Assembly (NCBI GenBank): GCA_049671285.1
Contig: JBATUQ010000052.1
Span: forward strand, 15,774-79,773
Origin: Leeuwenhoekiella sp.
GTDB lineage: Bacteria; Bacteroidota; Bacteroidia; Flavobacteriales; Flavobacteriaceae
Direction of reading: 5' to 3'
DNA length: 64,000 nucleotides
In this document: piece after piece, positions 1 through 64,000 of the stretch
How the letters are laid out: every line of letters begins with the position of its first letter
Position numbering within the stretch: the stretch's first letter is position 1
The notes under the pieces: generated by a model
Told to the model about the DNA's origin: nothing
The model's database searches: none
Seen by the model: only the letters and a program-made list of their open reading frames with translations
Program-made: the position numbers and the translations under genes

Positions 1-597
1 TTAAAGGATGATATAAATGAAGCTAATTTTACGGACAATTTATTCGGAGAGAAAACAAAAATCAATGCACAAGAATTGCTTGAAATAAACTTTAAGAAAT
101 ACAATAAGGTAGAGGCATCAGCAAACGAAATTTTAAACCCCTTCAATTATTATGATGCTGCTGCAAATATTGTTGACCCAAATAACGAAATAAGCCCAGG
201 TAGTTCAGGGCAAAATTACGGGATGCTTGCTCTGCTTTGTATCGCCAAGCTTTCTATTGTTGAAAGAAAGACAAGACATACTTTTGATAGGGTTGTAGAG
301 GGAATAAGAATTTTGCCAATTGATGAAGTTGCAGGATTAGGAGAAAACTTTGATATGCTTTACGACATTGCAAAGCGGTTAGACTATCAGATTTTCACTA
401 TGACAATTACTGCTAATGACTTGACTTTTCAAAACGGCAATCAAATTTACTATGAATTTATCAAAAATGCAGATGAAAAACTTTTTGAGCATAATGAGGG
501 AATTCAAGCTTGCTTCTCTAAAGATAAATTGATAGATGATATTCAAACACATTTTTCAGATTCAACTTTCCATTTGGAAGAAATTAATATCAAATGA
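1..597 (+). CDS. 3' part of an SMC/ABC-type ATPase gene, 5'-truncated by the window edge; candidate defence ATPase (Wadjet JetC/MksF-like or PARIS AriA/OLD-like)
   Basis: Frame 1 is open from nt 1 (no stop before the listed ATG at 76), so the gene starts upstream of the window. The translation has an ABC-signature-like SPGSSGQ motif. About 35 aa later comes a Walker-B/D-loop-like RILPIDEVAGLG, then an H-loop-position QIFTMTIT with no His. A 4-bp ATGA stop/start overlap joins it to the next ORF. Confidence 0.4.
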   Translation, partial: LKDDINEANFTDNLFGEKTKINAQELLEINFKKYNKVEASANEILNPFNYYDAAANIVDPNNEISPGSSGQNYGMLALLCIAKLSIVERKTRHTFDRVVEGIRILPIDEVAGLGENFDMLYDIAKRLDYQIFTMTITANDLTFQNGNQIYYEFIKNADEKLFEHNEGIQACFSKDKLIDDIQTHFSDSTFHLEEINIK

Positions 598-1508
598 TTC
601 CAATTAATACGCCATATAAGGTTCTAATGTATTTGGTAAAAATCAATGAAGATAAATCTTCACCAAAAAAGTATGAAAGTGACGCATTGATTTTGCATTT
701 TATTGAAAGGAAGTATCTAACAACACCAAAAGAAAGTCATAGAAAGTTTTATAAATCAAGTTCTTTTGAAGAACCTTTTACCAATGAAATTTTTCCAACA
801 TTTAGAAAATATGATTCATTCATCAAAAAATATCAAATTGAGAACTTAGAGAATCATTATTCAGTTCAGGAATTTGATACCTTAATCCAAATTGAAAATG
901 AAAGAGTAAAAATTCTTAATGCTGAATATTCTTTTCAAACAATACTTACTCAGCATTTTGGAAGTTCAAAGCACAGGAAAGCAGGTGGAATTTTATCTGA
1001 CGCAATAAAGAAAATATTAAAAATTGACAGCTTCCCTGAAGAGATTAAAGATCGACAATTTCTTTCTGTTCTATATCCAAAAAATGAAACTCGCTATATC
1101 ATACTTTGTGAAAATTTGAATAGATTAAAAATGCCAAGACACGACTTCATTGAGTTTTGGTATGCAGGTGGAAAAAACATAAAACAGCTTCAATTCATTC
1201 CAAAACCTAAGGTTCCAATTTTTTATCTATTTGATTGGGATTATGAAGGATTAAATATTTACATAGAAATTGAGCAAAAATACTTACCGACTATTAAAGC
1301 GTTAATCCCTGATAATTACGAATCATTAATGGAAAAACAGGAAGACGTAAAAGAGCACCACAGTAAATGGAAAAATAATAAATGCTTACTTCATTTATGT
1401 GAGAATGAAAGAGAAATAGCAAAGGTTTTATTTGAAACAGACCACATAATAGAAGAGCAGAAAATTAGGTTAAATGATATAAATCTATTAAAAAACGGCA
1501 TCATTTAG
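594..1508 (+). CDS. Toprim-domain protein; nuclease/topoisomerase-like partner of the upstream ATPase (JetD/MksG-like or OLD/AriB-like)
   Basis: The C-terminal half carries Toprim hallmarks in the right order and spacing: a conserved Glu in RYIILCENLNRL, a Gly-Gly in FWYAGGKN, and DxD-G in IFYLFDWDYEGLNIY. The 4-bp overlap with the upstream ATPase gene implies translational coupling. At 304 aa it is nearer AriB/DUF4435 size than a typical ~400-aa JetD. Confidence 0.4.
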   Translation: MIPINTPYKVLMYLVKINEDKSSPKKYESDALILHFIERKYLTTPKESHRKFYKSSSFEEPFTNEIFPTFRKYDSFIKKYQIENLENHYSVQEFDTLIQIENERVKILNAEYSFQTILTQHFGSSKHRKAGGILSDAIKKILKIDSFPEEIKDRQFLSVLYPKNETRYIILCENLNRLKMPRHDFIEFWYAGGKNIKQLQFIPKPKVPIFYLFDWDYEGLNIYIEIEQKYLPTIKALIPDNYESLMEKQEDVKEHHSKWKNNKCLLHLCENEREIAKVLFETDHIIEEQKIRLNDINLLKNGII

Positions 1509-1588
1509 AGAACATTTATATTAACACGTTTGATGATACATTAGCAATTCACACAAGAAAACGTTTAGTCCAAGTATGACAAAATAAC

Positions 1589-1745
1589 CCGGAAAAGTTT
1601 TCGAACAGCGATCCCAACGAGGTTTCTATTGTGCTGACCAATCAGTATAATTTTCGCGTAAGCGTGATTGCCATTGATGAGATCCCGGTACAGTTTCAGT
1701 AGCGGGATTTTGAGATGCAGATTGTCGTAGAAGCTAAAAAGACAT
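1589..1745 (+). pseudogene. Degenerate partial copy of an internal segment (codons ~70-125) of the DUF58 gene
   Basis: About 157 bp, ~90% identical to 3029-3185 inside the intact DUF58 gene. It translates to PEKFSNSDPNEVSIVLTNQYNFRVSVIAIDEIPVQFQ*, with TAG replacing the AAG Lys codon of the intact copy. It is a direct repeat 1440 bp upstream of its parent and brackets the rhuM gene. Confidence 0.6.
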
Positions 1746-1760
1746 GTAAAGCAAGGTGAA

Positions 1761-2738
1761 ATGCATTCAGAAATAATTATATATCAAACCGAAGACGGGC
1801 AGACCAAAATTCGAACTCGATTAGAAAATGAAACTGTTTGGTTGAATCAAGAACAAATGGCAGAGCTTTTTCAGAGAGATCGAAGTGTGATTACAAAACA
1901 TATCGGCAATATTTTCAAAGAAGGAGAATTGGAAAAAAAAAGCAATGTGCAAAATTTGCACATTGGTGGTTCAGACAAGCCTGTAAAGTTTTACAATCTT
2001 GATGTTATCATATCAGTAGGTTACCGGGTAAAATCGCTAAGAGGCACTCAATTTCGTATTTGGGCAACACAGCGGTTGCGAGAATATATCGTCAAGGGTT
2101 TTGCTATGAATGACGACCTGCTCAAGGAAGCAGGTGGTGGCAATTATTTTGATGAACTGCTAGCTCGCATCAGAGATATACGTTCATCCGAAAAAGTGTT
2201 TTGGCGTAAAGTGCTCGATATTTATGCAACCAGTATTGATTATGACGGTAAAGCCGAAGAATCCATCCCTTTTTTTAAGACGGTACAAAATAAAATGCAC
2301 TGGGCTGCACACGGGCAAGCGGCTGCAGAAACCATTTACAAACGTATTGACGCTAGTAAACCCCATTTGGGCCTAACCAATTTTAAAGGCGAAAAGCCAA
2401 CAAAAAAAGAAACTGAGGTTGCCAAAAACTACCTGAATGAAAAAGAACTGGATGTTCTCAACAGAATGGTTACAGCCTATTTGGAATTAGCAGAACTGCA
2501 AGCGCTGAACAGAAAGCCAATGTATATGAAAGATTGGATAAGCCGTTTAGATGACTTTCTTCAGATGACCGGAAACGACATCCTAACCAATGCAGGAAGC
2601 ATCAGTCATCAAAAAGCTTTGGACAAAGCTCATCAAGAATATGAAAAACATAGGGAAGAAACCAAAAATGAGCTTTCTAAAGCAGAAAAGGATTTCATAA
2701 AGCAAATAGAGTCTACTGCCAAAAAATTAAAGAAATAG
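1761..2738 (+). CDS. rhuM: RhuM-family protein (virulence/defence-island associated, DNA-binding)
   Basis: 325 aa. The N-terminus IIIYQTEDGQTKIRTRLENETVWLNQEQMAELFQRDRSVITKHI and the central YRVKSLRGTQFRIWATQRLREYIVKGF are the conserved core of the RhuM family. Confidence 0.85.
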   Translation: MHSEIIIYQTEDGQTKIRTRLENETVWLNQEQMAELFQRDRSVITKHIGNIFKEGELEKKSNVQNLHIGGSDKPVKFYNLDVIISVGYRVKSLRGTQFRIWATQRLREYIVKGFAMNDDLLKEAGGGNYFDELLARIRDIRSSEKVFWRKVLDIYATSIDYDGKAEESIPFFKTVQNKMHWAAHGQAAAETIYKRIDASKPHLGLTNFKGEKPTKKETEVAKNYLNEKELDVLNRMVTAYLELAELQALNRKPMYMKDWISRLDDFLQMTGNDILTNAGSISHQKALDKAHQEYEKHREETKNELSKAEKDFIKQIESTAKKLKK

Positions 2739-2815
2739 CCAATGCAAAATTTAGTACACATAGCATACAGCCAAACGACTAGGAGCAAAAGTTCTGATTT
2801 CTAAAAGAATAAAAA

Positions 2816-4156
2816 TTGAAAATAATAAGCTTCATAAAATCCCTCTACCTCCACAACCGTGTGTTTTACGCATTGGCCGGCATCGGTGTACTTTTCCTGT
2901 TTTCCTATTGGTATCAATGGTTGTATGTGGTAAGTTGGTTGCTGCTTTGGGCGTTGTTTTTGTTTTTTATCATTGATTGCGTTGCCCTATACCGAAGAAA
3001 AGACGGCCTTACCGCAAAACGCGATTTGCCGGAAAAGTTTTCGAACAGCGATCCCAATGAGGTACCGATTCTGCTGACCAATCAGTATAATTTTCGCGTC
3101 AGCGTAATTGCCATTGATGAGATCCCGGTACAGTTTCAGAAGCGGGATTTTGAGATGAAGATTTTGGTGGAGGCCAAAAAGAACAAACGCGTGGAGTACC
3201 ACTTGCGCCCCACCGAGCGTGGTCAGTACACCTTTGGGAACCTCAACCTTTACGTTCGGTCGCCGTTGTTGCTGGCGGTACGTCGGTATAAATTTCAAAA
3301 GGACCAGATGGTAAAGGTGTATCCGTCGTTCATCCAGATGAAGAAGTATGCCTTTCTCGCCATCGACAATAAGTTGACGCAATACGGTCTGAAGAAAATG
3401 CGTCGCATTGGCCACACGATGGAGTTTGAACAGATCAAGGAATACGTTCCCGGTGACGATGTGCGTACCATTAATTGGAAAGCCACGGCCAAACAGGGCA
3501 ACCTGATGGTCAATCAATATCAGGATGAAAAATCTCAGCCCATTTATTCGGTAATCGATGCGAGCCGGGTGATGAAAATGCCTTTTAAAGGCTTGACACT
3601 GTTGGATTATGCCATCAACAGTACGCTGGCCTTTAGTAATGTGGCACTAAAAAAAGGCGATAAAACCGGAATGCTCACCTTTAGTGAAAACATTCTGAAC
3701 CACCTCGCCGCAAGCAAAAAGAAAACCCACCTCAACCTGATTATGGAGGTGCTCTACAGCATCAACACCCGTTTTCTAGATAGTGATTTTGGTCGCTTGT
3801 ATGCCGAAGTGAAACATAAGATTACCCACCGCAGCCTGCTTTTGCTGTACACCAACTTTGAGCACATCACCGCACTCGAGCGGCAACTGCCCTATCTCAA
3901 AGGACTTTCGCAGAAACATGTACTGGTCGTGATCTTTTTCGAAAATTCGGAGCTGGACGATATAATTCAGAAGAAGGCGGAAAACACTCCTGAAATCTAC
4001 CACAAGGCCATTGCCCAAAAAATGGACTATGACAAAAAATTAATGGTCAAGGAACTGGAAAAGCACGGCATTCAGACCGTACTCACCAAGCCGGAAAACC
4101 TTACAGTAAATACCATCAACAAATATTTGGAAATCAAAGCCCGGGGTATTTTGTAA
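2816..4156 (+). CDS. DUF58 domain protein (MoxR-associated, vWA-like fold) with an N-terminal transmembrane extension
   Basis: The DUF58 core motif is present: GHTMEFEQIKEYVPGDDVRTINWKATAKQGNLMVNQYQDEKSQP. The N-terminus has two hydrophobic helices. No MoxR ATPase gene lies next to it in this window. Confidence 0.85.
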   Translation: MKIISFIKSLYLHNRVFYALAGIGVLFLFSYWYQWLYVVSWLLLWALFLFFIIDCVALYRRKDGLTAKRDLPEKFSNSDPNEVPILLTNQYNFRVSVIAIDEIPVQFQKRDFEMKILVEAKKNKRVEYHLRPTERGQYTFGNLNLYVRSPLLLAVRRYKFQKDQMVKVYPSFIQMKKYAFLAIDNKLTQYGLKKMRRIGHTMEFEQIKEYVPGDDVRTINWKATAKQGNLMVNQYQDEKSQPIYSVIDASRVMKMPFKGLTLLDYAINSTLAFSNVALKKGDKTGMLTFSENILNHLAASKKKTHLNLIMEVLYSINTRFLDSDFGRLYAEVKHKITHRSLLLLYTNFEHITALERQLPYLKGLSQKHVLVVIFFENSELDDIIQKKAENTPEIYHKAIAQKMDYDKKLMVKELEKHGIQTVLTKPENLTVNTINKYLEIKARGIL

Positions 4157-4240
4157 TTGCGGTTCTTTCATTTTCGCATCACGCAGAATACACAAGATCA
4201 AACTTGGTTATCTTTACAGCACGCATTATTTAATCTACTT

Positions 4241-4609
4241 ATGAAAAAAGTCCTCATTTATATTTTGGGCGGGATCGTCGCCCTCTTCTTGTTTTTCTTT
4301 GTTTTTGTGTATTCGGTGCCGTATAGCGAGGGCACCCGTGCTGGCGAACTGATCAAATTCAGTCACAAAGGTGTGCTCGTCAAAACCTGGGAAGGCCAGA
4401 TCAGTCAAGGGATCAGCGGTGCACAGATTTTTGATTTCTCGGTGTTGGATAAGGAAGACGATGTCATTCAGAAATTACAGGATTATCAGGGCACCTATGT
4501 CAAACTCACCTACGTGGAGCGGTACACCACCTTTTTCTTCTGGGGCGACACCAAATATTTCATTACCGACGTAGTCAAGGAAAATTCACCACATTTTAAC
4601 CGGCAATAA
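4241..4609 (+). CDS. Hypothetical small membrane protein
   Basis: The listed ORF 4157-4609 most plausibly starts at the internal ATG (MKKVLIYILGGIVALFLFFFVFVY), giving a single N-terminal TM helix. No recognisable family. Confidence 0.45.
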   Translation: MKKVLIYILGGIVALFLFFFVFVYSVPYSEGTRAGELIKFSHKGVLVKTWEGQISQGISGAQIFDFSVLDKEDDVIQKLQDYQGTYVKLTYVERYTTFFFWGDTKYFITDVVKENSPHFNRQ

Positions 4610-5358
4610 TGTTTCAATCGGGCCTTGTACGGCATCCTTGCCAAAAGCCCTCAGGAGTTCCTTATCTTTACGTTCAAATTCAAAGAAATATTATATTGAG
4701 CATTTCCGAAAACCTAAAAAAATATAAGAACGAACTTCCCCAACAGGTCAAACTGGTTGCGGTATCAAAGACCAAACCTTTAGAAGATCTTCGTGAAGCA
4801 TACGATGCCGGTCAGCGCATTTTTGGTGAAAACAAAATCCAGGAAATGACCGATAAATGGGAAGCGCTTCCCAAAGATATCCAATGGCATATGATTGGTC
4901 ACGTGCAGACCAATAAGGTGAAGTATATGGCGCCTTATGTGAGCTTGATACACAGCGGCGACCGGCTCAAACTCTTCAAGGAAATCAACAAACAGGGCAA
5001 AAAAGCAGACCGCATAATCAATGTGCTGCTTCAGGTTAAGATTGCCGAAGAGGATAGTAAATTTGGAATGGATCCCAAAGAAGCCGAAGATTTTCTAAAC
5101 GGTGAACCACTGGCTGATTTTCCCTATGTAAACATTAAAGGTTTGATGGGAATGGCGTCTTTTGTTGAGGATGAGAAGCAATTGCATCGGGAGTTTGCGG
5201 TAGTTGAAAAGTTGTATGACCGCTTCCGCGAAAAACACGGTTTTACGATACTAAGTGCAGGAATGAGCGGAGATTATAAGATCGCCCTCGAGCACAAAAG
5301 CAATATGGTACGCATAGGCAGTGCTATTTTTGGCGCCCGTGAAGGAGGTGGATGGTAG
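4609..5358 (+). CDS. yggS: YggS-family pyridoxal-phosphate homeostasis protein (PLPHP)
   Basis: KLVAVSKTKPLEDLREAYDAGQRIFGENKIQEM...WHMIGHVQTNKVKYM is the YggS/alanine-racemase-N fold signature. The true start may be the in-frame TTG at about 4696 (MSISENLKKYK...), giving the usual ~220 aa. The listed ATG at 4609 abuts the previous stop. Confidence 0.85.
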   Translation: MFQSGLVRHPCQKPSGVPYLYVQIQRNIILSISENLKKYKNELPQQVKLVAVSKTKPLEDLREAYDAGQRIFGENKIQEMTDKWEALPKDIQWHMIGHVQTNKVKYMAPYVSLIHSGDRLKLFKEINKQGKKADRIINVLLQVKIAEEDSKFGMDPKEAEDFLNGEPLADFPYVNIKGLMGMASFVEDEKQLHREFAVVEKLYDRFREKHGFTILSAGMSGDYKIALEHKSNMVRIGSAIFGAREGGGW

Positions 5359-5380
5359 CGGATCAGTTGGCAGTCTTCGG

Positions 5381-5540
5381 TGGGCAGTGGCAGTCTTCAG
5401 TAGGCAGTGGCAGTCTTCGGTGGGCAGTGGCAGTCTTCGGTGGGCAGTGGCAGTCTTCGGTGGGCAGTGGCAGTCTCCAGTGGGCAGTGGCAGTCTTCAG
5501 TGGGCAGTGGCAGTCTTCAGTGGCAGTTTGCAGTTTTTTG
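5381..5540. repeat. 20-bp tandem minisatellite, ~8 copies (TGGGCAGTGGCAGTCTTCGG)n, intergenic
   Basis: Head-to-tail copies with only 1-2 nt variants (TCAG/TCGG/CCAG at the unit end). The unit length is not a multiple of 3. It lies between the yggS stop at 5358 and the exonuclease start at 5654. The listed ORFs 5321-5602, 5352-5582 and 5363-5641(-) are just translations of the repeat. Confidence 0.9.
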
Positions 5541-5653
5541 AAGTTCTTAAAATCACAGCAACCCTGCACAATTACGAAGTAGAATTTAAACATATTACTT
5601 AAATCCCGACCAAAAAACTTCAAACATTGAACTATAAACATTAACCAAATTAC

Positions 5654-7042
5654 GTGTACGCAGTTTTAGACATAGAGACCACAGGAGGAAAATTTAATGA
5701 AGAAGGCATCACGGAAATTGCTATTTACCGTTTTGATGGCCGTGAGGTGGTCGATCAGTTTATCAGCCTTGTGAATCCCGAGCAGCCCATTCAACCTTTT
5801 GTGGTTCAACTCACTGGGATCAACAATAAAATGCTGCGCAATGCCCCCAAATTTTATGAGGTGGCCAAACGTATCATCGAAATCACAAACGAATGCACTA
5901 TCGTTGCCCATAATGCACCCTTTGACTACCGCATCCTCCGGTTGGAATTTGACCGTCTTGGATATGATTACCAACGTAAAAGCCTGTGTACCGTTGACCT
6001 TTCCAAAGAGCTGCTGCCCGAAGAAGAAAGCCACAGTCTGGGCAAACTTGCCCGTAGTTTGGGAATACCAATGACAGACCGCCACCGGGCAAGCGGTGAT
6101 GCGCTGGCCACTGTAAAACTTTTTAAGCTCTTGCTCAACCGCGACACCAAAAAGAAAATCATACAACAGAGCGTCAACCTCAACGTACCAAAAAAAATGG
6201 AGACCAAACTCCGTGATTTGCTGGAAACCGTACCAAGCACCACCGGAGTTTTCTACCTGCATAATGCCAAGGGGAAGATAATATTTATCGGCAGAAGCCG
6301 AAATATGAAAAAAAGGCTCAATCAATATTTTACCAATGAAAACAAAAAATCCCGACAAATACAAGAGCGTACCGCTGCCGTAAGCGTAGAGGAAACCGGA
6401 AGTGAACTCATTGCAACCCTGAAGGAATATGAAGAGCTGAAGCAGAACAGGCCATATTACAACACCTTAAAAAGGGAGCAGTTTACTAGCCAGTTGGTCA
6501 TAAAAATCGATCCAGACGGATTTGCATCGCTGGTCGTAGAGCGTCCCGATGACCGCCCCGACCCTATCGCCTATTTTGCAAACAGCAGCAGTGCCAAAAA
6601 GCACCTTCTCGACTATGTTGACAAGTATGACCTCTGCCTGAACAGAACAAGCATGAAGAAAGACAAAGGGGCTTGCGAGAATTACAAGTTGGGAACGTGC
6701 AAGGGAGCCTGTGTTGGCAATGAGGAGCCGTCAAGTTACAATGCAAGGGTAGAAGATTTGATACGGGAACATTCCTTTTTCGGGCGGGATTTGGCTATTA
6801 TTGACCGGGGTCGCAACGCGAAAGAGCGTGCAGTAATTTTGATTGAAAATGGTAAACTGAGAGGTATGGGTTACTTTAACCTTAATTTTCAGATCAACGA
6901 TCCACAAATACTGCATAAGATCATTACCCCAATGAAGGATAATGCGGTTTTTCGGTTTATCATCCAACGACACTTACGTTCCAAGAAAGTCCTGAAAATT
7001 ATCGATCTTAAGGCCATCAATCAATCTGAAACCAAAAACTAG
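5654..7042 (+). CDS. DnaQ-like (DEDDh) 3'-5' exonuclease fused to a GIY-YIG nuclease domain (Cho/UvrC-N-like)
   Basis: The N-terminus MYAVLDIETTGG...IVAHNAPFDYRIL...HRASGDALAT gives the Exo I, II and III motifs. The central GVFYLHNAKGKIIFIGRSRNMKKRLNQYF is the GIY-YIG core. This fusion is common in Bacteroidota. Confidence 0.8.
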   Translation: MYAVLDIETTGGKFNEEGITEIAIYRFDGREVVDQFISLVNPEQPIQPFVVQLTGINNKMLRNAPKFYEVAKRIIEITNECTIVAHNAPFDYRILRLEFDRLGYDYQRKSLCTVDLSKELLPEEESHSLGKLARSLGIPMTDRHRASGDALATVKLFKLLLNRDTKKKIIQQSVNLNVPKKMETKLRDLLETVPSTTGVFYLHNAKGKIIFIGRSRNMKKRLNQYFTNENKKSRQIQERTAAVSVEETGSELIATLKEYEELKQNRPYYNTLKREQFTSQLVIKIDPDGFASLVVERPDDRPDPIAYFANSSSAKKHLLDYVDKYDLCLNRTSMKKDKGACENYKLGTCKGACVGNEEPSSYNARVEDLIREHSFFGRDLAIIDRGRNAKERAVILIENGKLRGMGYFNLNFQINDPQILHKIITPMKDNAVFRFIIQRHLRSKKVLKIIDLKAINQSETKN

Positions 7043-7056
7043 CAGTTCTCCTGCCC

Positions 7057-7893
7057 GTGATAGAACGAACGAAACATACCTGGCGTACCAAACTTCATGA
7101 AGTCATTTATGAAGCTGACACTACTGAGGGCAAGTCGTTTGATGTCATACTCTTGATCCTGATTTTTGTCAGCATCATTTTGGTAATGCTGGAAAGCGTG
7201 AGCCACCTTAACGCTGAATACGGCAAGTGGTTTATCATTGGCGAATGGATCATTACCATTTTTTTCACCATAGAATATATTCTGCGTATCATCTCGATAA
7301 AGAAGCCTTCCAATTACATTTTCAGTTTTTATGGTATAATCGATCTCCTTTCGACCATCCCCCTTTATCTTACTTTTTTCTTTGTAGGGACCAATGCCCT
7401 ACTTGCCATCCGGGCTCTACGCTTGTTAAGGGTTTTTCGCATCTTAAAGATCAGCAGGTATGTGGGCGAAGGTGAAAAATTAAAAAGGGCTTTGTCTGAC
7501 AGCCGGCCCAAAATTTTGGTCTTTTTATTCGCAGTTTTAGTGCTTTCGGTGATTGCGGGTACGGTAATGTATTTGGTAGAAGGGCCTGAACATGGATTTG
7601 TCAATATCCCGATCAGTATTTATTGGTGTATCGTGACGTTAACCACGGTAGGTTTCGGGGATATCGCACCCGTTACTGCATTGGGACAATTTGTGGCCAC
7701 GGTAATCATGATCATGGGTTACGGAATCATTGCCGTACCCACTGGCATCGTTAGTGCAGAAATGTCAAAAGATAAATCTACCGGCACCGAAACCAAGATG
7801 AATACCCAAACATGTTTTAATTGCGGTGCTTCCACCCATCAGAACGATGCTATTTACTGCCACAAATGTGGTAATAATCTACATCATGACTAA
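7057..7893 (+). CDS. Voltage-gated K+ channel (6-TM ion-transport family) with a C-terminal CxxC...CxxC zinc-ribbon tail
   Basis: An S4-like RALRLLRVFRILKISRY segment, a pore/selectivity filter TLTTVGFGD, several hydrophobic segments, and a C-terminal CFNCGASTHQNDAIYCHKCG. Confidence 0.8.
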   Translation: MIERTKHTWRTKLHEVIYEADTTEGKSFDVILLILIFVSIILVMLESVSHLNAEYGKWFIIGEWIITIFFTIEYILRIISIKKPSNYIFSFYGIIDLLSTIPLYLTFFFVGTNALLAIRALRLLRVFRILKISRYVGEGEKLKRALSDSRPKILVFLFAVLVLSVIAGTVMYLVEGPEHGFVNIPISIYWCIVTLTTVGFGDIAPVTALGQFVATVIMIMGYGIIAVPTGIVSAEMSKDKSTGTETKMNTQTCFNCGASTHQNDAIYCHKCGNNLHHD

Positions 7894-8800
7894 AACGGTA
7901 ATTGTTGTGGTAGGTACGACTGCCATTGGCAAAACTGCATTGGCAATTCAGTTGGCCCAAATTTTTAATGCCGAAATAATTTCAGCAGATTCCAGACAGT
8001 TTTTTAAGGAAATGAAAATTGGTACAGCGGTGCCATCTGATGACGAACTGGCTGCTGCCAAACATCATTTCATTCAACATTTGTCCATTCACGAACCGTA
8101 TAGCGTGGGGGATTTTGAGCGGGATGCCCTGCGGAAAATTGAAGAACTCCACCAAAAAAGCGACTATGTGATCGTTGCCGGCGGAAGTGGCCTGTACGTC
8201 AACAGCCTACTGTACGGATTGGACGACTTCCCGAAAATCGATCCTTCCGTGAGGGAAAGATTAATAAAGGAACACGAGACCAAAGGAATATCTCATTTAC
8301 AGAAAAAGCTTATAGCGCTAGATCCCGTACAGGCCAAAAAGGTAGATCTACAAAACAGCCAACGCATCATCCGCGCCCTGGAGGTTTGTTTGGCAACTGG
8401 CAAACCGTATTCGCAGTTCCTATCAAAAAAAACCGTCAAAAGGCCTTTCAACATTATAAAAATCGGTTTGAGTGCACCACGTGAAATCATCTATGACCGA
8501 ATCAACAGGCGAGTCGATACAATGGTAGAACGTGGATTATTAGAAGAAGCGCGCACACTATTTAGGCATCGCAAGCTGAATGCGCTGAACACTGTGGGGT
8601 ACAAAGAATTATTCAACTACCTCAACGGGTCGTTGAGTAAGGAAGAAGCCATAGAAAAAATAAAGATCAATACCCGGCGGTTTGCCAAACGGCAGTTAAC
8701 CTGGTACCGAAAGGAAGAAAACATTCACTGGTTTCCTTACGACACGGCCAGTGAAGACATTGGTGATTTTATAAAAAAGGAAACAACCACATCTTCATAG
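7886..8800 (+). CDS. miaA: tRNA dimethylallyltransferase
   Basis: MTKTVIVVVGTTAIGKTALAIQLA (P-loop) and DSRQFFKEMKIGTAVPS are MiaA motifs. The start is taken at the internal ATG 7886 (MTKTV...). It overlaps the channel gene stop by 8 bp (ATGACTAA). Confidence 0.9.
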   Translation: MTKTVIVVVGTTAIGKTALAIQLAQIFNAEIISADSRQFFKEMKIGTAVPSDDELAAAKHHFIQHLSIHEPYSVGDFERDALRKIEELHQKSDYVIVAGGSGLYVNSLLYGLDDFPKIDPSVRERLIKEHETKGISHLQKKLIALDPVQAKKVDLQNSQRIIRALEVCLATGKPYSQFLSKKTVKRPFNIIKIGLSAPREIIYDRINRRVDTMVERGLLEEARTLFRHRKLNALNTVGYKELFNYLNGSLSKEEAIEKIKINTRRFAKRQLTWYRKEENIHWFPYDTASEDIGDFIKKETTTSS

Positions 8801-8815
8801 TTGTTTCCTTTTATA
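8777..8815. terminator. Putative bidirectional intrinsic terminator between miaA (+) and the response regulator (-)
   Basis: GGAAACAAC-12 nt-GTTGTTTCC hairpin spanning the miaA stop. It is followed by TTTTATACC on the plus strand and preceded by AAAAAAGG, which gives a T-run on the minus strand. Confidence 0.45.
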
Positions 8816-8818
8816 CCA

Positions 8819-9529
8819 CTACTCTTCTTGCTTTACAACCAGACGGAATCCTTCTCCGTGGATGTTTAAAATTTCAACGCTATCGTCAATTTTTAGATAC
8901 TTCCTCAATTTGGCGATGTACACATCCATACTTCTTGATGTGAAGTAGTTGTCGTCCCTCCATATTTTGGTCAATGCCAGTTCGCGCGGCATGAGGTCGT
9001 TCTCGTGCAAGGCCAACAATCGTAAAAGCTCGTTTTCCTTTGGCGAAAGCTTAATGGGCTCGTCTTCCTTAAACGTTAAAAACCGAAGCTTACTGTTAAG
9101 GAAAAAATTCCCGATGTTAAACTCAAACTGCTTACTATCTGCGACAGAATCTGTGGCCTTACGCATCATGATGGCCTTGATTTTCATAAGGAGAACCTCA
9201 CTGTCAAAGGGCTTGTTCAGATAATCGTCTGCACCTACCTTGTATCCTTTGAGCACGTCTTCCTTCATGGCTTTGGCCGTAAGGAAAATTATAGGCACAT
9301 CTTCGTTTTTCTCGCGAATTTCCTTGGCCAAGGTGAAGCCATCCTTATAGGGCATCATCACGTCAAGGATGCAAAGGTCAAAATCGTCTTTTTTAAACTT
9401 TTCGAAGCCTTCCATACCGTTCTTGGCATGGGTGACGTCATAATCGTTCATTGACAGATAGTCCTTCAGCACGGTCCCGAAGTTGGGATCGTCCTCTACG
9501 AGTAAGATTTTTTTGTTTTCTGTTTCCAT
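8819..9529 (-). CDS. OmpR-family two-component response regulator
   Basis: Receiver domain (KILLVEDDPNFGTVL...DLCILDVMMPYKDGF...LTAK) plus a C-terminal winged-helix domain (LTPKENELLRLLA...). Confidence 0.9.
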   Translation of the reverse strand: METENKKILLVEDDPNFGTVLKDYLSMNDYDVTHAKNGMEGFEKFKKDDFDLCILDVMMPYKDGFTLAKEIREKNEDVPIIFLTAKAMKEDVLKGYKVGADDYLNKPFDSEVLLMKIKAIMMRKATDSVADSKQFEFNIGNFFLNSKLRFLTFKEDEPIKLSPKENELLRLLALHENDLMPRELALTKIWRDDNYFTSRSMDVYIAKLRKYLKIDDSVEILNIHGEGFRLVVKQEE

Positions 9530-9533
9530 GATT

Positions 9534-11132
9534 TTAAGAGATTAGTGGTAATTTAATTATAAATGTGCTGCCTTTCTGGCGTTCGCTTTGCACCCAGATA
9601 GATCCTGAATGATCCTCCACGATACGCCTGGCATAAGCCAGACCAAGACCGTGGCCTTTCACATTGTGGATATCACCGGTATGCTCGCGATAAAATTTTT
9701 GAAATATTTTTTTCTGAACCCCTTTTGTCATACCGTCACCTTGATCGCTGATCTTGATAAGTATGAAATTCTTGATGTTTTCTGTATAGATGTCAATTTT
9801 GGGCACGTCTGAAGAATACTTGATGGCATTGTCCAGGATATTAACGATAACATTGGTAAAGTGAAGGTCATTGGCCAGCACAGACGATTTTAGGGCACCA
9901 TAATGAGTTTTGACATATCCGCCACGATCTTCTATAATAAGACCTATGTGCGCAATGGCATCTTCCACGAGGTCGTGAACTTTTAAACGTTCTTTTTTGA
10001 TGTCCAGTTCGTTTTTCTCCAATTTCGAAATCCGGAGGATATTCTCTACTTGGGCATGCATCCTCTTATTTTCCTCCCGGATCATACCTAAATAACGATC
10101 TACGGTTTCCTGCTTGGCCCTGATTTTGGGATTTCGCACGGCGTCAAGAGCGAGGTTGATCGTTGCTATTGGTGTTTTAAACTCGTGGGTCATATTGTTG
10201 ATAAAATCTGTTTTGATCTCAGAGATCTGCCTTTGTTTGACCAGCTGTCTTAGGGCACTACCATAGGCTACTACAATTATCAGCGTAAAAAGAATGCTCA
10301 ACAGAGCCATCCCCACTACTGAGGAAAGCACAAAATTCTTTTCTCCGGGAAAATTGGCCAATAGTTTATAATTGTTGCCGCTATCCTTGTCAAAAAGGGA
10401 AACACTGTAATTATCTTCCGGGTCGCTCTGCTCAATGTCAAAGTTCTCGCTACGCACCTTGGTAGCCAAATTGTTGCTATAAACGGCGAAATCAAATTCA
10501 GTTTCCAGATCCTGTTCTGCGAGACCCATCGTTATCAATCTTTTGATTTCGGTAGCACTTACCCGATTCTGAATCAACTCCTTACTGGTTATCTCTGAAA
10601 TCAGATTTTCCATCAGGAACATTTCAGCATCGTTCAGGCTGGCAATTTTTGCATAACGGTCACGGGTGCCTGCCATTTTTCGATCCAGTTCATCCTTGCT
10701 TACTATCTCGGTCAACCTGCGCTGTAGGTATTTCTTAAACTTAATGCTATCTACCTCAAAATCAACAACCATCGAACTCAGTTTATAATCCTGAGAAACT
10801 ATATTGTTCCGGTAAGTAAAGGTGTCGCCCGCAGCCGAGTCCTGTTGGGAATATAAATATTCATCTATCGAGAAATCCTGTGGAACCCCAGTACTGTCAA
10901 TTATCTGCTGAACGTTGTAATACCATTTGTCCAGCTCATCCCTTTCTATGGTCTCAGCAACTTCATGAAGCACCTGTTTCACTTCAAAAGCGAAGTGCTC
11001 CTGCTTGCTTTCGATACTGTTTGCTATCCAGTATCCCTGAACAAAAATTATCCCGATCAGGGACAGGCTCATCAGTATAATAAGGAGCACAAATAAATTT
11101 TTACTCATGACCCAAATGTATGGGTTTAACAT
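9534..11132 (-). CDS. Sensor histidine kinase (HisKA + HATPase_c), two TM segments
   Basis: H-box MTHEFKTPIATINLALD. N, G1 and G2 boxes (NILDNAIKYS, DQGDGM, GHGLGLAY). N-terminal signal/TM and a second TM before the kinase core. Operon partner of the regulator 5 bp downstream. Confidence 0.9.
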   Translation of the reverse strand: MLNPYIWVMSKNLFVLLIILMSLSLIGIIFVQGYWIANSIESKQEHFAFEVKQVLHEVAETIERDELDKWYYNVQQIIDSTGVPQDFSIDEYLYSQQDSAAGDTFTYRNNIVSQDYKLSSMVVDFEVDSIKFKKYLQRRLTEIVSKDELDRKMAGTRDRYAKIASLNDAEMFLMENLISEITSKELIQNRVSATEIKRLITMGLAEQDLETEFDFAVYSNNLATKVRSENFDIEQSDPEDNYSVSLFDKDSGNNYKLLANFPGEKNFVLSSVVGMALLSILFTLIIVVAYGSALRQLVKQRQISEIKTDFINNMTHEFKTPIATINLALDAVRNPKIRAKQETVDRYLGMIREENKRMHAQVENILRISKLEKNELDIKKERLKVHDLVEDAIAHIGLIIEDRGGYVKTHYGALKSSVLANDLHFTNVIVNILDNAIKYSSDVPKIDIYTENIKNFILIKISDQGDGMTKGVQKKIFQKFYREHTGDIHNVKGHGLGLAYARRIVEDHSGSIWVQSERQKGSTFIIKLPLIS

Positions 11133-11173
11133 TTAGAAGATAATCTGTTTAACCAAATGTTAACAACAGAAAG

Positions 11174-11764
11174 CTACCTGTTTACAAGGGTTCGCAGCGC
11201 ATTAACGTGAATTTTCCTAACTTTTTTGATGGTATTTTGAAGATTCTGGTTTTGGAGCACAAAAGTGGCAAGTTCCTTTTTCCGCGCATCAGGCCATTGC
11301 TTATTGATGCGTTTCAGTACTTCCTCGGCTGTGGTGCCGTCCCTCTGGATCACGCGCCTAATTCTCTCCCTTTCTGGAGCAGTCACTAAAATAGTTAGAT
11401 CACACTCACGGTCTCCACCTGTTTCAAAGAGAATGGCGGATTCTTTGATTACGTAGGGCGCGTGCTGCTTATTCGCCCAATGGCGAAAATCAGATTTCAC
11501 TGCAGGATGCACAATGGCGTTAAGTTTTGTCAGTAAATCAGGATCATCAAAAACTTGGGTGGATACATAGTTACGGTTCAATTTATTTTCTTGGTAAGCT
11601 GCCTCACCCAGTAGTTTAATAATCTGGGTTTTTAATTGAGGAGTATGCATCAACCGCTTGGCTTCGGTATCTGCAATATATACAGGGATGCCCAAAGTTT
11701 CAAAAATCTTGGCAACCGTACTCTTGCCACTTCCTATGCCCCCCGTGAGACCAACAATCTTCAT
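11174..11764 (-). CDS. coaE: Dephospho-CoA kinase
   Basis: MKIVGLTGGIGSGKSTVAKIFE P-loop and CoaE length (196 aa). 4-bp overlap with the upstream gene. Confidence 0.9.
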   Translation of the reverse strand: MKIVGLTGGIGSGKSTVAKIFETLGIPVYIADTEAKRLMHTPQLKTQIIKLLGEAAYQENKLNRNYVSTQVFDDPDLLTKLNAIVHPAVKSDFRHWANKQHAPYVIKESAILFETGGDRECDLTILVTAPERERIRRVIQRDGTTAEEVLKRINKQWPDARKKELATFVLQNQNLQNTIKKVRKIHVNALRTLVNR

Positions 11765-12708
11765 TTGATCAGCAAAAATTGAACGGTCTTTTCGCGCAAG
11801 CGTAAATCCCTTACATATTGTGGTGCGGTGACGATCTGTGGGCTGATGGTAGTGCTTTTGCTATCAACTTCGTCAAAATCGCAGACGATCTTAAAGTCAC
11901 TGGGTTTGACCTTTTCATAATTCTCAAAATTGACATTGTAGATCACAACGATGCTTTTGGGGAACACCTTTGCCGTCAGCCCGCTGGGGACATTGACCAA
12001 TTGTAGTGGCACCGAGGTACTGCCTTCTGTAAAACGATCTACAGGCACGCGGTACTTGATGAGCGCTGGGGTGGCACTCACAAATTTACCTTTCTCCCCC
12101 AGCTCGAGGGCAATACTATCAACGATCCCTTCCTTTAAATTTTGGTGGGTTATGGTTTGCGTATAGACCGTATCCAGGGCGTTAATGGTGTGCTCGGGAC
12201 CACTTAACTTTACTTGTGCCACCTCTAGGGTCACCCCTTCTAAACTACCGTACCCGGTGGTATAAGAAATTTCTGATTTTGCCAAAACGGGTACAACACG
12301 TTCAATATTCTGTTCGATCTGAAAATAAATGGTATCTGGCATAAAGGACCGGATTTGCATCCCGTTCATTTTGGTGGCAATTTGCTCCTGATAATCCTGA
12401 AAGGCATAAAAATAGATGGTGCTATCCCTTTGTTGAAGTTTTGAAAGATCAATTTCCAGATTCTCCTTGGCAAGTTTAAGCTTGAGAAAATCATAGCCCA
12501 TATCTGTTCCCGTGAGTTTTACACTTGCTGCGGAAACACTATCGAGCACTTGGTTCTTTGGGATATTGATAAATGTTAGCGGCACATTGAGGGAATAACG
12601 AAAATTTTTACTGAGTTTGACCAGCACGGAAAAAATCGACACCGAAAGTAAAATCAGCAAAAACACCCGAAAATTAAAATTGTTGTACCCCTTTGTATTA
12701 TTGGCCAT
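11761..12708 (-). CDS. YbbR-like domain protein (CdaR-type), single N-terminal TM
   Basis: N-terminal TM helix followed by a repetitive beta-rich periplasmic region. The position immediately upstream of coaE is the conserved Flavobacteriia arrangement. The family assignment rests on pattern and context. Confidence 0.5.
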   Translation of the reverse strand: MANNTKGYNNFNFRVFLLILLSVSIFSVLVKLSKNFRYSLNVPLTFINIPKNQVLDSVSAASVKLTGTDMGYDFLKLKLAKENLEIDLSKLQQRDSTIYFYAFQDYQEQIATKMNGMQIRSFMPDTIYFQIEQNIERVVPVLAKSEISYTTGYGSLEGVTLEVAQVKLSGPEHTINALDTVYTQTITHQNLKEGIVDSIALELGEKGKFVSATPALIKYRVPVDRFTEGSTSVPLQLVNVPSGLTAKVFPKSIVVIYNVNFENYEKVKPSDFKIVCDFDEVDSKSTTISPQIVTAPQYVRDLRLREKTVQFLLIK

Positions 12709-12734
12709 ATGCTTCCGCTTTATCGCTTCTAAAA

Positions 12735-13736
12735 TTAGTCAAAAAATAACTTCGGAAACACCTTGCGCTCCTCCCGGCCCAAAATCTTTATCTTCAATAT
12801 GCTTTCGAAAAAACCAACTCCGTAACCAAAAAACTGCACCAAAAGGGCCAAGATACTTAACAGGCCTACCGCTACGCTCTCGCAGATAATGGAAGCAAAG
12901 AGAGCAACCGATACTATATAAAAGACCAGTGCAGCGATTGGCGTAAAGATCCCAAAACATGCCATGATTATAGCGCACAGCACAAACCCTGTAAAAAGTG
13001 TAGGGAACCAATAGGTCAATTTGGCCGTACCCGGATGCCATTTATTAAGAATGGGCCGAACCTTGCCAAATTTATTGACCTGTTTGTAAAAACCTTTCCA
13101 GGTGATACGCCGCTTGTGGTAAACAAATGCTTCCTCGATCAAGGTTGAGGAAAAACCCCGTTCCCAAAGCCGAAAGGTCAAATCTGGATCTTCACCGGGA
13201 TGGATGTTGCCAAAACCACCGGAAGCCTCAAAGGCCGACTTTGAAATCCCCATATTAAAACTGCGCGGCTGAAACTTTTTTGAATCGGCACCTTTTCCGC
13301 GCAAACCTCCCGTTGTGAGTACTGAGGTCATGGCAAAACTTACTGCTTTTTGCCGATTGTCAAAATCTGGATGGGCAGCATCAGGACCTCCATAGAAGTC
13401 AAAATAATCCTCCTTTAGATGATCATTTACGATGTTTAAATACTCTGGCGGTAAGATACAGTCGCTGTCCAAAATGATAAAGTACATGCCCTTGGCGCGC
13501 TGCATACCATAGTTACGGGATGGTCCCGGGCCGGTATTCTGTTTTTTGAGGTAGGTGAGGGCAAGGTCGCTAAAATCCTTAAGTACGGTTTCTGCTGTTA
13601 CGTCTGACCCATCCTCAACGATCACGATCTCATATTCTCCATCATACGTCTGCTGCCGGAAGCTCTGCAGCAGTTCAGCAACTTCCTGCGGGCGGTTGTA
13701 CACTGGGATGATGAATGAGAAGTACAGGTCTTCCAA
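12735..13736 (-). CDS. Family 2 glycosyltransferase with C-terminal membrane anchor
   Basis: FSFIIPVYNRPQEVAELLQSF...EIVIVEDGSD...ILDSDC gives the GT2 DxD and Q/RxxRW-type architecture. Hydrophobic C-terminal third. Confidence 0.8.
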   Translation of the reverse strand: MEDLYFSFIIPVYNRPQEVAELLQSFRQQTYDGEYEIVIVEDGSDVTAETVLKDFSDLALTYLKKQNTGPGPSRNYGMQRAKGMYFIILDSDCILPPEYLNIVNDHLKEDYFDFYGGPDAAHPDFDNRQKAVSFAMTSVLTTGGLRGKGADSKKFQPRSFNMGISKSAFEASGGFGNIHPGEDPDLTFRLWERGFSSTLIEEAFVYHKRRITWKGFYKQVNKFGKVRPILNKWHPGTAKLTYWFPTLFTGFVLCAIIMACFGIFTPIAALVFYIVSVALFASIICESVAVGLLSILALLVQFFGYGVGFFESILKIKILGREERKVFPKLFFD

Positions 13737-13825
13737 AGCTTTCAGTATTGAAAAAAATCTTGAATCTATAAATTCTAAACAAAAATGTCCTGGAAAACCA
13801 GGACATTCAGCATCGTATTTTCTAA

Positions 13826-14647
13826 CTATTCTTCAGCATCCACAAAGGCTTCCATCACCGCATCACTGACGCCCATATTGCTGAATCCGCCATCATGAAA
13901 GAGGTTCTGCAAGGTGACTTTTTTCGTCAGGTCAGAAAATAAGGTTACCGTGTAATTGGCACAGTCCAAAGCAGAAGCATTCCCCAACGGACTCATTTTT
14001 TCAGCGTAAGCGATAAAGCCGTCAAAGCCTTTTACGCCTTGTCCTGCCGTCGTGGGCGTGGGTGATTGTGAGATGGTGTTGACCCGAACTTTTTTATCGC
14101 GGCCAAAGAAATACCCAAACGAGCGCGCAATACTTTCCAGATACGCTTTGTTGTCGGCCATATCGTTGTAATCCGGGAACACGCGCTGCGCTGCCATATA
14201 GGTCAGGGCAACAATACTTCCCCATTCGGTCATCGCATCTTTTTGATACAGCACCTGCATGGTTTTATGAAAGGACATCGCGCTGACATCTGTTCCTTTT
14301 TGGGTCCAGTCGTATTTTTGATCGGTGTAGTGGCGGCCTTTTCTCACGTTTATTGACATCCCGATACTGTGGAGCACAAAATCGACTTTTCCACCCAGTT
14401 TCTCGACGGCGCCATCCACAAGCTTTTCCAGATCCTCAACAGAGGTTGCGTCTGCAGGTATGATCTCAGAACCTGTTTTTTCTGCAAGCTCACTGATCTT
14501 GCCCATGCGCATCGCAATGGGTGCATTGGTCAGGACAAAGGTTCCTCCTTCCTCATGTACGCGTTCTGCGGTTTTCCAGGCGATGGAATTTTCATCAAGC
14601 GCCCCAAATATGATTCCCCGTTTTCCCTTTAGTAAATTATATGACAT
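13826..14647 (-). CDS. fabI: Enoyl-[acyl-carrier-protein] reductase (NADH)
   Basis: LKGKRGIIFGALDENSIAW NAD-binding motif and the SDR catalytic Y-x6-K region. 273 aa. Confidence 0.9.
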   Translation of the reverse strand: MSYNLLKGKRGIIFGALDENSIAWKTAERVHEEGGTFVLTNAPIAMRMGKISELAEKTGSEIIPADATSVEDLEKLVDGAVEKLGGKVDFVLHSIGMSINVRKGRHYTDQKYDWTQKGTDVSAMSFHKTMQVLYQKDAMTEWGSIVALTYMAAQRVFPDYNDMADNKAYLESIARSFGYFFGRDKKVRVNTISQSPTPTTAGQGVKGFDGFIAYAEKMSPLGNASALDCANYTVTLFSDLTKKVTLQNLFHDGGFSNMGVSDAVMEAFVDAEE

Positions 14648-14683
14648 TATAAAGCTATTGATTTGATTGGTTAAATATACAGT

Positions 14684-16339
14684 TTATTCCGCCAGCAACT
14701 CCCGGGCCTGCTCCCGTGAAGTACTGGTAATCGTTTTACCACCCAGCATTTCGGCAAGCTCGAGAATGCGTTGTTCCTGATCCAGCTGACTGATCTGTGT
14801 GATCGTTTTATCCTTTTGATCATTTTTGTAAACCTTGAGATGCGTGCTTCCCTGACCAGCAATCTGCGGTAGGTGCGTGATGCTTACGAGTTGCATATGC
14901 TTACCCATTTCTTTCATTATCGTTCCCATTTTTAGGGCAACCTCACCACTAACACCGGTGTCAATTTCATCAAAAATTAAAGTAGGGAGTTGTGCATAAC
15001 CGCTCAAAATTGCTTTTATCGCCAGCATAATTCTCGACAGTTCTCCACCAGACGCTGCTTTGGCCATTTCCTGAGCCCGCATTCCCTTATTGGCCGAAAA
15101 TAAGAATTGCAAATTGTCCTTTCCATTATCCCGCAATTCTTTGGCCGTTTCCAATTTTAAGTCAAAACGGGCATTGGGCATACCCACTTTACTGAGAATA
15201 TCTTCTAGTTTTTCCGCGAGTGGTTGCAGGGCTTTTTTACGCTTTCGCGAAATGTCTTCCGCCAACTTTTCCAGCGATTCCTTTGCTGCGGAAGCTTCTC
15301 GTTTGAGCTTTTCTATCGTGCTGTCAAGATCATTTAGGTCCTGGACTTCGGCATCGAGGGCGTCACGTATTTCAATCAGTTCTTCAACAGTCCCGGCATT
15401 GTGCTTCTTCTGAAGGTCAAAAAGCAACTTCAGCCGTGTTTCTGCTTTTAATAGGGTTTCCGGATCACTTTCTGTGTTTTCCAGGATTTCTTCAAGGGTT
15501 TCCGCAATATCGGCAAGCTCTATGCTAACGCTGGCAACGCGGTTATCCATATCTTCCAAGGCTTTGCTGAAACCCGAGATTTTGCCCAGCCCCTGTTTAA
15601 CCGCAATTAAATTTGGGCTGATCCCCACATCTTCCTGAACGATCAGGTTTAGCGCTTCAGCAAGGGTTTCGGTAATCTGGCCCACGTTGCTCAACGTGTC
15701 GTATGTCGCTTCAAGCTCTTCCTGTTCGCCAGGTTTCAACTTGGCCTCTAGCAGTTCGCTCAACAAATGGTTGTTATATGCTTCTTCCGTAAGCGCTTCG
15801 GCTTTTTTAGCTTCCAGTTGCTTGATATTCCGTAGTAGTTTTTGGTACGCTGAAAATTTTTCGCCGTAGGCCAAAACAACAGCATGGGTACCAGCAAATG
15901 CATCAACCACCTGAAACTGAAAGGAATTATCGACCACCTCCAGCGTCTGGTGCTGACTGTGTATATCGATCAATTTTTCGCCCAAAGCAGAAAGCGCGTT
16001 TAGGGTTGCCGGTGTATCGTTTATAAAAGCGCGACTTTTTCCGGAAGGTAAAATCTCACGCCTGATGATCGTCTGCACATCATAATCCAGATCCTGCTCC
16101 TCAAATAGCGGTTGCAGTTGCAATTTATTCAAGTCAAAATAGGCTTCGATGACACATTTTAACTCGGGGTCGCCAACGCTGGAAAGATCTGCCCGTTTTC
16201 CAAGAATAAGGCCAAGGGCACCCAATAAAATGGATTTACCGGCACCGGTCTCCCCGGTAATGACCGTGAAGCCCGTTGTGAAGTCCAGACGGACCTCCTC
16301 AATCAGGGCGTAATTATTAATATGAAGTTGGGTGAGCAC
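14684..16339 (-). CDS. recN: DNA repair protein RecN
   Basis: LTQLHINNYALIEEVRLDFTTGFTVITGETGAGKSILLGALGLILG is the Walker A head. Long coiled coil. C-terminal signature/Walker B (GGELSRIMLAIK...LIFDEIDTGVSG). The start is taken as the in-frame GTG at 16339 (VLTQLHINNY), because the upstream extension overlaps the next gene. Confidence 0.9.
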   Translation of the reverse strand: MLTQLHINNYALIEEVRLDFTTGFTVITGETGAGKSILLGALGLILGKRADLSSVGDPELKCVIEAYFDLNKLQLQPLFEEQDLDYDVQTIIRREILPSGKSRAFINDTPATLNALSALGEKLIDIHSQHQTLEVVDNSFQFQVVDAFAGTHAVVLAYGEKFSAYQKLLRNIKQLEAKKAEALTEEAYNNHLLSELLEAKLKPGEQEELEATYDTLSNVGQITETLAEALNLIVQEDVGISPNLIAVKQGLGKISGFSKALEDMDNRVASVSIELADIAETLEEILENTESDPETLLKAETRLKLLFDLQKKHNAGTVEELIEIRDALDAEVQDLNDLDSTIEKLKREASAAKESLEKLAEDISRKRKKALQPLAEKLEDILSKVGMPNARFDLKLETAKELRDNGKDNLQFLFSANKGMRAQEMAKAASGGELSRIMLAIKAILSGYAQLPTLIFDEIDTGVSGEVALKMGTIMKEMGKHMQLVSITHLPQIAGQGSTHLKVYKNDQKDKTITQISQLDQEQRILELAEMLGGKTITSTSREQARELLAE

Positions 16340-16415
16340 GGCCGTGGATTTTCTTTTCTTAGATTGCCAAAGATAGGAGTGATTACGGTAACTATCAAAG
16401 AAATCCGCCGCTGCC

Positions 16416-17303
16416 TTAAAATTTGATATCCTGCCAAAATTGTGACTTGGTAGGTGCCACACGGGTCAGCGTATTCATCACGCTCTTAATATCGGTTAGT
16501 GGGCCAGCACTGAAGATTTTGACAACTTCCTCTGCCTTTGCATCAAAGAAAACCCGGGTCAGGTAATTGTTGGGGCGGCGATTGTACATCTCGTCAAAAA
16601 GTCCCAGGGAAACGGCGATGCCGGCCTTGGCCTCGTCCGGGTTTTCTACCATATAGTCGAGCCCGTTGCGGTGGTACGCATACATAATATCGTGGAACAA
16701 TAGAAAATTTGGTGATATCAAATCGTTGTTCAAGGAAAACCGGTTTTGTGTTCCCCCTTGCGACTGCCAGGCTGACGAGCCACCCGATTGGGCGGTACTC
16801 ACAATTCTTTTGGCTTCCTCAAAATAGGGTTTTCCGCCATTTGGCGAAAAAGTGTCCGCATCAAAACCAATGATGGTGTAGGCATAAAAGGCCAAGGTGG
16901 AAATAAGGTTGGAATCAAAAGAATTGGGGTTGTAGTTCAACGGCTGAAACTCGGTGTACCGAAAATTAAAATCCCGGTCGTTATAGTTAAATACCGTGGT
17001 GTTGTAGGTACCGTTATACACCGGCCGTGATGATTGCACCTGAATACTGGCGGTAAAGGCATCACTGTCAATGGCCGAAACAATAATCACCAAATTGCAG
17101 TTTATGCGCTCCTGCTGTTTGTAATCAACATCCGTCCAGACCGTGTTGTTCATAAATTCCTCGATCTGGGTCCGCAGGGTTTTAAATACTTGCAGGTTGG
17201 ACTGCCCCGTTTGTTCTGCGTTGATAGAAACCGAACAGTTGAGTTCTTGTGCCTTGCCCAATACAGCAGTAAGAAACAGGAAAAGAAACGTGATTTTACG
17301 CAT
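16416..17303 (-). CDS. DUF4835-family secreted protein
   Basis: Signal peptide MRKITFLFLFLTAVLGKAQ at the internal ATG. The position between coaBC and recN matches the conserved Bacteroidota placement of DUF4835. Family call from context and composition only. Confidence 0.55.
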   Translation of the reverse strand: MRKITFLFLFLTAVLGKAQELNCSVSINAEQTGQSNLQVFKTLRTQIEEFMNNTVWTDVDYKQQERINCNLVIIVSAIDSDAFTASIQVQSSRPVYNGTYNTTVFNYNDRDFNFRYTEFQPLNYNPNSFDSNLISTLAFYAYTIIGFDADTFSPNGGKPYFEEAKRIVSTAQSGGSSAWQSQGGTQNRFSLNNDLISPNFLLFHDIMYAYHRNGLDYMVENPDEAKAGIAVSLGLFDEMYNRRPNNYLTRVFFDAKAEEVVKIFSAGPLTDIKSVMNTLTRVAPTKSQFWQDIKF

Positions 17304-18504
17304 TGAGATCAAGTTGTATTTTGTTCCAGATGTCTGTGGCAACATCAGTCTTATCTTTAAGTGGAAACGTTTCCATTTTATCATTCTTATCTATCAAGGT
17401 TACCTTATTGGTGTTTTTTTGAAATCCTGCACCGGCATCATTGAGCGAATTGAGAACAATAAGGTCTAGCTTTTTCCGGTGTAGTTTTCCTTTGGCATTT
17501 TCCACTTCATTCTCCGTTTCCAGAGCAAAACCCACAAGATATTGATTTTCTTTGGAAGCACCCAAGGTCGCTAAGATGTCGACTGTGGGTTCTAGCGCAA
17601 TGCTCATTTTGGTATCTTTCTTCTTAATTTTTTGATCAGTCACCTGAGCAGGACGGTAATCTGCAACAGCAGCGGCGGCAATGGCAATATCCACTTGTGG
17701 AAATAACTTTGTGGCTTGCTCAAACATTTCTGCTGCGGTAGTCACTTTGCTAAGCTGAATACCTTCGTGTTCCACGGACAAAGCTGTGGGGCCGGAAATT
17801 AAATAAACGGTGGCACCGAGTGCGGCTGCCATTTCGGCAAGGGCGTAACCCATTTTGCCACTGCTGTGATTGCCAATAAACCGAACTGGATCTATAGGTT
17901 CATACGTAGGCCCGGCAGTGATCAGCACTTTTTTATTCAGGAGTGGCAGTTCTTTTTTTAGATCTTCTGAAATAAAATGTAGGATTTCTTCGGGCTCTGC
18001 CATTCTCCCCTCCCCGCTCAGGCCGCTTGCGAGTTCGCCGCTTCCCACAGGAATTAATTTGTTTCCGAAGGATTGTAATTTAGAAATTGAATCTTTGGTA
18101 CTTCCGTGTTTGTACATATCCAAGTCCATCGCTGGAGCAAAATACACAGGGCATTTGGCCGAAAGATAGGTGGTCAACAACAGATTGTCTACCCTGCCGG
18201 AAGCCATTTTGGAAAGCGTGTTTGCGGTGGCCGGAGCGATTACCATAAAATCAGCCCATAGGCCAAGCTTAACGTGATTGTTCCAGGTGGACGGGTCGTC
18301 CTCTTTGGTGAATTCGGTCAGCACGGTTTTTTTTGATAGTGTCCCCAAGGTGAGCGGTGTAACAAAATCTTTAGCGCCCGGCGTCATTACCACTTGAACT
18401 TTGGCGCCAGCCTTCATGAATAAGCGCACCAGCCAAGCCGACTTATATGCAGCAATGCCACCGGTAATGCCTAGAAGTACTTTTTTTCCTTTGAAAATTG
18501 ACAA
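17296..18504 (-). CDS. coaBC: Bifunctional phosphopantothenoylcysteine decarboxylase / phosphopantothenate-cysteine ligase
   Basis: The N-terminal flavoprotein motif KVLLGITGGIAAYKSAWLVRLF and the C-terminal CoaB domain (ITAGPTYEPIDPVRFIGNHSSGKMG) are present. TTG start. Confidence 0.9.
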   Translation of the reverse strand: MSIFKGKKVLLGITGGIAAYKSAWLVRLFMKAGAKVQVVMTPGAKDFVTPLTLGTLSKKTVLTEFTKEDDPSTWNNHVKLGLWADFMVIAPATANTLSKMASGRVDNLLLTTYLSAKCPVYFAPAMDLDMYKHGSTKDSISKLQSFGNKLIPVGSGELASGLSGEGRMAEPEEILHFISEDLKKELPLLNKKVLITAGPTYEPIDPVRFIGNHSSGKMGYALAEMAAALGATVYLISGPTALSVEHEGIQLSKVTTAAEMFEQATKLFPQVDIAIAAAAVADYRPAQVTDQKIKKKDTKMSIALEPTVDILATLGASKENQYLVGFALETENEVENAKGKLHRKKLDLIVLNSLNDAGAGFQKNTNKVTLIDKNDKMETFPLKDKTDVATDIWNKIQLDLNA

Positions 18505-18597
18505 ATTCTTTCAATTTTATGATCCCTCAAAAACAAAAAAACGGACCAATTCCAAAATAAGAAAAGGCACCGTAGATTATTGCAAATAAAGAGAATT

Positions 18598-18927
18598 CTA
18601 CTCCTCGTCCTTCTTACTCGTATCGCGATAATAAATCTTATCTTCCAACCACTCCTGCACTGCCATTGCGTGAGGCTTTGGCAACCGCTCATAAAATTTG
18701 GAAACTTCAATCTGCTCCTTGTTTTCGAAAATTTCCTCTAAGCTGTCGCTATAAGTTGCAAATTCGTCCAACTTCTCCAGCAATTCTCTTTTAATTTCTG
18801 TGTTGATCTGGTCAGCACGTTTTGAAATTATGGAAATTGCCTCGTAAATATTCTGTGTGGGTTGATCTATCTCTTCCCTGTTCAGGGTTACCGTGTTTAC
18901 CGGTGCATCAAAATTTTTAACGTCCAT
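18598..18927 (-). CDS. rpoZ: RNA polymerase omega-subunit-like protein (Rpb6/RpoZ family)
   Basis: NIYEAISIISKRADQIN resembles the omega core (xRYELVxxAAKRARQL). Acidic C-terminus. bamD-rpoZ-coaBC is a conserved Bacteroidota order. Confidence 0.5.
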   Translation of the reverse strand: MDVKNFDAPVNTVTLNREEIDQPTQNIYEAISIISKRADQINTEIKRELLEKLDEFATYSDSLEEIFENKEQIEVSKFYERLPKPHAMAVQEWLEDKIYYRDTSKKDEE

Positions 18928-18944
18928 TATTCTCCCTTTTTAAA

Positions 18945-19766
18945 TTATGTGGTCATATTCTCCAAGCGCGATGCGATATCGGCTTTAAGTTCATCTGCCT
19001 GCCCGCGGTATTCCCCTTCCGGGTAGTAACGAATCAGGGTATTGTAATATTCCAATGCTTTTCTCAAGCGTTCTTCGACTAAAAAAGCCAAACTGCCTAC
19101 CGCAAGTTTATACTGTGAATCCAGTTTGTAATACATCGCTCCTTCCCTGTAAGGCGAACCCGGATAATCTGAAATAAAATCATCAAAAGCAGCTATCGCG
19201 CTGGGATAGGTGCTCATCGCGTCCCCTATGGTGTTGTACTGCTTGGCAATATCAAAATCCTTCTTCTGAATTTTTTGGCTCAGTTCTGTGATCATGGTTT
19301 CGGCCTCCTCTTGAAAACCAGATTCCGGGTACTGCCCGATAAAAAGTTGCAACTTATCAAGTGCCTTGTTCGTTTCGGTCTGATCGCGGGAAGAAATGGG
19401 TGAAAGCTCGTAAAAACTGGCAGCACTTTTAAATGCCGCTTCTTCTACTTTTTCAGAATCAGGGTATGCAGAGATAAAGCGGTCAAACTGGTAGCTGGCC
19501 GTATAATAATCCCGCATTTTGTAAATATTGTCAGCGTAAAAGAACATAACCCGCTCCGCTTGCGGCTTGCCGCGGTAGGCCGGAACGACCTGCTCAAACA
19601 ATTGCAGGCTCTTGCTATATTTACCCGCCTGGTACAATGAATCTGCCATTGTATATTTTGCGGCTATGTCCGGTTCCTTCAGCACCTTTTGGTACTCACT
19701 GCAACCGGTGAGCAAAAAGACTGCAAAACAAACTGATAAAAATTTAAAGGCCTGGTTTGAAAACAT
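18945..19766 (-). CDS. bamD: Outer-membrane protein assembly factor BamD (TPR lipoprotein)
   Basis: Lipoprotein signal ...FLLTGCSEYQ, TPR repeats (ADSLYQAGKYSKSLQLFEQV...), 273 aa. Confidence 0.8.
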   Translation of the reverse strand: MFSNQAFKFLSVCFAVFLLTGCSEYQKVLKEPDIAAKYTMADSLYQAGKYSKSLQLFEQVVPAYRGKPQAERVMFFYADNIYKMRDYYTASYQFDRFISAYPDSEKVEEAAFKSAASFYELSPISSRDQTETNKALDKLQLFIGQYPESGFQEEAETMITELSQKIQKKDFDIAKQYNTIGDAMSTYPSAIAAFDDFISDYPGSPYREGAMYYKLDSQYKLAVGSLAFLVEERLRKALEYYNTLIRYYPEGEYRGQADELKADIASRLENMTT

Positions 19767-19802
19767 CGTGCAAAAATAACTATTTAAAACGGATTACAAA
19801 AC

Positions 19803-20684
19803 CTAAAGACGCAGTCCCTCAAAATATGTTGCAAGTGTTTGTGATAAGCCTACAGTGGCGGGCAGCAAAGGCAGTCGCACGATGGGATGGCAAAGACCTT
19901 GCGCTGCCAGCAAGGCTTTAATCCCTGCCGGATTGCCTTCGGCAAAGATATGGTTGACGCCGTCCATAAGCTGATAATGATTGGCATAGGCCGCTTTTAC
20001 ATCACCTTTCAGCCCAGAATTTATCATAGGTACAAAAAGCTGCGGTATCCCTTGACCAAGTACCGAAATCACACCATCACCACCGGCCAGCACCGTCGGC
20101 AGGGCAAGCATATCGTCCCCCGAAACGACCAAGAAACCTTCAGGCCTGTCTTTAATGAGCTTCATTACCTGTGCAATATCTCCCTTGGCTTCTTTGATCC
20201 CAATGATATTCTTGAAACCCCGGGCGAGCGAAAGGGTCGTAGCAGGTGCAATGTCGCTTCCCGTACGGCCAGGTACATTGTACAACATAATGGGCTTATC
20301 TGTCGCTTCTGCAATTGCGGAATAATGCGCGTATATCCCAGCTTGGGTGGGCCTGTTATAATATGGACTCACTGAAAGTATTCCAGCAAAGGCGCTAAGG
20401 TCGCGGGTCTGCAACTCTTCAACAACCTGAACCGTATTGTTTCCGCCCACGCCGAGCATTAACGGAAGTTTACCCGCATTAGCATCGATAACAGTTGCAA
20501 TGACCAGGTCTTTTTCGGCAGGTGTAAGCGTAGCGCTTTCACCGGTGGTACCCAGCACGACGAGGTAATCCACCTGATGAAAAATACAATGCTGCACGAT
20601 AGCCGTCAGGGCTTCGGTGTCAACACTTAAATCTTTTTTAAATGGAGTGACCAATGCTACTCCAGTTCCTCTAAATTCCTGCAT
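19803..20684 (-). CDS. dapA: 4-hydroxy-tetrahydrodipicolinate synthase
   Basis: GVALVTPFKKDLSVDTEAL...VVLGTTGESATLT...YNVPGRTG are DapA motifs. Confidence 0.9.
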   Translation of the reverse strand: MQEFRGTGVALVTPFKKDLSVDTEALTAIVQHCIFHQVDYLVVLGTTGESATLTPAEKDLVIATVIDANAGKLPLMLGVGGNNTVQVVEELQTRDLSAFAGILSVSPYYNRPTQAGIYAHYSAIAEATDKPIMLYNVPGRTGSDIAPATTLSLARGFKNIIGIKEAKGDIAQVMKLIKDRPEGFLVVSGDDMLALPTVLAGGDGVISVLGQGIPQLFVPMINSGLKGDVKAAYANHYQLMDGVNHIFAEGNPAGIKALLAAQGLCHPIVRLPLLPATVGLSQTLATYFEGLRL

Positions 20685-20685
20685 A

Positions 20686-21204
20686 TTAATCGAGACGCTT
20701 CAGTATTTTTAAATATTTGTGCAATTCAATGATAAATTGATCCCGGTCCCCTTCTTCGCTGTTGATCATCAAATCGTACAACTTTGGTTCTTCAGAACGC
20801 AGCCCGGCCTTAAATTGCGCCTGGGACTGAGCAACTAAAAGGTTTAAAAAAAGGTTTTCGGTATCAAAATAGCCCACGAGTAAATCAAATGGAGTTTTGG
20901 TGAACTCAGCAATCGCTGGATTTTTTATCTTGCCCAAACCCCCAATATCCTTCTCATTGAAAAACAAGACATTATCAGGCGTTTCCGAAGGTTTTTCGTC
21001 CATAAAACAAACCGCTTTCACTGTAGTGTTTTTAGGAAGAAACCCAACCAGCGAACTCCAATCGGGCTTTTCTACAAAATGCTTGGCATTATAAATAAGC
21101 CCAACTGATTCTATGGTGCCAAAGGGTCTGTTTCCTGTAGTGCGAGCCAGCAGTTTGATGTATTTTCTTTTGACGAAATACTCTTTGGTTGCGTTTAAAA
21201 TCAT
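20686..21204 (-). CDS. Conserved hypothetical protein
   Basis: 172 aa, 2-bp gap after dapA (operonic). No recognisable motif. Confidence 0.45.
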   Translation of the reverse strand: MILNATKEYFVKRKYIKLLARTTGNRPFGTIESVGLIYNAKHFVEKPDWSSLVGFLPKNTTVKAVCFMDEKPSETPDNVLFFNEKDIGGLGKIKNPAIAEFTKTPFDLLVGYFDTENLFLNLLVAQSQAQFKAGLRSEEPKLYDLMINSEEGDRDQFIIELHKYLKILKRLD

Positions 21205-21268
21205 TTAATTTTACCGTGGTGGGCAAAAGTAAGTAAATCGCCCAAGTGTCAATAAAATTATACCATTT

Positions 21269-22018
21269 GTGATCAGATTTTTCATTTTTGTTAGTTTTCT
21301 AAGCTTGATTGCCTGCGGCGAAAACAAATCAGTCACCCAGAAAATCACAGCTTCCCAGACAACAGTTTCAGATTCCATCCCTGCTGATGCTGAGATTGAA
21401 GCGTTCATAGCTCCGTATAAAAACCGCATTGATCAGGAGATGGACAGCGTGCTGGCCTATGCTCCCGCGACCTATACTAAAAGCAACGGCGAGTACAATA
21501 CCGCCATTGGCAATATGATGGCCGATGCCGTGCTAGAACTTGCCGATACCATTTTTGCTGCCCGTACCGGGAAACACATTGATGCGGTCTTGCTGAACAG
21601 CGGTGGGATTCGCGCCCCAATCAATAAAGGAAACATTACCACCCGAAGCGCTTACCAGTTAATGCCTTTCGAAAACAGTTTGGTCGTCGTTGAACTAGAC
21701 GCCCAAATGATTCAAGCGATGTTTGAATACTTGAGCTGTGGAAAAGCGCATCCAATCTCAGGTATGGAAATCGAACTTGACGACAACGGAAAACTCGCCA
21801 ACAACACCATACACGGTGAACCGCTGGATGATTCCAAAACCTATTTCATAGCCACCAGTGATTATTTACAAAATGGCGGCGACGGTATGGAATTCTTAAC
21901 CGATCCCGTTTCAAAAACTGATCTGGACTATAAAATCAGGAATATCCTGATCGATTATTTCAGCAAATACGACACCATCGCCCCGGTTAGGGATAGTCGG
22001 TTTATAAAACGGGACTAG
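21269..22018 (+). CDS. 5'-nucleotidase C-terminal-domain lipoprotein
   Basis: Lipoprotein signal FLSLIACGENKS. The 5'-nucleotidase C-domain is recognisable from NTAIGNMMADAVLE...LLNSGGIRAPINKGNITTRSAYQLMPFENSLVVVELDAQMI. Confidence 0.75.
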   Translation: MIRFFIFVSFLSLIACGENKSVTQKITASQTTVSDSIPADAEIEAFIAPYKNRIDQEMDSVLAYAPATYTKSNGEYNTAIGNMMADAVLELADTIFAARTGKHIDAVLLNSGGIRAPINKGNITTRSAYQLMPFENSLVVVELDAQMIQAMFEYLSCGKAHPISGMEIELDDNGKLANNTIHGEPLDDSKTYFIATSDYLQNGGDGMEFLTDPVSKTDLDYKIRNILIDYFSKYDTIAPVRDSRFIKRD

Positions 22019-22083
22019 GGCGGTTCTCTTGGTACGCTTCCTCACCTTGTTCGGACGCTACTCGAGAACCTTATCAAAAGGAA

Positions 22084-22203
22084 AACAAAAGGTGTCCGAG
22101 TAGGGTTATTAAAGCAGAGCGAGACCACCCGTACCGAGGAAACCGGAACAAAAAAAGGTGTCCGAGTAGGGTGGTCAAAGCGGAGCGAGACTACCCGTAC
22201 CGA
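22084..22203. repeat. Two tandem ~62-bp direct repeats (~85% identical), intergenic
   Basis: AAAAGGTGTCCGAGTAGGGT(T/G)(A/G)T(T/C)AAAGC(A/G)GAGCGAGAC(C/T)ACCCGTACCGAGGA occurs twice in tandem. A GGTTCTC...GAGAACC inverted repeat (22023-22071) lies just upstream. They sit between the two 5'-nucleotidase-domain genes. Confidence 0.6.
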
Positions 22204-22228
22204 GGACCCGGGAACTAAAACTTACATT

Positions 22229-23137
22229 ATGCATCGCAGAACCTTCGTTAAAAATTCAGTGGCTGCATCCCTGCTAACGGGAATGACAACAAACAGCTAT
22301 GGCGCACTACTTCCCAAAGCAGATAAGCACATCACGATTTTACATACCAATGATGTGCATAGCCACATTGAGCCTTTTGGTCCCGATGAAGGCCGAAATG
22401 CCAACAAAGGTGGAGTTGCCCGCCGGTTGACGCTTATTCAAAAAGTACGTGCCGAAAATCCCAATACGCTCCTGCTCGATGCCGGGGATATTTTTCAGGG
22501 GACGCCCTATTTTAACTTCTATGGTGGCGAACTCGAATTTAAACTGATGTCCAAATTGGGTTATGACGCGGCGACCATTGGCAATCACGATTTTGATAAT
22601 GGCGTGGGCGGTCTTGCCGCTCAGATGCCGCACGCCGGGTTCAAAATGCTTTCGGCCAACTATGACTTTACAAATACCGCGATGGAAGGCCTGACCAAAC
22701 CGTATCAGGTTTTTGTAAAAGATGATGTGAAAATCGGTGTTTTCGGGATTGGGATCGCGCTCGACGGACTGGTCAACAAAACGCAATATCGGGAAACAAA
22801 ATATATGGATCCTATCGAGCGAACTCAAGATATGACCCGTATTTTACGCGAGGAAGAAAATTGCGATCTGGTCATCTGCCTTTCACATTTGGGTTATAAA
22901 TACGACAGTGATAAAATCTCTGATGTTGCCTTAGCGGCGAAAACAAGCGGGATTGACCTCATCATAGGCGGTCATACACATACTTTTTTGTCCCAACCCA
23001 CTGTCACCGATAATAAGCGGGGAAAAAAAGTCTTGATTAACCAAGTAGGCTGGGCCGGAATCAATCTGGGCCGGATTGATTTTTATTTGGATGCAAGCGG
23101 TAAAGTGAGTTCAGAAGAACTGATAATTGAGGTTTAG
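22229..23137 (+). CDS. Metallophosphoesterase (5'-nucleotidase N-terminal/calcineurin-like domain), Tat-like signal
   Basis: MHRRTFVKNSVAASLLTG is a twin-arginine-type signal. ILHTNDVHSHIEPFG, DAGDIFQGT and GNHDFD are the dimetal-phosphoesterase motifs. Confidence 0.8.
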   Translation: MHRRTFVKNSVAASLLTGMTTNSYGALLPKADKHITILHTNDVHSHIEPFGPDEGRNANKGGVARRLTLIQKVRAENPNTLLLDAGDIFQGTPYFNFYGGELEFKLMSKLGYDAATIGNHDFDNGVGGLAAQMPHAGFKMLSANYDFTNTAMEGLTKPYQVFVKDDVKIGVFGIGIALDGLVNKTQYRETKYMDPIERTQDMTRILREEENCDLVICLSHLGYKYDSDKISDVALAAKTSGIDLIIGGHTHTFLSQPTVTDNKRGKKVLINQVGWAGINLGRIDFYLDASGKVSSEELIIEV

Positions 23138-23634
23138 CTCTTCAATTTTTTTTGCCTCCAACCCAATCTTTTTTGAATGCTACTAGGTGAGTTGGTAATT
23201 CTTAATTACATTATTAAAATCTGCATCACCCTAGTATTTGCCTTACAACAAATACTGTAAAATTGACCCTACTTAAATTTCAATTTCCTGCTTTGTATTA
23301 TTTTCTTGGAACGACAATTATCGTAATAATAATGCTCATATAAAGGAATTACCCCAAAACTATTGCGCCCTTACATCGATTTCTATTCAATTTTCACCGA
23401 CTTTTACGCTATTAAACACTGTTATTACTTTGTATTTCGTCGTTATAATTTATCTTTTAATGTATCATTATTGAATTTAATTTTATAATTGTAGGTATTT
23501 ACTTAAAATATTATTTACTTTTACATTTAATACTGAGAATATATTATACAAAGTCAACCTTTTTAGCTCCGCTTGAAGGTGGTGATTGTATTTAACAGTA
23601 AAGTAGTTATGTGATTAATTTCAATATCAGACCT

Positions 23635-25647
23635 ATGAAAAATATATTATTCCTGACTCTTTGTCTATCCTTCTGCGTGATGCAAGCCCAGCTTTATGTG
23701 TCAGCAGATACAGAAATCTATATTTCTTCGGACGATAATCTGTACTCCAACGAAAATATTATCAATGAAGGAAAAATTCAATTAAACGATGCTTCCAGAC
23801 TTATTTTTGACGGAAATTTGACCAATAACAACCTGATCGCCTATACCAACGGAACCGACAAAGGTATACTCCAAATAGGATCTGGCGAGGTATCCAGTGT
23901 CAGTGCTCAAAATATAAAGTTCCACCCTACAGTCACGGAAGAGGCTCCGTTTATCATTCTAAATAAGAATTCTCAAGAGGCAAGCGTTACACGGGGTCAC
24001 TTGCGATTAACGGAACAATTAAAATCAATAAGTGGTACATTAAATGCCCAAAGTTCTATTAGCGAAACCGGAGAATCTTCGGGATTGACATTTGCCAGCC
24101 CCGATATCACCACCACGTCAATAGTTGAAGAATCTGATGGCGGAAATGTAGTTAATGTAATTGTAGAGCGTTTTATACCCAATTCCAGTAGGGCGTGGAG
24201 ATATCTTTCATCTCCAGTAAGTACCAACGAGTCCATCAAGGAAAACTTACAAGAAGGTGCCAACATCACTTCACCAGGCCAAGTAGCAAATCCATTTCCG
24301 GGGTATGGCACCCATATCACAGGGTCTAAAACGGGAACTCTTGGTTTTGATGCAACATTAACCGGCAACTCTTCCATGTACTTTTGGGATGGAGGCGCTC
24401 AACAATGGAACAGTACTCCCAATACAGATACCAGACAACTCGCGGCAGGAGAAGCCTACGCCATACTTGTGCGGGGTGGCCGGGAGCTTGATTTGACTGC
24501 TGGAAACGATCAATTGGGTTCATCTACCATTTTAAGAACTCTGGGAAATCTTCACATTGGTGCCTACAACACCCCCAATTTGGCACCCACGACAGGTGAT
24601 TTTTCCCTTGTAGGCAACCCGTATCAGGCACAGGTTGACCTGGAAGCATTACTTAATAGTGGCAATAACGGCGGAGTAAGTAACAATTTTGTCTATTATT
24701 ATGATCCCAATTTAGGAGTACAGGGCGCGTATGCCACTATGGATTTTGGCAATGGGATTACCCCAAGTGTGTCTGAAGCCAGCAAATACCTACAACCCAA
24801 CCAAGCCTTTGTTGTACAAACTACCACGTCCAATCCCACTTTACTTTTTGACGAGAATTTTAAAAGGCCAACTGATCAAACAAAGATCAACGGCGTTTTC
24901 AGTCCCGCTCAAAAAGGCAAATCGGACCTGGATAACGATAAGTTGGATACAGATTTTAAAATAGACGTAAATTTATTTGATACAGATGCCAACGTGACCA
25001 AGGATGGGGTCACGTTAAGATTTAATGCTGCTTATAACGACGAGATACTTCCAGAGGAAGACGCTCCAAAATTTTGGAATCGGGATGAATCGCTAGCTGT
25101 CCTCAACCAAGGTCAGTATTTATCCATTGATAAGCGCCATATCGTCAAGGAAATGGCGAATGCGCAATTGTATATTTCAAATTACAGGAATTCAAATTAT
25201 TCCCTGCAAATTTCCATAAAAAATGCTCCTGCCGGAAGTAAGGTCGTTCTGATCGATAATTACCTAAATACACAAACACTATTGGAAGAAAACGCCAATC
25301 GCCACGATTTTAGCATTGACAAAAATGTAGCTCAGTCCATTGATCAAAGTCGATTTAAATTGGGGCTTTATAGTAATTCGCTTAGTGTTCCATCCACTGC
25401 CGAGCTATCGTCTATAGGTTTCTATCCCAATCCCGCTGTTGATAAGCTGAATATCGATTTGAATACTACGGATGACGTTTTAAAGGAACTACAAATTTTT
25501 AGCTCAGACGGTAAATTGGTCAAACAAATTGCTGTTGATAACCTTACCGAAAAGCAGATAGAAGTAGGCGATTTACCACGCGGTATCTATCTTGTAGAAA
25601 TGCAAACGGTCAAAGGAAAGGCTGTAAAGAAATTAATTCTTCATTAA
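23635..25647 (+). CDS. Secreted surface protein with a T9SS (Por) C-terminal sorting domain; function unknown
   Basis: Signal peptide MKNILFLTLCLSFCVMQAQ. The C-terminal ~80 aa, IGFYPNPAVDKLNIDLNTTDDVLKELQIFSSDGKLVKQ...GIYLVEMQTVKGKAVKKLILH, is a type-A T9SS CTD. It is preceded by a 470-bp very AT-rich non-coding region. Confidence 0.75.
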   Translation: MKNILFLTLCLSFCVMQAQLYVSADTEIYISSDDNLYSNENIINEGKIQLNDASRLIFDGNLTNNNLIAYTNGTDKGILQIGSGEVSSVSAQNIKFHPTVTEEAPFIILNKNSQEASVTRGHLRLTEQLKSISGTLNAQSSISETGESSGLTFASPDITTTSIVEESDGGNVVNVIVERFIPNSSRAWRYLSSPVSTNESIKENLQEGANITSPGQVANPFPGYGTHITGSKTGTLGFDATLTGNSSMYFWDGGAQQWNSTPNTDTRQLAAGEAYAILVRGGRELDLTAGNDQLGSSTILRTLGNLHIGAYNTPNLAPTTGDFSLVGNPYQAQVDLEALLNSGNNGGVSNNFVYYYDPNLGVQGAYATMDFGNGITPSVSEASKYLQPNQAFVVQTTTSNPTLLFDENFKRPTDQTKINGVFSPAQKGKSDLDNDKLDTDFKIDVNLFDTDANVTKDGVTLRFNAAYNDEILPEEDAPKFWNRDESLAVLNQGQYLSIDKRHIVKEMANAQLYISNYRNSNYSLQISIKNAPAGSKVVLIDNYLNTQTLLEENANRHDFSIDKNVAQSIDQSRFKLGLYSNSLSVPSTAELSSIGFYPNPAVDKLNIDLNTTDDVLKELQIFSSDGKLVKQIAVDNLTEKQIEVGDLPRGIYLVEMQTVKGKAVKKLILH

Positions 25648-25734
25648 TTTACTTGTTGTTTTTTAAATGAAACGGGCAGTATTTGATCTATATATAAACA
25701 CATCCTGCTCGATCAGTGAGAATATCTCAAATGT

Positions 25735-25938
25735 TGCCTAGCGGCGAAAACAAAGGCAATTTTCCTCATCACTGTTGGTCATAGAAAACCTTACCATTAC
25801 GACGCTAAGCGATAATCAGGACGAAATAAAGCCCCAATTAACCAAGTAGGCTGAGCCGGAATTAATCTGGGCAGTATTGATTATTATCTGGATGCAGGCG
25901 GAGTAGTAAGTTCGGAAGAACTCATAATTGAGGTGTAA
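25735..25938 (+). pseudogene. Decayed duplicate of the last ~210 bp of the metallophosphoesterase gene (22928-23137)
   Basis: About 80-85% nt identity to 22928-23137, including ...ACCAAGTAGGCTG(A/G)GCCGGAAT(T/C)AATCTGGGC...GAAGAACT(C/G)ATAATTGAGGT. The reading frame is broken by stops and indels. Confidence 0.6.
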
Positions 25939-25980
25939 GATTTCTTGTGGAATATGAATTGATCATGCCATCACCAAAAG

Positions 25981-26361
25981 TCAAAATGGATTTAAAAGCT
26001 GTAAATCCGTAATACTTTGGAAATCCTTAATGTTTCGAGTCATCAAAGGAATGTCAAAACTCAATGCAGTAGCAGCAATAATCGCGTCAGGCAGTTTGGT
26101 TGAATATAATTTACGAATGTCTGCAGTTTGCAATTTAATTGCTTTGTTGAATTCAATTACTTCACATTTTTCAAGAAATTCGTTCAGCATTCTGATATCC
26201 TCTTCTTCATCAGATTTCCAAGAAAGAAGCTCTATTTCTGAAATTACAGAGATGCAGGGCTGCCACTTGTCGTCGGTTAAAGTTAACTTGGGAATGTCAT
26301 TGAGGATAATATTCCTTGAAGGAAGTAAATGACAATATTTGTGTCCCAAAGATACTTCACT
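25981..26361 (-). pseudogene. vapC: PIN-domain (VapC-like) toxin gene disrupted by a single-base frameshift
   Basis: The canonical PIN N-terminus VKYLWDTNIVIYFLQG starts at a GTG overlapping the antitoxin stop (GTGA). It runs only 25 codons before a stop. The rest of the PIN domain (NIILNDIPKLT...WQPCISVISEIELL...LPDAIIAATALSFDIPLMTRNIKDF) continues in another frame. The join implies one missing A in GGAAATATT, now GGAATATT, at about 26310-26316. The listed ORF 25981-26394 has an artificial N-terminal extension. Confidence 0.65.
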
Positions 26362-26563
26362 CCCAACCCGCTCGAAGTTCATCCAATTGCGCATCTACTT
26401 GATCCATAGATTGTTTCTTCATAGAACCGGCGTAATCTTGCCAATTGCTCTTTTGATTTTGGCTTTCTGTGGTTCTTTTCAGACGGATCAAGTTTAATGA
26501 TTCCAAATTCTCTAGAATTTTCAGAACTCCGTTATTCAGTATTTCTATCGTAATGCTGTTCAT
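26357..26563 (-). CDS. Putative type II antitoxin partner of the PIN toxin
   Basis: 68-aa ORF (MNSITIEILNNGVLKILENLESLNL...) immediately upstream of the PIN toxin, with a 4-bp stop/start overlap. Probable start at the internal ATG. Family not recognisable. Confidence 0.45.
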   Translation of the reverse strand: MNSITIEILNNGVLKILENLESLNLIRLKRTTESQNQKSNWQDYAGSMKKQSMDQVDAQLDELRAGWE

Positions 26564-26646
26564 TATGAAAGCTTTAAGATTACATTCAAAAATAGACACA
26601 TTTCAGTTGAATCTAAAATTTAACAAAATATGCTCCTATAATTAAA

Positions 26647-28650
<2,004 letters not shown>

Positions 28651-28943
28651 TTATTTGTTATTCTTTCAGTGTTCTATATTATTAATTCACTATGCTTGCT
28701 GTGGTTAACTCATTAGTGCAACTGTCCTTTTTATTGTGGTCTTAACTGAGTTGTTAATAATGAACGGTCTTACAGGTCTGTAATTTATTAATCTTTCCCC
28801 TTCTTTAATGCGTTTGTGCGGTACTTTTCTAAGTTCCGTTTTCTTTGTGTAGAATTTCCTCATCACCCCAATCCTAAACTTCACTTTACCCTTGTCCCGA
28901 GAGGTGTAGGGTCTTGTGAAATAGGTTTTTATCTTGAGGTAAA

Positions 28944-29147
28944 TTACTGGTTTGTGATACCGGGCCAACTCCCTTCCGTTGTTGGAATTATTGGTCTTAA
29001 TTTAAAAGCGATTAAAAGAAGCGTGGTGGCCGTGTCATATAGAAATAAGTTCCCCGCGGAAATCACACCAACCAGATAGTTCCCAAAGACATACATCCAG
29101 AATCTGGGTCTGGACAAATAGAAAACTTCTTTAAACGTCAGCTTCAT
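28944..29147 (-). pseudogene. Possible N-terminal fragment of a UbiA-family prenyltransferase
   Basis: 67 codons, MKLTFKEVFYLSRPRFWMYVFGNYLVGVISAG..., resemble the first TM segment of UbiA-type prenyltransferases, then stop. No downstream continuation in any frame. Confidence 0.3.
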
Positions 29148-29377
29148 ATTGTCCCAAAAATACCATGATAAAACTTGAAATCATCGTGTTTACGGAATCT
29201 TTGTTCAATTTTTTCAGGAAAAGTGTAAACGGAAAGTTGTAGCCCTGAAACTTGAACTTGTAGCTTTAAAATTTTGAGCAAGAGAGTCCTCGACCATGCT
29301 CAGACTGCTCTTATAAATTGAACAAAGCTTGAGAAGGCAGAATCGAAAACTGTAAGTGTAATCAGTCACGTAGATAT

Positions 29378-29885
29378 CTAATAAAAAAGCAAACCCCAAC
29401 CCCAATAATTACTGTGGAATTGCGAGGGCTCTAACAATTTGGTTGAGTCACCGTTATGGTTCAAAAATTCCTGCTCTGAAAGTTGGCTGTGAAGATCGCC
29501 TGATTTTAAATTGAGGATAGCAAAGCCGTTAGTCGTCTTCGTGTACAGAATATCACGCTCTTCGTAAAGTGTCTCAATCAAACTCGTCAACCCAAAGCCG
29601 TCATCGTTTTCGTTTCTTTTTTCAACATTTGCATAGTGAAAATCAATCATAGTAATATAGTACTGCGAGTTCAATGGCACCCTGCCATAATCCCCCAATC
29701 CGTTATTTCCAGTACGAAAAGCGCCAAATGAACAATGCCACAAACAACACAGGAAAAAGGATTCTTTTCTTTACCGAAGTACCTCTCCTAGCTTTAGCTA
29801 TTAAAAACCTGAGCAGAAAACCGTAAACAATGGCTAAAATTGAAATACGGATGATTTCAAAGATGAGATGTAATAAAACAAACAT
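29378..29885 (-). other. Two overlapping minus-strand ORFs (60 aa membrane-like + 121 aa) that could be one frameshifted gene; unknown function
   Basis: ORFs 29703-29885 and 29378-29743 overlap by 41 nt in different frames. The first is a hydrophobic helix. No recognisable motifs. Lies in a gene-poor, decayed region. Confidence 0.2.
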
Positions 29886-30781
29886 TATGGCTCTAATTTA
29901 AAGTTTACGGTATCTGTCTATTCTTTGCCATAGGTACACACGGGCTAAAAATCAAATTTATTTAATCAATCTCAACGGGAATAGGTCCTCCTAGCGATAC
30001 AAAACCACCACCAATTTCTTCTATATTCACATCCAATTCATCACTGGTTTTAACGCCAACAATATTGACATCGATCTCATCAGAACCATTTAGTTTAACG
30101 CTGATGGTTCCATCTTCGTTTATAGGTATTAAACCATAGTTTACATCGGAGGCTAACTTGGGATAATATCAAAATTTTTAATCGTTGAGAAAGTTAGGTT
30201 AACCGCTATTACGGTCAATATAATTTTCGTGAATTTATCTGTTTTCATTTTCGCTTTTTTTAGTGATATTATTGAACTCCAATTTCTATACCCTTTTGAT
30301 ATCTGCTCGGGCAATTCTCTATTGAGCTTTTTAGCTCATAATATTTACACGGCATCCTCAAAATGGTTAAGTACATTGGTTCTCGAGACCAACAAATATG
30401 GTTGGCTCCAACTAATATAACCAGCAACAACTATTCTTTTTACTAGTCTGTATTTGTCTGTTTCGTCTTTATTCCTTTTTCGGTTGTACTTATTTAAAAA
30501 ACTTCGTTTAATTGATTACAAAGAGCCTAGCAGTAGGTATTATGATTACCTCTTTGCTGACGATTTCTAATCATATTAGTTGATTCTAACTATATGGAAT
30601 TGAGCTTTGTTTTTTTTGAACTTTTGGCATAAATTTAATGATACGAGAATTGATTAAAAGAAAATTTCTATTCAATTGGACTGTATTACAATAGTTTATA
30701 CTCAATCAGAGTAATCTACAATTTATTACTTCGAATTAGTCAGTATAATTAATTTACTCGCTTATTAAGGTGTGAAATTCC

Positions 30782-31105
30782 TTACTTAATTTCAGATGAT
30801 CTTATTGCTGTTCCAGATGCCACAATGAAAAGCATAGATTTTCCTCCACCAGAAAATTCACTATAATCTAAATCTACTCCGATAACTGCATTGGCTCCTA
30901 CTAAAAATGCCTCTTTACGCAATTCGTTAAGGACTGTTTCCTTTGACTCGCGAAGAGTATTTTGTAAAGTTTCACTCCGACCTCCAATCACATCACGAAC
31001 TCCTGCAAATAAATCCTTAAAAACATTCATTCCAAAAGCACATTCTGCTGTTAATATATCTATTCGTTGATCAATTTTAAAGTCAACGTGACTTTCTGTG
31101 GTCAA
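30782..31105 (-). CDS. YbjQ/UPF0145 (DUF74) domain protein
   Basis: [35 protein letters not shown]...[34 protein letters not shown] aligns along its length with E. coli YbjQ. The TTG start is listed, but the frame stays open upstream to 31270 (see the zinc-ribbon finding). Confidence 0.7.
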
Positions 31106-31202
31106 AGTGATTTTCTTAATTTCTTCTAAGGTTAGGTTTTTTACTTCGTCCAGCTTTTTTTCTTTGTTTAAATATGCCGCCTCTGCCTGCTTTCGATTTT
31201 GC

Positions 31203-31370
31203 TCATTTATATAACAAGTCTGGCAAAATCCATCGTTTAATAGATTTTTTATTGAAATTTGTACCGCAACCTAAACATTTTGGACTTTCCTTATCTATGC
31301 AACTTTTACATATTCCATTTTTAAGTTCGAAAATCCCGAAACCTTTTTCACATTTTTTACATTTTGCCAT
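31203..31370 (-). CDS. Small zinc-ribbon ORF (55 aa, three CxxC pairs), possibly the N-terminal part of a frameshifted zinc-ribbon-YbjQ fusion gene
   Basis: ATG...[55 protein letters not shown]. It is not in the ORF track (<60 aa). A shift of one base in the A6 run (plus-strand T6 at 31245-31250) continues into ...[13 protein letters not shown]... and on into the YbjQ ORF. Confidence 0.4.
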
Positions 31371-31515
31371 CTTTCTGAATTTTGCTAAACAAAGTTTCCT
31401 ATTGTCTTATAAGTTATTTTTTATGTGCTCAATAACAAACATTTTAATCAATTACTAATCTCACAAGTTCAGACAAGCTCTAATTAAATTTTCTCAATAT
31501 TTTTGCCACATCATA

Positions 31516-34500
31516 TTAAGAGCCCTTCCCCAACCCCAACTTCAATACCTCCTTAATCCCTTCCAGATTCTCCGAAAATTGCATCATCTGGCTAAGCATT
31601 TGGGCCATTTCATTTTTGTCGCCAAAGCCTTTCAACTTGTTGTTTTTTACAAAAGTTTCCTTGATGGTATTCCAGCGCTGGGTTTCTTCGGGGTTGAGCG
31701 TGCCGGTGAGTTCCTTGTATTTTAAAATGTTGGCTTCCGCAGAGGCGGTCAGGGTTTGTGACTCGCTTTCGTAATGCGAAAGCAACAGCGTATCGAGTTC
31801 GCGGTCGTTCATGATCGGGACGACCTTGGCGACCAGTTTGTTCATATCGCGGTAGGAGCCCTGCAGTTTAAACGACGGTTCGGTGCGGTATTCGTCCTCC
31901 ATCGCCGCACTTTTGATGTAGGCGGCATTCACCTTCAGCACCGTATTCCTGATCTTGACCACCTTTTGCAGCACCGCAACATATTCCGCAATCTCCTGAT
32001 TGCTGTGGTTGCCGCTCAGTTGGGCTTCCTGATTGTTGTTTTCCACCCGGTCCAGCAGCGTATACACATCGTCAAAATGGCTGCTGCTCAATTGCTGCAG
32101 GATTGGGTTTGCGGTCAGCGAGTTTTCGATCAGGCTCAGGTTAAACAGATGCGCGGTATCGCCTATGATGTCTCCCAGGTTGTAAATATCTGCCCGGTTC
32201 GCCAACATATCTGGGATGCGGAACTTCTCCCCGCTCTCTGTATATGGGTTCCCGGCCATTATCACGCAGAATTTCTTACTGCGCAGGTCATAGGTTTTGG
32301 GTTTGCCGTTATACACGCCTTCTATTTTTCGGGTTCCGTCAGAAAGTGAAATAAATTTCTGCAAAAACTCCGGGTTGCAATGCTGAATGTCATCCAGATA
32401 AAGCATCACGTTGTTGCCCATCTCAAAAGCAAGGTTCAATTTCTTGAGTTCTTCCCGCGCGGCAGAATTGGTCGCACTCGCAGGATCTACTGAAGTTACC
32501 TCGTGTCCTATCGCCGGGCCATTGATCTTCATAAAAATTAGGCCAAGCCGATTCGCGATATATTCCATCAAGGTAGTTTTCCCGTAGCCTGGCGGCGAAA
32601 TCAACAACAGCAAACCCATTCGGTCGGTGCGTTTGTTGTCGCCCACGGTGCCCAACTGTTTCGCCAGATTGTCACCAAAAAGCGGAAAATATACCTGATC
32701 GATCAGTTTATTCCTAACGAAAGAAGTCAGCACCCGCGGCTTGAATTCTTCCAGTTTGAGTTGTTCTTTTAAATCTTCGGTTACCTGATGTTTGGCCTCG
32801 CGAAAAGCTTGAAAAGCGGGTACATCTTCGGCTACAAAAGCAGACAAGGTCGCCGTAAAATCGTGATAATTGAATTCGAAATTTCCTTCTGTGATTGTCG
32901 AATGGCTTCCGCTCAAACCACTTATAGTGGCACTTGGCGAAGTCGCTTCTACCTTAGAAACCGACGCATCCGAAAATAGCAACGCACAGACCACCTCATC
33001 GATATATCGTGATTTCTGCGCTGTCGAAAGTTGAGTTCCATTCTGGTAAACCGTATTGACGAAGGCAGAAACCCACTGCCGCGTCAACTTTATCATTTCC
33101 GAGAAGTCGGGAATCTTCTCAATACTTTTACGAAATTTTAAATCTGCTTGTTGCTCCTTCAGGTGTTTCTCAAAAGCTTCTTTGATGGATATCGCCAAAT
33201 GACTTTGCGCAAATTGATCGTCGTTTTGCAATTCCTCAAAAAGATAGTCAGCGATATTTTCGCCTAGAGCGGAATCAAAAAGTGTGGTCGCTTTAGAAAA
33301 ATTTTCGATCTGTCGGGTTAATTCCTTGATTAAAAAATCATATTCCCGCGTCTGCGGAAAATACTGCAACACCTCCCCGGAAGCTTTAATGCTCTGATCG
33401 AGTTGTGCTTGTTTCGCGGCTTCGAGACTGTTCCAAAAATACTGCGCAAACGCCCTGATCTCCGGCCGAAACCGCAACAGTCCCAACGAATGGTGCTTGT
33501 TGACCAACGTCGCCAAGATTTCTGCGGCATCGCGATCGTGCACGCCTTTTACATACCCTTCGGCATAATCGCTACTGCTTTCTTGCTGCACGATTTTAAG
33601 CAGTTCTTCTCCCGTTTTATCATACAGCTTTTCGGTACCAATCTTTTGAAATAATTTATACGCTAAATAGGCCGACCTATACACCTGATCGTTTTCAGAA
33701 ACCAGTTCCTGATCCCAGAGGTTTCGCGAGTTAAGCAAAATGGGATTGTCCAGTTTTTGGTAGAAATCCGTTCCGGTAAGGTGGTAATTAAGTTCGCCGT
33801 TTTTTAAAACGATCGTGAGATCGAGTTGCTGTTTATTGACCCCAAATTTGTGCTTGCCGAGTTTGATGACATTTTCGCCATCTTCATACAGATCCTGTTT
33901 GTCCTTGAGTTTGCGCAGCGCATCTTCGCGGGCGGTTTTGAGTCCGGTTTCAATTTCTTCGGCTTTACCGCTATCATCGAGATCTTTCAGCTGCTGCACG
34001 ATGTCGCGCACCTTGTTGATCATCAGGTCTGCGGCAAAATATCCGTTAATTTCTGTGGCAGTCTTAAAACTTTCGACCTTCTTCCGCACGCCTTTTAAAA
34101 TACGTTCGGAAGCATTTTGCAAAGCCATTGCACGCTTGTTGCGCTTTTCGACCAAGGAGTTTTTCCGGGCATCAAAGGCATTGTACACCTCTTCCCGCTT
34201 GTCGATAATCTCCGAAATGAATTCTTCGAAATCAGCAAATTTCCCTTCCAACTCTTCCAGCTGAATGGTGATTTTATTCTGAAACTCGTCGCATTTTTCG
34301 GGTGTATCTGCGATGTCCAGATAGTTGATGATGCTCTGATCGATCAACTTTAACTGCGCGGCAAAATCAGCTTGGGCTTCGGCGCTTCCCAAGGATTTCC
34401 GCTTATTGCGCAAAGCGGCTTTTAGCTGGTTTAGCGTGGCAAAAATCAGGGAAATATTATCGATGATTTTGGTTGAATGCGCCGTATCCTCAATCTCTAA

Positions 34501-36417
34501 GTTGGAAACGATATCGATCAACAATTCGAGGTCTGCCGCGATCTGATTGACTTCTTCTTCCAGTTTTTTGGCCTCGATTACTTTTTCTATTCCATCCAAA
34601 GCCTTTTGCTTTTCAGCGACTTTAGCGTGGTACGGTTGCAACGCTTTTTCGTCCAATAAAAACTGAACACAACGCTTGGAGATTTTCTGGGATTGTTCTG
34701 CAATATCGCTTTCAAGTTCCTCAGTGAATTTTAGATCGACATAACGGATTTCGCGTAAGCTGATCACCTCGCCACGCAAACTGCGCAACTGAGTCAACAC
34801 CGCAACAAACTCATCAATACTTCGGAAAGAGGTGCTTTTGATTTTACTAAAAAGTGCTTCCGCTTTTTTCCGGATTTCATCCGTTTGCTTTTTGGCATTT
34901 CGGCGCAGCTGCACCACTTTTTGGAATTCATCAATCGCAGCATTTGCAGCCTTATTGATTTCACCAAGCGGCTCGTTTAACTGTTGCGTTTCCGCCTCTG
35001 GCAACCAATAATAAGCGTCGAGAATATCCTTGGACGATTTGGCAATGTCGCTGTAAAGTCCGTCGTAACTGTCCTTTTTATTGAGCAAGGTAACCAGGGC
35101 ATTGACCTCTGCCATCGCCTTGACAATATCCTTGTTTCCTATTTTATAAAGCAGGGTGTCCTCGTGCTGCGACGGCATAAAATCCCCCTTGATAAAAGGC
35201 GTCTGCCAGATCTGAACGGTGTGGTGCTTGGTCTGCTCCTCTTCGGTGCGGAAATAACAAAGTTCACCATTCTGTAGCACTGTAAAACCGTTACAGATGA
35301 TGGGTGTTTTAATTTCCTGCGAAATCACATTGTAGGACATCAAATTGTACAGGCCTTCTTTGGAAGAATAAAAAATGTACAAAAAATCCTCACCGTTAGG
35401 AGAAGCAATGCGCCCCTGAAACTTTACGTCTGGAATCGAATTATCAAATACATTGTACTCGCCCGTTTGCAAATAATAACCCGTCGGAAAAATAATCCCC
35501 TGATCCTCGGGAAGCAAAACGCAGGCATCTTTTATACTCGCGATTTTCTGAACTTCCTTGAGTTTGTGGTTGTAAACAAAATAGCGGGACGGCTCCTGAA
35601 AAGGCTTGATTTCTAAAGCGATCAGATTGCCAAGATCGGCAAAACGGTACTGCCCGTCATCGAGCGTCTGGTCGTAGTGTTCCACCGTCTCTGAGAAAAT
35701 TCCTTTACCATCATCGGTGTTGTCCTCGATTTTAATGGTGAGGTCACCGCCTACCGCTTCCACAAAAACCTTGTCTGCAATCGATACGTGCGGATGTGCT
35801 CCATAACGCTGGTTATCGCGACCCGCTTCCAACCACTTAAACTCATGCTGCGCCGGAAACCGGAACTCGTGATCGCTTCGGTTGTCCACATAATCCAAGC
35901 GGTTTTCCTTGATCAGCCATTTAAAGGTTTTGATGTCGGTGACGCTTTCGCTCAGCTGAAAAATCATATGCAGATAGTTGCCAATGACGGCGAACTTTGC
36001 AAAAATGGTGTTCCGGTAGTATTTGTAAAGGTTGGTAAAATCGGTTTTAAAGGTGTCGTCATTTAGCAACCCAAGATCAAGCGGTTCGAATCGATTGTCT
36101 TTAAATTCATAAACGCTAAAAACATCGGAAAGTGTGATTTCCGTACGCAGTCCAAAATGCACATTGTACCCGAACAGGCAAGTATCTCCCAGCGACACAA
36201 TATCGCGGGCGATGCAATTGTTTTCGGTGTTGATTCGGTCATTGGCGATCAGTTTCGTTTCCAGCGACCCAAAGACTTCCTGGCGGTCAATATTCAACTG
36301 CTGTAGCCGTTCCTGAAGATCGACCTTCTGTTTCTGCAGCCGGTTTTGAATGATCTCGTAGGTGCCGGAGTCCAGTGTATTGTTATTACTATTTTTATTG
36401 GTATTGTTTTCTGACAT
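31516..36417 (-). CDS. Giant (1633 aa) protein with a C-terminal MoxR/AAA_5-like AAA+ ATPase domain and a ~1250-aa uncharacterised N-terminal region (beta-rich segment then long helical/coiled-coil region)
   Basis: The only P-loop is LLLLISPPGYGKTTLMEY near residue 1290. Walker B region VMLYLDDIQHCNPEFLQKFISL has D-D rather than D-E. Sensor/Arg region KKFCVIMAGNPYTESGEKFRIPDMLANRADIYNL matches the MoxR/AAA_5 pattern (xATxNPxExxGxxxLPxAxLDRF). Residues ~450-1150 are Lys/Glu/Leu-rich helical. It is the last gene of the pspA-flotillin operon. Confidence 0.85.
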   Translation of the reverse strand: MSENNTNKNSNNNTLDSGTYEIIQNRLQKQKVDLQERLQQLNIDRQEVFGSLETKLIANDRINTENNCIARDIVSLGDTCLFGYNVHFGLRTEITLSDVFSVYEFKDNRFEPLDLGLLNDDTFKTDFTNLYKYYRNTIFAKFAVIGNYLHMIFQLSESVTDIKTFKWLIKENRLDYVDNRSDHEFRFPAQHEFKWLEAGRDNQRYGAHPHVSIADKVFVEAVGGDLTIKIEDNTDDGKGIFSETVEHYDQTLDDGQYRFADLGNLIALEIKPFQEPSRYFVYNHKLKEVQKIASIKDACVLLPEDQGIIFPTGYYLQTGEYNVFDNSIPDVKFQGRIASPNGEDFLYIFYSSKEGLYNLMSYNVISQEIKTPIICNGFTVLQNGELCYFRTEEEQTKHHTVQIWQTPFIKGDFMPSQHEDTLLYKIGNKDIVKAMAEVNALVTLLNKKDSYDGLYSDIAKSSKDILDAYYWLPEAETQQLNEPLGEINKAANAAIDEFQKVVQLRRNAKKQTDEIRKKAEALFSKIKSTSFRSIDEFVAVLTQLRSLRGEVISLREIRYVDLKFTEELESDIAEQSQKISKRCVQFLLDEKALQPYHAKVAEKQKALDGIEKVIEAKKLEEEVNQIAADLELLIDIVSNLEIEDTAHSTKIIDNISLIFATLNQLKAALRNKRKSLGSAEAQADFAAQLKLIDQSIINYLDIADTPEKCDEFQNKITIQLEELEGKFADFEEFISEIIDKREEVYNAFDARKNSLVEKRNKRAMALQNASERILKGVRKKVESFKTATEINGYFAADLMINKVRDIVQQLKDLDDSGKAEEIETGLKTAREDALRKLKDKQDLYEDGENVIKLGKHKFGVNKQQLDLTIVLKNGELNYHLTGTDFYQKLDNPILLNSRNLWDQELVSENDQVYRSAYLAYKLFQKIGTEKLYDKTGEELLKIVQQESSSDYAEGYVKGVHDRDAAEILATLVNKHHSLGLLRFRPEIRAFAQYFWNSLEAAKQAQLDQSIKASGEVLQYFPQTREYDFLIKELTRQIENFSKATTLFDSALGENIADYLFEELQNDDQFAQSHLAISIKEAFEKHLKEQQADLKFRKSIEKIPDFSEMIKLTRQWVSAFVNTVYQNGTQLSTAQKSRYIDEVVCALLFSDASVSKVEATSPSATISGLSGSHSTITEGNFEFNYHDFTATLSAFVAEDVPAFQAFREAKHQVTEDLKEQLKLEEFKPRVLTSFVRNKLIDQVYFPLFGDNLAKQLGTVGDNKRTDRMGLLLLISPPGYGKTTLMEYIANRLGLIFMKINGPAIGHEVTSVDPASATNSAAREELKKLNLAFEMGNNVMLYLDDIQHCNPEFLQKFISLSDGTRKIEGVYNGKPKTYDLRSKKFCVIMAGNPYTESGEKFRIPDMLANRADIYNLGDIIGDTAHLFNLSLIENSLTANPILQQLSSSHFDDVYTLLDRVENNNQEAQLSGNHSNQEIAEYVAVLQKVVKIRNTVLKVNAAYIKSAAMEDEYRTEPSFKLQGSYRDMNKLVAKVVPIMNDRELDTLLLSHYESESQTLTASAEANILKYKELTGTLNPEETQRWNTIKETFVKNNKLKGFGDKNEMAQMLSQMMQFSENLEGIKEVLKLGLGKGS

Positions 36418-36756
36418 GCTTGGGCTTTGTTAAAGACCTGCAAGGTTTTGCCAACCTTGTAGGTCTGTCTTACCTGATTGAGCAAGGGAGACCTACAAGG
36501 ATCGCTCGTTCCTCGCTCATACCTTGCAGGTCGGGGCAACCACCCCGGTTTTCAGCTGCGCTGAAAAATTCCCCTCCTTAATTAAGGAGGGGAGCCTTTA
36601 GCATTTTCATAAATGAAAATGTGTTGAAGTCAATTTATATTACAATGCAATTAATTGCATTGGCGTGCAAAAGCTCCCCTCCTTTTCCCTTCGACTAAGC
36701 TCAGGACAAGCAAGGAGGGGACCGTTAAATCAAAGATTTAACAGGGGTGGTTTTGC
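36418..36756 (-). promoter_or_regulatory. Highly structured 339-bp intergenic region (nested inverted repeats, twin GC-rich hairpins, terminator-like element) between the flotillin gene and the giant ATPase gene
   Basis: Four 11-12-mers in alternating orientation: GACCTGCAAGG (36435), CCTTGTAGGTCT (36455), AGACCTACAAGG (36489) and CCTTGCAGGTC (36512). They allow either 1:2+3:4 or 1:4+2:3 pairing. CCCCTCCTT-AATT-AAGGAGGGG (36572-36593) is followed on the transcribed strand by AATTTTT. A second CCCCTCCTT...AAGGAGGGG copy (36676-36720) has a 29-nt loop. Further palindromes: CATTTTCAT-AA-ATGAAAATG, CAATGCAATTAATTGCATTG, GTTAAATC-AAA-GATTTAAC. Confidence 0.6.
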
Positions 36757-38823
36757 CTACTTCATCTTCACCCCGTCAATCCCAAGACCTTTGGCCAAGT
36801 TTACTAGGTTACTGAACATGGTCTTTTCTCCAGGGTCTCCAGAACGATCTCTTAGTTGCAGAAGCACATTGGCGATGGTCAGGTTCTTGATATCTTCGGA
36901 GGAAACTCCGTATTTATCTGCGAACTCTTTGACTTTGGCCAATAAATTACCCTTTACATCATCGCTGCCCAAAATGGCGTCTTTGACCTCCTGAATGTTA
37001 CTGCTGTTCTGAACTAAACGGTCGAAGCCTTTACCTTTTGTGATCTGGCCTATGATCTGATCAAAGAACATCGTCTCACCACCTACGATGTCGATTTTAG
37101 CTGCTTTCAATGCATCACCAATCACCTGAGCCTGTGCATCAGCAATGGCTTTCTGGATGTTGATGTGTGCCAGATCCACCTGAAGTTCCTTATCCAAACG
37201 CAATTTGAATTCTTCGTGCTCTTTACCAACACCATCCAATTTCTTCATCGCGTTGGCTTTTTCTTCGATACCGGCGGCATCGGCAATGGCCTTCTCCCGG
37301 ATTACGTCTGCTTCAGCAAGGCCGTCTTTACGCTTGGCGTCAGCCTTTGCGTGAATTCCGGCGGCTTCCGCCAATGCCATTTTCTCAATGATGGAAGCTT
37401 CCACGATTCCCTGACGTTCGTTGGCATCTGCTTTGGCGTGCATTACCTGAGCTTCAGACATACCAACGGTTGCTTCTTCCTTGGCTTGTGCTTCGGCCAG
37501 AATCTTACGGGCTTCTGCCTGTTTCTGGCTGGCTTCTTTGTGAGCTAAGGCTTCAATGTTTATCTCTTCTGCTTTTTGCTTGGCTGCTTCTTTTTGGGCT
37601 TCCGCTGCTTTGGTGGTTTTGATTAAGTCTTCTTGAGCATTCGCTTCGGCAACGGTAATTTTCACCTGCTTGTCCCGGTCGGCAGTTTTAAAGGCCTGAA
37701 TGTCCTTCATATTCTCTTGTTCTTCGACCACTCCTTTTTCGAGCATCACCCGGTCGCGAATCACATCCTGAATGTTTTTCTTTTCGACCTCAACCACCTT
37801 CTCTTTTTCGATCTGCGCCAAAGTGACGACGCGTTCCCTTTCGGTAGCTTCCAAGAGACGGTCTTTTTCAACACGCTCGGTTTCTACGGCATCTGTTCGT
37901 TCCTTGTTTTTAGATGCAACAATGATCTGACGCTGCATGTTTTCTTCGGCTACTTTTACTTTTTCCTCGGTGGCCAGTCTTGCAGTTTCCGATTTTAGAC
38001 GCTCCTCTTCACGGACCTTTAAAGTCTCTGCTTCTTCACGGGATTTAATGTTGGCAATCTCACGCTTCTGCTGCTCTTCTTTTTCAGCCAATTGTTTGTC
38101 GAGTTCGAGAATGGCTTCCCGCGCTTCCACATCTTGTTTACGGATGGTTTTTTCCTCGTCGCGCTTGATCAGGTTGGCCTTTACGTTTTGGGCTGCGGTG
38201 AGTTCGGTGATTTTCTTGATACCTTCCGCGTCCAAAATATTGTCCGGTTTTAAAACCGAAACTGAAGTCTGCTCCAAAAAGTCGATAGCACAATCTTCAA
38301 GCGTATAACCATTAAGATCGGTGCCGATGATATCTACAATTTCGTCACGAAATTCCCGACGCGCTTCATACAGCTCAATAAATTGAAATTTCTTTCCAAC
38401 AGTCTTTAAGGCTTCGGAAAATTTAGCTTCAAATAGATCCTCTAAGGTTTCGATTCTTGATGCGCGTGCCACACCAATGGTCTGCGCCACTTTCTTAATA
38501 AAGGAAACATCGTTGTTTACCCGAACAAAAAATGCCACTTTGATATCGGCCCGCATATTGTCCTTACAGATCAATCCTTCCACACCCAGACGTTCTATCT
38601 GGATTTTCTTGACCGAAATGTCCATGGTTTCCACCCGGTGAAAAACCGGAACGACATACAGACCTTTATCTGTCGCGACTTTGGTGCCGCCAAAACCGGT
38701 CCTGACTAAAGCTTGACCTTGATGCACTTTTTTGTAAAACATCGCGATGATCGCGAAGTAGACGATGACTAGAAAAAGGAGTCCGCCCAAAGCCAAGCCT
38801 ACAATTTGTAAAATACTTTCCAT
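36757..38823 (-). CDS. Flotillin-like SPFH/band-7 protein (YqiK/FloT type) with long EA-rich coiled coil
   Basis: N-terminal TM helix, SPFH domain (residues ~30-250), then ~350 aa of Glu/Ala/Lys-rich heptads (EAQKEAAKQKAEEINIEALAHKEASQKQAEARKILAEAQAKEE...) typical of flotillins. 688 aa. Confidence 0.85.
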   Translation of the reverse strand: MESILQIVGLALGGLLFLVIVYFAIIAMFYKKVHQGQALVRTGFGGTKVATDKGLYVVPVFHRVETMDISVKKIQIERLGVEGLICKDNMRADIKVAFFVRVNNDVSFIKKVAQTIGVARASRIETLEDLFEAKFSEALKTVGKKFQFIELYEARREFRDEIVDIIGTDLNGYTLEDCAIDFLEQTSVSVLKPDNILDAEGIKKITELTAAQNVKANLIKRDEEKTIRKQDVEAREAILELDKQLAEKEEQQKREIANIKSREEAETLKVREEERLKSETARLATEEKVKVAEENMQRQIIVASKNKERTDAVETERVEKDRLLEATERERVVTLAQIEKEKVVEVEKKNIQDVIRDRVMLEKGVVEEQENMKDIQAFKTADRDKQVKITVAEANAQEDLIKTTKAAEAQKEAAKQKAEEINIEALAHKEASQKQAEARKILAEAQAKEEATVGMSEAQVMHAKADANERQGIVEASIIEKMALAEAAGIHAKADAKRKDGLAEADVIREKAIADAAGIEEKANAMKKLDGVGKEHEEFKLRLDKELQVDLAHINIQKAIADAQAQVIGDALKAAKIDIVGGETMFFDQIIGQITKGKGFDRLVQNSSNIQEVKDAILGSDDVKGNLLAKVKEFADKYGVSSEDIKNLTIANVLLQLRDRSGDPGEKTMFSNLVNLAKGLGIDGVKMK

Positions 38824-38835
38824 TAAATTGATTGA

Positions 38836-39561
38836 TTAATTAGTTTCGTTATATAGTTGAACCAGATATGAGTGCTTATCTGAAGAACGTTTAATGATCA
38901 AAATTTCACTTCCATATGTAATTGGCGTACCATCTAGTGATTTGACGTAGATCGCCATAGGGTTGCCGTCTGCTAGAATTTCTGCGTTACCCATCTTATC
39001 TTCTGAAATCGTGGATAGCAAAACTCCCTTTCGGCCCAAATAATCCACAGGCGCATCCCCATCCTTATTCAGGTTTTTAAAGAAGCTCTTAAAAGGAGAT
39101 GTAAACAGCTTATTGAGGATCAATGCTGGAAAAAATCCAGCAATCATGATCACAAACCCCAAATAGTTGTCATAGGTAAAGGTTAATGCGGTCGTCAACG
39201 TGGTAATCGTCCACCAAATGAAAATCCAGCAAGTGAAGGTGAACATAAACGGCAGTCCGACAAAGTTGAAATAAATCAAAAATACCTGCCACCACTTTAA
39301 TTTGCGCTGCCTTTTGCCGATGACGTGATCTTTGTCAACTTCCACATTGGATACGTCCTGAAAGTCCATATTACCTCCTTCCAAACCGGTATCGATGTCA
39401 ACATCAGCGTCGATATCAACATCGACCTCGACATCAAAATCGAGATCAAAATCGATACCGCCTATCATCGTGATCAACCAGTAGATGATCAACAAAGAGA
39501 GCAATAACGTCAATATAATGTTGACCTCAGAAAATAATATGTTCCATAAATTTGTATCCAA
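38836..39561 (-). CDS. NfeD/YqiJ-like (DUF1449-type) inner-membrane protein with a C-terminal OB-fold, partner of flotillin
   Basis: Multiple TM helices. The C-terminus YLGRKGVLLSTISEDKMGNAEILADGNPMAIYVKSLDGTPITYGSEILIIKRSSDKHSYLV looks like the NfeD short-form beta-barrel. It sits immediately upstream of flotillin, as in yqiJ-yqiK and nfeD-floT operons. It also contains an alternating hydrophobic-Asp stretch IDFDLDFDVEVDVDIDADVDID. Confidence 0.6.
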   Translation of the reverse strand: MDTNLWNILFSEVNIILTLLLSLLIIYWLITMIGGIDFDLDFDVEVDVDIDADVDIDTGLEGGNMDFQDVSNVEVDKDHVIGKRQRKLKWWQVFLIYFNFVGLPFMFTFTCWIFIWWTITTLTTALTFTYDNYLGFVIMIAGFFPALILNKLFTSPFKSFFKNLNKDGDAPVDYLGRKGVLLSTISEDKMGNAEILADGNPMAIYVKSLDGTPITYGSEILIIKRSSDKHSYLVQLYNETN

Positions 39562-39563
39562 GG

Positions 39564-40280
39564 CTATCCCTCTTTTGTATTGTTAAGGCCCAGTTGGGCT
39601 TTTAGTCTTTCCAAATCGTCGTCGGCTTTGGCAACCGTGGTATCGGCGGCCTTGTCAAGTTCGTCATCAATGCTTTTTGAGGCATTGGCGATATCGCCGT
39701 AAGCCTCCGCAAGAGCTTCTTCCTGAGCGACCTTTTCCTTCATACGCTCCAGCATTGAAACCGTACCGCTGCTGTCAATTTCAGACATCTGCTTGTTCAG
39801 GTTTTTAGTTGCCGTGCTTACTTTTACGCGTGCTTTGAGCGTTTTAAGTTCGTTTTCCCAGTTGCTGATATTCGACTTTATGGTTTGAATATTCTTCTGT
39901 AGTTGAGCGACATTAGTATCAAACTTATCAGATTCCTTTTTTGCACGGTCCACGTGCTGCTGGGCTTCTTCTTTTTTGGTCAAAGCCTCTTTCGCCAAAC
40001 GATCAGCTTCGGCAGCATCCATCTCTTTGCTGTGCGCTTTTTTGAGGATGATGATGGCCTTGCTCTGGTAGTCTTCGGCTTTGTTTAAGTATTCGTCCTG
40101 GTCGTTCTTCGCACGAATTGCCAAGGCTTTGACCTGCGCGAGTGCTTCCAGGCTTTTCTCGAGATCCGCTTTCATATCGCGAATGCCCTGCTCGGTCATC
40201 TTGATGGGATCTTCCATATTGTCAATGGCCGAATTGGCTTCGGCCTCGCCTATCCTAAATAATCTTTTAAAAATGTTCAT
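39564..40280 (-). CDS. pspA: PspA/IM30/Vipp1-family protein (bacterial ESCRT-III superfamily)
   Basis: MNIFKRLFRIGEAEANSAIDNMEDPIKMTEQGIRDMKADLEKSLEALAQVKA follows the PspA consensus (M-IF-R...EDPEKML-Q-IRDM). 238 aa, all-helical, heptad-rich. Confidence 0.85.
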   Translation of the reverse strand: MNIFKRLFRIGEAEANSAIDNMEDPIKMTEQGIRDMKADLEKSLEALAQVKALAIRAKNDQDEYLNKAEDYQSKAIIILKKAHSKEMDAAEADRLAKEALTKKEEAQQHVDRAKKESDKFDTNVAQLQKNIQTIKSNISNWENELKTLKARVKVSTATKNLNKQMSEIDSSGTVSMLERMKEKVAQEEALAEAYGDIANASKSIDDELDKAADTTVAKADDDLERLKAQLGLNNTKEG

Positions 40281-40287
40281 GGTTCTT

Positions 40288-40325
40288 ATTATTACTATTG
40301 TTATTGTTATTGCTATTGCTATTCT
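40288..40325 (-). repeat. (TATTGY)6 on plus strand = (RCAATA)n in pspA sense, ending 8 nt before the pspA start codon
   Basis: TATTACTATTGTTATTGTTATTGCTATTGCTATTC. In the pspA-sense RNA it reads as ARN triplets (AAU AGC AAU AAC ...). Confidence 0.7.
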
Positions 40326-40399
40326 TTACTTGAGTAGGTTTAGAAGGAGTTTTTTGATTCTAGTCTCATATCTCATGTCTAAATTCTAATATCACATTT

Positions 40400-40795
40400 T
40401 CAATATTTACTGAACTCAATAATTTTGTCTGAATATTCACTCATTAATAGGCTTAGCGAATTCAGGCTGCCTTCGAGTTCGTTGAGATCCAGGTTTTCCA
40501 GCTGAAGCGTGTCCCGAAAAATTACCTTCTCGCCAGATTCATCAAGGACGAAAGCGCCGTGAATGATGTCCCTGTTTTTCTGAAGCAGGCTTTTGAAGAT
40601 TTTTTCGTTCTGGTTTCTAATTTTAAAAATGAACTGCTCCATAATCAGAATGGGTTCTGAAACGCCAAGGATCAAATTGTGAATACCAAAATTTTCCTTC
40701 TGAACGACTAGTATTCCGTCTTCCCGGTTTTCCTTGGTAATGTTGAAATTCAGTTCCAGCAGAAATTCTTTGGTGATGTTGAAATGATTTTTCAT
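40400..40795 (-). CDS. Small cytoplasmic protein, possibly YbjN-domain (T3SS-chaperone-like) family; first gene of the pspA operon
   Basis: 131 aa, mixed alpha/beta composition. Its size and its position directly upstream of pspA fit YbjN-like proteins. No diagnostic motif, so the family is a guess. Confidence 0.35.
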   Translation of the reverse strand: MKNHFNITKEFLLELNFNITKENREDGILVVQKENFGIHNLILGVSEPILIMEQFIFKIRNQNEKIFKSLLQKNRDIIHGAFVLDESGEKVIFRDTLQLENLDLNELEGSLNSLSLLMSEYSDKIIEFSKY

Positions 40796-40920
40796 CGATT
40801 GGTGTTGTTGATTATTATCAAAATTTTCAGCGGTTTAATACTACGAAAAAACTGTTGGAAAAATGCTAAAAATAATCCTTGGCAATGGTAATGAGGTAAA
40901 TAATAATGTTCATCATAATT

Positions 40921-41055
40921 GATTGATTTTTGATTGATCACAATTCTAGGACTGTTTTTTATCCTAATAACATTAGCATCTGTTAATCTAAATTGCTAAT
41001 ATTGTTAGTCAAATATACCAATAAAAATTAGTATTGCAAATTTTATTAGCAATTT
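40921..41055. promoter_or_regulatory. Divergent promoter/operator region between the pspA operon and the XRE regulator gene, with repeated TTAGCA(A)/TTGCTAA half-sites
   Basis: ATTAGCA-N15-TGCTAAT inverted repeat (40972-41001). More TTGCAAA and TTAGCAA copies at 41035-41052, ending 4 nt before the regulator start. TGATTGAT-TTT-TGATTGAT direct repeat at 40921-40939. Confidence 0.35.
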
Positions 41056-41817
41056 ATGTCCTATTTTGGAAAGAACATCAGAAAAATAAGAAGTGTCAAG
41101 ACCTTAAGTCAACAAGCATTTGCGGAGCTATTTGATTTAAAGAGAGGGACTTTGGGAGCTTATGAAGAAGGGAGAAGCGAACCTAAAATAGAAACGATAA
41201 TTAAAATTGCTAACTATTTTAGCATACCTATTGACGATTTGCTGACTAAAGAACTTACGGTAAACCGTTTGCTAAAGTTTAAAGGAGAACTGGCCATTGA
41301 ATCAGAAATTGAAAAACCACAAGCTTTAGCAGGTATCCCGCTAATCACTGAAAACAATACGGAAGATTATCTCTTACACGGCTGCAAGCCTGCTTTTATA
41401 AAGGATATGCAATTTATTAAGCTTCCACTAAATCCTGAGAAGGATTTTAGAGGGTATACCGTGAACAACCTGGAAATGGGAAGCTACGATAACGGACTAT
41501 TTCCCAATGACATCGTGATTGGAGAGCGCGTACCGCAGGAAGCGTATAAAAAATTAAACAAAGGAACACTGGTCTTCGTCATCGTGGAAGGAAAAATAAT
41601 CTTACGACGGCTATTTACCCTCAAAGAAAATTGTGTCCTGCGTGCAGATCATAAAAACGTCAGCGAACTAACATTTCCATTGAACGCCATTTCAGAAATG
41701 TGGCGGGTGCGCTATGTTTTTTACAGGAGGCTACCCGAGATGGGCTCAGACCTTGAGCAAAAACTTGAACTCCTCAAAATTGAGATAAGGGATGAACTTA
41801 AACGAAGTTTAAATTAG
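41056..41817 (+). CDS. XRE-family HTH transcriptional regulator with a C-terminal S24 (LexA/CI)-like beta-barrel domain lacking an obvious Ser-Lys dyad
   Basis: The N-terminus IRKIRSVKTLSQQAFAELFDLKRGTLGAYEEGRSEPKIETIIKIANYFSIPIDDLL is a Cro/C1 HTH. The C-terminal 130 aa follow the S24 peptidase fold pattern (GIPLITE...RGYTVNNLEMGS...NDIVIGERV...GTLVFVIVEGKIILRRLF). NNLEM stands in place of GDSM and RR in place of the Lys. It is divergent from the pspA operon. Confidence 0.7.
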   Translation: MSYFGKNIRKIRSVKTLSQQAFAELFDLKRGTLGAYEEGRSEPKIETIIKIANYFSIPIDDLLTKELTVNRLLKFKGELAIESEIEKPQALAGIPLITENNTEDYLLHGCKPAFIKDMQFIKLPLNPEKDFRGYTVNNLEMGSYDNGLFPNDIVIGERVPQEAYKKLNKGTLVFVIVEGKIILRRLFTLKENCVLRADHKNVSELTFPLNAISEMWRVRYVFYRRLPEMGSDLEQKLELLKIEIRDELKRSLN

Positions 41818-42788
41818 GAAGATACTGCTTCCACTTCTACCCGATGTGGAGCTTTTTCCAAATCTAAATCACCTTCTTCCTTAAGTTTTCGGCGCATTTG
41901 TTTGATGGTCAATGTACTTCCATCGTGGCTCCAGCCTGGAGGGCCAAAGGTATACATGAATTTATGTGCCCAGTTGGGAGACTTTTTCATGTCGCTCCAA
42001 ATGTCGCGATACTCGTGCGTCAAAATCACAAAAGGATTAAAACTGTTGGGCGGATGCGTTACTCCATATTCAATTTTGATATTATCATCAAGTTCCTTGA
42101 ACGTCCCAAACATACGGTCAAAAAGATTTAGGAAACCTCCGTGGTTTTTATCCATATATTCCAAGTTGCGGGAATGGTGTACCTGGTGCATGGTGTGGGT
42201 ATTCATGAATTTTTCGATGAATCCCAATTTGGGCACATATTGCGAATGCAACTGAAATTGCCAGAGCGCCTCAATACCCAAACAAACAATTAACATTTCT
42301 GGCGGAAATCCTATAGCAACGATCCAAACATAGAAAAGGGGTTTGTAAAAAATGGTGAACCATCCATTACGTACTGCTGTACCTAAATTAAAATTATCGG
42401 AAGAATGATGTACGATATGCGCCGCCCAAAAAAACCGCACCATATGGTTCTGCCGGTGAAACCAGTAATAAGAAAAATCATCGGCGATCTGGCAGAGAAG
42501 CCACACGTACCACGCATAACCAAAGCTTTCCCAACCAAAAACATTCATACGCACACCATCTACCAGCGGATTAAAAACATCATAGACCCACGTAAAGAGC
42601 AGGATCATAGTCACGGTTTTGATCAACGGCGCCAGCACGGCAGATCCAACTCCCATAAAAAGGCTGGAACCCAAATCTTTCCATTCGTACAACTGTTTAT
42701 CGCCGTGGGTATGACTGTAGGTAAGTTCAACCAGAATTAGGCCCAAAAAACAAGGAACTCCGTAAATAAGGGGATTATCAAAATCCAT
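41814..42788 (-). CDS. Sterol desaturase / fatty-acid hydroxylase superfamily membrane protein
   Basis: His boxes HRQNHMVRFFWAAHIVHHSS and HTMHQVHHSRN. Multiple TM helices. Confidence 0.8.
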   Translation of the reverse strand: MDFDNPLIYGVPCFLGLILVELTYSHTHGDKQLYEWKDLGSSLFMGVGSAVLAPLIKTVTMILLFTWVYDVFNPLVDGVRMNVFGWESFGYAWYVWLLCQIADDFSYYWFHRQNHMVRFFWAAHIVHHSSDNFNLGTAVRNGWFTIFYKPLFYVWIVAIGFPPEMLIVCLGIEALWQFQLHSQYVPKLGFIEKFMNTHTMHQVHHSRNLEYMDKNHGGFLNLFDRMFGTFKELDDNIKIEYGVTHPPNSFNPFVILTHEYRDIWSDMKKSPNWAHKFMYTFGPPGWSHDGSTLTIKQMRRKLKEEGDLDLEKAPHRVEVEAVSS

Positions 42789-42888
42789 AGGTTTTTTATT
42801 TTATTGAGTGAATCGGTTTACACCTTATCCAATTCTTATAACGTCAAAAATATGTTAATAAGTACCGAAAACGAAATATATTGGGGTC

Positions 42889-43662
42889 TTATAACATCTT
42901 GGCCTTTTCCCAAAAAACATCCATTTCGCTTAGCGTCATCGTTTCCAAGGACTTGCCATTTAATATGACTTGCTCTTCTAAATATCGAAACCGCTTTACG
43001 AATTTTTTGTTGGTACGTTCCAAAGCACTTTCGGGATCGATTTTTAAAAACCTTGCGTAGTTGATGAGCGAAAAAAGCACATCACCAAATTCGGCTTCCA
43101 TCTTTTCCTGATCTTGAGAAGCTACTTCTTCATTCAGCTCTTCCAGTTCTTCCCTGACTTTTTCAAAAACCTGCTGAGGCTCTTCCCAGTCAAAACCCAC
43201 ACCGGCTACTTTGTCCTGAATTCGGGTTGCCTTAACCAGCGCCGGCAGCGATCTCGGAACACCTTCCAAAACTGACTTCTTTCCTTCTTTCAGTTTCAAG
43301 TTTTCCCAATTGCGCTTTACTTCAGCCTCATCAGCTACCTCAACATCACTGTAAATATGTGGATGCCGAGAGATCAATTTTTCACAGATTTCATTGGCCA
43401 CATCGGCAATGTCAAAATCATTGGTTTCGCTGCCTATTTTGGCATAAAAAACCAAATGTAACAGGATATCACCAAGCTCCTTTTTTATTTCGACCAAGTC
43501 GTTATCCAGAATAGCATCACCCAGTTCGTAAGTTTCCTCAATCGTAAGGTGCCTCAACGATTGCATGGTCTGCTTTTTGTCCCAGGGGCACTGCTCCCGC
43601 AATTCGTCCATTATGGTCAAAAGGCGGTCAAAAGCTTGTAATTGTTGGGCTCTGCTATTCAT
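42889..43662 (-). CDS. mazG: Nucleoside triphosphate pyrophosphohydrolase MazG
   Basis: Tandem EE-xx-E/D MazG motifs (TIEETYELGDAI...ELGDILLHLVFYA and EELEELNEEV...EFGDVLFSLINYA). Confidence 0.9.
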   Translation of the reverse strand: MNSRAQQLQAFDRLLTIMDELREQCPWDKKQTMQSLRHLTIEETYELGDAILDNDLVEIKKELGDILLHLVFYAKIGSETNDFDIADVANEICEKLISRHPHIYSDVEVADEAEVKRNWENLKLKEGKKSVLEGVPRSLPALVKATRIQDKVAGVGFDWEEPQQVFEKVREELEELNEEVASQDQEKMEAEFGDVLFSLINYARFLKIDPESALERTNKKFVKRFRYLEEQVILNGKSLETMTLSEMDVFWEKAKML

Positions 43663-43670
43663 AGATGAAT

Positions 43671-44144
43671 TTATGCTTCTGTTTTTTCTTCGGAAGAAGA
43701 CGCATCACTTTCTGAATCTTCAGCTTCAGTTTCCGCTTCGGCCTTAGCCTCCGTATCATTAATAAAATCAAGCATATCGTGCTCGTGCAGCAAATTGTAC
43801 CACTGCACCACCTTTTTAATATCGCTGGCATAAACGCGATCCTCGTCAAAATTGGGCAGCACATCAAAGAAATAGGCTTCCAGGTCGTCTTTTGAGGATT
43901 TGTGATCAATAGCCCTTCCGCCGTCTTCCTTTTTATAGATATTCTGAAAAACCTCCTGCAACTGCACTTCTCCTCCCAACGTATATATGGCAATCTCCGA
44001 AAGCACACTTACATTGTGGCGCATACTTACAGGCATTTTTTTGCCATCGGTAAGGGATTCTGCAATAAAGCCGGTGCGTGTTCTGGCCCGCAAATGATAC
44101 AATCCCGGTTTTCCTGAAATCGATAATACTTTGTCTAAACTCAT
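43671..44144 (-). CDS. DUF5606-like conserved protein with acidic Ala/Glu-rich tail
   Basis: Position between def and mazG, and size (157 aa), match the Bacteroidota DUF5606 family. Assigned by context. Confidence 0.5.
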   Translation of the reverse strand: MSLDKVLSISGKPGLYHLRARTRTGFIAESLTDGKKMPVSMRHNVSVLSEIAIYTLGGEVQLQEVFQNIYKKEDGGRAIDHKSSKDDLEAYFFDVLPNFDEDRVYASDIKKVVQWYNLLHEHDMLDFINDTEAKAEAETEAEDSESDASSSEEKTEA

Positions 44145-44195
44145 ATAGTGTTCAATAATTGCTTTTTAATTTTTTTTCTTCGAAATCAATCCTGC

Positions 44196-44783
44196 TTACC
44201 TTCCTTTTTTCAGCGGAAATCGCATTCGGTAATCTGCATCGACCTTTCCTTTGCTGATATTCGCCAGCTTCCCTTTGATCAAGCGTTTCTTTAGGCTCGA
44301 CAACTTATCGGTAAACAAGATGCCCTCAATGTGGTCGTATTCGTGCTGAATGATTCGGGCGATTACGCCTTCATAGGTTTCGGTATAACTATTAAAATCG
44401 GTATCCTGGTAAGTAATGGTCAGTTTCGGTTTGCGGAAAACATCCTCAGAAATCCCCGGAATGCTCAAACAGCCTTCGCTGTAGCTCCATACATCACCGG
44501 TTTCATCGGTAATGGTCGCGTTAACGAAGGTTTTTTTAAATGCACTCAAGGCTTTACTTTCATCATCCTCAAAAGCCTCATCATCAGCCAGCGGACTCGC
44601 ATCAACAACAAACATACGAATGGGAAGTCCTATTTGTGGAGCCGCCAGGCCAATACCGCTGGCGCCGTACATCGTTTCGTACATATTTTTTTCCAGATCC
44701 TTGAGATCAGGATAGGCTTCTGTGATGGGCTTGGCTTTTTTCCTTAAAACCGAATCACCGTAAGCTACAATGGGTAAAATCAT
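44196..44783 (-). CDS. def: Peptide deformylase
   Basis: GIGLAAPQIG, EGCLSIPG and HEYDHIEG are the three deformylase motifs. Confidence 0.9.
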   Translation of the reverse strand: MILPIVAYGDSVLRKKAKPITEAYPDLKDLEKNMYETMYGASGIGLAAPQIGLPIRMFVVDASPLADDEAFEDDESKALSAFKKTFVNATITDETGDVWSYSEGCLSIPGISEDVFRKPKLTITYQDTDFNSYTETYEGVIARIIQHEYDHIEGILFTDKLSSLKKRLIKGKLANISKGKVDADYRMRFPLKKGR

Positions 44784-44810
44784 TCTTAATGAATATTGTT
44801 TATTTTACTA

Positions 44811-45224
44811 TTAAAATGCCGCAGAACCCAAATAGGACTGCAATATAATCGTGGCACTCACTTCGTCTAAAAGAGCTTTGTTTTGCCTTTTTTTCTTTTT
44901 TACGCCCGAAGTTAAAAGCGAAGCCGCTGCCATTTTTGAGGTGAATCGCTCGTCGACCCGTTTTATGGGAATCGTCGTGCTCTGCTCCAACTGCTGGCGA
45001 AATTTTAAAATCTCGGCTTCAATGGCGGAAGCTTCGTTGTTCATCCGTTTGGGTTCCCCGAGCAGGATCAACTCTACATTTTCCTGTTCCAGATACTCCT
45101 TTAAAAACGGAAGCAGCTCAACCGTCGCTACGGTTTTTAATCCGCTGGCAATGAGTTTTAACTCATCGGTGACGGCAATACCGGTGCGTTTTGCCCCATA
45201 GTCTAAAGCGAGAATCCGTGCCAT
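44811..45224 (-). CDS. ruvX: Holliday-junction resolvase-like protein RuvX/YqgF
   Basis: MARILALDYGAKRTGIAVTD is the YqgF N-terminal motif. Start taken at the internal ATG. Confidence 0.85.
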   Translation of the reverse strand: MARILALDYGAKRTGIAVTDELKLIASGLKTVATVELLPFLKEYLEQENVELILLGEPKRMNNEASAIEAEILKFRQQLEQSTTIPIKRVDERFTSKMAAASLLTSGVKKKKRQNKALLDEVSATIILQSYLGSAAF

Positions 45225-45590
45225 TATAAATTTTCGCAAAAATAAGGCATTATAACTTATCTGTTGAATTCTTGGCGATTTATAACAGCGAAGGTATCTT
45301 TGAGGCGATAACTATTTTTTGGGCCAAAGGCATAACAGTTTTTATGATCAGCGCTTTTCAACTTTTCTGAAGCTTTTTTCTTGTCGTTTACATAGTCGTA
45401 TTGATCGGTTTTGCTTTCAGCGGAAAAAGAAAAAAGGTTGAAAACCTGAGAACCATTATTGCAATGCCTGCCGGACTTTTGTTCGGATGGCTGGGTTGGA
45501 CCGCTTTGAATAATCAATTAAAGCTTTGGTCAAGCAACTCAAAAGAGTTGGAAATCAGAAAGCAAATGGAAATATAAAAAGCCAGGAATA

Positions 45591-45620
45591 ACAATAGCAA
45601 TAGCAATAGCAATAGCAATT
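45591..45620 (+). repeat. (CAATAG)5 hexanucleotide microsatellite 25 nt upstream of the dapD start
   Basis: AACAATAGCAATAGCAATAGCAATAGCAATT. The same hexamer family, (CAATAG/CAATAA)n in gene sense, lies immediately 5' of pspA at 40288-40325. Confidence 0.7.
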
Positions 45621-45645
45621 AAAATAACAATTCAAATAAACAACC

Positions 45646-46461
45646 TTGGAACAAGTAAAAAACATCATCAAAAAAGCGTGGGACGACCGTTCCTTATTAA
45701 AGGATAAAGTCACTCAAGATACCATCCGCGAGGTCATCGAGATGATCGACAGCGGTAACCTACGTGTCGCAGAACCCGACGGGGACGACTGGAAAATCAA
45801 TGAGTGGGTCAAGAAAGCTGTAGTCCTCTATTTCCCCATTCAGAAAATGGAAAAGATAGAAGTCGGCATTTTTGAATACCACGATAAAATGCCATTAAAG
45901 AGAGGCTACCAGGACAAAGGCATCCGGGTGGTACCTCACGCCGTGGCCCGCCACGGAGCGTATATTTCGAGCGGGGTAATCTTGATGCCTAGCTATGTCA
46001 ATATCGGCGCATATGTGGACGAAGGCACAATGGTAGATACCTGGGCGACGGTTGGTAGTTGTGCCCAAATTGGCAAAAATGTGCATTTGAGCGGTGGCGT
46101 GGGTATAGGTGGCGTTTTAGAACCCTTGCAGGCGTCTCCCGTAATAATCGAGGACAATGCATTTATCGGTTCACGGTGTATTGTGGTAGAAGGTGTTCGG
46201 GTAGGTAAGGAAGCGGTTCTTGGCGCGAATGTAGTGCTGACCGGTTCAACTAAAATAATCGATGTGACCGGCGACAAACCTTTTGAAACCAAGGGATTTG
46301 TTCCTCCTCGATCTGTGGTCATCCCCGGAAGCTATACCAAAGAATTTCCTGCCGGAAGTTACAACGTACCCTGCGCCCTGATCATTGGGCAGCGTAAGGA
46401 AAGTACCAACAAAAAAACTTCGCTAAACGATGCGCTACGGGAATATGATGTAGCTGTTTAG
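45646..46461 (+). CDS. dapD: 2,3,4,5-tetrahydropyridine-2,6-dicarboxylate N-succinyltransferase
   Basis: Left-handed beta-helix hexapeptide repeats (GAYVDEGTMVDTWATVGSCAQIGKNVHLSGGVGIGG...). 271 aa. TTG start per the ORF track. Confidence 0.85.
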   Translation: MEQVKNIIKKAWDDRSLLKDKVTQDTIREVIEMIDSGNLRVAEPDGDDWKINEWVKKAVVLYFPIQKMEKIEVGIFEYHDKMPLKRGYQDKGIRVVPHAVARHGAYISSGVILMPSYVNIGAYVDEGTMVDTWATVGSCAQIGKNVHLSGGVGIGGVLEPLQASPVIIEDNAFIGSRCIVVEGVRVGKEAVLGANVVLTGSTKIIDVTGDKPFETKGFVPPRSVVIPGSYTKEFPAGSYNVPCALIIGQRKESTNKKTSLNDALREYDVAV

Positions 46462-46497
46462 AGCAGGTTCAATCTGAATTATCGACAGTTTACGGTT

Positions 46498-47556
46498 ATG
46501 AAAATCCTGGTAATCCAGCAAAAAATGATAGGCGACGTGCTCACGTCGTCTATTTTATTTGAGGCCCTTCGGAAAAAATATCCAGAGGCAAAGCTGCATT
46601 ACCTCATTCAGCGGCATACGGTTGCGGTGGTTGAAAACAATCCCTATATCGACGAGGTTGTTTTTGACCTGGAGGACGAAGCAGGTGATACGGTTTCTTT
46701 CTTTGAATTTTCAAAAAGGATCAAATCTGAAAAGTACGATGTGGTTATTGATGCATATTCTAAAATAGGAAGCGCAGCATTAACTTTCGCCAGCGGCGCC
46801 AAAATGCGTATTGGCTACCGTAAAAGCTACACCCGCCTGGCCTATAACCACACGTTTAACTATGACCGCCAACCCAGAACCGATGCTGGTCTTGCCATTG
46901 AAAATAGATTAAAATTATTAACGCCACTGCTCGATCAGGTTCTTAAACCCGTCAAGCCCAAAATATATTTGACGGATGAGGAGATCGCTTCCGCGAAAAA
47001 ACTTTTGGCAAAGCATAATCTTTTCGACGAAGAAAATTTAATAATGATTTCCGCTTTGGGAAGTTCTGAAGCCAAAACCTACCCACTGGCCTATATGGCC
47101 GAAGTACTTGACCGAATTGCCCAGAAAACCGATGCACTAATGTTTGTGAATTATATACCACAGCAAAGGCCACTCATCGATACCTTACTGCAAAGCTGTC
47201 AACCGGAAACTTTGAAACAGATTAAACCTGAAGTCTATGCAAAAGGCTTACGCGAATTTCTGGCATTGCTTTCTCAGTGCACCGCAATTATAGGCAATGA
47301 AGGTGGTGCCATCAATATGGCAAAAGCGCTCGACCTGCCTACTTATTCCATTTACAGTCCGGCAACGCGTAGGGAGGCTTGGGACTCTTTTGGTAGCGAC
47401 AAACAGGTTTCGGTGCACTATTTTGATCACGATCCCGGAATGTTTGTTGGAGGTTCAGGAAAACAGGTAAAAAAACTGGCACCAGAAATGTACAGCCGTT
47501 TTATTCCCGAGTTGCTTTTTGAAACCTTGGAGGCATTTCTTAAAAAAGTCGTCTAA
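46498..47556 (+). CDS. Family 9 glycosyltransferase (heptosyltransferase-like)
   Basis: MKILVIQQKMIGDVLTSSILFEALRKKYPEAKLHYLI is the GT9 N-terminal signature. 352 aa. Confidence 0.8.
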   Translation: MKILVIQQKMIGDVLTSSILFEALRKKYPEAKLHYLIQRHTVAVVENNPYIDEVVFDLEDEAGDTVSFFEFSKRIKSEKYDVVIDAYSKIGSAALTFASGAKMRIGYRKSYTRLAYNHTFNYDRQPRTDAGLAIENRLKLLTPLLDQVLKPVKPKIYLTDEEIASAKKLLAKHNLFDEENLIMISALGSSEAKTYPLAYMAEVLDRIAQKTDALMFVNYIPQQRPLIDTLLQSCQPETLKQIKPEVYAKGLREFLALLSQCTAIIGNEGGAINMAKALDLPTYSIYSPATRREAWDSFGSDKQVSVHYFDHDPGMFVGGSGKQVKKLAPEMYSRFIPELLFETLEAFLKKVV

Positions 47557-48383
47557 TCTTTTTCTTTTTGTATGCCGTGATAGGTGTAAGAATATCCTTT
47601 TTTCCGCGTGTATTCCCTTATTGCTTTGTTCTTCTTCAGGGTTTCCGGGGTTTTGTATCCTCTGGGATGATCGAGGTGCAAACAGAGGGCGCTGTAGCGT
47701 ATCTGTTTTGACTTAATCCCTCGGTTCATCATTCGCTCTCCCAGTTCGCGGTCTTGTCCTCCGTATTGCATCCTTTCGTCAAGGCCATTGACGGCGAGTA
47801 TATCCGCCTTCCAACCGCTGGCATTATGACCGTTCCAGCTGGCTTTGGTCGGGGTTATGGCGTTCATCAATTTAGCTTTAAAAGGATCGGTATCCAGTTT
47901 GCTGTTCTTGTAGCTGGAAGGCAGCCCATATCGCTTTAGCCATTGCAGGTCAAAACAGCGTTGAGTGCGTACATCGTCTACCGAAATCTCTTGAGAGATA
48001 TTCAGCGGTAGTTTAAAATATCCCCCAGAAAGAAAGTAGCCCGGTTCACGATATTGCAAATGCACTTCCAAAAAGTCTGCCTTTGGTATACAATCGCCGT
48101 CGCTCATTAAAATATAATCTGCATTACAGGCCAGGATCGCTTTATTGAGAATTCGGGATTTTTGAAATCCACAATCTGCCTGCCAAACGTGAGTAATCTT
48201 TACTGGAAAATCTTGGGCCGTAGTGGTTATAAAATCTGCTGTTTCTCGGGTAGAACCATCATCGGCAATCACAACCTCAAAATCCTTTATGGTTTGTTCT
48301 GCATAGCCCCATAAGGTTTTCCGCAGCCAGTCTACCGCATTGTAAGTGCTTATGATTACTGAAATTTTTGGTTTATGTGCCAT
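47553..48383 (-). CDS. Family 2 glycosyltransferase
   Basis: ISVIISTYNAVDWLRKTLWGY...EVVIADDGST...LMSDGDC. The 4-bp overlap with the convergent GT9 gene's end is across strands only. Confidence 0.8.
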   Translation of the reverse strand: MAHKPKISVIISTYNAVDWLRKTLWGYAEQTIKDFEVVIADDGSTRETADFITTTAQDFPVKITHVWQADCGFQKSRILNKAILACNADYILMSDGDCIPKADFLEVHLQYREPGYFLSGGYFKLPLNISQEISVDDVRTQRCFDLQWLKRYGLPSSYKNSKLDTDPFKAKLMNAITPTKASWNGHNASGWKADILAVNGLDERMQYGGQDRELGERMMNRGIKSKQIRYSALCLHLDHPRGYKTPETLKKNKAIREYTRKKGYSYTYHGIQKEKD

Positions 48384-48432
48384 AGATGAATAGACAAAGT
48401 TACACGTTATTTATGAAAAAAGTTGTTTAGTT

Positions 48433-49203
48433 TTGAGCCTGAAGCCTATGGAAAAACTTTCGGTAATTGTACCTACTTACAATGAAGCCCACAATATTGA
48501 AGGGGTGTTGAAGACCGTACAATTCGCCGATGAGATCATTGTGGTAGATAGCTTTAGTACAGATAATACCGTGGCACTTGCAAAACCCCATGCTACCCGT
48601 ATCCTGCAAAGAAAATTTGATTACTCGGCTTCACAAAAAAACTGGACCATTCCCCAAGCCAAACACGAATGGATTTTTTTGCTTGATGCTGATGAGCGTT
48701 GCACCCCGGCACTTGAAGCAGAAATCAAACAGATTCTCAAAAGTCCGCCAAAAGACCTTGCAGGATTTTGGATCTATCGAAAAAATCATTTTATGGGTTC
48801 ACACATTCGGTATAGTGGCTGGCAAAATGATAAGGTTGTACGGCTGTTTAAAAAAAGTCTCTGCAGGTATGAGGACAAACAGGTACACGAGGAAATCATT
48901 GCCCAGGGCAGATTGTATTATTTAGAACACCGCTTACTGCACAATACCTACATTAACCTAGATGCATATATCTCTAAGCTCAATCGGTATGCCTATTTAC
49001 AAGCGCTGGATTATGATGTGACCACAAACCGTTTAAACCCTTTTCATTTTTTTATAAAACCTTCCTGGCGCTTTTTTAAGCACTACTTTCTGCAACAGGG
49101 ATTCCGTGATGGGGTACCGGGCTTCGTGATCAGCTTTTCGGCGAGCTACAGCATCGTGATGCGATATACTAAATTGTGGTTGTACCGCCGTGGCGAGCGA
49201 TAA
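48433..49203 (+). CDS. Family 2 glycosyltransferase (LPS core type)
   Basis: LSVIVPTYNEAHNIEGVL...IIVVDSFSTDNT...FLLDADE. Confidence 0.8.
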   Translation: MSLKPMEKLSVIVPTYNEAHNIEGVLKTVQFADEIIVVDSFSTDNTVALAKPHATRILQRKFDYSASQKNWTIPQAKHEWIFLLDADERCTPALEAEIKQILKSPPKDLAGFWIYRKNHFMGSHIRYSGWQNDKVVRLFKKSLCRYEDKQVHEEIIAQGRLYYLEHRLLHNTYINLDAYISKLNRYAYLQALDYDVTTNRLNPFHFFIKPSWRFFKHYFLQQGFRDGVPGFVISFSASYSIVMRYTKLWLYRRGER

Positions 49204-49231
49204 TTATAAAAGTAAGCAGAAATTTTTTCGC

Positions 49232-49522
49232 TTAAAGCGAAATCACCCCATCCACGACACTGACCTCTTTGTACTTTTTGATTACGTGGTCAGGATCTTT
49301 CATTCGCACATTAATAGAAACACTGGTAAATTTGCCGGTACGTGAAGCCGTTGTTTTGATCACCGCACCCATATTGTCAAAAATTTTCTCAATCTGTTTG
49401 ATTTTCTGCTCGTCGCTGGTGACTATAAATTTAAACAGATACTCAGATGGCCAAGACGATGTTTCTTCCAGGCGCGCCCTGAGTTTGTCATAAAATTCTT
49501 CGGGGTTTTTGTTCTTTTCCAT
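49232..49522 (-). CDS. DUF493 (YbeD/UPF0250)-family protein
   Basis: 96 aa. SEYLFKFIVTSDEQ...VSINVRMKDPDHVIKKYKEV matches the YbeD fold family pattern. Confidence 0.7.
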   Translation of the reverse strand: MEKNKNPEEFYDKLRARLEETSSWPSEYLFKFIVTSDEQKIKQIEKIFDNMGAVIKTTASRTGKFTSVSINVRMKDPDHVIKKYKEVSVVDGVISL

Positions 49523-49638
49523 CGTGATTTTTCAAAATGCAAAGATACACGGAAATAACAGATTTTAGAAGTTGCCGTACCTTTGACGTTTAGTTTTGGC
49601 TGCTGCCAAAGAAATTAAGAAAGAAAGAAAACTTCGAC

Positions 49639-50178
49639 ATGTCCGGGAATACCAAACGCATTTTACTCATTGGCGGGCCCAGTACCGGTAAGACCACACT
49701 TTTAGAAGCTTTAAAAGAAGATGGATACGTTTGTTACGAAGAAATTTCACGTGAAGTAACACGAGCCGCACAAGAGCAGGGCATTGACCAATTGTTCCTA
49801 ACAGACCCGCTGCTTTTTAGCCAAAAATTGTTGGAAGGCCGGATTGCCCAATTTGAGAATGCCACTGAGGAAAATTCTGAATTGGTTTTTATAGACCGCG
49901 GCATCCCCGATGTATTGGCCTATATGGATTATGTAAATCAAGACTATCCAGAAAATTTTGGTCAGGCTTGCCAGGACTACCGGTATGACCTTGTCTTTGC
50001 GCTTCCGCCGTGGCGGGAAATACATCAAACCGATCAAGAACGCTACGAAAGTTTTGATCAGGCCATCGCCATACAGCAGCAGCTCATTAAAACGTATGAG
50101 CATTTCTCATATCACCCCATAATGGTTCCCAAAACATCGGTTGCCTCACGCAAGGATTTTATCCTTCAACACATTTAG
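49639..50178 (+). CDS. P-loop NTPase (AAA_28/NadR-like predicted ATPase)
   Basis: ILLIGGPSTGKTTLLEAL Walker A and ELVFIDRG Walker B-like. 179 aa. Confidence 0.6.
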   Translation: MSGNTKRILLIGGPSTGKTTLLEALKEDGYVCYEEISREVTRAAQEQGIDQLFLTDPLLFSQKLLEGRIAQFENATEENSELVFIDRGIPDVLAYMDYVNQDYPENFGQACQDYRYDLVFALPPWREIHQTDQERYESFDQAIAIQQQLIKTYEHFSYHPIMVPKTSVASRKDFILQHI

Positions 50179-50179
50179 C

Positions 50180-52081
50180 GTGGACGAAATCAGGGAAACA
50201 CTTAAGAAATATTGGGGCTTTGAAAATTTCAGGCCGTGTCAGGAAGCCATTGTTAAACAAGTGCTTAACAAACGGGATGCGCTCGCCCTCCTGCCAACTG
50301 GCGGCGGGAAGTCAATCTGCTATCAACTACCGGCCGTAACACAGCCTGGGATCGCACTGGTCATTTCCCCGTTGCTTTCCTTGATGAAAGATCAGGTCAA
50401 CAGACTCACCGAACTGGGCATCAAAGCGACGTATATCCCTGGCGGCACGTCTTTGCAAGAGGTAGATACAATTTTAGACAACTGCATTTACGGAAATTAT
50501 AAACTGCTTTACCTATCACCAGAACGCGCCCAGCAGGAACTGGTCGTTGAGCGGATTAAAAAAATGGACGTTTCCCTTTTGGCTGTTGATGAAGCTCATT
50601 GCATTTCGCAATGGGGCCATGACTTCCGTCAGGCATACAGACAAATAAAGGAACTTCGGGAACATATCCCCGAAGTGCCGTGCCTGGCTTTGACCGCTAC
50701 AGCAACGCCAAAGGTTGTGGGCGATATTCAAGAGCAGTTGGGACTGCCAAAAGAAGCCATTTTCCAGACCAGTTTTAAACGGGAAAACTTAAGTTATGTG
50801 GTACGCACGACCGAGGATAAGGTTTATGATCTTATCCAAATTTTGAAGCACCGCAAAGAAAGTAGCATCATCTACGTGCGAAGCCGGAAAACCGCAAAGC
50901 ACTATGCAGAATTATTGAATACCAACGGTATCCCTGCTCATTTTTACCACGGCGGACTTAACCTTTCCCAGCGCGATAAATTTCAGAAAGACTGGATGGA
51001 CGAAAAAGTACGTGCGATGGTGGCGACCAATGCTTTTGGGATGGGAATCGATAAGGGAAATGTGGGAACGGTGGTTCACGTTGAGCTACCGGAAAGTCTG
51101 GAGAGTTATTTTCAGGAGGCGGGAAGGGCAGGCCGAAATGGCAAACCAGCGGTAAGCGTGATCCTTTTTCACCCTTCAGACCAAGACCGGTTGCAAAACC
51201 AGTTCATTTCCGTTCTACCGGATGCTTCGGCCGTAAAGCTGATCTATAAAAAACTGGTCTCTTATTTCCGAATTTCATTTGGGGAAGGCCAAGAGGAATA
51301 TTTTCCGTTCAACTTCAGTGAATTTTGTAAAACGTACGGCCTCAACACCCTTTTGGCCTACAACACATTAACAATACTGGACCGCACCGGAGTTTTAACC
51401 CTTTCGCAGGAATTTAAAAGTACTACTTCCCTTAAACTGGAAACCACACCCTTGCAGCTCACCCATTACTTGATCCGCAATGCGGCGCTTGATGGTGCGG
51501 TAAAAACCATCCTGCGAACCTATAGCGGTATTTTTGATGAGGAAGTACAAATTGATCTTGCGACCATTTCACGCAAGTCTAACATCGCTATTGCCAAGAT
51601 CCACGAAACCCTACTGCAACTGGATCGCGAGGAACTGGCCACTTATACTTATACCAGCTATGATTCTGGTGTGCTGTTTTTGGTACCGCGTGAGGACGAG
51701 CATACCTGGAACCCCGTACTGCCTTACGTTAAGCAGCAACGGAAACAAAAGATTACACAGGTCAAATCTGTTCTGTATTTCGTAAAGCAGCAAGAGCATT
51801 GCAGAAGCACTCTTTTGCTGAGATACTTCGGTGAAAGCCAAAAAGAGCCTTGTGGAATTTGCGATATTTGCAAAAAGACCCAAAACAGATCGGGCAGTTC
51901 TTCTAAAAAGAAAAGCTATAAAGCACAGATATTAGAAGCTGTCGCAGAAGCACCAAAAAATTCACGCGAGCTCGAAAACGCGCTCAAGTTGCCCAAAGAA
52001 GTCCTTTTGGCAAACCTGAAAGAGCTGCTCGTTGAAGAAAAAATCAAACTCAATCCTTCAAACCGATTTCAAAAACCATAA
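50180..52081 (+). CDS. recQ: ATP-dependent DNA helicase RecQ
   Basis: LLPTGGGKSICYQLPA, DEAHCISQWGHDFR, a zinc-binding CxxC...CxxC cluster, and C-terminal winged-helix and HRDC regions. Start taken at the GTG immediately after the upstream stop (VDEIRETLKKYWGF), not the overlapping ATG at 50141. Confidence 0.9.
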   Translation: MDEIRETLKKYWGFENFRPCQEAIVKQVLNKRDALALLPTGGGKSICYQLPAVTQPGIALVISPLLSLMKDQVNRLTELGIKATYIPGGTSLQEVDTILDNCIYGNYKLLYLSPERAQQELVVERIKKMDVSLLAVDEAHCISQWGHDFRQAYRQIKELREHIPEVPCLALTATATPKVVGDIQEQLGLPKEAIFQTSFKRENLSYVVRTTEDKVYDLIQILKHRKESSIIYVRSRKTAKHYAELLNTNGIPAHFYHGGLNLSQRDKFQKDWMDEKVRAMVATNAFGMGIDKGNVGTVVHVELPESLESYFQEAGRAGRNGKPAVSVILFHPSDQDRLQNQFISVLPDASAVKLIYKKLVSYFRISFGEGQEEYFPFNFSEFCKTYGLNTLLAYNTLTILDRTGVLTLSQEFKSTTSLKLETTPLQLTHYLIRNAALDGAVKTILRTYSGIFDEEVQIDLATISRKSNIAIAKIHETLLQLDREELATYTYTSYDSGVLFLVPREDEHTWNPVLPYVKQQRKQKITQVKSVLYFVKQQEHCRSTLLLRYFGESQKEPCGICDICKKTQNRSGSSSKKKSYKAQILEAVAEAPKNSRELENALKLPKEVLLANLKELLVEEKIKLNPSNRFQKP

Positions 52082-52086
52082 CTACC

Positions 52087-53031
52087 ATGCGCATTGTTTT
52101 TATGGGCACTCCAGATTTTGCAGTGGCCAGCCTCAAAGCTTTAAATGATTCTTCACACGAGATCGCCGGCGTAATTACAGCTCCCGATCGCCGAGCAGGC
52201 CGCGGCCAAAAACTACGGCAAAGTGCGGTCAAAGAGTTTGCAGATACAAAAAACCTTAGAGTTTTGCAACCTACCAATCTAAAAGATGATAGTTTTATCA
52301 AAGACTTGAAAGCGCTTCGGGCAGACCTTTTTGTAGTCGTCGCCTTCAGGATGTTGCCGGAAGTAGTTTGGCGGATGCCAGAGAAAGGTACCTTTAACCT
52401 ACACGCTTCCCTACTGCCCCAATACCGTGGAGCCGCGCCCATCAACTGGGCCATTATGAACGGAGAAACAGAAACCGGGGTCACCACTTTCTTTATTGAT
52501 GAGCAGATTGATACCGGTGCGATCATTTATCAGGAAAGGGTTCCTATTGAACCCTCTGAAAACGCGGGGTCGCTTCACAATAAATTGATGGTAGCGGGCA
52601 GTACACTTGTATTGAAGACCGTTGAGGCCATCGCCGCTGGTTCTGTCGTCACACATACCCAACCGAAGCCTGCACAGCAAAAGACCGCTTATAAATTAAA
52701 CCGGGACAACACCAAAATCGACTGGGCGAGGCCCGTTAAAGAAATTCATGACCACATCAGGGGACTGAGTCCATATCCTGTGGCCTGGAGCAACTTTGGC
52801 GCAGATGGCAGCACTAGGCAGATAAAAATCTATGCTGCCGAAGTATTGGATACCGGTAAGGCAAATTCAGATAATTTTGGAACAATTCAAATAAGTGATA
52901 ATCGTATCCTGATTCCTTTAATAGATGGTATTTTATCCCTTGCAGATATTCAATTATCCGGCAAAAAAAGGATGGACGTGAAATCGCTCTTAAATGGATA
53001 CACCTTTGCTAAAGGAAGTAAAATGTTCTGA
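52087..53031 (+). CDS. fmt: Methionyl-tRNA formyltransferase
   Basis: MRIVFMGTPDFAVASLKAL...LHASLLPQYRGAAPINWAI. Confidence 0.9.
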   Translation: MRIVFMGTPDFAVASLKALNDSSHEIAGVITAPDRRAGRGQKLRQSAVKEFADTKNLRVLQPTNLKDDSFIKDLKALRADLFVVVAFRMLPEVVWRMPEKGTFNLHASLLPQYRGAAPINWAIMNGETETGVTTFFIDEQIDTGAIIYQERVPIEPSENAGSLHNKLMVAGSTLVLKTVEAIAAGSVVTHTQPKPAQQKTAYKLNRDNTKIDWARPVKEIHDHIRGLSPYPVAWSNFGADGSTRQIKIYAAEVLDTGKANSDNFGTIQISDNRILIPLIDGILSLADIQLSGKKRMDVKSLLNGYTFAKGSKMF

Positions 53032-53216
53032 TGCCCTGTATTTACTGACTTGTCCAAAGTTCTTAAATTTTTGGGATGGTTATCAACAATACGTTAAAGT
53101 TATCAACATTAACCCGGATTTCCTGCGCTATTACTTGCCTGAACGGAATATCCGTCTAAATTTGTTACAGATACGTTTAACTGAAAATCAATTTAAAATT
53201 TTTTAACCTTTTAATT

Positions 53217-53489
53217 ATGAATAAATCAGACCTAATAGATGCAATGGCAGAAGATGCCGGTATCACCAAAGCAGCAGCCAAAAAATCCCTCGAATCGTTT
53301 TTGAGCAATGTTGAATCAACACTAAAAAAAGGAGATCGTCTATCACTGGTAGGCTTCGGATCTTGGTCAGTATCAAAACGTGCTGCCCGTGAAGGAAGAA
53401 ATCCTCAAACCGGGAAAACCATCCAGATTGCAGCCAAGAATGTTGTAAAGTTTAAGGCTGGATCAGAACTCTCTGATGCAGTAAACTAA
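53217..53489 (+). CDS. hup: HU-family DNA-binding protein
   Basis: MNKSDLIDAMAE...LVGFGSWSVSKRAAREGRNPQTGKTIQIAAKNVVKFKAG is the HU arm. Confidence 0.9.
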   Translation: MNKSDLIDAMAEDAGITKAAAKKSLESFLSNVESTLKKGDRLSLVGFGSWSVSKRAAREGRNPQTGKTIQIAAKNVVKFKAGSELSDAVN

Positions 53490-53510
53490 GAAACAGCAAC
53501 TTATACAAGT

Positions 53511-53540
53511 TTAAAACCCTCAATCTTGAGGGTTTTTTTA
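53511..53540 (+). terminator. Rho-independent terminator after the HU gene
   Basis: AAACCCTCAA-TCTT-GAGGGTTT perfect stem followed by TTTTTTATTT. Confidence 0.8.
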
Positions 53541-53602
53541 TTTATTACTATGTAACTTTGATATATCATAAAAAAAACCTAGTTTAGTTTTAAGTTTATT
53601 TT

Positions 53603-54163
53603 ATGACTACAAGTGATCTAACAAGTGGGAATTTACTTATAGCAGAGCCATCGATCATTGGGGATGCTTCCTTTGCACGTTCTGTTATCCTGCTCGCCAA
53701 TCACAATGCAGAAGGCTCGGTAGGTTTTATACTGAACAAGCCACTTAGTTTCACTCTAGAGGATCTTGTTCCCGAGGCACATTCTGATATTCAGGTATTT
53801 AATGGCGGGCCTGTGGAACAGGACAATCTGTATTTTATACACAAAGTTCCTGATCTTATACCCAACAGCATTGAGATCGCCTCTGGAATTTACTGGGGCG
53901 GTGACTTCGCCAAAGTGCTAAAACTCTTACAGTCCAATGAAATTTCCCCGGAAGAAATCAGGTTCTTTTTAGGCTATAGCGGCTGGGCATCTGAGCAACT
54001 TTCAGAAGAACTGGAGTCCCGAAGTTGGATTGTGGTGGAAAATACCCACGAAAAAGACATCATCAGTAAATGTGTCCCAGATTTTTGGAAAGAAAAAATC
54101 ACGGAACTTGGCGGTGATTATTTGATTTGGTCCAACGCTCCCGAAAATCCTTCTTATAATTAA
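53603..54163 (+). CDS. YqgE/AlgH-family protein (UPF0301)
   Basis: GNLLIAEPSIIGDASFARSVILLANHNAEGSVGFILNKP is the family's N-terminal motif. Confidence 0.8.
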   Translation: MTTSDLTSGNLLIAEPSIIGDASFARSVILLANHNAEGSVGFILNKPLSFTLEDLVPEAHSDIQVFNGGPVEQDNLYFIHKVPDLIPNSIEIASGIYWGGDFAKVLKLLQSNEISPEEIRFFLGYSGWASEQLSEELESRSWIVVENTHEKDIISKCVPDFWKEKITELGGDYLIWSNAPENPSYN

Positions 54164-54183
54164 ATTTAGGAATTCTGCCCTGT

Positions 54184-55026
54184 TCAACTTCCCAATCTTA
54201 TCATGGCGTTTAATTTACCCAATAGTTCTTTGGCAACTTCATTACCGTAGGCTTTCTTACGATACTTGCTAATGGGCTGAATACCTACAATCGCGTTGGT
54301 AATGAACAGTTCATCTGCTTTTTGCAACTCAAATGGTGAAATGACAGCCTCTTCTACCGTGAAGCCATCTAATGTTTTAAGCATATCCAGCAATTGCTTC
54401 CTGATAATGCCCCGCAAACAGCCCGAATCCAGAGGTGGTGTTTTTATATGTTTCCCTTTCACCAAGAACAGGTTGCCATTAAGGGCTTCGACAACCATCT
54501 TATTATTATTTACCAGCAAACAATTTTCCAAGTTGTTTTCCTTGGCATAGATGCTTCCGGTTATATTAATAAGCTTACTGGTCGTCTTGAGGGTAGTTAA
54601 CAGGTCTGCATTGAGATAATGGTCTTTATAGATATCCACTTCGTAATCATCAGCACCAAGGGTAAAAAATGGGGTCTTTAGCGCTTTCGCGAATGCAAAA
54701 TAACCCACCTTGTTGTCCGTGGGCAAATACGTACCACCGGGACTGCGAAATACCGTAAGGCGAACCCGCGCAGCGCTTTTCTCAAGGTTATTGGCAGCAA
54801 TCGTTTCCAGCAATTGCTGTTGCAGGTATTCTGGTGTAAATTCCATAGGGATTTCCATACGTAAAATACGCATCGAGGCCATTAACCTGAAATAGTGGTC
54901 TTCCCAAAAGTTGAGTTTTCCGGCACTGTACCGTATAGTTTCAAATAAGCCATCACCGTAAAGCAGCGCACGATTGTACGGGGAAATTTCTGGTTTCTCG
55001 ACAAGTTCACCGTTAAAGTTGATCAT
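54184..55026 (-). CDS. Class IV aminotransferase (branched-chain aminotransferase / aminodeoxychorismate lyase family)
   Basis: LLYGDGLFETIRY and the fold IV pattern. 280 aa. Confidence 0.75.
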   Translation of the reverse strand: MINFNGELVEKPEISPYNRALLYGDGLFETIRYSAGKLNFWEDHYFRLMASMRILRMEIPMEFTPEYLQQQLLETIAANNLEKSAARVRLTVFRSPGGTYLPTDNKVGYFAFAKALKTPFFTLGADDYEVDIYKDHYLNADLLTTLKTTSKLINITGSIYAKENNLENCLLVNNNKMVVEALNGNLFLVKGKHIKTPPLDSGCLRGIIRKQLLDMLKTLDGFTVEEAVISPFELQKADELFITNAIVGIQPISKYRKKAYGNEVAKELLGKLNAMIRLGS

Positions 55027-55079
55027 AAAAAAATCCCTTGGGTTACAAGGGACAAATATACGTTTCCTATGTGGCTCAA

Positions 55080-55472
55080 TCAGGTGCTTCCAATCACGTG
55101 TTTGAGTTCTGCGATTTGATTTTCCCAGAACATTTTTCCCTCATCGATTTCATCCTCTTCGGCAAAATCTGTTACGATAAGTGAGACATCTTTTGTAATC
55201 TCATCAACCACAATTCGCAGTTCGAAAAAGTAGGGTACCTCGTCGTCCACATCATCCATCCAGCGGAACTTAATGCGCTCGCCGCTCTTCTTTCCTAAAA
55301 GCTTGGCTTTTTCTTCACTGCCGTTCCAAATAAAGGTGTAATACTCACCCCGGGAATTGACATTATCGGCAAACCATTCTGACATCCCAGAAGGGGTTGA
55401 CATGTATTGATACAGCAGGGATGGTGACGCCTGCACTACAAATTCGATCTCAAACTTTACTTTATCTTCCAT
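55080..55472 (-). CDS. SRPBCC/START-like small protein
   Basis: 130 aa, alpha+beta composition of AHSA1/START-like proteins. Weak call. Confidence 0.4.
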   Translation of the reverse strand: MEDKVKFEIEFVVQASPSLLYQYMSTPSGMSEWFADNVNSRGEYYTFIWNGSEEKAKLLGKKSGERIKFRWMDDVDDEVPYFFELRIVVDEITKDVSLIVTDFAEEDEIDEGKMFWENQIAELKHVIGST

Positions 55473-55646
55473 ACATATATCGGTTACCGCACCAATATAG
55501 ATATTCTCCTAAAACTACAAAAGGGATTGGTAAATATTTAATTGCGCTTTTTCGCGCTTGCAGTGATAAGAATTGTTGTTATATTTGCAGCCGCTAAAGA
55601 AAAACCGAGCATTTGTTTAAAGCAAGGAATTTTTAGTAAAAGTTAT

Positions 55647-55720
55647 GGCGAGGTAGCTCAGCTGGTTAGAGCGTCGGATTCATAACCCGGAGGTCGGGGG
55701 ATCGTGCCCCCCTCTCGCTA
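55647..55720 (+). tRNA. tRNA with CAT anticodon (Met / fMet / Ile2-lysidine class)
   Basis: GGCGAGG-TA-GCTC-AGCTGGTTA-GAGC-G-TCGGA-TTCATAA-CCCGG-AGGTC-GGGGG-ATCGTGC-CCCCC-TCTCGCT-A. Canonical D-arm. The 7-nt anticodon loop has T33 and CAT at 34-36. The T-loop has swapped A54/T58. The acceptor has two G-U pairs. CCA is not encoded. Confidence 0.75.
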
Positions 55721-55760
55721 CTTTAAGAAAGTCGATCTTTATGGTCGGCTTTGTTTATTT

Positions 55761-55982
55761 ATGGAACACGTGGTTTACATCCTGTATTCGTTCAAGCACC
55801 GAAAGTCCTATATCGGGGAAACCGCTTCCCTTATTTCAAGGTTCCATTCCCACAACACATTTGCCAAAAAAGGCTGGACGGTAAAATACCGGCCTTGGAT
55901 GGTCTTGCACTTGGAGGTTGTTGAAAATAGAAAGGAAGCACTCAGGCGGGAAAAATGGCTCAAGACAGGTGCGGGCAACTAG
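55761..55982 (+). CDS. Small GIY-YIG nuclease-family protein (tRNA-adjacent type)
   Basis: MEHVVYILYSFKHRKSYIGETASLISRFHSHNT...GWTVKYRPWMVLHLEVVENRKEALRREKWLKTGAG is the GIY-YIG core. The listed ORF start at 55704 (GTG) overlaps the tRNA and is an artefact. The internal ATG is used. Confidence 0.8.
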   Translation: MEHVVYILYSFKHRKSYIGETASLISRFHSHNTFAKKGWTVKYRPWMVLHLEVVENRKEALRREKWLKTGAGN

Positions 55983-56149
55983 ACTAGCACCCGTTTATTG
56001 ATCAAATGCCAATTCCAACATCAGGGAAATTTCTATCTGGAAACTTAATTAACCTTCATTACTAACAATTTTACAACAAGAATATTAAATAGACATTTTG
56101 ATAAGTTCCTCTTCTGTAAAAGATTTAGAAGTTCAGTGAATCCTCAAAA

Positions 56150-56182
56150 TGAAAATAGCGGGTTAGAACCCGCTATTCTTAA
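56150..56182 (-). terminator. Intrinsic terminator downstream of the Sus-locus lipoprotein gene (minus strand)
   Basis: Minus-strand AATAGCGGGTTCTAACCCGCTATT hairpin followed by TTCATTTTGAGG (T-rich). Confidence 0.6.
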
Positions 56183-56227
56183 AATCTTCAAATAGTCCAA
56201 AAACAATTAAGTCCCATTATTAAATTT

Positions 56228-57280
56228 TCAGTTATCAATTTCTACATCGAATTCTTCAAAAGTCACATCTCTATTTCTCATTACCAGCGTGTCCCGTACA
56301 GTGTGACTTTCATTGTTTACGGTATCCGTGTATTGATAGTTCAAATAAATTGCATTACGGGATTGTCCGCCCCATTCTTCTTGATCCTCCGCCCACATAG
56401 CAGAACCAGAAACATCGTAAGCGTGGTCCCCAAAACTGGTCACTGTACCCGTGTTATTATCCATGAAGAGTACTTCAAAATTAACTTCTCCAGGGCTTGA
56501 TAGTGAATCTCTGCGAACAATGTTAGAAAGTTCAACGCTATTTCTACCAGTGGTAGTGACCTTAACGGTTTCGTCCCGTACAACAAATTCATCTCGGTAA
56601 ACCGTACTAATTGTCTCCCCGGCATCATTAGTCAATATATCAACGCCTCTTCTTAAATAAACTCCCTCAAATTCATTCATAAATTTGATACCGTATAATG
56701 TATAGTCCTTAGGTAATACTTCCCAATCTGAGTCAACAATTTTACGAGGATTTGCAACACCACCAGCCACCACACCGACCAGAAGGCTGTCTAAACCGTC
56801 AAAATCAGTGATGCGCAAGGGAATTACATAGTTGACTTCATTGTTAGGTGCAAAGGATAACGTATCTTCAAAAAATGCATCATTGAGCTGTACGGGTATT
56901 CGCCCCTTTATTGAACCGGCAGGAATAGTCAAAGGGCTCTCCTGCTCTAGGGTATAATAAGAGGGTGGTAAAACCTGAACGTTTACAGAACTTACTCCTA
57001 AAGAAACAGGATCAATCAACTCTGGTGCTACTTCAAAGAAAACACGTCTGTCGGTATCATTGCTGTATACACCAGACATAGTTACTCCCATCACAAAACG
57101 ACCTGCGTTGTCGTTATCATTGAACCCCAACTCGTAGTCTCCCAGTATAAGTTTTCGAACAGGAGTTTGAAATGGGAAATAAACCGCTGTTGTTCCAAAG
57201 TCATCAAACTCAAATTCCTGATTCTCGCAGGCAATCAAGCCAATTACGATTGCAACCAGTACCAAATATTTCGTTTTCAT
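56228..57280 (-). CDS. Sus-locus-associated surface lipoprotein (DUF1735/DUF4361-like beta-sandwich)
   Basis: Lipoprotein signal VIGLIACENQ. Beta-rich. Sits immediately downstream of SusC/SusD in the same orientation. Confidence 0.5.
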   Translation of the reverse strand: MKTKYLVLVAIVIGLIACENQEFEFDDFGTTAVYFPFQTPVRKLILGDYELGFNDNDNAGRFVMGVTMSGVYSNDTDRRVFFEVAPELIDPVSLGVSSVNVQVLPPSYYTLEQESPLTIPAGSIKGRIPVQLNDAFFEDTLSFAPNNEVNYVIPLRITDFDGLDSLLVGVVAGGVANPRKIVDSDWEVLPKDYTLYGIKFMNEFEGVYLRRGVDILTNDAGETISTVYRDEFVVRDETVKVTTTGRNSVELSNIVRRDSLSSPGEVNFEVLFMDNNTGTVTSFGDHAYDVSGSAMWAEDQEEWGGQSRNAIYLNYQYTDTVNNESHTVRDTLVMRNRDVTFEEFDVEIDN

Positions 57281-57316
57281 ATCTAAAAATATTATTATTA
57301 ATCAGGAAATAAAACC

Positions 57317-59038
57317 TTACCAACCCATATTTTGCTCCAATGCCGGAAATTTGATCACCTCGTTATTGGGTATTGGCAAGTACGTTGCAAAAGAAGGATA
57401 ATTTCTCGGCTCAACCGCAGGAAGAAGTACATAATCATCACCGTTAAAGAAGTAACCGGTGACCGTCTCATTTAAGGGAAGGCCCCACCTTCTTAAATCC
57501 CAGAACCTGTGCCCTTCAAAACTAAGCTCTAAACGCCGCTCATTTCTAATTAAATCCCGCATTTCACCCATACTGTTGACACTTGCCAAAAAGTCATCTG
57601 GCTGTGATATTCCAGCCCTTTCCCGAATTGCAGCTATTACCTCCCGTGGCGTCATTCCATTTATGGACATTTCTGGACCACCCATTTCATTTGCTGCCTC
57701 CGCAAATATCAAGAACAGTTCTGTAAATCTAAAATATACGTCATAATGTCGTTGGTCAGCCGTTGTATTGTCATCGTTTAGTCTTACATCTGGGCGTAAA
57801 AGCTTTTTTAAATAGTATCCGGTTACCGTAGAACTTTCGGAGATGGAGTCCAGTCTGTCAATCCCTCCACCAACTCCGGTATTTATAGTGCTTCCGCCAA
57901 AAGAGTCTCCATTTACCACGATATACTTTCGTAAGCGAGGATCTCTGTTCTCGTATGGATTTTGAGGATCAAAACCGTTTTCCACCGTAGCGGGAAACCC
58001 ACTTCTCATGGGGAAAGCCATTACTAGATTGTGTGAGGGGTTAACATCGCCATCACCATTTACCGATGGTGGAAAATTAGCCCTTTCACGAAATGAATTT
58101 GGATTCTCTATACTTCCTCTCCACAACATTTCTCCGCTATCAATATCAGAATCAGAGTCATAATACTCGTCCCCATCAGCGGCTAGTCCTGAAACACCAC
58201 CTATTGTATTGAGGACCTCACTGGAATTATTGGCTGCAATTGAGTAATAACCATCCTGTCCATTCAAAAAAGAAGGACTTGCCGCAAACAGTGCCAAACG
58301 GGCTTTAAGGCCTTTTACTATTCTACCTGAGATACGCTGATCGTTCTGTGCACCATTCACAATTTTATAAATATCGGGGTCTATATCGGCATATCTTTCA
58401 TCTATATCGGATACATTGTCTGAGTAGATACTGGGCAGTAAGGTCAGCGCTTCATCAAAATCAGCCATAATGGCGGCTACTGATGCTTCAAACGACAAAC
58501 GGGGAACATTAAAATCACCATCTGTTTCTATGAATTCTGAATAGTACGGTATCCCACTCAAATCACCTGATACATCTATGCCTGCGTGTGCCTGCAAGGC
58601 ATAATAATGATGTAATCCCCTTAAAGCAAGGGCTTCACCTTTCAAACGATCATTAAACAAATTATTGGTAATAGGATCTTGACTCCAGTTAATCTCACCC
58701 GCGTTTACGATTTCCAGAAAACGATTTGCAAAAAAGACCTTCTCAAAACTATTCCATCGCGAAGTAGGATTAAACTGAGCGGTCAATTCACCCAGCGCCA
58801 TTCTTTTCAACCCATTGCCCAAATCGTTGTGAACGGCATCGTCAGTAGCTACTCCTGTAAATGAATATTGATCGACCAAGTCATCGTAGGCATTGAGCAG
58901 AATACCTTCTGCACGCTCCGGTACATTCCTTATATCGTCAAATTCCAACCTGTTTTCATCAATCGGCTCAAGATCGTCACAGCTAATGAGATTGGACACC
59001 ACCAATATAAATGCTACGTGTCGTATAAAATTTTTCAT
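57317..59038 (-). CDS. susD: RagB/SusD-family nutrient-binding outer-membrane lipoprotein
   Basis: Lipoprotein signal NLISCDDLEP, TPR-like helical N-terminus, ~570 aa, directly downstream of SusC. Confidence 0.9.
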   Translation of the reverse strand: MKNFIRHVAFILVVSNLISCDDLEPIDENRLEFDDIRNVPERAEGILLNAYDDLVDQYSFTGVATDDAVHNDLGNGLKRMALGELTAQFNPTSRWNSFEKVFFANRFLEIVNAGEINWSQDPITNNLFNDRLKGEALALRGLHHYYALQAHAGIDVSGDLSGIPYYSEFIETDGDFNVPRLSFEASVAAIMADFDEALTLLPSIYSDNVSDIDERYADIDPDIYKIVNGAQNDQRISGRIVKGLKARLALFAASPSFLNGQDGYYSIAANNSSEVLNTIGGVSGLAADGDEYYDSDSDIDSGEMLWRGSIENPNSFRERANFPPSVNGDGDVNPSHNLVMAFPMRSGFPATVENGFDPQNPYENRDPRLRKYIVVNGDSFGGSTINTGVGGGIDRLDSISESSTVTGYYLKKLLRPDVRLNDDNTTADQRHYDVYFRFTELFLIFAEAANEMGGPEMSINGMTPREVIAAIRERAGISQPDDFLASVNSMGEMRDLIRNERRLELSFEGHRFWDLRRWGLPLNETVTGYFFNGDDYVLLPAVEPRNYPSFATYLPIPNNEVIKFPALEQNMGW

Positions 59039-59063
59039 TATTTAATTGTAATTTATCGATGAA

Positions 59064-62000
59064 TTAAAAAGTCATTCTCAAACCGAGTGTAAAGGTGCTG
59101 AACTGTGGCACCCCTCCAATGTTGAGTTCGCGTATATCCTTGTTCTCGGCAATTTGCAGAATGTTGTCTCCCGCTGCGTTCAGGCTAAAATCCCTCACTC
59201 CAAGCTGATCACAGAAGTTATCATCAAATGTAAAGGTCAATTGTGCCCTATTGATACGAAAGAAACTATTGTCATATTGCCAAAATGTAGAATTTCTGAA
59301 ATTGTTCTGATTGGATGTGGACGATAACCTTGGGAAAGTAGCAGTTTCTGCGGTTTCTGGAGTCCAGCGACCTCGTACAACCTCAGAATATTTCTCGTTT
59401 CCGTCTACCCTAAAGTAGTCATCCGTCCTATTGCCATCACCGCCCACTTGACCAGTACCCAAAACCATAAGATTAAACTGGTTCAATTTAAAATTTAAAT
59501 TGAGACCATAGGACCAAGGACTATTACCCATTCCTATATTGACGATATCGTCGTTATCAATTATGTTATCCCCATTTTGATCCCGATAGCGTAGGTCGCC
59601 AGGTTGTACATCTCCAAATCCAGGAACTGCCAATCCGTCGTTTAAAACGAGTTCTCCACTGGCGTTTCTTGTAAAATCAGACTCGGAATAAAAGCCTAAA
59701 TCTTCAAGCCCAAACCTTGTCGATGTTTGTGTGCCAACCCTATTTTGATATGCAAACTCATTAATTTCTGATCGCTGTATTATTTCTGATTCATTGTAGA
59801 GCACATTTGCACCAATGCTCATTATGAGGTCCCCAAGTCTTTTATCGTATTTAATTCCCACTTCTACGCCTGTAAAAAGATCACTGTCAAAGTTGTCAAG
59901 TGGCCTGAATGTATTGTAAAATGAAGGATAATTAGCACCTAGAAAGGCCGGTTGTTTGTCAAATTCTGATTTGAAGTAGTTGACCTCAAACCATAATGAA
60001 TTCATCAGATAGCTTTCAAGGCCTATATTAAGATCCAATCGTTCCTCAAATCCTAGATTAAGATTTTCTCCCTGTGAGATATTCTGTCTGCGGTTCTCAC
60101 TTTGCTGATCTGCCCAGACAAAATTTGATCCATCTGTATAATTTTCTTCATACAGGTAATAGCCATTTATTCCCAAATCTGACTTAATAATACCAGCGGA
60201 AGCTTTTAGTTTAAGATAATCAACAAAGTTGTTATCCTTTAAAAATGGCTCCTCACTAATTATATATGCCGCACCTACCGTTGGGGATAGTCCGCCTCTC
60301 TCACCCTCTGGCAATCTCAACGAATTAATATAAACTGCACTAAAATCAAGATAAAGCTTCTGACGATAGTTATAACCTATCTGAAAACCTACGTGCGCGT
60401 CGTTATTTGATTGAATAACTTCGTCACGCCGTTCTTTATTAAAGTAACCCAACAAGGTAGTATTTATAGTATGGGCCTCACCAAATGTTTTGTCATAATT
60501 GATCAAAGCATAAAAGCCCAATCGTGAAATAAAATTGCTATTCCTTACATTCTGGGTCTGATCGTTCAGGTCAAGATTACCAAAAGGTGTTAAGTTCACA
60601 ATGCGGTTACCATCAAATTCAGGTTCATACACCCTAAAGTCATTGCTTACGAATGTTCTGTAAGTATTTATGAAGTCAAAGCTCAAATAGGTCTTCGCTG
60701 AAAGACCTTGTGTTATTCCCTTGAGATCAAAATTTACAGCATTGTTAAATTGCGTTGCACGGGTTATTGTATTCTGGTATCCACCGGCAAGTAAGTCAGC
60801 AACCGGGGTATTGTTTTGAAATTGCTGGGTAGCGCCCAATATATTACCATCTATAATCCTGGCATCGGTTAATAGAGCCGCTAAACTTGGGTTACCCTCC
60901 ACATCGATGAGATCGATGGGCAGCAATGGTGCATAGTCATTAGGTCTAAATGTTCTTCCGGCATTTAAAAGATTGCCCAGCGGGCTTTGATTGTTCCTTA
61001 TGACGGCGACACCGTCAATGCTGCTATCAATCCAATCATTTACCTTAAAATCTATATTTCCCCTTATATTAAATCGATTCGTTCCGCCATCAGCATCATC
61101 GTTGGCCTTGACGATATCCTGATCATAATTCCATCCTAAGTTGACATAATACTGGTACTTTTCATCACCACCGGTAAACTCGGATACCACATACGATGTA
61201 CTTACAAATGGCAGCAGATACTCATCAGAATAAAAATCAACGTCAGGATACAAAATATCATTTGAACCAGTCCTAAAATCTTCGATCAGTTCTGGATCGT
61301 AAAAATTATCCAAACCATCATTTCTCCTGGCCTCGTTGAACAGTTCCATATATTCTACAGACCCCAAATAATTTGGCAGTGCTACCGGTACACGTAAACC
61401 AGAACGGGCGGCTACACTTATACTGTTCTTGTTGATCTCACCACGTTTGGTATTGATAATTATTACTCCGTTACGACCTTGATTACCATAAAGCGCTAAA
61501 GTATTTGCATCCTTAAGAACGGTTATTTGATCGATTTCCTCCATATTCAACAAATTGGGATCACGGCCAAGAACACCATCTATTACATACAAAGCGTTGT
61601 TGAAGCTCCTAATGTTATTAGATCCTTCCACACCTAAAAGTAAAGCACCATTGATGTAGTTCCTTACACCCTGGGTGTTGTCATAAGGCAATCGTTCCTT
61701 AGTTTCAACAGTTGAGACAGCACCCGTGATTTCGCGTTTGGTTTTTGTGGCAACTCCCATTTTGATTTCATCCTCCCAAGATGCGAGATAGGGGGTCTGT
61801 TGCAGGACAATATTCTCTGTTAAATCGGCAAATTGTAAAAGTCGTTTTTCGTATCCCTCCTTTTGTATCCGGACAACTTCATTTTCTGCAATTGTCAATT
61901 GAAATTTTCCCTGAGCATCGGTGGATTTCTCTATTCCTTTCGGCCCATAAACTTCGACACCGCTGAGAGGCGCGCCCAGATTATCCACTACGGTAGCAGT

Positions 62001-62096
62001 AATGGTGGTACCCTCCTGCGCATTTGTTTGTTTACAGAAACAAAGAACGGCAAGGAGCATTAAGGGAAACAACCTGTACTTTTTACTTAAATTCAT
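59064..62096 (-). CDS. susC: SusC/RagA-family TonB-dependent outer-membrane transporter
   Basis: Signal peptide, N-terminal carboxypeptidase-regulatory-like domain, TonB-box/plug region (GAVSTVETKER...), ~1010 aa, C-terminal aromatic residue (...GLRMTF). Confidence 0.9.
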   Translation of the reverse strand: MNLSKKYRLFPLMLLAVLCFCKQTNAQEGTTITATVVDNLGAPLSGVEVYGPKGIEKSTDAQGKFQLTIAENEVVRIQKEGYEKRLLQFADLTENIVLQQTPYLASWEDEIKMGVATKTKREITGAVSTVETKERLPYDNTQGVRNYINGALLLGVEGSNNIRSFNNALYVIDGVLGRDPNLLNMEEIDQITVLKDANTLALYGNQGRNGVIIINTKRGEINKNSISVAARSGLRVPVALPNYLGSVEYMELFNEARRNDGLDNFYDPELIEDFRTGSNDILYPDVDFYSDEYLLPFVSTSYVVSEFTGGDEKYQYYVNLGWNYDQDIVKANDDADGGTNRFNIRGNIDFKVNDWIDSSIDGVAVIRNNQSPLGNLLNAGRTFRPNDYAPLLPIDLIDVEGNPSLAALLTDARIIDGNILGATQQFQNNTPVADLLAGGYQNTITRATQFNNAVNFDLKGITQGLSAKTYLSFDFINTYRTFVSNDFRVYEPEFDGNRIVNLTPFGNLDLNDQTQNVRNSNFISRLGFYALINYDKTFGEAHTINTTLLGYFNKERRDEVIQSNNDAHVGFQIGYNYRQKLYLDFSAVYINSLRLPEGERGGLSPTVGAAYIISEEPFLKDNNFVDYLKLKASAGIIKSDLGINGYYLYEENYTDGSNFVWADQQSENRRQNISQGENLNLGFEERLDLNIGLESYLMNSLWFEVNYFKSEFDKQPAFLGANYPSFYNTFRPLDNFDSDLFTGVEVGIKYDKRLGDLIMSIGANVLYNESEIIQRSEINEFAYQNRVGTQTSTRFGLEDLGFYSESDFTRNASGELVLNDGLAVPGFGDVQPGDLRYRDQNGDNIIDNDDIVNIGMGNSPWSYGLNLNFKLNQFNLMVLGTGQVGGDGNRTDDYFRVDGNEKYSEVVRGRWTPETAETATFPRLSSTSNQNNFRNSTFWQYDNSFFRINRAQLTFTFDDNFCDQLGVRDFSLNAAGDNILQIAENKDIRELNIGGVPQFSTFTLGLRMTF

Positions 62097-62132
62097 TTTT
62101 CTATCTATTTATTAAAAAAGACTACAGTTATT

Positions 62133-63959
62133 TTACCAGCCTGGATTTTGTGGAAAACCCTCATAAATTTGAATCTGGCTGTTTTCAAATGGTAACCAAT
62201 AGTGCTTGGGGTATTCACACACCCTGTTTGCTAGTACTTTTACCTCAAAAAATGATTCGTCTTCAGGAAAACTCAATTCGGTCTTTACCCTGTATTTTTC
62301 AAGATGCGCTATTCCCCAACGGCGAATATCCACCCAACGATGAGCTTCAAAACTCATCTCTACGGCTCTTTCCCTCCTTAGCTCATCCATAAATTTGTCG
62401 CTATCTGCAACAATGGCCGATGGCATCAATGGAATACCAGCTCTTTCCCGAATCTGGTTTATTGCCTGCTCTGCACTAAGTGGATATGAAGCAGGCACCG
62501 CAGTAGCACCCTGAGCCGCGTGAAGGGCTTCAGCATACATGAGGTAAACGTCAGTCAAACGCATGCGCATTATCATGCCCACATATCTCCTTATTATATT
62601 GTTCCATCGGCTGTGACCGGTAGGATAGAATTTTTTAAATAGGTAGCCAGAATAAGAACCTCCACTGCTCCTACGGTGCTCTCCCCCTTCATAAAGCTGG
62701 GCAAATTGATGTTCTGGCGGAGCATTACTGGGAGCAAGCTGGTCTCCATTTATAATGATCCACTTATAAAACCTTGGATCTCTGTTTTCAAATGGTTTGG
62801 TGGGGTCATAGGTAGTTGGCCCATATTCCCCACTTAGGTCATCTTCAATGGACAAACCATTCTCCATACCGAAATTGTTATGTATGTAGTTGTGCGTGGG
62901 ACTATTATGCTCAGCAGCTCCTACCCCGTTAAAACTTCTCAGTGTTCCATTTGCCATGAATCGACCATTATCACCAAAATTACCTCCAGGTGGGGCCATA
63001 ATCAATTCAGAACTTAGAGGAAAACTATTGCGGCGGGGAACATCCCAGAATACAGTCTCGTATCTCTCAAAAGGCACGAGGCCGTAAACTCCTTGATCAA
63101 CAAGTCTTAAAACATCTGCAAAGGCATCAACCGCCATGTTGCAAAGCTCAATATCGTAGTCATAGGTATCTATCCCTGGCTGGTTGTTCATTTTCATTAA
63201 AGGACTTGCCGCAAGCAATAGATTTTTCCCACGGAAGGCAGCAGCAGCACCTTTGGTGATCCTAGCCTCGTTTCGTCCCAAGGTCTTTTGCCCATACTCC
63301 ATATCATCCCAGTCCACCGGCAAAAGCTCAATAGCCCGCAGATAGTCCTCGTTGGCTTCAAGGGCTACTTCCTTATAGGTCTCCGGTCGGGCCAGTCTAA
63401 AGTCGTCTGACCCCAACACTTGTTTGATGTAAGGAAAACGACCCCAAAATTTCATGATTTCATTGTGAAAAAAGGCTCTGAAGAAATAGGCCTGCCCCAA
63501 TATCACATCTCGTTCCTCCTGTGTGGCATTGACCATTAGATCGATGTTCTGTATGGCTATATTGGCCTTCCTAATCCCCCTTAGACTGGCATCCCAAAGC
63601 CCTGGCCTTACTCTAGCCCTGTTACTATCAACATCATCGGGACCACTGCCATTGAGGTATGAAAACCTATGATTGATCCAAAAGGTAAGATTACCGCTAT
63701 CTATCTGAGCGCTTGCCTGAAAACCCCGGGGTTGCCAAGAGTCGTCGCCATATAAATGATCTTGAAAAGTCCAACCTGCCTCACCATAGTTAATAACAAA
63801 CTGGTACATCTCCTCAATAAAACCCTGTGCGTTGTCAAAATTCTTGAAGGCTTCTTCTTCGTCTAGAATAACTTCAGGAGCAATATCCAAATACTCCTCA
63901 CAGGAAACTGCAAGAAAAAGCAATGAGGATATTATAAGTCGTGATACTAAATTTTTCAT
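62133..63959 (-). CDS. susD: Second RagB/SusD-family lipoprotein (its SusC partner probably lies beyond the window end)
   Basis: Lipoprotein signal LFLAVSCEEYLD, 608 aa, SusD-like helical architecture. Confidence 0.9.
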   Translation of the reverse strand: MKNLVSRLIISSLLFLAVSCEEYLDIAPEVILDEEEAFKNFDNAQGFIEEMYQFVINYGEAGWTFQDHLYGDDSWQPRGFQASAQIDSGNLTFWINHRFSYLNGSGPDDVDSNRARVRPGLWDASLRGIRKANIAIQNIDLMVNATQEERDVILGQAYFFRAFFHNEIMKFWGRFPYIKQVLGSDDFRLARPETYKEVALEANEDYLRAIELLPVDWDDMEYGQKTLGRNEARITKGAAAAFRGKNLLLAASPLMKMNNQPGIDTYDYDIELCNMAVDAFADVLRLVDQGVYGLVPFERYETVFWDVPRRNSFPLSSELIMAPPGGNFGDNGRFMANGTLRSFNGVGAAEHNSPTHNYIHNNFGMENGLSIEDDLSGEYGPTTYDPTKPFENRDPRFYKWIIINGDQLAPSNAPPEHQFAQLYEGGEHRRSSGGSYSGYLFKKFYPTGHSRWNNIIRRYVGMIMRMRLTDVYLMYAEALHAAQGATAVPASYPLSAEQAINQIRERAGIPLMPSAIVADSDKFMDELRRERAVEMSFEAHRWVDIRRWGIAHLEKYRVKTELSFPEDESFFEVKVLANRVCEYPKHYWLPFENSQIQIYEGFPQNPGW

Positions 63960-64000
63960 ATGCTGTTTTTTAAAAATTCAAATTGAATCCGAAATTAAAT

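What the first reader, a model, noticed from the sequence alone, without database searches (positions are those of the whole stretch)
25981..26563. VapBC-like toxin-antitoxin pair in which the PIN toxin is inactivated by a 1-nt deletion while the antitoxin is intact
Seen in sequence: the PIN N-terminus (VKYLWDTNIVIYFLQG) starts at a GTG that overlaps the antitoxin stop (GTGA). This is classic toxin-antitoxin coupling. It hits a stop after 25 codons. The remaining PIN core continues in a different frame. One missing A in a GGAAATATT context would restore a ~127-aa PIN protein.

Inference: either a genuine toxin pseudogene left after toxin loss, a sequencing error in an A-run, or a slippery site.
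Basis: seen in the sequence. Interest (0 to 1): 0.5.

Follow-up and report, generated by a model that had tools for sequence, protein, structure and literature searches.

The report
Frameshifted VapC toxin gene, intact antitoxin
A small toxin-antitoxin gene pair, picked up by horizontal transfer next to the DNA ligase gene of a marine Leeuwenhoekiella-like bacterium, has its toxin gene broken by one frameshift while the antitoxin gene is whole; this kind of gene decay is common and well known.

Summary
On the minus strand, a 68-aa antitoxin-like gene (26563-26357) overlaps the start of a PIN/VapC toxin gene. The toxin's N-terminus (MGVKYLWDTNIVIYFLQ) stops at 26285-26283, and the rest of the PIN domain continues to 25981 in the -1 frame. 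Adding one base anywhere in 26284-26316 gives a 126-128 aa protein. That protein aligns without gaps to about 130-aa homologues and to solved VapC structures, with all family-invariant residues intact. The exact lesion cannot be placed.

The frameshift is not an assembler artefact. An independent Logan assembly of run SRR28062985 matches the window over 18,388 nt with no mismatch or gap. Forty-seven long ORFs in the window are intact. The only other broken gene lies 3.4 kb away, also in low-GC accessory DNA.

No slippery heptamer or long run is present, and homologues are single ORFs, so programmed recoding is unsupported. The module is absent from 80 related ligA loci.

Most likely this is a genuine, recent vapC pseudogene with a retained antitoxin. 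This is ordinary. A minor point is that the antitoxin family has no name in any database searched. Read-level confirmation was not possible.

The parts
26357..26563 (-). Antitoxin-like gene: 68 codons plus TGA, apparently intact. NCBI calls it hypothetical protein WBG71_14915.
   Evidence: ORF. It is identical to P0121. It aligns end to end with 65-71 aa family members; 128 representatives reach E<=1e-3. The same kind of gene sits upstream of the PIN gene in 5 homologous loci.
26283..26366 (-). 5' fragment of the PIN/VapC gene in its original frame. Start is TTG 26366 (MGVKYLWDTN...) or GTG 26360, with a premature TAA at 26285-26283. It contains the first catalytic Asp (WDTN).
   Evidence: It matches the homologue consensus MGxKYLWDTNxxIYFLQ and scores 33 bits on its own against the family HMM.
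26284..26316 (-). Interval that must contain the frameshift lesion: a net loss of 1 nt, or less likely a gain of 2 nt.
   Evidence: The family-HMM score rises up to nt 51 of the gene. It is then flat at 167.6-173.9 bits for an insertion anywhere up to the stop. A 1-nt insertion gives a gap-free alignment to homologues.
25981..26315 (-). 3' part of the PIN/VapC gene in the -1 frame, about 110 codons with no further stop, ending TGA 25983-25981. It carries the conserved E (SEIEL), D (LPDAIIAATA) and D (RNxKDF).
25981..26394 (-). The 137-aa ORF as called in public annotation (P0001, 'VapC family toxin'). Its first ~27 residues are out-of-frame readings of the antitoxin 3' end and the PIN 5' end.
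   Evidence: Its N-terminus does not align with any homologue. Its Pfam PIN match starts only at profile position 36.
26564..26646 (-). 83-nt spacer between the ligA stop and the antitoxin ATG. It contains TATTTTTG (26594-26587), which fits the Bacteroidetes -7 motif TAnnTTTG, and an imperfect inverted repeat (26573-26589 / 26607-26623). It is a possible promoter/operator and was not tested.
   Evidence: Sequence. Inverted repeat I2 has 17-nt arms, 76% complementary. There are sigma-70-like hits only weakly above shuffles, and no terminator-like site in 25600-26760. The functional reading is inference.

Best explanation
This is a chromosomal, horizontally acquired type II toxin-antitoxin module. 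A 68-aa antitoxin gene is followed, with overlapping stop and start, by a VapC-type PIN ribonuclease toxin gene. The toxin gene carries a real frameshift mutation, a net loss of one base somewhere in 26284-26316.

Translation from the native start ends after 25-27 codons. The only long ORF left (137 aa, ATG 26394) lacks strand beta1 and the first catalytic aspartate, so no active toxin should be made. The antitoxin gene is still full length.

The rest of the toxin gene has no second stop and keeps every family-invariant residue, so the lesion is evolutionarily recent.

Mechanistically, loss of the toxin removes the addictive or growth-arresting half of the module. It leaves an orphan antitoxin that is either on its way to decay or is retained as a repressor or anti-addiction factor.

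Shown: the gene architecture, the frameshift, its reproducibility in a second assembly, the intact conserved residues, and the accessory low-GC context.
Inferred: that the reads truly carry the lesion, that the toxin is inactive, and any residual role of the antitoxin.
For: - Both halves of one PIN domain lie in two frames, and a 1-nt insertion restores a gap-free match to ~130-aa homologues and to PDB VapC chains 7by2_B and 6nkl_A.
- All 35 invariant alignment columns, including E42, D92 and D113, and D6 are kept in the repaired protein.
- The Logan assembly of SRR28062985 is 100% identical to the window over 18,388 nt, including the frameshift.
- The lesion interval has no run longer than 3 nt.
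- Forty-seven ORFs of >=150 aa covering 53.4 kb are uninterrupted. The only other frameshifted gene (29885-29378) also lies in low-GC accessory DNA and shifts in the opposite direction. This fits relaxed selection on accessory genes better than random indel error.
- The module has GC 0.37 against 0.47-0.52 in the flanks.
- It is absent from 80 related ligA loci, where ligA and the metallophosphatase gene are nearly adjacent.
- The antitoxin is full length against its family, and the pair architecture is conserved in 5 other loci.
- Frameshifted or pseudogenised toxins with surviving antitoxins are documented elsewhere, for example the parE pseudogene in Caulobacter, the yacB frameshift in Shigella, and degraded TA remnants in Klebsiella (review PMC7354431).
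Against: - No reads could be inspected. The two assemblies probably use the same reads, so a consistent read-level error or a minority intact allele is not excluded.
- No close orthologue exists (best is 56% identity among 5.8 billion proteins), so the ancestral sequence and exact lesion are unknown.
- A toxin gene with a single lesion and otherwise perfect conservation is also what a sequencing error would look like.
- Toxin inactivity and antitoxin function are untested.
Confidence: 0.75

Rival explanations
1. Sequencing or consensus error: the organism's vapC is intact, and one base was lost in the reads or in the consensus.
For: The source is a metagenome-assembled genome (P0001 and P0121 are named 'MAG... 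Leeuwenhoekiella sp.'). There is a single lesion in an otherwise perfectly conserved gene. A second single-site frameshift lies 3.4 kb away. Both could reflect locally poor data.
Against: An independent k-mer assembly (Logan) gives the identical sequence over 18.4 kb with 0 mismatches and 0 gaps. There is no homopolymer longer than 3 nt in the 33-nt interval. No break occurs in 53.4 kb of long ORFs, including ORFs of 1633 and 1010 aa. The two frameshifts go in opposite directions and both hit dispensable low-GC genes.
Confidence: 0.13
2. Programmed -1 ribosomal frameshift or transcriptional slippage that makes full-length toxin at a low, regulated level.
For: The shift needed is -1. The N-terminal frame and the downstream frame overlap over 33 nt, so a shift anywhere there would work.
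Against: There is no X XXY YYZ heptamer in the zero frame and no A or T run longer than 3 nt in 26284-26316 (sequence). Among the 120 best homologues listed, only the window's own ORF is less than full length. All 5 loci read are single ORFs. The frameshift is therefore not conserved, whereas conservation is the hallmark of recoding.
Confidence: 0.02
3. The 137-aa ORF (ATG 26394), as annotated in GenBank, is a functional N-terminally remodelled PIN protein.
For: It is a long open ORF with an ATG, and NCBI calls it a VapC family toxin. It still passes the Pfam PIN threshold at 33 bits.
Against: Its first ~27 residues have no counterpart in any homologue. The Pfam match begins at profile position 36, so strand beta1 and the first conserved Asp are missing. 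By established PIN-domain knowledge, that Asp is one of the acidic residues that hold the catalytic metal. The correct N-terminus sits in the neighbouring frame, exactly where homologues start. The cluster has a single member.
Confidence: 0.05
4. The toxin loss is adaptive, not mere decay: the antitoxin is retained under selection as an anti-addiction factor or transcriptional regulator.
For: The antitoxin ORF is full length. Orphan antitoxins are proposed to act this way (PMC7354431).
Against: The lesion looks recent, so an intact antitoxin is expected by default. The antitoxin departs from two positions that are K in >=90% of the family (G12 and A45), which if anything hints at relaxed constraint. 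No related toxin was found elsewhere in the window.
Confidence: 0.1

Closest known systems
VapBC type II toxin-antitoxin systems (PIN-domain VapC ribonuclease toxin with an upstream VapB antitoxin)
   Same: - Once repaired, the toxin is a full PIN domain. It matches Pfam PF01850 and solved VapC structures 7by2_B, 6nkl_A, 3zvk_A and 3tnd_A, with the conserved acidic residues in place.
- A small upstream partner gene has overlapping stop and start.
- The module sits on the chromosome in accessory DNA.
   Different: - The toxin ORF is frameshifted.
- The protein falls far below the NCBIfam equivalog cut-offs for the tRNA(fMet)-specific VapC families (48.8 bits against 140; 22.7 against 143), so its target cannot be assumed.
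- The antitoxin matches none of the named VapB folds or families. There is no significant Pfam, NCBIfam or PDB sequence hit and no Foldseek hit.
Degraded TA loci with orphan antitoxins (for example the parE pseudogene with parD in Caulobacter, frameshifted yacB in Shigella flexneri, and orphan antitoxins of the Klebsiella pneumoniae complex)
   Same: The toxin is inactivated by a point lesion while the antitoxin ORF survives. The cases are described in review PMC7354431.
   Different: This case involves a different toxin family and host (Flavobacteriaceae MAG). No experimental data exist. The decay is at the earliest visible stage, with a single lesion.
Bacteroidota PIN toxin plus 68-69 aa partner family (unnamed). 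Intact examples are L002, L003, L085 and L087.
   Same: The gene order and sizes are the same, and the overlap is the same 10 nt (ATGGGAATAA in relatives, TTGGGAGTGA here). The antitoxin is 45-49% identical and the toxin 53-57% identical.
   Different: The relatives have one uninterrupted ~130-aa toxin ORF and an ATG start. The window copy is frameshifted and has TTG or GTG at the start positions.

Membership tests
VapC / PIN-domain toxin (Pfam PF01850) | Sequence match to the PIN domain over its full length | tested here: met
   Met only after in-silico repair: profile positions 2-115 of 120, 41.7 bits against a cut-off of 23.6. PDB VapC chains align over residues 5-123. As encoded, the match is split across two frames.
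VapC / PIN-domain toxin (Pfam PF01850) | Conserved acidic active-site residues: Asp in beta1, a Glu, and two later Asp | tested here: met
   D6 (WDTN), E42/E44 (SEIEL), D92 (LPDAII) and D113 (KDF) lie in invariant or nearly invariant columns of the repaired alignment. D6 is in a different frame from the others, so no single encoded product has all four.
VapC / PIN-domain toxin (Pfam PF01850) | An uninterrupted ORF able to encode the whole domain | tested here: not met
   There is a premature TAA at 26285-26283, and the remainder is in the -1 frame. The locus is therefore filed as a pseudogene of this family, not an active member.
VapC / PIN-domain toxin (Pfam PF01850) | Mg2+-dependent ribonuclease activity and growth inhibition | not testable with these tools
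   Requires expression and biochemistry.
tRNA(fMet)-specific VapC equivalogs (NCBIfam NF047863, NF010285) | Score above the curated equivalog or subfamily cut-off | tested here: not met
   48.8 bits against a cut-off of 140, and 22.7 against 143.
Type II toxin-antitoxin operon | Small upstream partner gene on the same strand, translationally coupled, with the pairing conserved in relatives | tested here: met
   The overlap is 4 or 10 nt in the window. A 68-69 aa homologous partner with a 10-nt overlap is present in all 5 homologous loci.
Type II toxin-antitoxin operon | Antitoxin binds and neutralises the toxin and autoregulates the operon | not testable with these tools
   Only an imperfect inverted repeat and a TAnnTTTG-like motif were seen upstream. 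There is no functional test.
Named VapB antitoxin families (AbrB/SpoVT, RHH/MetJ, Phd/YefM, PF02697 VAPB_antitox) | Significant sequence or fold match to one of these families | tested here: not met
   There is no Pfam or NCBIfam hit above cut-off. Only 4 of 30 family members touch PF02697, at E>=0.008. The PDB profile search gives E>=0.76. The AF2 model has pLDDT 73 and pTM 0.36 with no Foldseek hit. The last test is weak because the model is low-confidence.
Programmed -1 ribosomal frameshift genes | Slippery heptamer X XXY YYZ in the zero frame, and conservation of the split arrangement in relatives | tested here: not met
   No such heptamer occurs in 26284-26316. The homologues are single ORFs.

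The most novel reading that the evidence does not exclude
The 68-aa partner belongs to a widespread but unnamed antitoxin family of Bacteroidota. At least 128 clusters at 50% identity were found, all annotated as hypothetical, with no detectable Pfam or PDB relative. In this genome it may have been kept after toxin loss because it still has a job, such as neutralising related incoming PIN toxins (anti-addiction) or acting as a repressor. That would make this locus a natural toxin-free state of a new VapB-like family.
Probability: 0.12. Interest if true: 0.3.

Novelty: new member of a known kind. Interest (0 to 1): 0.1.

Why it matters
It matters little beyond annotation hygiene.

- The public record calls the 137-aa ORF an intact "VapC family toxin". 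It is better described as a frameshifted pseudogene whose true N-terminus lies in the adjacent frame.
- The locus adds one more example of the usual decay route of chromosomal TA modules, in which the toxin is lost first and the antitoxin lingers.
- It shows that the partner gene belongs to a sizeable antitoxin family that no database names.
- If read data confirm both nearby frameshifts, the ligA-flanking islet is a small example of ongoing decay of accessory DNA in a marine flavobacterium.

Tried and rejected
- **Pinpointing the lesion.** I scored every 1-nt insertion and 2-nt deletion against a family HMM. A displaced TTCCC (Phe-Pro) motif in the DNA alignment hinted at a more complex event but could not be resolved.
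- **Looking for a close intact orthologue.** The best hit among 5.8 billion proteins is 56% identical. A degenerate-codon pattern for WDTNIVIYFLQG found nothing in metagenome contigs. Eighty related ligA loci lack the module.
- **Identifying the sequencing run or platform.** No paper mentions SRR28062985.
- **Naming the antitoxin family.** Pfam, NCBIfam, a PDB profile search, AlphaFold2 plus Foldseek, and source names all came back empty. The word-index homologue search found only the protein itself. Full HMMER was needed.
- **Programmed frameshifting.** Rejected for lack of a motif and lack of conservation.
- **Promoter and terminator scans.** The sigma-70 consensus is inappropriate for Bacteroidota. 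Hits were barely above shuffles and no terminators were found.
- **ORF fragments at 28.7-29.4 kb.** I suspected one 67-aa fragment was a UbiA-like N-terminus, but Pfam gave no support, so I dropped the idea.

Full report
**What is in the sequence**

The feature lies on the minus strand, immediately downstream of ligA (28638-26647) and convergent with a T9SS-tail protein gene (23611-25647, plus strand).

An ATG at 26563 opens a 68-codon ORF (MNSITIEILNNG...DELRAGWE) that ends at TGA 26359-26357. Overlapping that stop is GTG 26360, and six bases upstream is TTG 26366. From GTG 26360 the reading is VKYLWDTNIVIYFLQGILSSMTFPS, ending at TAA 26285-26283. From TTG 26366 it is the same sequence preceded by Met-Gly (MGVKYLWDTN...). 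The frame one base back is open from 26394 to TGA 25983-25981. From about 26315 onward it reads NIILNDIPKLTLTDDKWQPCISVISEIELLSWK...LPDAIIAATALSFDIPLMTRNIKDFQSITDLQLLNPF.

**Is it more than chance?**

With one base inserted, the 126-aa product matches Pfam PIN (PF01850) over profile positions 2-115 of 120 (E 2e-10). The 137-aa ORF as it stands matches only from profile position 36.

A search of 5.8 billion proteins returned 923 relatives. Those listed are almost all 127-137 aa and cover 98-100% of the repaired query at 46-57% identity. The repaired protein aligns to 14 of them without a gap across the junction. It shares all 35 invariant columns, including E42, E44, D92 and D113, and it keeps D6, which is nearly invariant.

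I built an HMM from 119 homologues. The 27-aa N-fragment alone scores 33 bits, the 137-aa ORF 135 bits, and the repaired versions 168-174 bits. A profile of the family and the repaired protein itself both hit solved VapC ribonucleases (7by2_B, 6nkl_A, 3zvk_A, 3tnd_A and others) over residues ~5-123. So one PIN domain is encoded in two frames, and this is a true frameshifted vapC-type gene.

**Where and what is the lesion?**

I scored every possible 1-nt insertion and 2-nt deletion. The score climbs until the end of IYFLQ (nt 51 of the gene). It is then flat at 167.6-173.9 bits up to the premature stop. The lesion can therefore only be placed within window 26284-26316.

- Sites near TTCCCAAG score 173-174 bits.
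- The difference is too small to decide between them.

A 1-nt loss is favoured over a 2-nt gain because it restores the exact family spacing between the conserved Q15 and the QPxIS motif. The interval contains no homopolymer longer than 3 nt, and the "A-run" at the proposed site is just AA.

**The partner gene is an antitoxin-type gene and is intact**

In every homologous locus I opened (L002, L003, L085/L086, L087/L088), the PIN gene is preceded on the same strand by a 68-69 aa gene that overlaps it by 10 nt. The products of L002 and L003 are 46% identical to the window protein and end in the same ...ELRxxWE*.

A full HMMER scan of 1.84 billion representatives found 128 relatives at E<=1e-3. 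Nearly all are 65-71 aa and align from residue 1 to 68, so the window copy is full length. It differs at two positions where at least 90% of the family have Lys (G12 and A45). This is a weak hint of relaxed constraint or of co-variation.

The family has no name:
- There is no Pfam or NCBIfam hit above threshold.
- The PDB profile search gives nothing better than E = 0.76.
- The AlphaFold2 model is modest (pLDDT 73, pTM 0.36). It has helices at 11-22 and 53-67 around a low-confidence linker, and no Foldseek match.
- The sources call every member "hypothetical protein".

Calling it an antitoxin rests on conserved pairing and translational coupling with a PIN toxin. That is inference from the standard type II architecture, not a test.

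**Start codon**

In relatives the overlap reads ATGGGAATAA and the toxin starts MGIKYLWDTN. The window has TTGGGAGTGA, so the equivalent start is TTG 26366. Both are possible, and neither is ATG.

**Real mutation or artefact?**

The window comes from a MAG labelled Leeuwenhoekiella sp. (P0001 and P0121, locus tags WBG71_149xx, 79.8-kb contig). The closest ligA in 185,579 species genomes is only 79% identical.

A separate Logan assembly of run SRR28062985 contains a 28.9-kb contig. Of this, 18,388 nt were compared and are 100% identical to window 15981-34368, with no mismatch and no gap, including the frameshift. That rules out an assembler or polishing artefact. It also implies accurate reads, because a k-mer assembly of noisy reads would not give such a contig; this last step is inference. 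It does not rule out a consistent read-level error, since both assemblies probably share the same reads.

Against random indel error:
- Forty-seven ORFs of >=150 aa cover 53.4 of the 64 kb without interruption, including ORFs of 1633, 1010, 688 and 678 aa.
- The only other disrupted gene is a 169-aa-type membrane protein split into a 60-aa and a 121-aa ORF at 29885-29378.
- Its concatenation aligns end to end with P0123 (E 3e-44).
- That shift needs the opposite correction, removing 1 nt or adding 2.

Both broken genes are small, low-GC and lineage-specific, while every housekeeping gene is whole. That is the pattern expected from relaxed selection on accessory DNA, not from sequencing noise. 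I put the real-mutation reading at about 0.75 and the error reading at about 0.13.

**Recoding?**

A -1 shift would be needed. In the zero frame, the interval reads CAA GGA ATA TTA TCC TCA ATG ACA TTC CCA AGT TAA. It contains no X XXY YYZ heptamer and no run long enough for transcriptional slippage. Of the 120 best relatives, only the window's own ORF is less than full length, and the five loci read at DNA level are uninterrupted. The split is not conserved, so programmed frameshifting is very unlikely.

**Consequence for the protein**

From the native start only a 25-27 aa peptide is made. The 137-aa ORF that GenBank annotates as "VapC family toxin" begins inside the antitoxin gene. Its first ~27 residues match nothing, and it lacks the WDTN strand with the first conserved Asp. 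In PIN-domain nucleases that Asp is one of the acidic residues holding the catalytic metal, and beta1 is a core strand (established knowledge). An active toxin is therefore not expected; this is inference.

The 110 downstream codons remain open in 37% GC DNA. By my calculation, a random sequence of that composition would stay open with probability about 4e-4. No conserved residue has changed. The lesion is therefore recent.

**Context**

- The module has GC ~0.37 against 0.47-0.52 in ligA and the genes beyond.
- None of 80 related Flavobacteriaceae ligA loci carries the toxin or the antitoxin within 6 kb.
- In many of those loci, the homologue of the metallophosphatase gene (window 22229-23137) follows ligA within 7-700 nt. 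In the window, 3.5 kb holding the TA pair and a T9SS-tail protein gene lie between them.
- The 2.9 kb upstream of ligA (28639-31515) is also low-GC (0.28-0.41) and ORF-poor, and it has no counterpart in those loci.

The TA pair is thus part of horizontally acquired accessory DNA flanking ligA.

The 83-nt spacer upstream of the antitoxin contains TATTTTTG (26594-26587). This fits the Bacteroidetes -7 consensus TAnnTTTG, which I cite from memory and did not test. It also contains an imperfect 17-nt inverted repeat (26573-26589 / 26607-26623) that could be an operator. No terminator-like site separates the pair from ligA, so read-through from ligA is also possible.

**Comparison with what is known**

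The module works like a VapBC type II TA system, and once repaired its toxin is a member of the PIN/VapC superfamily. It falls well below the NCBIfam cut-offs for the tRNA(fMet)-specific VapC equivalogs, so no target should be assumed. The antitoxin belongs to none of the named VapB families.

Toxin genes inactivated by a frameshift or other point lesion beside a surviving antitoxin are well documented. Examples are the parE pseudogene in Caulobacter, frameshifted yacB in Shigella, and large numbers of orphan antitoxins in Klebsiella interpreted mostly as remnants of degraded systems. Anti-addiction has been proposed as a role for such orphans but is largely undemonstrated (PMC7354431).

**Verdict**

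It is a young vapC pseudogene in an accessory TA module of a flavobacterial MAG.

The points worth recording are:
- the mis-annotation of the 137-aa ORF;
- the unnamed antitoxin family;
- the second frameshifted gene nearby.

Read-level confirmation is the one decisive check I could not run.

Noticed in passing
window 29378-29885 (minus strand): A second frameshifted gene. A 60-aa ORF (29885-29703, MFVLLHLIFE...WRFSYWK*) and a 121-aa ORF (29743-29378) lie in different frames. Together they align end to end with the 169-aa protein P0123 (42% identity, E 3e-44). The junction is TAC TGG AAA TAA CGG, and the correction needed (remove 1 nt or add 2) is opposite to that of the PIN gene. GenBank annotates only a 90-aa piece (WBG71_14925). 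The Logan contig is identical here too.
   Followed up: partly
window 28639-31515: A low-GC (0.28-0.41), ORF-poor 2.9-kb stretch upstream of ligA. It holds only short ORFs, apart from a YbjQ_1-family gene (30782-31105). It has no tblastx counterpart in 80 related ligA loci, so it looks like decaying or foreign accessory DNA.
   Followed up: partly
window 23138-26646: The TA pair and a 678-aa T9SS-tail (Por_Secre_tail) protein gene lie between ligA and a metallophosphatase gene. In many related Flavobacteriaceae those two genes are nearly adjacent, so this is a variable insertion spot downstream of ligA.
   Followed up: partly
window 26357-26563 and proteins P0124-P0250: The 68-aa antitoxin-like protein belongs to a family with at least 128 representatives at 50% identity. 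Nearly all are 65-71 aa and all are annotated as hypothetical. No Pfam, NCBIfam or PDB relative was found. The family consensus is MxTxTIDIINxKAxxLLxxLExLxLIR...YKGAMxKQ...QLxELRxxWE. The window copy has G12 and A45 where >=90% of members have Lys.
   Followed up: partly
window 25981-26394: The public annotation (P0001, 'type II toxin-antitoxin system VapC family toxin', 137 aa) treats the out-of-frame ORF as an intact gene. It should be flagged as a frameshifted pseudogene.
   Followed up: yes
window 31516-38823 (minus strand): A 1633-aa protein with DUF3686 ('ATPase involved in DNA repair'), DUF7902 and an AAA domain (31516-36417) is preceded upstream on the same strand by a 688-aa SPFH/Band-7 protein (36757-38823). 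This is a conspicuous large gene pair of unclear function next to the low-GC region.
   Followed up: no
window 31203-31370 (minus strand): A 55-aa ORF with two CxxC pairs ([24 protein letters not shown]...CLGCG), zinc-ribbon-like, lies in the 411-nt gap between the YbjQ gene and the 1633-aa gene. It has no Pfam hit.
   Followed up: no

Follow-up and report, generated by a model that had tools for sequence, protein, structure and literature searches.

Two small open reading frames (ORFs) lie one after the other on the minus strand of the window, which is the whole 64-kb stretch of DNA analyzed here, from a MAG of Leeuwenhoekiella sp. The upstream ORF (31370..31203) runs from an ATG at 31370 to a TGA at 31205-31203, encodes 55 aa with three CxxC pairs (C4xxC7, C21xxC24, and C32xxC35), and is the 5' fragment of a disrupted gene. 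The first two pairs make up zinc ribbon 1, and the third is only the first knuckle of ribbon 2. Residues 1 to 41 align with intact orthologues, and the tail consists of 14 out-of-frame residues followed by the TGA stop. The downstream ORF (31105..30782, minus strand) runs from a TTG at 31105 to a stop at 30782 and encodes 107 aa comprising the YbjQ (UPF0145) domain alone. In the NCBI record (P0034, source MAG), this ORF is a CDS named "YbjQ family protein [Leeuwenhoekiella sp.]." The distance from the TGA to the TTG is 97 nt, or 100 nt with the stop codon counted.

The frame of the YbjQ ORF is left open by the shift for 163 codons (31270..30782, minus strand), and these encode ribbon 2's second knuckle, CQTC, followed by a helical linker and then the YbjQ domain. 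A +1 insertion most likely took place in the A6 run within AATAAAAAATCT (plus-strand T6 at 31245-31250); when one A was deleted from this run, both ORFs were joined as one 195-aa protein. The frame changes inside the second zinc ribbon, after knuckle 3 and before knuckle 4; with its two knuckles parted by the break, ribbon 2 is retained by neither fragment. A preliminary description of this DNA had reported both ORFs, the A6/T6 run, the 100-nt spacing, and the upstream extension of the YbjQ frame to 31270 with its fourth CxxC pair, and each of these was confirmed in the sequence; the fused length of ~170 aa that it had proposed is corrected here to 195 aa.

Next, the repaired protein was compared with known families. 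Pfam YbjQ_1 (PF01906) matched residues 87 to 190 over profile positions 2 to 102 of 103, with a score of 87.4 bits against a cut-off of 23. NCBIfam YbjQ-type models also matched, but at levels below their equivalog cut-offs, and the solved YbjQ structures 1Y2I, 2GTC, and 1VR4 were homologous over residues 90 to 191 (E values of 1.6e-20 to 2.3e-19). A search of the repaired 195-aa sequence against 5.8 billion proteins yielded 857 relatives, the best ~40 of which are single ORFs of 182 to 206 aa (most of 190 to 206 aa) with query coverage of 97 to 100%. The best orthologue (P0001) is itself 195 aa long and is 72% identical over 100% of the query (E value of 3.3e-88). RefSeq orthologues annotated as "YbjQ family protein" were found in Polaribacter sp. 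WD7 (206 aa) and Agaribacterium sp. ZY112 (194 aa). The preliminary description had proposed a BLASTP-type comparison as the way to find intact fusions in relatives, and this comparison did return collinear, full-length, single-ORF orthologues.

The alignment with these orthologues is collinear straight through the frame change. Judged from the aligned sequences, this continuation of homology from one frame into the other is not a chance occurrence. Cysteine is found at all eight ribbon positions in 43 of 58 full-length homologues, the others having one ribbon only, and ribbon 2 is an internal repeat of ribbon 1 with identical CxxC-x13-CxxC spacing. At the DNA level, the closest orthologue, L064, reads GCT AAA AAC AAT TTA AAA AAT GGA TTT TGT, opposite which the window reads AAT AAA AAA TCT ATT AAA CGA TGG ATT TTG C, with one base extra. 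In the alignment, L064 has just one gap, of 1 nt, which falls a few bases beyond the A6 run. The A6 tract is not conserved: L064 has AAAAAC at this position, and Polaribacter has AAA CCA GGC CAA, with no run. The fusion subfamily is characterized by a single uninterrupted ORF for ~190 to 206 aa, which the window copy lacks; a +1 change divides it into ORFs of 55 aa and 107 aa, and it is thus a disrupted copy and not an intact member of the subfamily. The proposal that a 1-nt frameshift at the A6 run broke up a zinc-ribbon-YbjQ fusion is therefore fully supported, since intact fusions occur in many bacteria and the orthologue DNA is one base shorter.

To examine the architecture of the repaired protein, an AlphaFold2 monomer model was generated (mean pLDDT of 83.7). 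The predicted fold consists of two small ribbons, a long helix (residues 50 to 77), and the YbjQ alpha/beta domain, the last modeled as beta-alpha-alpha-beta-beta with high pLDDT except in one loop. In 10-residue blocks, the mean pLDDT was 92 to 94 over residues 31 to 60, which span the junction. Scans for promoters and terminators around the zinc-ribbon-YbjQ gene gave background levels only, and a search for TAnnTTTG around the gene found no sites. PADLOC returned no defense-system matches for the repaired protein, two neighbors, and the AAA protein. Among the papers searched, none pairs YbjQ with a zinc ribbon and none mentions DUF3686.

The two genes that follow the split gene are also broken. 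The first, at 30248..29962 (minus strand), changes frame at 30167-30151 and encodes a small protein (MKTDKF...) that is hydrophobic in an N-terminal segment. When repaired, its product aligned with proteins of ~106 aa at 100% coverage, with identities reaching 70%. These proteins form an uncharacterized family that is widespread in Bacteroidota, one UniRef member of which is named "Secreted protein." The window copy has ~11 fewer linker residues than its close homologues, in addition to being out of frame, and linker length varies among distant homologues. The lesion is either a ~34-nt deletion or a 1-nt deletion. A 467-nt spacer at 30315-30781 has a GC content of 29.6% and contains no convincing ORF.

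A second disrupted gene (29885..29378, minus strand) comprises a 60-aa ORF (29885..29703) and a 121-aa ORF (29743..29378) in different frames. Homologues of the 121-aa ORF are mostly 160 to 170 aa long, with ~60 extra N-terminal residues that the window encodes in the 60-aa ORF, and the fused product aligned over its full length with homologues across the conserved motif WRFSYW(R/K)NNGLGD. The junction, TGGAAATAACGG at 29711-29700, lies at an A3 run within this motif, and the lesion there is most simply a 2-nt loss. Proteins of this family have a hydrophobic N-terminal region and belong to no Pfam family. Pfam identified no families in the neighboring fragments, and their identities were taken from homologue searches and tblastn; on the one homologue contig examined, the two downstream disrupted genes were not seen as a pair.

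Three consecutive genes thus carry three different frame-disrupting lesions within ~1.5 kb. Farther along the minus strand lies an N-terminal stub of a UbiA-type prenyltransferase (29147..28944), which is 67 aa long, compared with ~292 aa for the intact enzyme, and matches NCBIfam NF009516 over profile positions 20 to 47 of 292 (E value of 3e-6). It is accompanied by the C-terminal remnant of an IS30-family transposase (29001..28705, minus strand), recognized by tblastn against plasmids (E value of 1e-8) with 41% identity to annotated IS30 transposases. The stub runs into the remnant (28705-29147), and the site, immediately upstream of ligA, looks like the scar of a deletion and an IS element. 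Also next to ligA, a PIN-domain protein (137 aa) follows an overlapping small ORF (25981-26599, minus strand); the two are probably a toxin-antitoxin pair.

The intactness of genes elsewhere in the window was judged by ORF tiling together with Pfam scans of about ten genes in the 26- to 43-kb region; a brute-force scan for pairs of ORFs in shifted frames was too noisy, being dominated by normal operon overlaps, and tiling was used instead. Long ORFs tile the whole window except for the segment from 28.64 to 31.4 kb; outside this segment, the DNA is ~91% coding, with short gaps. The only Rfam match at the gathering threshold in the window is a single tRNA gene (55647-55720, plus strand).

Upstream of the zinc-ribbon-YbjQ gene, on the same strand, is an operon (31516-40795, minus strand) encoding a CesT/YbjN-like protein, PspA, an unknown 241-aa protein, a band-7/flotillin protein (688 aa), and an ATPase with DUF3686, DUF7902, and AAA domains (1,633 aa), with a divergent HTH gene beside it (41056-41817, plus strand). 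An operon class of PspA, CesT, band-7, and AAA+ genes that matches this operon has been described (PMC11237479). The AAA protein (P0213) is, like the 107-aa ORF, an NCBI entry from a 79,773-bp MAG contig of Leeuwenhoekiella sp.; its database label, "DNA repair ATPase," is unsupported by the membrane-stress context. Between the flotillin gene and the AAA gene lies a gap of 339 nt (36418-36756) that contains no ORF of at least 80 aa; relatives have a variable small gene at this position, GIY-YIG in Leeuwenhoekiella sp. W20 and SieB-like in Dokdonia.

Leeuwenhoekiella sp. W20 and Dokdonia sp. R86516 have the operon in conserved form, but the gene that follows their ATPase differs, being GyrI-like in the former and an unrelated small ORF in the latter. 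When seven neighboring genes of the window, including those for the five operon proteins, were compared by tblastn with 62 zinc-ribbon-YbjQ loci, no matches were found within 6 kb. We had considered the zinc-ribbon-YbjQ gene as the last gene of the operon, and this assignment was ruled out by the 62-locus comparison and by the different downstream genes in W20 and Dokdonia. The absence of the operon genes at the orthologue loci and the variable gene after the ATPase indicate instead that the zinc-ribbon-YbjQ gene is accessory, probably a horizontally acquired insertion at a variable junction. Its base composition also differs from that of its surroundings. GC content is 33.6% and GC3 is 19 to 21%, compared with a GC3 of 49 to 55% for the flanking AAA, flotillin, and ligA genes; the closest orthologues sit on contigs of 28 to 29% GC.

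These results suggested a working explanation, to which we assign a probability of roughly 75%, in which a real +1 A frameshift has occurred in a horizontally acquired accessory gene inside a decaying block. The ancestral gene would have encoded a single 195-aa protein of cytoplasmic type, in which two tandem CxxC-x13-CxxC ribbons are joined by a helical linker to a C-terminal YbjQ/UPF0145 domain. It was probably gained horizontally from a low-GC donor and would have landed at the variable junction just downstream of the PspA/flotillin/AAA operon. An extra A would then have turned an A5 run into A6 and shifted the frame, so that translation from the ATG would stop after 55 residues, with ribbon 2 halved. 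We infer that the organism itself carries the mutation and that its copy of the gene is nonfunctional. Three frame-disrupted accessory genes, a truncated prenyltransferase gene, and an IS30 remnant together point to a block that is being lost under relaxed selection, and since the frameshift is the only lesion of the zinc-ribbon-YbjQ gene, the lesion would be recent. The single lesion and the still-open linker frame also fit a sequencing error or a functional split. Among the interpretations offered in the preliminary description, that of a pseudogene is favored, since two adjacent genes are frame disrupted and a truncated gene and an IS remnant adjoin.

The same description had raised a sequencing or consensus error, by which the gene would be intact in the organism, with A5, and assembly would have added the sixth A as an artifact. 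The lesion does lie in a homopolymer, the classic site of indel errors; it is the sole defect of a gene whose halves are otherwise well conserved; and the source is a MAG. However, the Logan assembly of SRR28062985, made by a different pipeline, encodes the same 107-aa protein on a 28.9-kb contig that is 100% identical to the window over positions 20782-34368 (13,587 bp), including the A6 run and all three lesions. Two assembly pipelines thus give the same sequence, possibly from the same reads. Runs of A or T are also common in the window (162 of at least 6 nt, or about one per 400 bp, and 465 of at least 5 nt), yet long intact ORFs cover the remainder of the window. The AAA gene next door, 4.9 kb in length, is intact despite 33 A/T runs of at least 5 nt, and ligA and the flotillin gene are intact as well. 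Moreover, the neighboring lesions (the 2-nt loss at an A3 run and the linker that is ~11 residues shorter) are not slips in long homopolymers, and we roughly estimate a P value of ~0.002 for such close spacing of three lesions if they were placed uniformly in 64 kb. The clustering of the lesions, the two that lie outside long homopolymers, and the identical second assembly favor real mutations, short of proof, and we consider an error unlikely. The nearest AAA-ATPase orthologue in the databases searched is 77 to 78% identical, with no closer genome, and no intact ancestral allele was seen among those databases.

Somewhat less probable than an error is a functional gene fission, in which the mutation is real and YbjQ is made from the TTG at 31105 as a stand-alone 107-aa protein of the kind known from E. 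coli and Bacillus, perhaps with the 55-aa peptide as a separate product. The TTG ORF corresponds almost exactly to the Pfam domain, solved stand-alone YbjQ proteins are 103 to 133 aa long, the sequence upstream of the TTG is A-rich, and NCBI annotates the ORF as a CDS. On the other hand, the YbjQ frame has no ATG or GTG start, and the internal TTG, the only candidate, is simply the codon for the conserved Leu in the I-x-L-T-T-E motif of the intact proteins. The TTG is also too far from the upstream stop for coupling, the same split was found in no orthologue of the search set, ribbon 2 is destroyed in both products, and the neighboring genes are decaying as well. There is a slender chance that the locus is alive in some form, whether by low-level +1 slippage of the ribosome or RNA polymerase at the A6 run, which would give some full-length protein, or by expression of YbjQ alone from the TTG. 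If the latter is true, the TTG-expressed YbjQ would represent an ongoing gene fission in which a sensor-like zinc-ribbon module is being parted from its YbjQ effector.

Slipped-strand phase variation, also put forward in the preliminary description, would switch the full-length protein on and off by reversible changes in the length of the A tract, and a single slip in the homopolymer that holds the frameshift would indeed make the gene whole again. At 6 nt, the tract falls short of the 7-nt minimum applied to poly-A/T tracts associated with phase variation in a genome-wide survey of frame transitions (PMC3711429), and runs as long as this one are common in the window. The tract is not retained in L064 or Polaribacter, and the protein, which is of cytoplasmic type, has no signal peptide or surface features. 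A single allele was present in the two assemblies, and a pattern scan of JGI metagenomes for 4 to 8 bases at the tract gave no hits. We found no support for this reading and regard it as highly improbable.

The last alternative is programmed recoding, in which +1 ribosomal frameshifting or transcriptional slippage at AAA-AAA-U would give the full-length protein. Both routes are conceivable on A6, where tRNA-Lys could re-pair in the +1 frame, and RNA polymerase can slip on A runs. Such recoding is barely credible here, since recoding sites are conserved among orthologues, yet all of the at least 40 full-length orthologues found are single frame; the fold of 111 nt spanning the site shows no significant RNA structure (z = -1.2); the neighbors need other shifts (a 1-nt skip or 2-nt loss in one and a 1-nt or ~34-nt loss in the other), so that no single decoding rule rescues the block; and A6 is well under the runs of 9 A or 9 T used in a search for functional slippage (PMC1088944).

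With a real frameshift in a decaying block as the preferred reading, the MAG's 107-aa "YbjQ family protein" is better annotated as the 3' portion of a frameshifted pseudogene; the correction extends to the two downstream genes, for three genes in total, with the block at 28.6 to 31.4 kb noted as decaying. The locus also serves as a worked example in which neighboring genes, composition, and a second assembly help to distinguish a homopolymer frameshift in a MAG from a sequencing error.

How does the locus compare with known systems? The C-terminal 107 aa encoded by the window match the whole YbjQ/UPF0145 domain (PF01906; 1Y2I, 2GTC, and 1VR4), whereas the solved and E. coli YbjQ proteins lack the two N-terminal zinc ribbons and the ~35-residue helical linker of the repaired protein. 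The solved proteins have five chains per PDB entry, while the repaired protein was modeled as a monomer. The description of the YbjQ family as "putative heavy-metal-binding" is a database label only. The RefSeq zinc-ribbon-YbjQ fusions have the same architecture and are collinear with the repaired protein at 58 to 72% identity over the full length, sharing the four CxxC pairs and the LTTE...GGRS motifs; they differ in being uninterrupted ORFs, the window copy having one extra A, and share no gene neighborhood with the window. The architecture of two zinc ribbons, a helix, and YbjQ is widespread, uncharacterized, and already in reference databases, and nothing at the locus is new in kind. Homopolymer contingency loci, which include poly-G/C tracts in type III methyltransferase genes (PMC3711429), resemble the locus in having a frameshift within a mononucleotide run, but the window tract is too short, is not conserved, and has no length variants seen, and the protein is neither a surface nor a restriction-modification protein. 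From ordinary frameshift pseudogenes in variable or IS-scarred regions (PMC3711429), the window gene shows no substantive difference: like them, it carries an unconserved single indel at a short homopolymer and lies beside disrupted genes and an IS remnant.

Follow-up and report, generated by a model that had tools for sequence, protein, structure and literature searches.

A CesT-PspA-YqiJ-flotillin operon with a giant AAA+ ATPase and a divergent XRE/S24-like regulator in Leeuwenhoekiella is an orthologue of a published operon class

Introduction

The locus reported here belongs to an operon class described by Ravi et al. (mSystems 2024, 9:e00847-23; bioRxiv 2020; PMC11237479, section 19, Table S3). 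The Table S3 row for ANH61663.1, from Dokdonia donghaensis DSW-1, gives the same architecture including a divergent 'cHTH+Protease' gene, and an analogy with Snf7/Vps4 was already proposed there (PMC11237479). This operon, from a sister genus within the same bacterial family, has the same six genes in the same order and orientation, and other Dokdonia isolates encode giant proteins with 78% identity to that of Leeuwenhoekiella. The initial annotation had taken the locus for a system neither named nor described, a claim that fails because Ravi et al. list the same gene set, regulator included; the locus is orthologous to an operon class already in the literature and known from genes alone. It shows no difference in kind from the published operon and is set apart by a 119-bp gap between the CesT-like and PspA genes and a 339-bp hairpin insertion. 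The paper of Ravi et al. contains no analysis of operators, promoter or regulator dyad and no experiments; new here are the footprinted, predicted promoter and operators, the apparently dead dyad of the regulator, and the recognition of the 339-bp spacer as a lineage-specific, hyper-structured insertion.

Parts of the locus resemble other described systems. The NfeD-SPFH pairs yqiJ-yqiK of Escherichia coli and yuaF-floT of Bacillus subtilis place a gene for a protein with three transmembrane (TM) segments and an OB fold immediately upstream of a flotillin gene, as here, but these classical pairs come without a neighbouring giant AAA+ gene and without PspA or an XRE regulator. As in the archaeal and eukaryotic ESCRT-III and Vps4 systems, genes for an ESCRT-III superfamily protein and an AAA+ ATPase go together here; according to a 2025 review, a Vps4-like ATPase 'appears absent in bacteria' (PMC7619361). 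In the bacABCDEF operon of Pseudomonas aeruginosa a CesT/Tir-fold gene lies directly upstream of a PspA-family gene, as here (PMC10948618). The crystal structure of BacA is CesT-like, its authors cite unpublished evidence of strong BacA-BacB binding, and in a bacA mutant the Bac partner proteins accumulate; BacA seems to be a negative factor for its own operon (PMC10948618). The BacA subfamily is YjfI/DUF2170 rather than CesT_Tir_1, the partners of the pair are polyamine-metabolism genes, and its proposed control is sigma-54 dependent, whereas an XRE repressor is expected here.

Organization of the locus and the four smaller structural proteins

Positions 31516-41817 of the window (the whole stretch of Leeuwenhoekiella sp. 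DNA analysed, 64,000 nucleotides) hold five minus-strand genes and one divergent plus-strand regulator gene; all six ORFs were re-found at the positions and on the strands first assigned to them. The intergenic gaps of 2, 12 and 339 bp also proved correct, and only the CesT-PspA gap, given as 2-12 bp, had to be revised to 119 bp.

The gene next to the regulator (40400..40795) encodes a 131-aa CesT/Tir-like chaperone-fold protein that matches Pfam CesT_Tir_1 (PF22550) over its full length (E 6e-56). It had been tentatively called YbjN-like; the Pfam YbjN match is weak (merely 2e-5), and the CesT_Tir_1 match is far stronger. The 119-bp spacer that follows (40281..40399) contains an AAT/AGC/AAC trinucleotide-like run and is expanded in the present lineage, the same gap measuring 2-19 bp in most relatives. 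The third element (39564..40280) encodes a 238-aa PspA/IM30 protein, a bacterial ESCRT-III member, whose identity is confirmed by Pfam PspA_IM30 (4e-43) and by full-length matches to Vipp1/PspA structures (E 5e-17); its N-terminal amphipathic helix begins MNIFKRLFRIG.

The sequence of the 241-aa YqiJ/YuaF (NfeD-like) membrane protein (38836..39561) has three hydrophobic stretches, an acidic linker and a beta-rich C-terminal region, which we read as one TM segment, the linker, a second and a third TM segment and, at the C-terminus, an OB-like domain. The protein is too divergent for the Pfam models and gave no direct Pfam match, but YqiJ_N is detected in 9 of 27 positional orthologues and NfeD in one, and the best PDB match of the family profile is B. 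subtilis YuaF (2k14, E 0.028), which upholds the NfeD/YqiJ-like assignment. The Hymenobacter orthologue is labelled 'DUF1449 family protein' in RefSeq. The adjoining gene (36757..38823) encodes, as annotated, a 688-aa flotillin-type SPFH protein, with an N-terminal membrane anchor, a Band_7 domain (5e-14, residues 32-215), a long E/A/K-rich coiled coil and a C-terminal region.

The giant AAA+ protein

The last gene (31516..36417, minus strand) encodes a protein of 1633 aa. Its ORF is intact, and the translation matches the deposited protein at 100% identity; the protein is 70-78% identical across the whole family and has at least 3,994 homologues (1,416 clusters at 50% identity). Pfam, AF2 models and fold searches give, in order, an N-terminal helix, a beta-propeller, helical bundles and coiled coil, a small beta domain, a helical domain, the AAA+ module and C-terminal helices. 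The AAA+ module had been thought the sole recognisable domain, yet DUF3686 (residues 33-470, E 3e-180) and DUF7902 (residues 591-675, in the helical/coiled-coil part) match as well. Two AF2 models (pLDDT 86.4 and 83.3) cover the propeller and the helical arm. The DUF3686 region is modelled as a beta-propeller (residues 55-405; 35203..36255, minus strand) of about seven groups, each of roughly four strands, whose top PDB matches in Foldseek are DCAF1 WD40 (E 1.3e-6), Elp1, IFT-A, prolyl oligopeptidase and Vps18.

The AAA+ module (residues ~1260-1500; 31918..32640, minus strand), delimited by Pfam and conserved motifs, matches AAA and AAA_5 at residues 1270-1394, both above cut-offs. It carries Walker A GYGKT (K1280), Walker B LYLDD (D1342/D1343), sensor-1 N1390 and a conserved R1408 within NPYTESGxxFxIPDMLANRAD. 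These motif columns are invariant among 34 homologues down to 29% identity (range 29-50%), so the ATPase is likely active, as judged from its sequence; because Walker B is DD and not DE, hydrolysis could be slow. Structural matches of the module are all weak (E >= 1e-3) and scattered among several AAA+ clades: NorQ/CbbQ (MoxR), RuvB, dynein, Mdn1, MCM and ClpB. NorQ/CbbQ match no better than RuvB and dynein. The giant protein shares with MoxR-class proteins (RavA, NorQ, CbbQ) a single AAA+ module and a motif of the form NPxxExG...LPxAxLDRF, represented here by the R1408 motif; it differs from them in its ~1,250 extra N-terminal residues, its Walker B DD and the lack of a VWA-domain partner at the locus. 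It is not a Vps4 homologue either: no MIT domain or Vps4-like feature was found by Pfam, Vps4_C is lacking, the protein, at ~1,600 aa, includes a propeller and an extended helical arm, and its AAA+ module is, weakly, closest to MoxR, RuvB and dynein-type folds, unlike Vps4.

The divergent regulator and its control region

The regulator (41056..41817, plus strand) consists of an XRE-type HTH (residues 5-66), a LexA/S24-like beta domain (~95-235) and a C-terminal coiled-coil helix. The HTH matches Pfam HTH_19/HTH_3 and is almost invariant in an alignment of 29 orthologues. With a profile of the C-terminal half, LexA structures make up 12 of the 13 top PDB matches (E 0.0017-0.064), hhalign pairs it with E. 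coli LexA at 84.5% probability, and the Hymenobacter orthologue is labelled 'LexA family transcriptional regulator' in RefSeq. In the hhalign alignment Ser119 of LexA is replaced by Gly and Lys156 by Arg; the Ser/Lys dyad is thereby shown, at the level of sequence, to be dead and the S24-like domain to be non-catalytic, in agreement with the degenerate S24 domain first proposed. Like the LexA and lambda CI repressors, the regulator joins a DNA-binding N-terminus to an S24-like beta domain, is divergently arranged, and has palindromic putative operators overlapping a promoter; it departs from them in its XRE-type HTH, in the Gly and Arg at the catalytic positions and in the extra C-terminal helix.

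The operator-like inverted repeats claimed between regulator and operon are present: the conserved control region (40964..41055, minus strand) contains a perfect 12-nt inverted repeat with arms at 40990-41001 and 41044-41055. Predicted within it are an operator half-site ATTGCTAATA (41044-41053), a promoter -33 element TTTG (41037-41040) followed by a 19-nt spacer and the -7 element TATATTTG (41010-41017), and a second half-site TATTAGCAAT (40992-41001); a third near-palindrome, CTAATAACATTAGCA, lies at 40964-40978. Alignment shows this operator/promoter block to be kept in 15 genera, among them Echinicola, Bacteroides and Owenweeksia, and the exact pattern TTTG-N17-21-TANNTTTG has only three matches within the window, one of which is the predicted operon promoter. 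The predicted promoter is thus of the Bacteroidota type, footprinted phylogenetically, with conserved putative half-sites on both sides, and we infer that ATTGCTAATA and TATTAGCAAT are bound by the regulator.

Proposed mechanism

The locus is most likely a repressor-controlled membrane-stress module. We lean towards a scheme in which the products of this published operon class work at the cytoplasmic membrane, on its inner face. The regulator would form dimers by way of the S24-like domain and the C-terminal helix and bind the half-sites that lie on either side of the -33/-7 promoter and adjoin the start codon of the regulator gene, repressing the operon and probably itself too. Because the Ser/Lys dyad is lost in the alignment, induction should not proceed by LexA-type self-cleavage; the inducer may be some ligand, partner or protease. 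Upon induction the CesT-like protein, by analogy with BacA-BacB of P. aeruginosa, may bind PspA and either block its polymerisation or deliver it, and PspA would polymerise at the stressed membrane. YqiJ and flotillin would make a membrane-anchored scaffold and, with the soluble giant ATPase, form the core trio of the module. The ATPase would use its propeller and helical arm to dock on the assembly of flotillin and/or PspA, and would spend ATP on remodelling or recycling that assembly.

Conservation of the gene module

The neighbourhood survey covered 66 related loci for which the upstream sequence extends over 6 kb or more. YqiJ and flotillin genes lie directly upstream of the giant gene in 62 of them, spread over at least six phyla (Bacteroidota, Planctomycetota, Verrucomicrobiota, Kiritimatiellota, Desulfobacterales, Clostridia), and one further locus has flotillin in that position without a YqiJ-like gene. 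The full set (XRE / CesT-PspA-YqiJ-flotillin-giant) occurs at 34/66 loci, every one from Bacteroidota; CesT_Tir_1 is likewise found at 34 of the 66, each time adjoining PspA, and regulator, CesT and PspA occur together at 34 of the 35 loci that have the regulator. The five genes and the XRE regulator are accordingly a conserved module, as had been supposed, in which YqiJ/flotillin/giant is the ancient core and CesT-PspA with the XRE gene a later Bacteroidota addition. The giant gene is kept in order despite 0.5-2 kb inserts in other genomes, which implies selection for linkage. The genes around the module differ from genus to genus, and in Echinicola the whole module was seemingly gained by lateral transfer.

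These counts bear on the Vps4-like role proposed for the ATPase. YqiJ and flotillin, rather than PspA, are its ancestral and near-universal partners, and its co-occurrence with flotillin is more consistent than that with PspA, so that a flotillin-linked role is better supported than one on PspA; PspA is absent from the triad at 25/66 loci and is therefore not an obligatory substrate. The enclosure of an AAA+ machine by an SPFH cage is well established from HflK/C-FtsH, where the scaffold and the inner-membrane machine are functionally coupled. By a similar logic the flotillin/YqiJ scaffold could corral and regulate the giant AAA+ protein, whose true clients would be other membrane or sub-membrane proteins or complexes that it assembles or extracts; PspA would then be no substrate but a co-induced, general stabiliser of the membrane. 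We regard this as a possible but distinctly less probable reading. It accords with the near-universal partners, with the HflK/C-FtsH precedent, and with the presence of NorQ and CbbQ among the best structural matches, since MoxR-class enzymes mature other protein complexes. The likeness is one of logic only, however: FtsH is a membrane-anchored AAA protease, whereas the giant protein has neither a protease domain nor a TM segment, and the locus has no VWA partner. Plasmid pQBR103 moreover has a YjfI-type CesT-PspA pair in the same run of genes as an SPFH-giant pair; two different types of CesT-PspA pair have thus come together with SPFH-giant genes on independent occasions, which speaks for a functional link to PspA that is direct. 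We retain the giant ATPase as a candidate remodeller of flotillin/PspA assemblies.

The spacer upstream of the giant gene

The 339-bp spacer (36418..36756, minus strand) forms nested hairpins with six inverted repeats, and its predicted fold (MFE -146 kcal/mol against -90.8 +/- 5.7 for shuffles; z = -9.7) bears out its description as structured. It has no Rfam match and no homologue was found among 84 related loci, many relatives having a flotillin-giant gap of -11 to 160 bp; the spacer is a lineage-specific, hyper-structured insertion. On the coding strand a terminator-like hairpin (36570-36593; 10-bp stem with 6 GC pairs, then a T-run) is the best such site in the 11-kb region scanned. In relatives the same junction is often split by unrelated genes or IS200-like transposases. 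Because of these interruptions and the hairpin, co-transcription of the giant gene is not assured, and the insertion probably lowers or uncouples its expression in the present genome.

That it goes as far as terminating the transcript, leaving the giant gene silent or separately expressed, is unlikely in our estimate. The terminator-like site, the extreme structure of a spacer absent from relatives and the recurrence of insertions at the junction would all fit; against them, the giant ORF is intact with all conserved motifs, and linkage persists in other genomes despite long inserts. No exact Bacteroidota-type promoter was found inside the spacer, and read-through is for that reason the simplest expression route.

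Genomic setting

Housekeeping genes (ligA, def, ruvX, dapD and mazG) lie on either side of the locus, and on the regulator side synteny extends to two other Leeuwenhoekiella genomes. The accessory or island setting once assumed is not borne out by these flanks, and the locus is not clearly accessory.

The same evidence weighs against an anti-phage or abortive-infection system under a phage-repressor-like regulator, which we consider improbable. The CI/LexA-like architecture would suit such a role, as would the likeness of the HTH to RM control proteins, CapH and similar PADLOC regulators, the differing flanks between genera and the seemingly lateral module of Echinicola. Yet no PADLOC model fits any of the five structural proteins (just coiled-coil noise on PspA), the giant gene is in no phage record and in 13 of 72,556 plasmid records, mostly megaplasmids or chromids, its family-wide identity is unlike that of fast-evolving defence genes, and nuclease, toxin and sensor-NTPase signatures are lacking; the defence reading thus finds no support and is set aside in favour of the membrane-stress module. 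A DNA-repair or SOS-like function, suggested by the NCBI and UniRef name 'DNA repair ATPase', an agreeing Pfam DUF3686 description, weak RuvB matches over the Walker A region and the LexA-like domain, is very improbable, as the name is inherited from legacy annotation and uncurated, the RuvB likeness is limited to the P-loop, neither a DNA-binding nor a nuclease domain was detected, the regulator lacks the Ser/Lys dyad required for RecA-stimulated self-cleavage, and the conserved neighbours are all membrane proteins. Some giant-protein homologues are labelled 'MoxR-like ATPase' by JGI.

Organization of the locus and its published counterpart

The locus is a real and coherent module, and it is a rediscovery of an operon class already published for a sister genus. 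The ORF listing bears out the five minus-strand genes and the one divergent plus-strand gene at the coordinates of the initial annotation. The first operon gene (40400-40795, minus strand) encodes a 131-aa CesT_Tir_1 protein; the tentative YbjN-like label gives way to this far stronger match (Pfam E = 6e-56 vs 2e-5 for YbjN). It adjoins, upstream and on the same strand, the gene for a 238-aa PspA_IM30 protein (39564-40280, minus strand; Pfam E = 4e-43), which Vipp1/PspA structures match from end to end, including the N-terminal amphipathic helix. The 241-aa YqiJ-like protein (38836-39561, minus strand) has no Pfam match of its own, and its sequence is laid out as a TM segment, an acidic linker, two further TM segments and a beta-rich, OB-like end; Pfam YqiJ_N is matched by 9 of its 27 positional orthologues, the best PDB match of the family profile is B. 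subtilis YuaF, and the Hymenobacter orthologue is a 'DUF1449 family protein' in RefSeq. The 688-aa flotillin (36757-38823, minus strand) comprises a hydrophobic N-terminal anchor, an SPFH domain (Pfam Band_7, residues 32-215) and a long E/A/K-rich coiled coil; the Pfam Flot model did not match it, and a sequence search found no solved structure for it. The last minus-strand gene (31516-36417) encodes the 1633-aa AAA+ protein (P0001, the giant ATPase), and the 253-aa regulator is encoded on the plus strand at 41056-41817.

The intergenic gaps in operon order are 119, 2, 12 and 339 bp. The 2-12 bp range initially given thus stands for the second and third junctions, as does the 339-bp spacer, and fails for the CesT-PspA junction, whose gap of 119 bp compares with 2-19 bp in relatives. 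At 40300-40345 this gap carries a degenerate trinucleotide run (AAT AGC AAT AGC AAT AAC AAT AAC AAT AGT AAT AAT AAG).

The combination had been taken for one that is not a named system, but Ravi et al. (mSystems 2024; bioRxiv 2020) report in section 19 a CesT/Tir-PspA pair (ANH61663.1) with three further genes in an operon, and the Dokdonia row of their Table S3 lists a divergent cHTH and protease-like regulator (PMC11237479). Because both match the locus, the five genes and their regulator are already described, computationally only. Other Dokdonia isolates have giant proteins 78% identical to that of the window. CesT upstream of PspA, a 3-TM YqiJ/YuaF-type protein, a flotillin and the divergent regulator of that class are all found here, and structure models predict its AAA+ ATPase with N-terminal beta-propeller and coiled coil. 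Literature searches turned up no experimental work on this operon class and no papers on 'DUF3686'. The locus shares a PspA family effector with the canonical proteobacterial Psp system (pspF-pspABCDE), but its PspA scores 55 bits against a cut-off of 243 in the TIGR02977 equivalog, and the six proteins and the immediate flanks gave no Pfam or NCBIfam match for PspF (the sigma-54 enhancer-binding protein), PspB or PspC.

Regulator and control region

The regulator, divergent from the operon, combines an XRE-type HTH, its only Pfam match, with a LexA-like domain, and it is present in 34 of 34 full loci. Among 29 orthologues the HTH is almost invariant and is followed by a variable, beta-rich middle part and a C-terminal amphipathic helix. 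LexA C-terminal domains make up 12 of the 13 top PDB matches of the middle-domain profile (E = 0.0017-0.064), and hhalign against E. coli LexA gave a probability of 84.5% over residues 113-183; Pfam Peptidase_S24 reached just E = 0.24 with the single sequence. This moderate evidence points to an S24 peptidase fold, in agreement with the degenerate S24 domain of the initial annotation. LexA Ser119 is replaced by Gly in the window regulator (S/T in some relatives) and LexA Lys156 by Arg; the domain is therefore S24-like yet should not self-cleave, lacking the catalytic Ser-Lys dyad of the LexA/CI repressors whose fold it probably shares.

Operator-like inverted repeats had likewise been correctly noticed: the intergenic region holds a perfect 12-nt repeat, AAATTGCTAATA/TATTAGCAATTT, and the putative regulator sites ATTGCTAATA and TATTAGCAAT lie within 40964-41055. 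Alignment of 15 genera gave the conserved block (XRE start)-TTGCTAAT-nnn-ATTTGCAA-N19-TATATTTG-n-CTAACAATATTAGCAA-...-GCTAATnTTnTTAG. The housekeeping promoter consensus of Bacteroidota is TTTG-N19-TAnnTTTG, which occurs three times in the 64-kb window, one of them at the operon control region. Since the half-sites bracket the operon promoter and abut the regulator start codon, the layout is that of classic repression and autoregulation, and the regulator presumably binds these conserved half-sites.

The giant ATPase

Pfam matches DUF3686 (residues 33-470, E = 3e-180) and DUF7902 (591-675) besides AAA/AAA_5 (1270-1394), so that the AAA+ module is not the sole recognisable domain, as had been supposed. 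AF2 models from 50-sequence alignments (40-80% identity) reached pLDDT 86.4 for residues 1-720 and 83.3 for 721-1633. The N-terminal model has a helix at 17-49, about seven groups of about four strands at 55-405 and long helices thereafter, and the C-terminal model a long coiled coil, a small beta domain, a helical domain and a single AAA+ module. The N-terminal domain matched beta-propeller folds (E = 1e-6) and the helical region helical-bundle or spectrin-like folds.

The affiliation of the AAA+ module is less definite. Foldseek against the PDB returned weak and mixed matches (E >= 1e-3) to dynein, RuvB, MCM, NorQ/CbbQ, ClpB/Skd3 and Mdn1, and a PDB sequence search matched p97, Rix7 and NSF at the P-loop (Walker A region) only, so assignment to a single AAA+ clade was dropped; the same search found no solved structure of this ATPase family. 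As to the MoxR/AAA_5-type label, AAA_5 scores 30.3 bits against a cut-off of 22 but the generic AAA model 32.2 bits, and NorQ/CbbQ have the best target TM-scores (0.45-0.54 at E >= 3e-3); with fold matches so weak and mixed the label is plausible rather than established, and the locus has no gene for the VWA-domain protein that usually partners MoxR. Walker A GYGKT, Walker B LDD, the sensor-1 Asn and the Arg of NPYTESGxxFxIPDMLANRAD are invariant in 34 homologues of 29-50% identity. Walker B reads LDDIQH (residues 1342-1346, window about 32380-32394), with Asp-Asp in place of the usual Asp-Glu, and this is kept in all 34 homologues down to 29% identity; hydrolysis might be slow or regulated.

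A Leeuwenhoekiella MAG encodes the identical protein (100%) under the name 'DNA repair ATPase', and this name or 'ATPase involved in DNA repair' recurs across the family in the Pfam DUF3686 description, NCBI and UniRef. Neither domain content nor gene neighbourhood supports a role in DNA repair, and the name, probably misleading for P0001 and its relatives, is worth flagging.

Giant proteins of Planctomycetota, Acidobacteriota and Sumerlaeota carry some 150-250 extra C-terminal residues that have no counterpart in Bacteroidota. Five such tails were inspected: all have a low-complexity linker, and a helical tail (e.g. ITVVNKxPRSxxNVLxxQFxLMxxWMxPLL) is clear in three (P0279, P0337 and P0306), weaker in P0281 and absent in P0141. 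Similarly long giant ORFs occur in most PspA-less triad loci (YqiJ-flotillin-giant) of Planctomycetota and Verrucomicrobiota. One full-length homologue, belonging to the pair P0367/P0355, is from a set of eukaryotic proteins (eukprot g33011.t1) and may be contamination or transfer; the other of the pair, of 1950 aa, also matches the HEAT/armadillo-type repeat models PF02985, PF13646 and PF13513.

Conservation of the gene neighbourhood

The operon class is widespread: a profile-seeded scan with one genome per species confirmed relatives in at least 585 species, a search with the first 1,200 residues of the giant ATPase matched 1,416 clusters at 50% identity, of which 431 had E <= 1e-30, and full-length relatives reach down to 26% identity. 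Eighty loci were fetched from the species scan; six-frame ORFs of 82 loci were searched with iterated HMMs made from the proteins of the module, and upstream sequence reached 6 kb or more in 66 of these loci. The co-occurrence of all six genes, initially put forward for a neighbourhood check, was found in 34 of the 66, every one from Bacteroidota (Flavobacteriaceae, Weeksellaceae, Cytophagales, Sphingobacteriales, Bacteroides/Tannerella and Owenweeksia), and CesT and PspA were both present in 34 of the 35 loci with the regulator. Precomputed annotations place the same six genes between unrelated flanks in Christiangramia forsetii and Echinicola arenosa. The triad alone was found in 25 of the 66 (Planctomycetota, Verrucomicrobiota, Kiritimatiellota, Desulfobacterales, Clostridia, Saprospiraceae, Pontibacter and Dysgonomonas). 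In any pattern, YqiJ and flotillin lie directly upstream of the giant gene in 62 of the 66 loci, and the known NfeD-SPFH pairing is shared by the window, where the YqiJ-type gene directly precedes the flotillin gene, co-oriented, at a 12-bp gap. That loci outside Bacteroidota mostly have the triad alone marks flotillin/YqiJ as the primary partner of the giant ATPase, and Ravi et al. give the shortened operons without PspA as the more widespread ones (PMC11237479). A tblastn search adds the giant gene in Proteus, Pseudomonas, Vibrio, Halomonas, Streptomyces, Nonomuraea and Deinococcus.

Plasmid pQBR103 of P. fluorescens SBW25 (425 kb; record positions 84437-97641) has one co-oriented run of YjfI, PspA, rhomboid, DUF2491, DUF350, DUF1190, glutathionylspermidine synthase, a hypothetical protein, SPFH and 'DNA repair ATPase', which merges two operon classes that Ravi et al. 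kept separate. Here PspA and a CesT of the other type, YjfI, share a run with polyamine genes, SPFH and the giant gene; because of this different CesT type, the joining of a PspA-chaperone pair to the SPFH-giant pair must have happened two or more times, which speaks for a true functional link.

The Echinicola (Cytophagales) giant protein is 71-72% identical to the Flavobacteriaceae protein, compared with about 47-52% for the other Cytophagales Pontibacter, Hymenobacter and Nibribacter and just 62-64% for Flavobacterium, which belongs to the family of the window organism (locus L002 vs L021, L037, L043, L062 and L072). This suggests that the whole six-gene module was laterally transferred into Echinicola.

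Proposed role of the module

PspA/Vipp1 proteins now count as bacterial ESCRT-III, and according to a 2025 review bacteria apparently have no Vps4-like ATPase, which raises the question of how PspA polymers are dynamically controlled (PMC7619361). The locus reveals no new system; its value lies in its bearing on the turnover of bacterial ESCRT-III and flotillin assemblies. No other genomic candidate for an ATP-driven partner of these PspA and flotillin scaffolds is as clear as this operon class.

The best-supported model is that of a module for membrane stress or maintenance under the control of a repressor. The identities of its components, their linkage across loci, the conservation of operators, promoter and ATPase motifs and the loss of the dyad are observed; the interactions among its proteins, the inducing signal and the ATPase substrate we infer as follows. 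At the membrane, YqiJ and flotillin would form a scaffold; PspA, polymerising on the stressed membrane, would have the CesT-like protein as its chaperone, for which BacA-BacB of P. aeruginosa is a precedent (PMC10948618). The giant ATPase, docked by way of its propeller and helical arm, would remodel these scaffolds or recycle them. Foremost among the rival models is an arrangement like that of HflKC-FtsH: flotillin would organise the giant ATPase to work on other clients. In its boldest form, the scaffold-remodelling reading makes the giant ATPase a non-homologous functional counterpart of Vps4. Flotillin cages would be disassembled or recycled by it, as would PspA (ESCRT-III) polymers in Bacteroidota and some Proteobacteria, and control would lie with a LexA-like repressor, not cleavable, that responds to a signal from the envelope. 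This reading is compatible with all of the evidence and was already outlined by Ravi et al.; in this full form we regard it as rather unlikely. The Vps4-type logic proposed at the outset corresponds to the Snf7/Vps4 analogy of Ravi et al. (PMC11237479), and with no MIT or Vps4_C match in the giant protein, and with fold matches spread over RuvB, MoxR, dynein, MCM and ClpB, 'Vps4-like' can be used as an analogy only. In a genetically tractable Flavobacteriaceae or Bacteroides species, experiments could start from the mapped operators and promoter, from the repressor with its dead dyad or from the Walker and sensor residues that are invariant, and could build on the separation of the core triad from its Bacteroidota add-on.

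Genomic context and the defence hypothesis

The module had also been considered a candidate defence system, a reading that we reject. PADLOC-DB 2.0 had no matches for the CesT, YqiJ, flotillin and giant proteins; PspA gave coiled-coil matches to JetC/LmuB only (E >= 8e-5), so that none of the five structural proteins has a matching model, and the regulator matched a generic HTH only. The tblastn search found the giant gene in no phage records and in just 13 plasmid records, mostly chromids or megaplasmids. The protein is 70-78% identical across Flavobacteriaceae, a conservation atypical of defence genes.

The accessory-looking context described for the operon is rejected on the regulator side, where housekeeping genes lie in synteny with two further Leeuwenhoekiella genomes; on the other side, 28.7-31.5 kb is of low GC. 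The genes flanking the locus encode NAD-dependent DNA ligase, YbjQ, a fatty-acid hydroxylase, MazG, peptide deformylase, RuvX and DapD. This low-GC stretch (28700-31500; 0.36 at 30-32 kb), which lies downstream of the giant gene, has only short ORFs, two of which (121 and 94 aa) had no match in a Pfam scan, and a YbjQ gene (30782-31105); this flank is not syntenic with other Leeuwenhoekiella loci. Together with a PIN-domain ORF at 25981-26394, this stretch may be what the initial annotation called a decayed region and a toxin-antitoxin pair.

The spacer upstream of the giant gene

The 339-nt spacer (36418-36756) is highly structured, with a predicted RNA fold of -146 kcal/mol vs -90.8 ± 5.7 for shuffled sequences (z = -9.7), six inverted repeats and a terminator-like hairpin (coding strand 36593-36570) followed by a T-run, the best of the region scanned. 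A riboswitch or known RNA was rejected for the spacer and the leader, as Rfam gave no match at E <= 1. A conserved regulatory element was rejected as well: the spacer has no homologue in the 84 related loci searched or in the rest of the window, and the flotillin-giant gap in relatives has lengths between -11 bp and over 2,000 bp and contains unrelated small genes. Nor does a separate consensus promoter for the giant gene find support, the spacer having no exact Bacteroidota promoter and a sigma-70-type scan staying at background (24 found vs 17.6 ± 3.8 shuffled).

The spacer holds paired CCCCTCCTT/AAGGAGGGG and GACCTRCAAGG motifs, unique to it within the window, and looks like nested REP/MITE-like palindromes inserted behind the flotillin gene. 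In three distant lineages, Saprospiraceae, Wenyingzhuangia and Roseibacillus, IS200-like Y1 transposase genes lie between the flotillin and giant genes (L017:5662-6186, L055:9316-9813 and L073:6802-7251; Pfam Y1_Tnp, E = 7e-6 to 7e-21), and other genomes have lipoprotein or membrane-protein ORFs at this junction. We take the spacer to be a lineage-specific insertion at a recurrent insertion site, a hotspot perhaps caused by hairpins behind the flotillin gene, and in the window genome it may attenuate expression of the giant gene.
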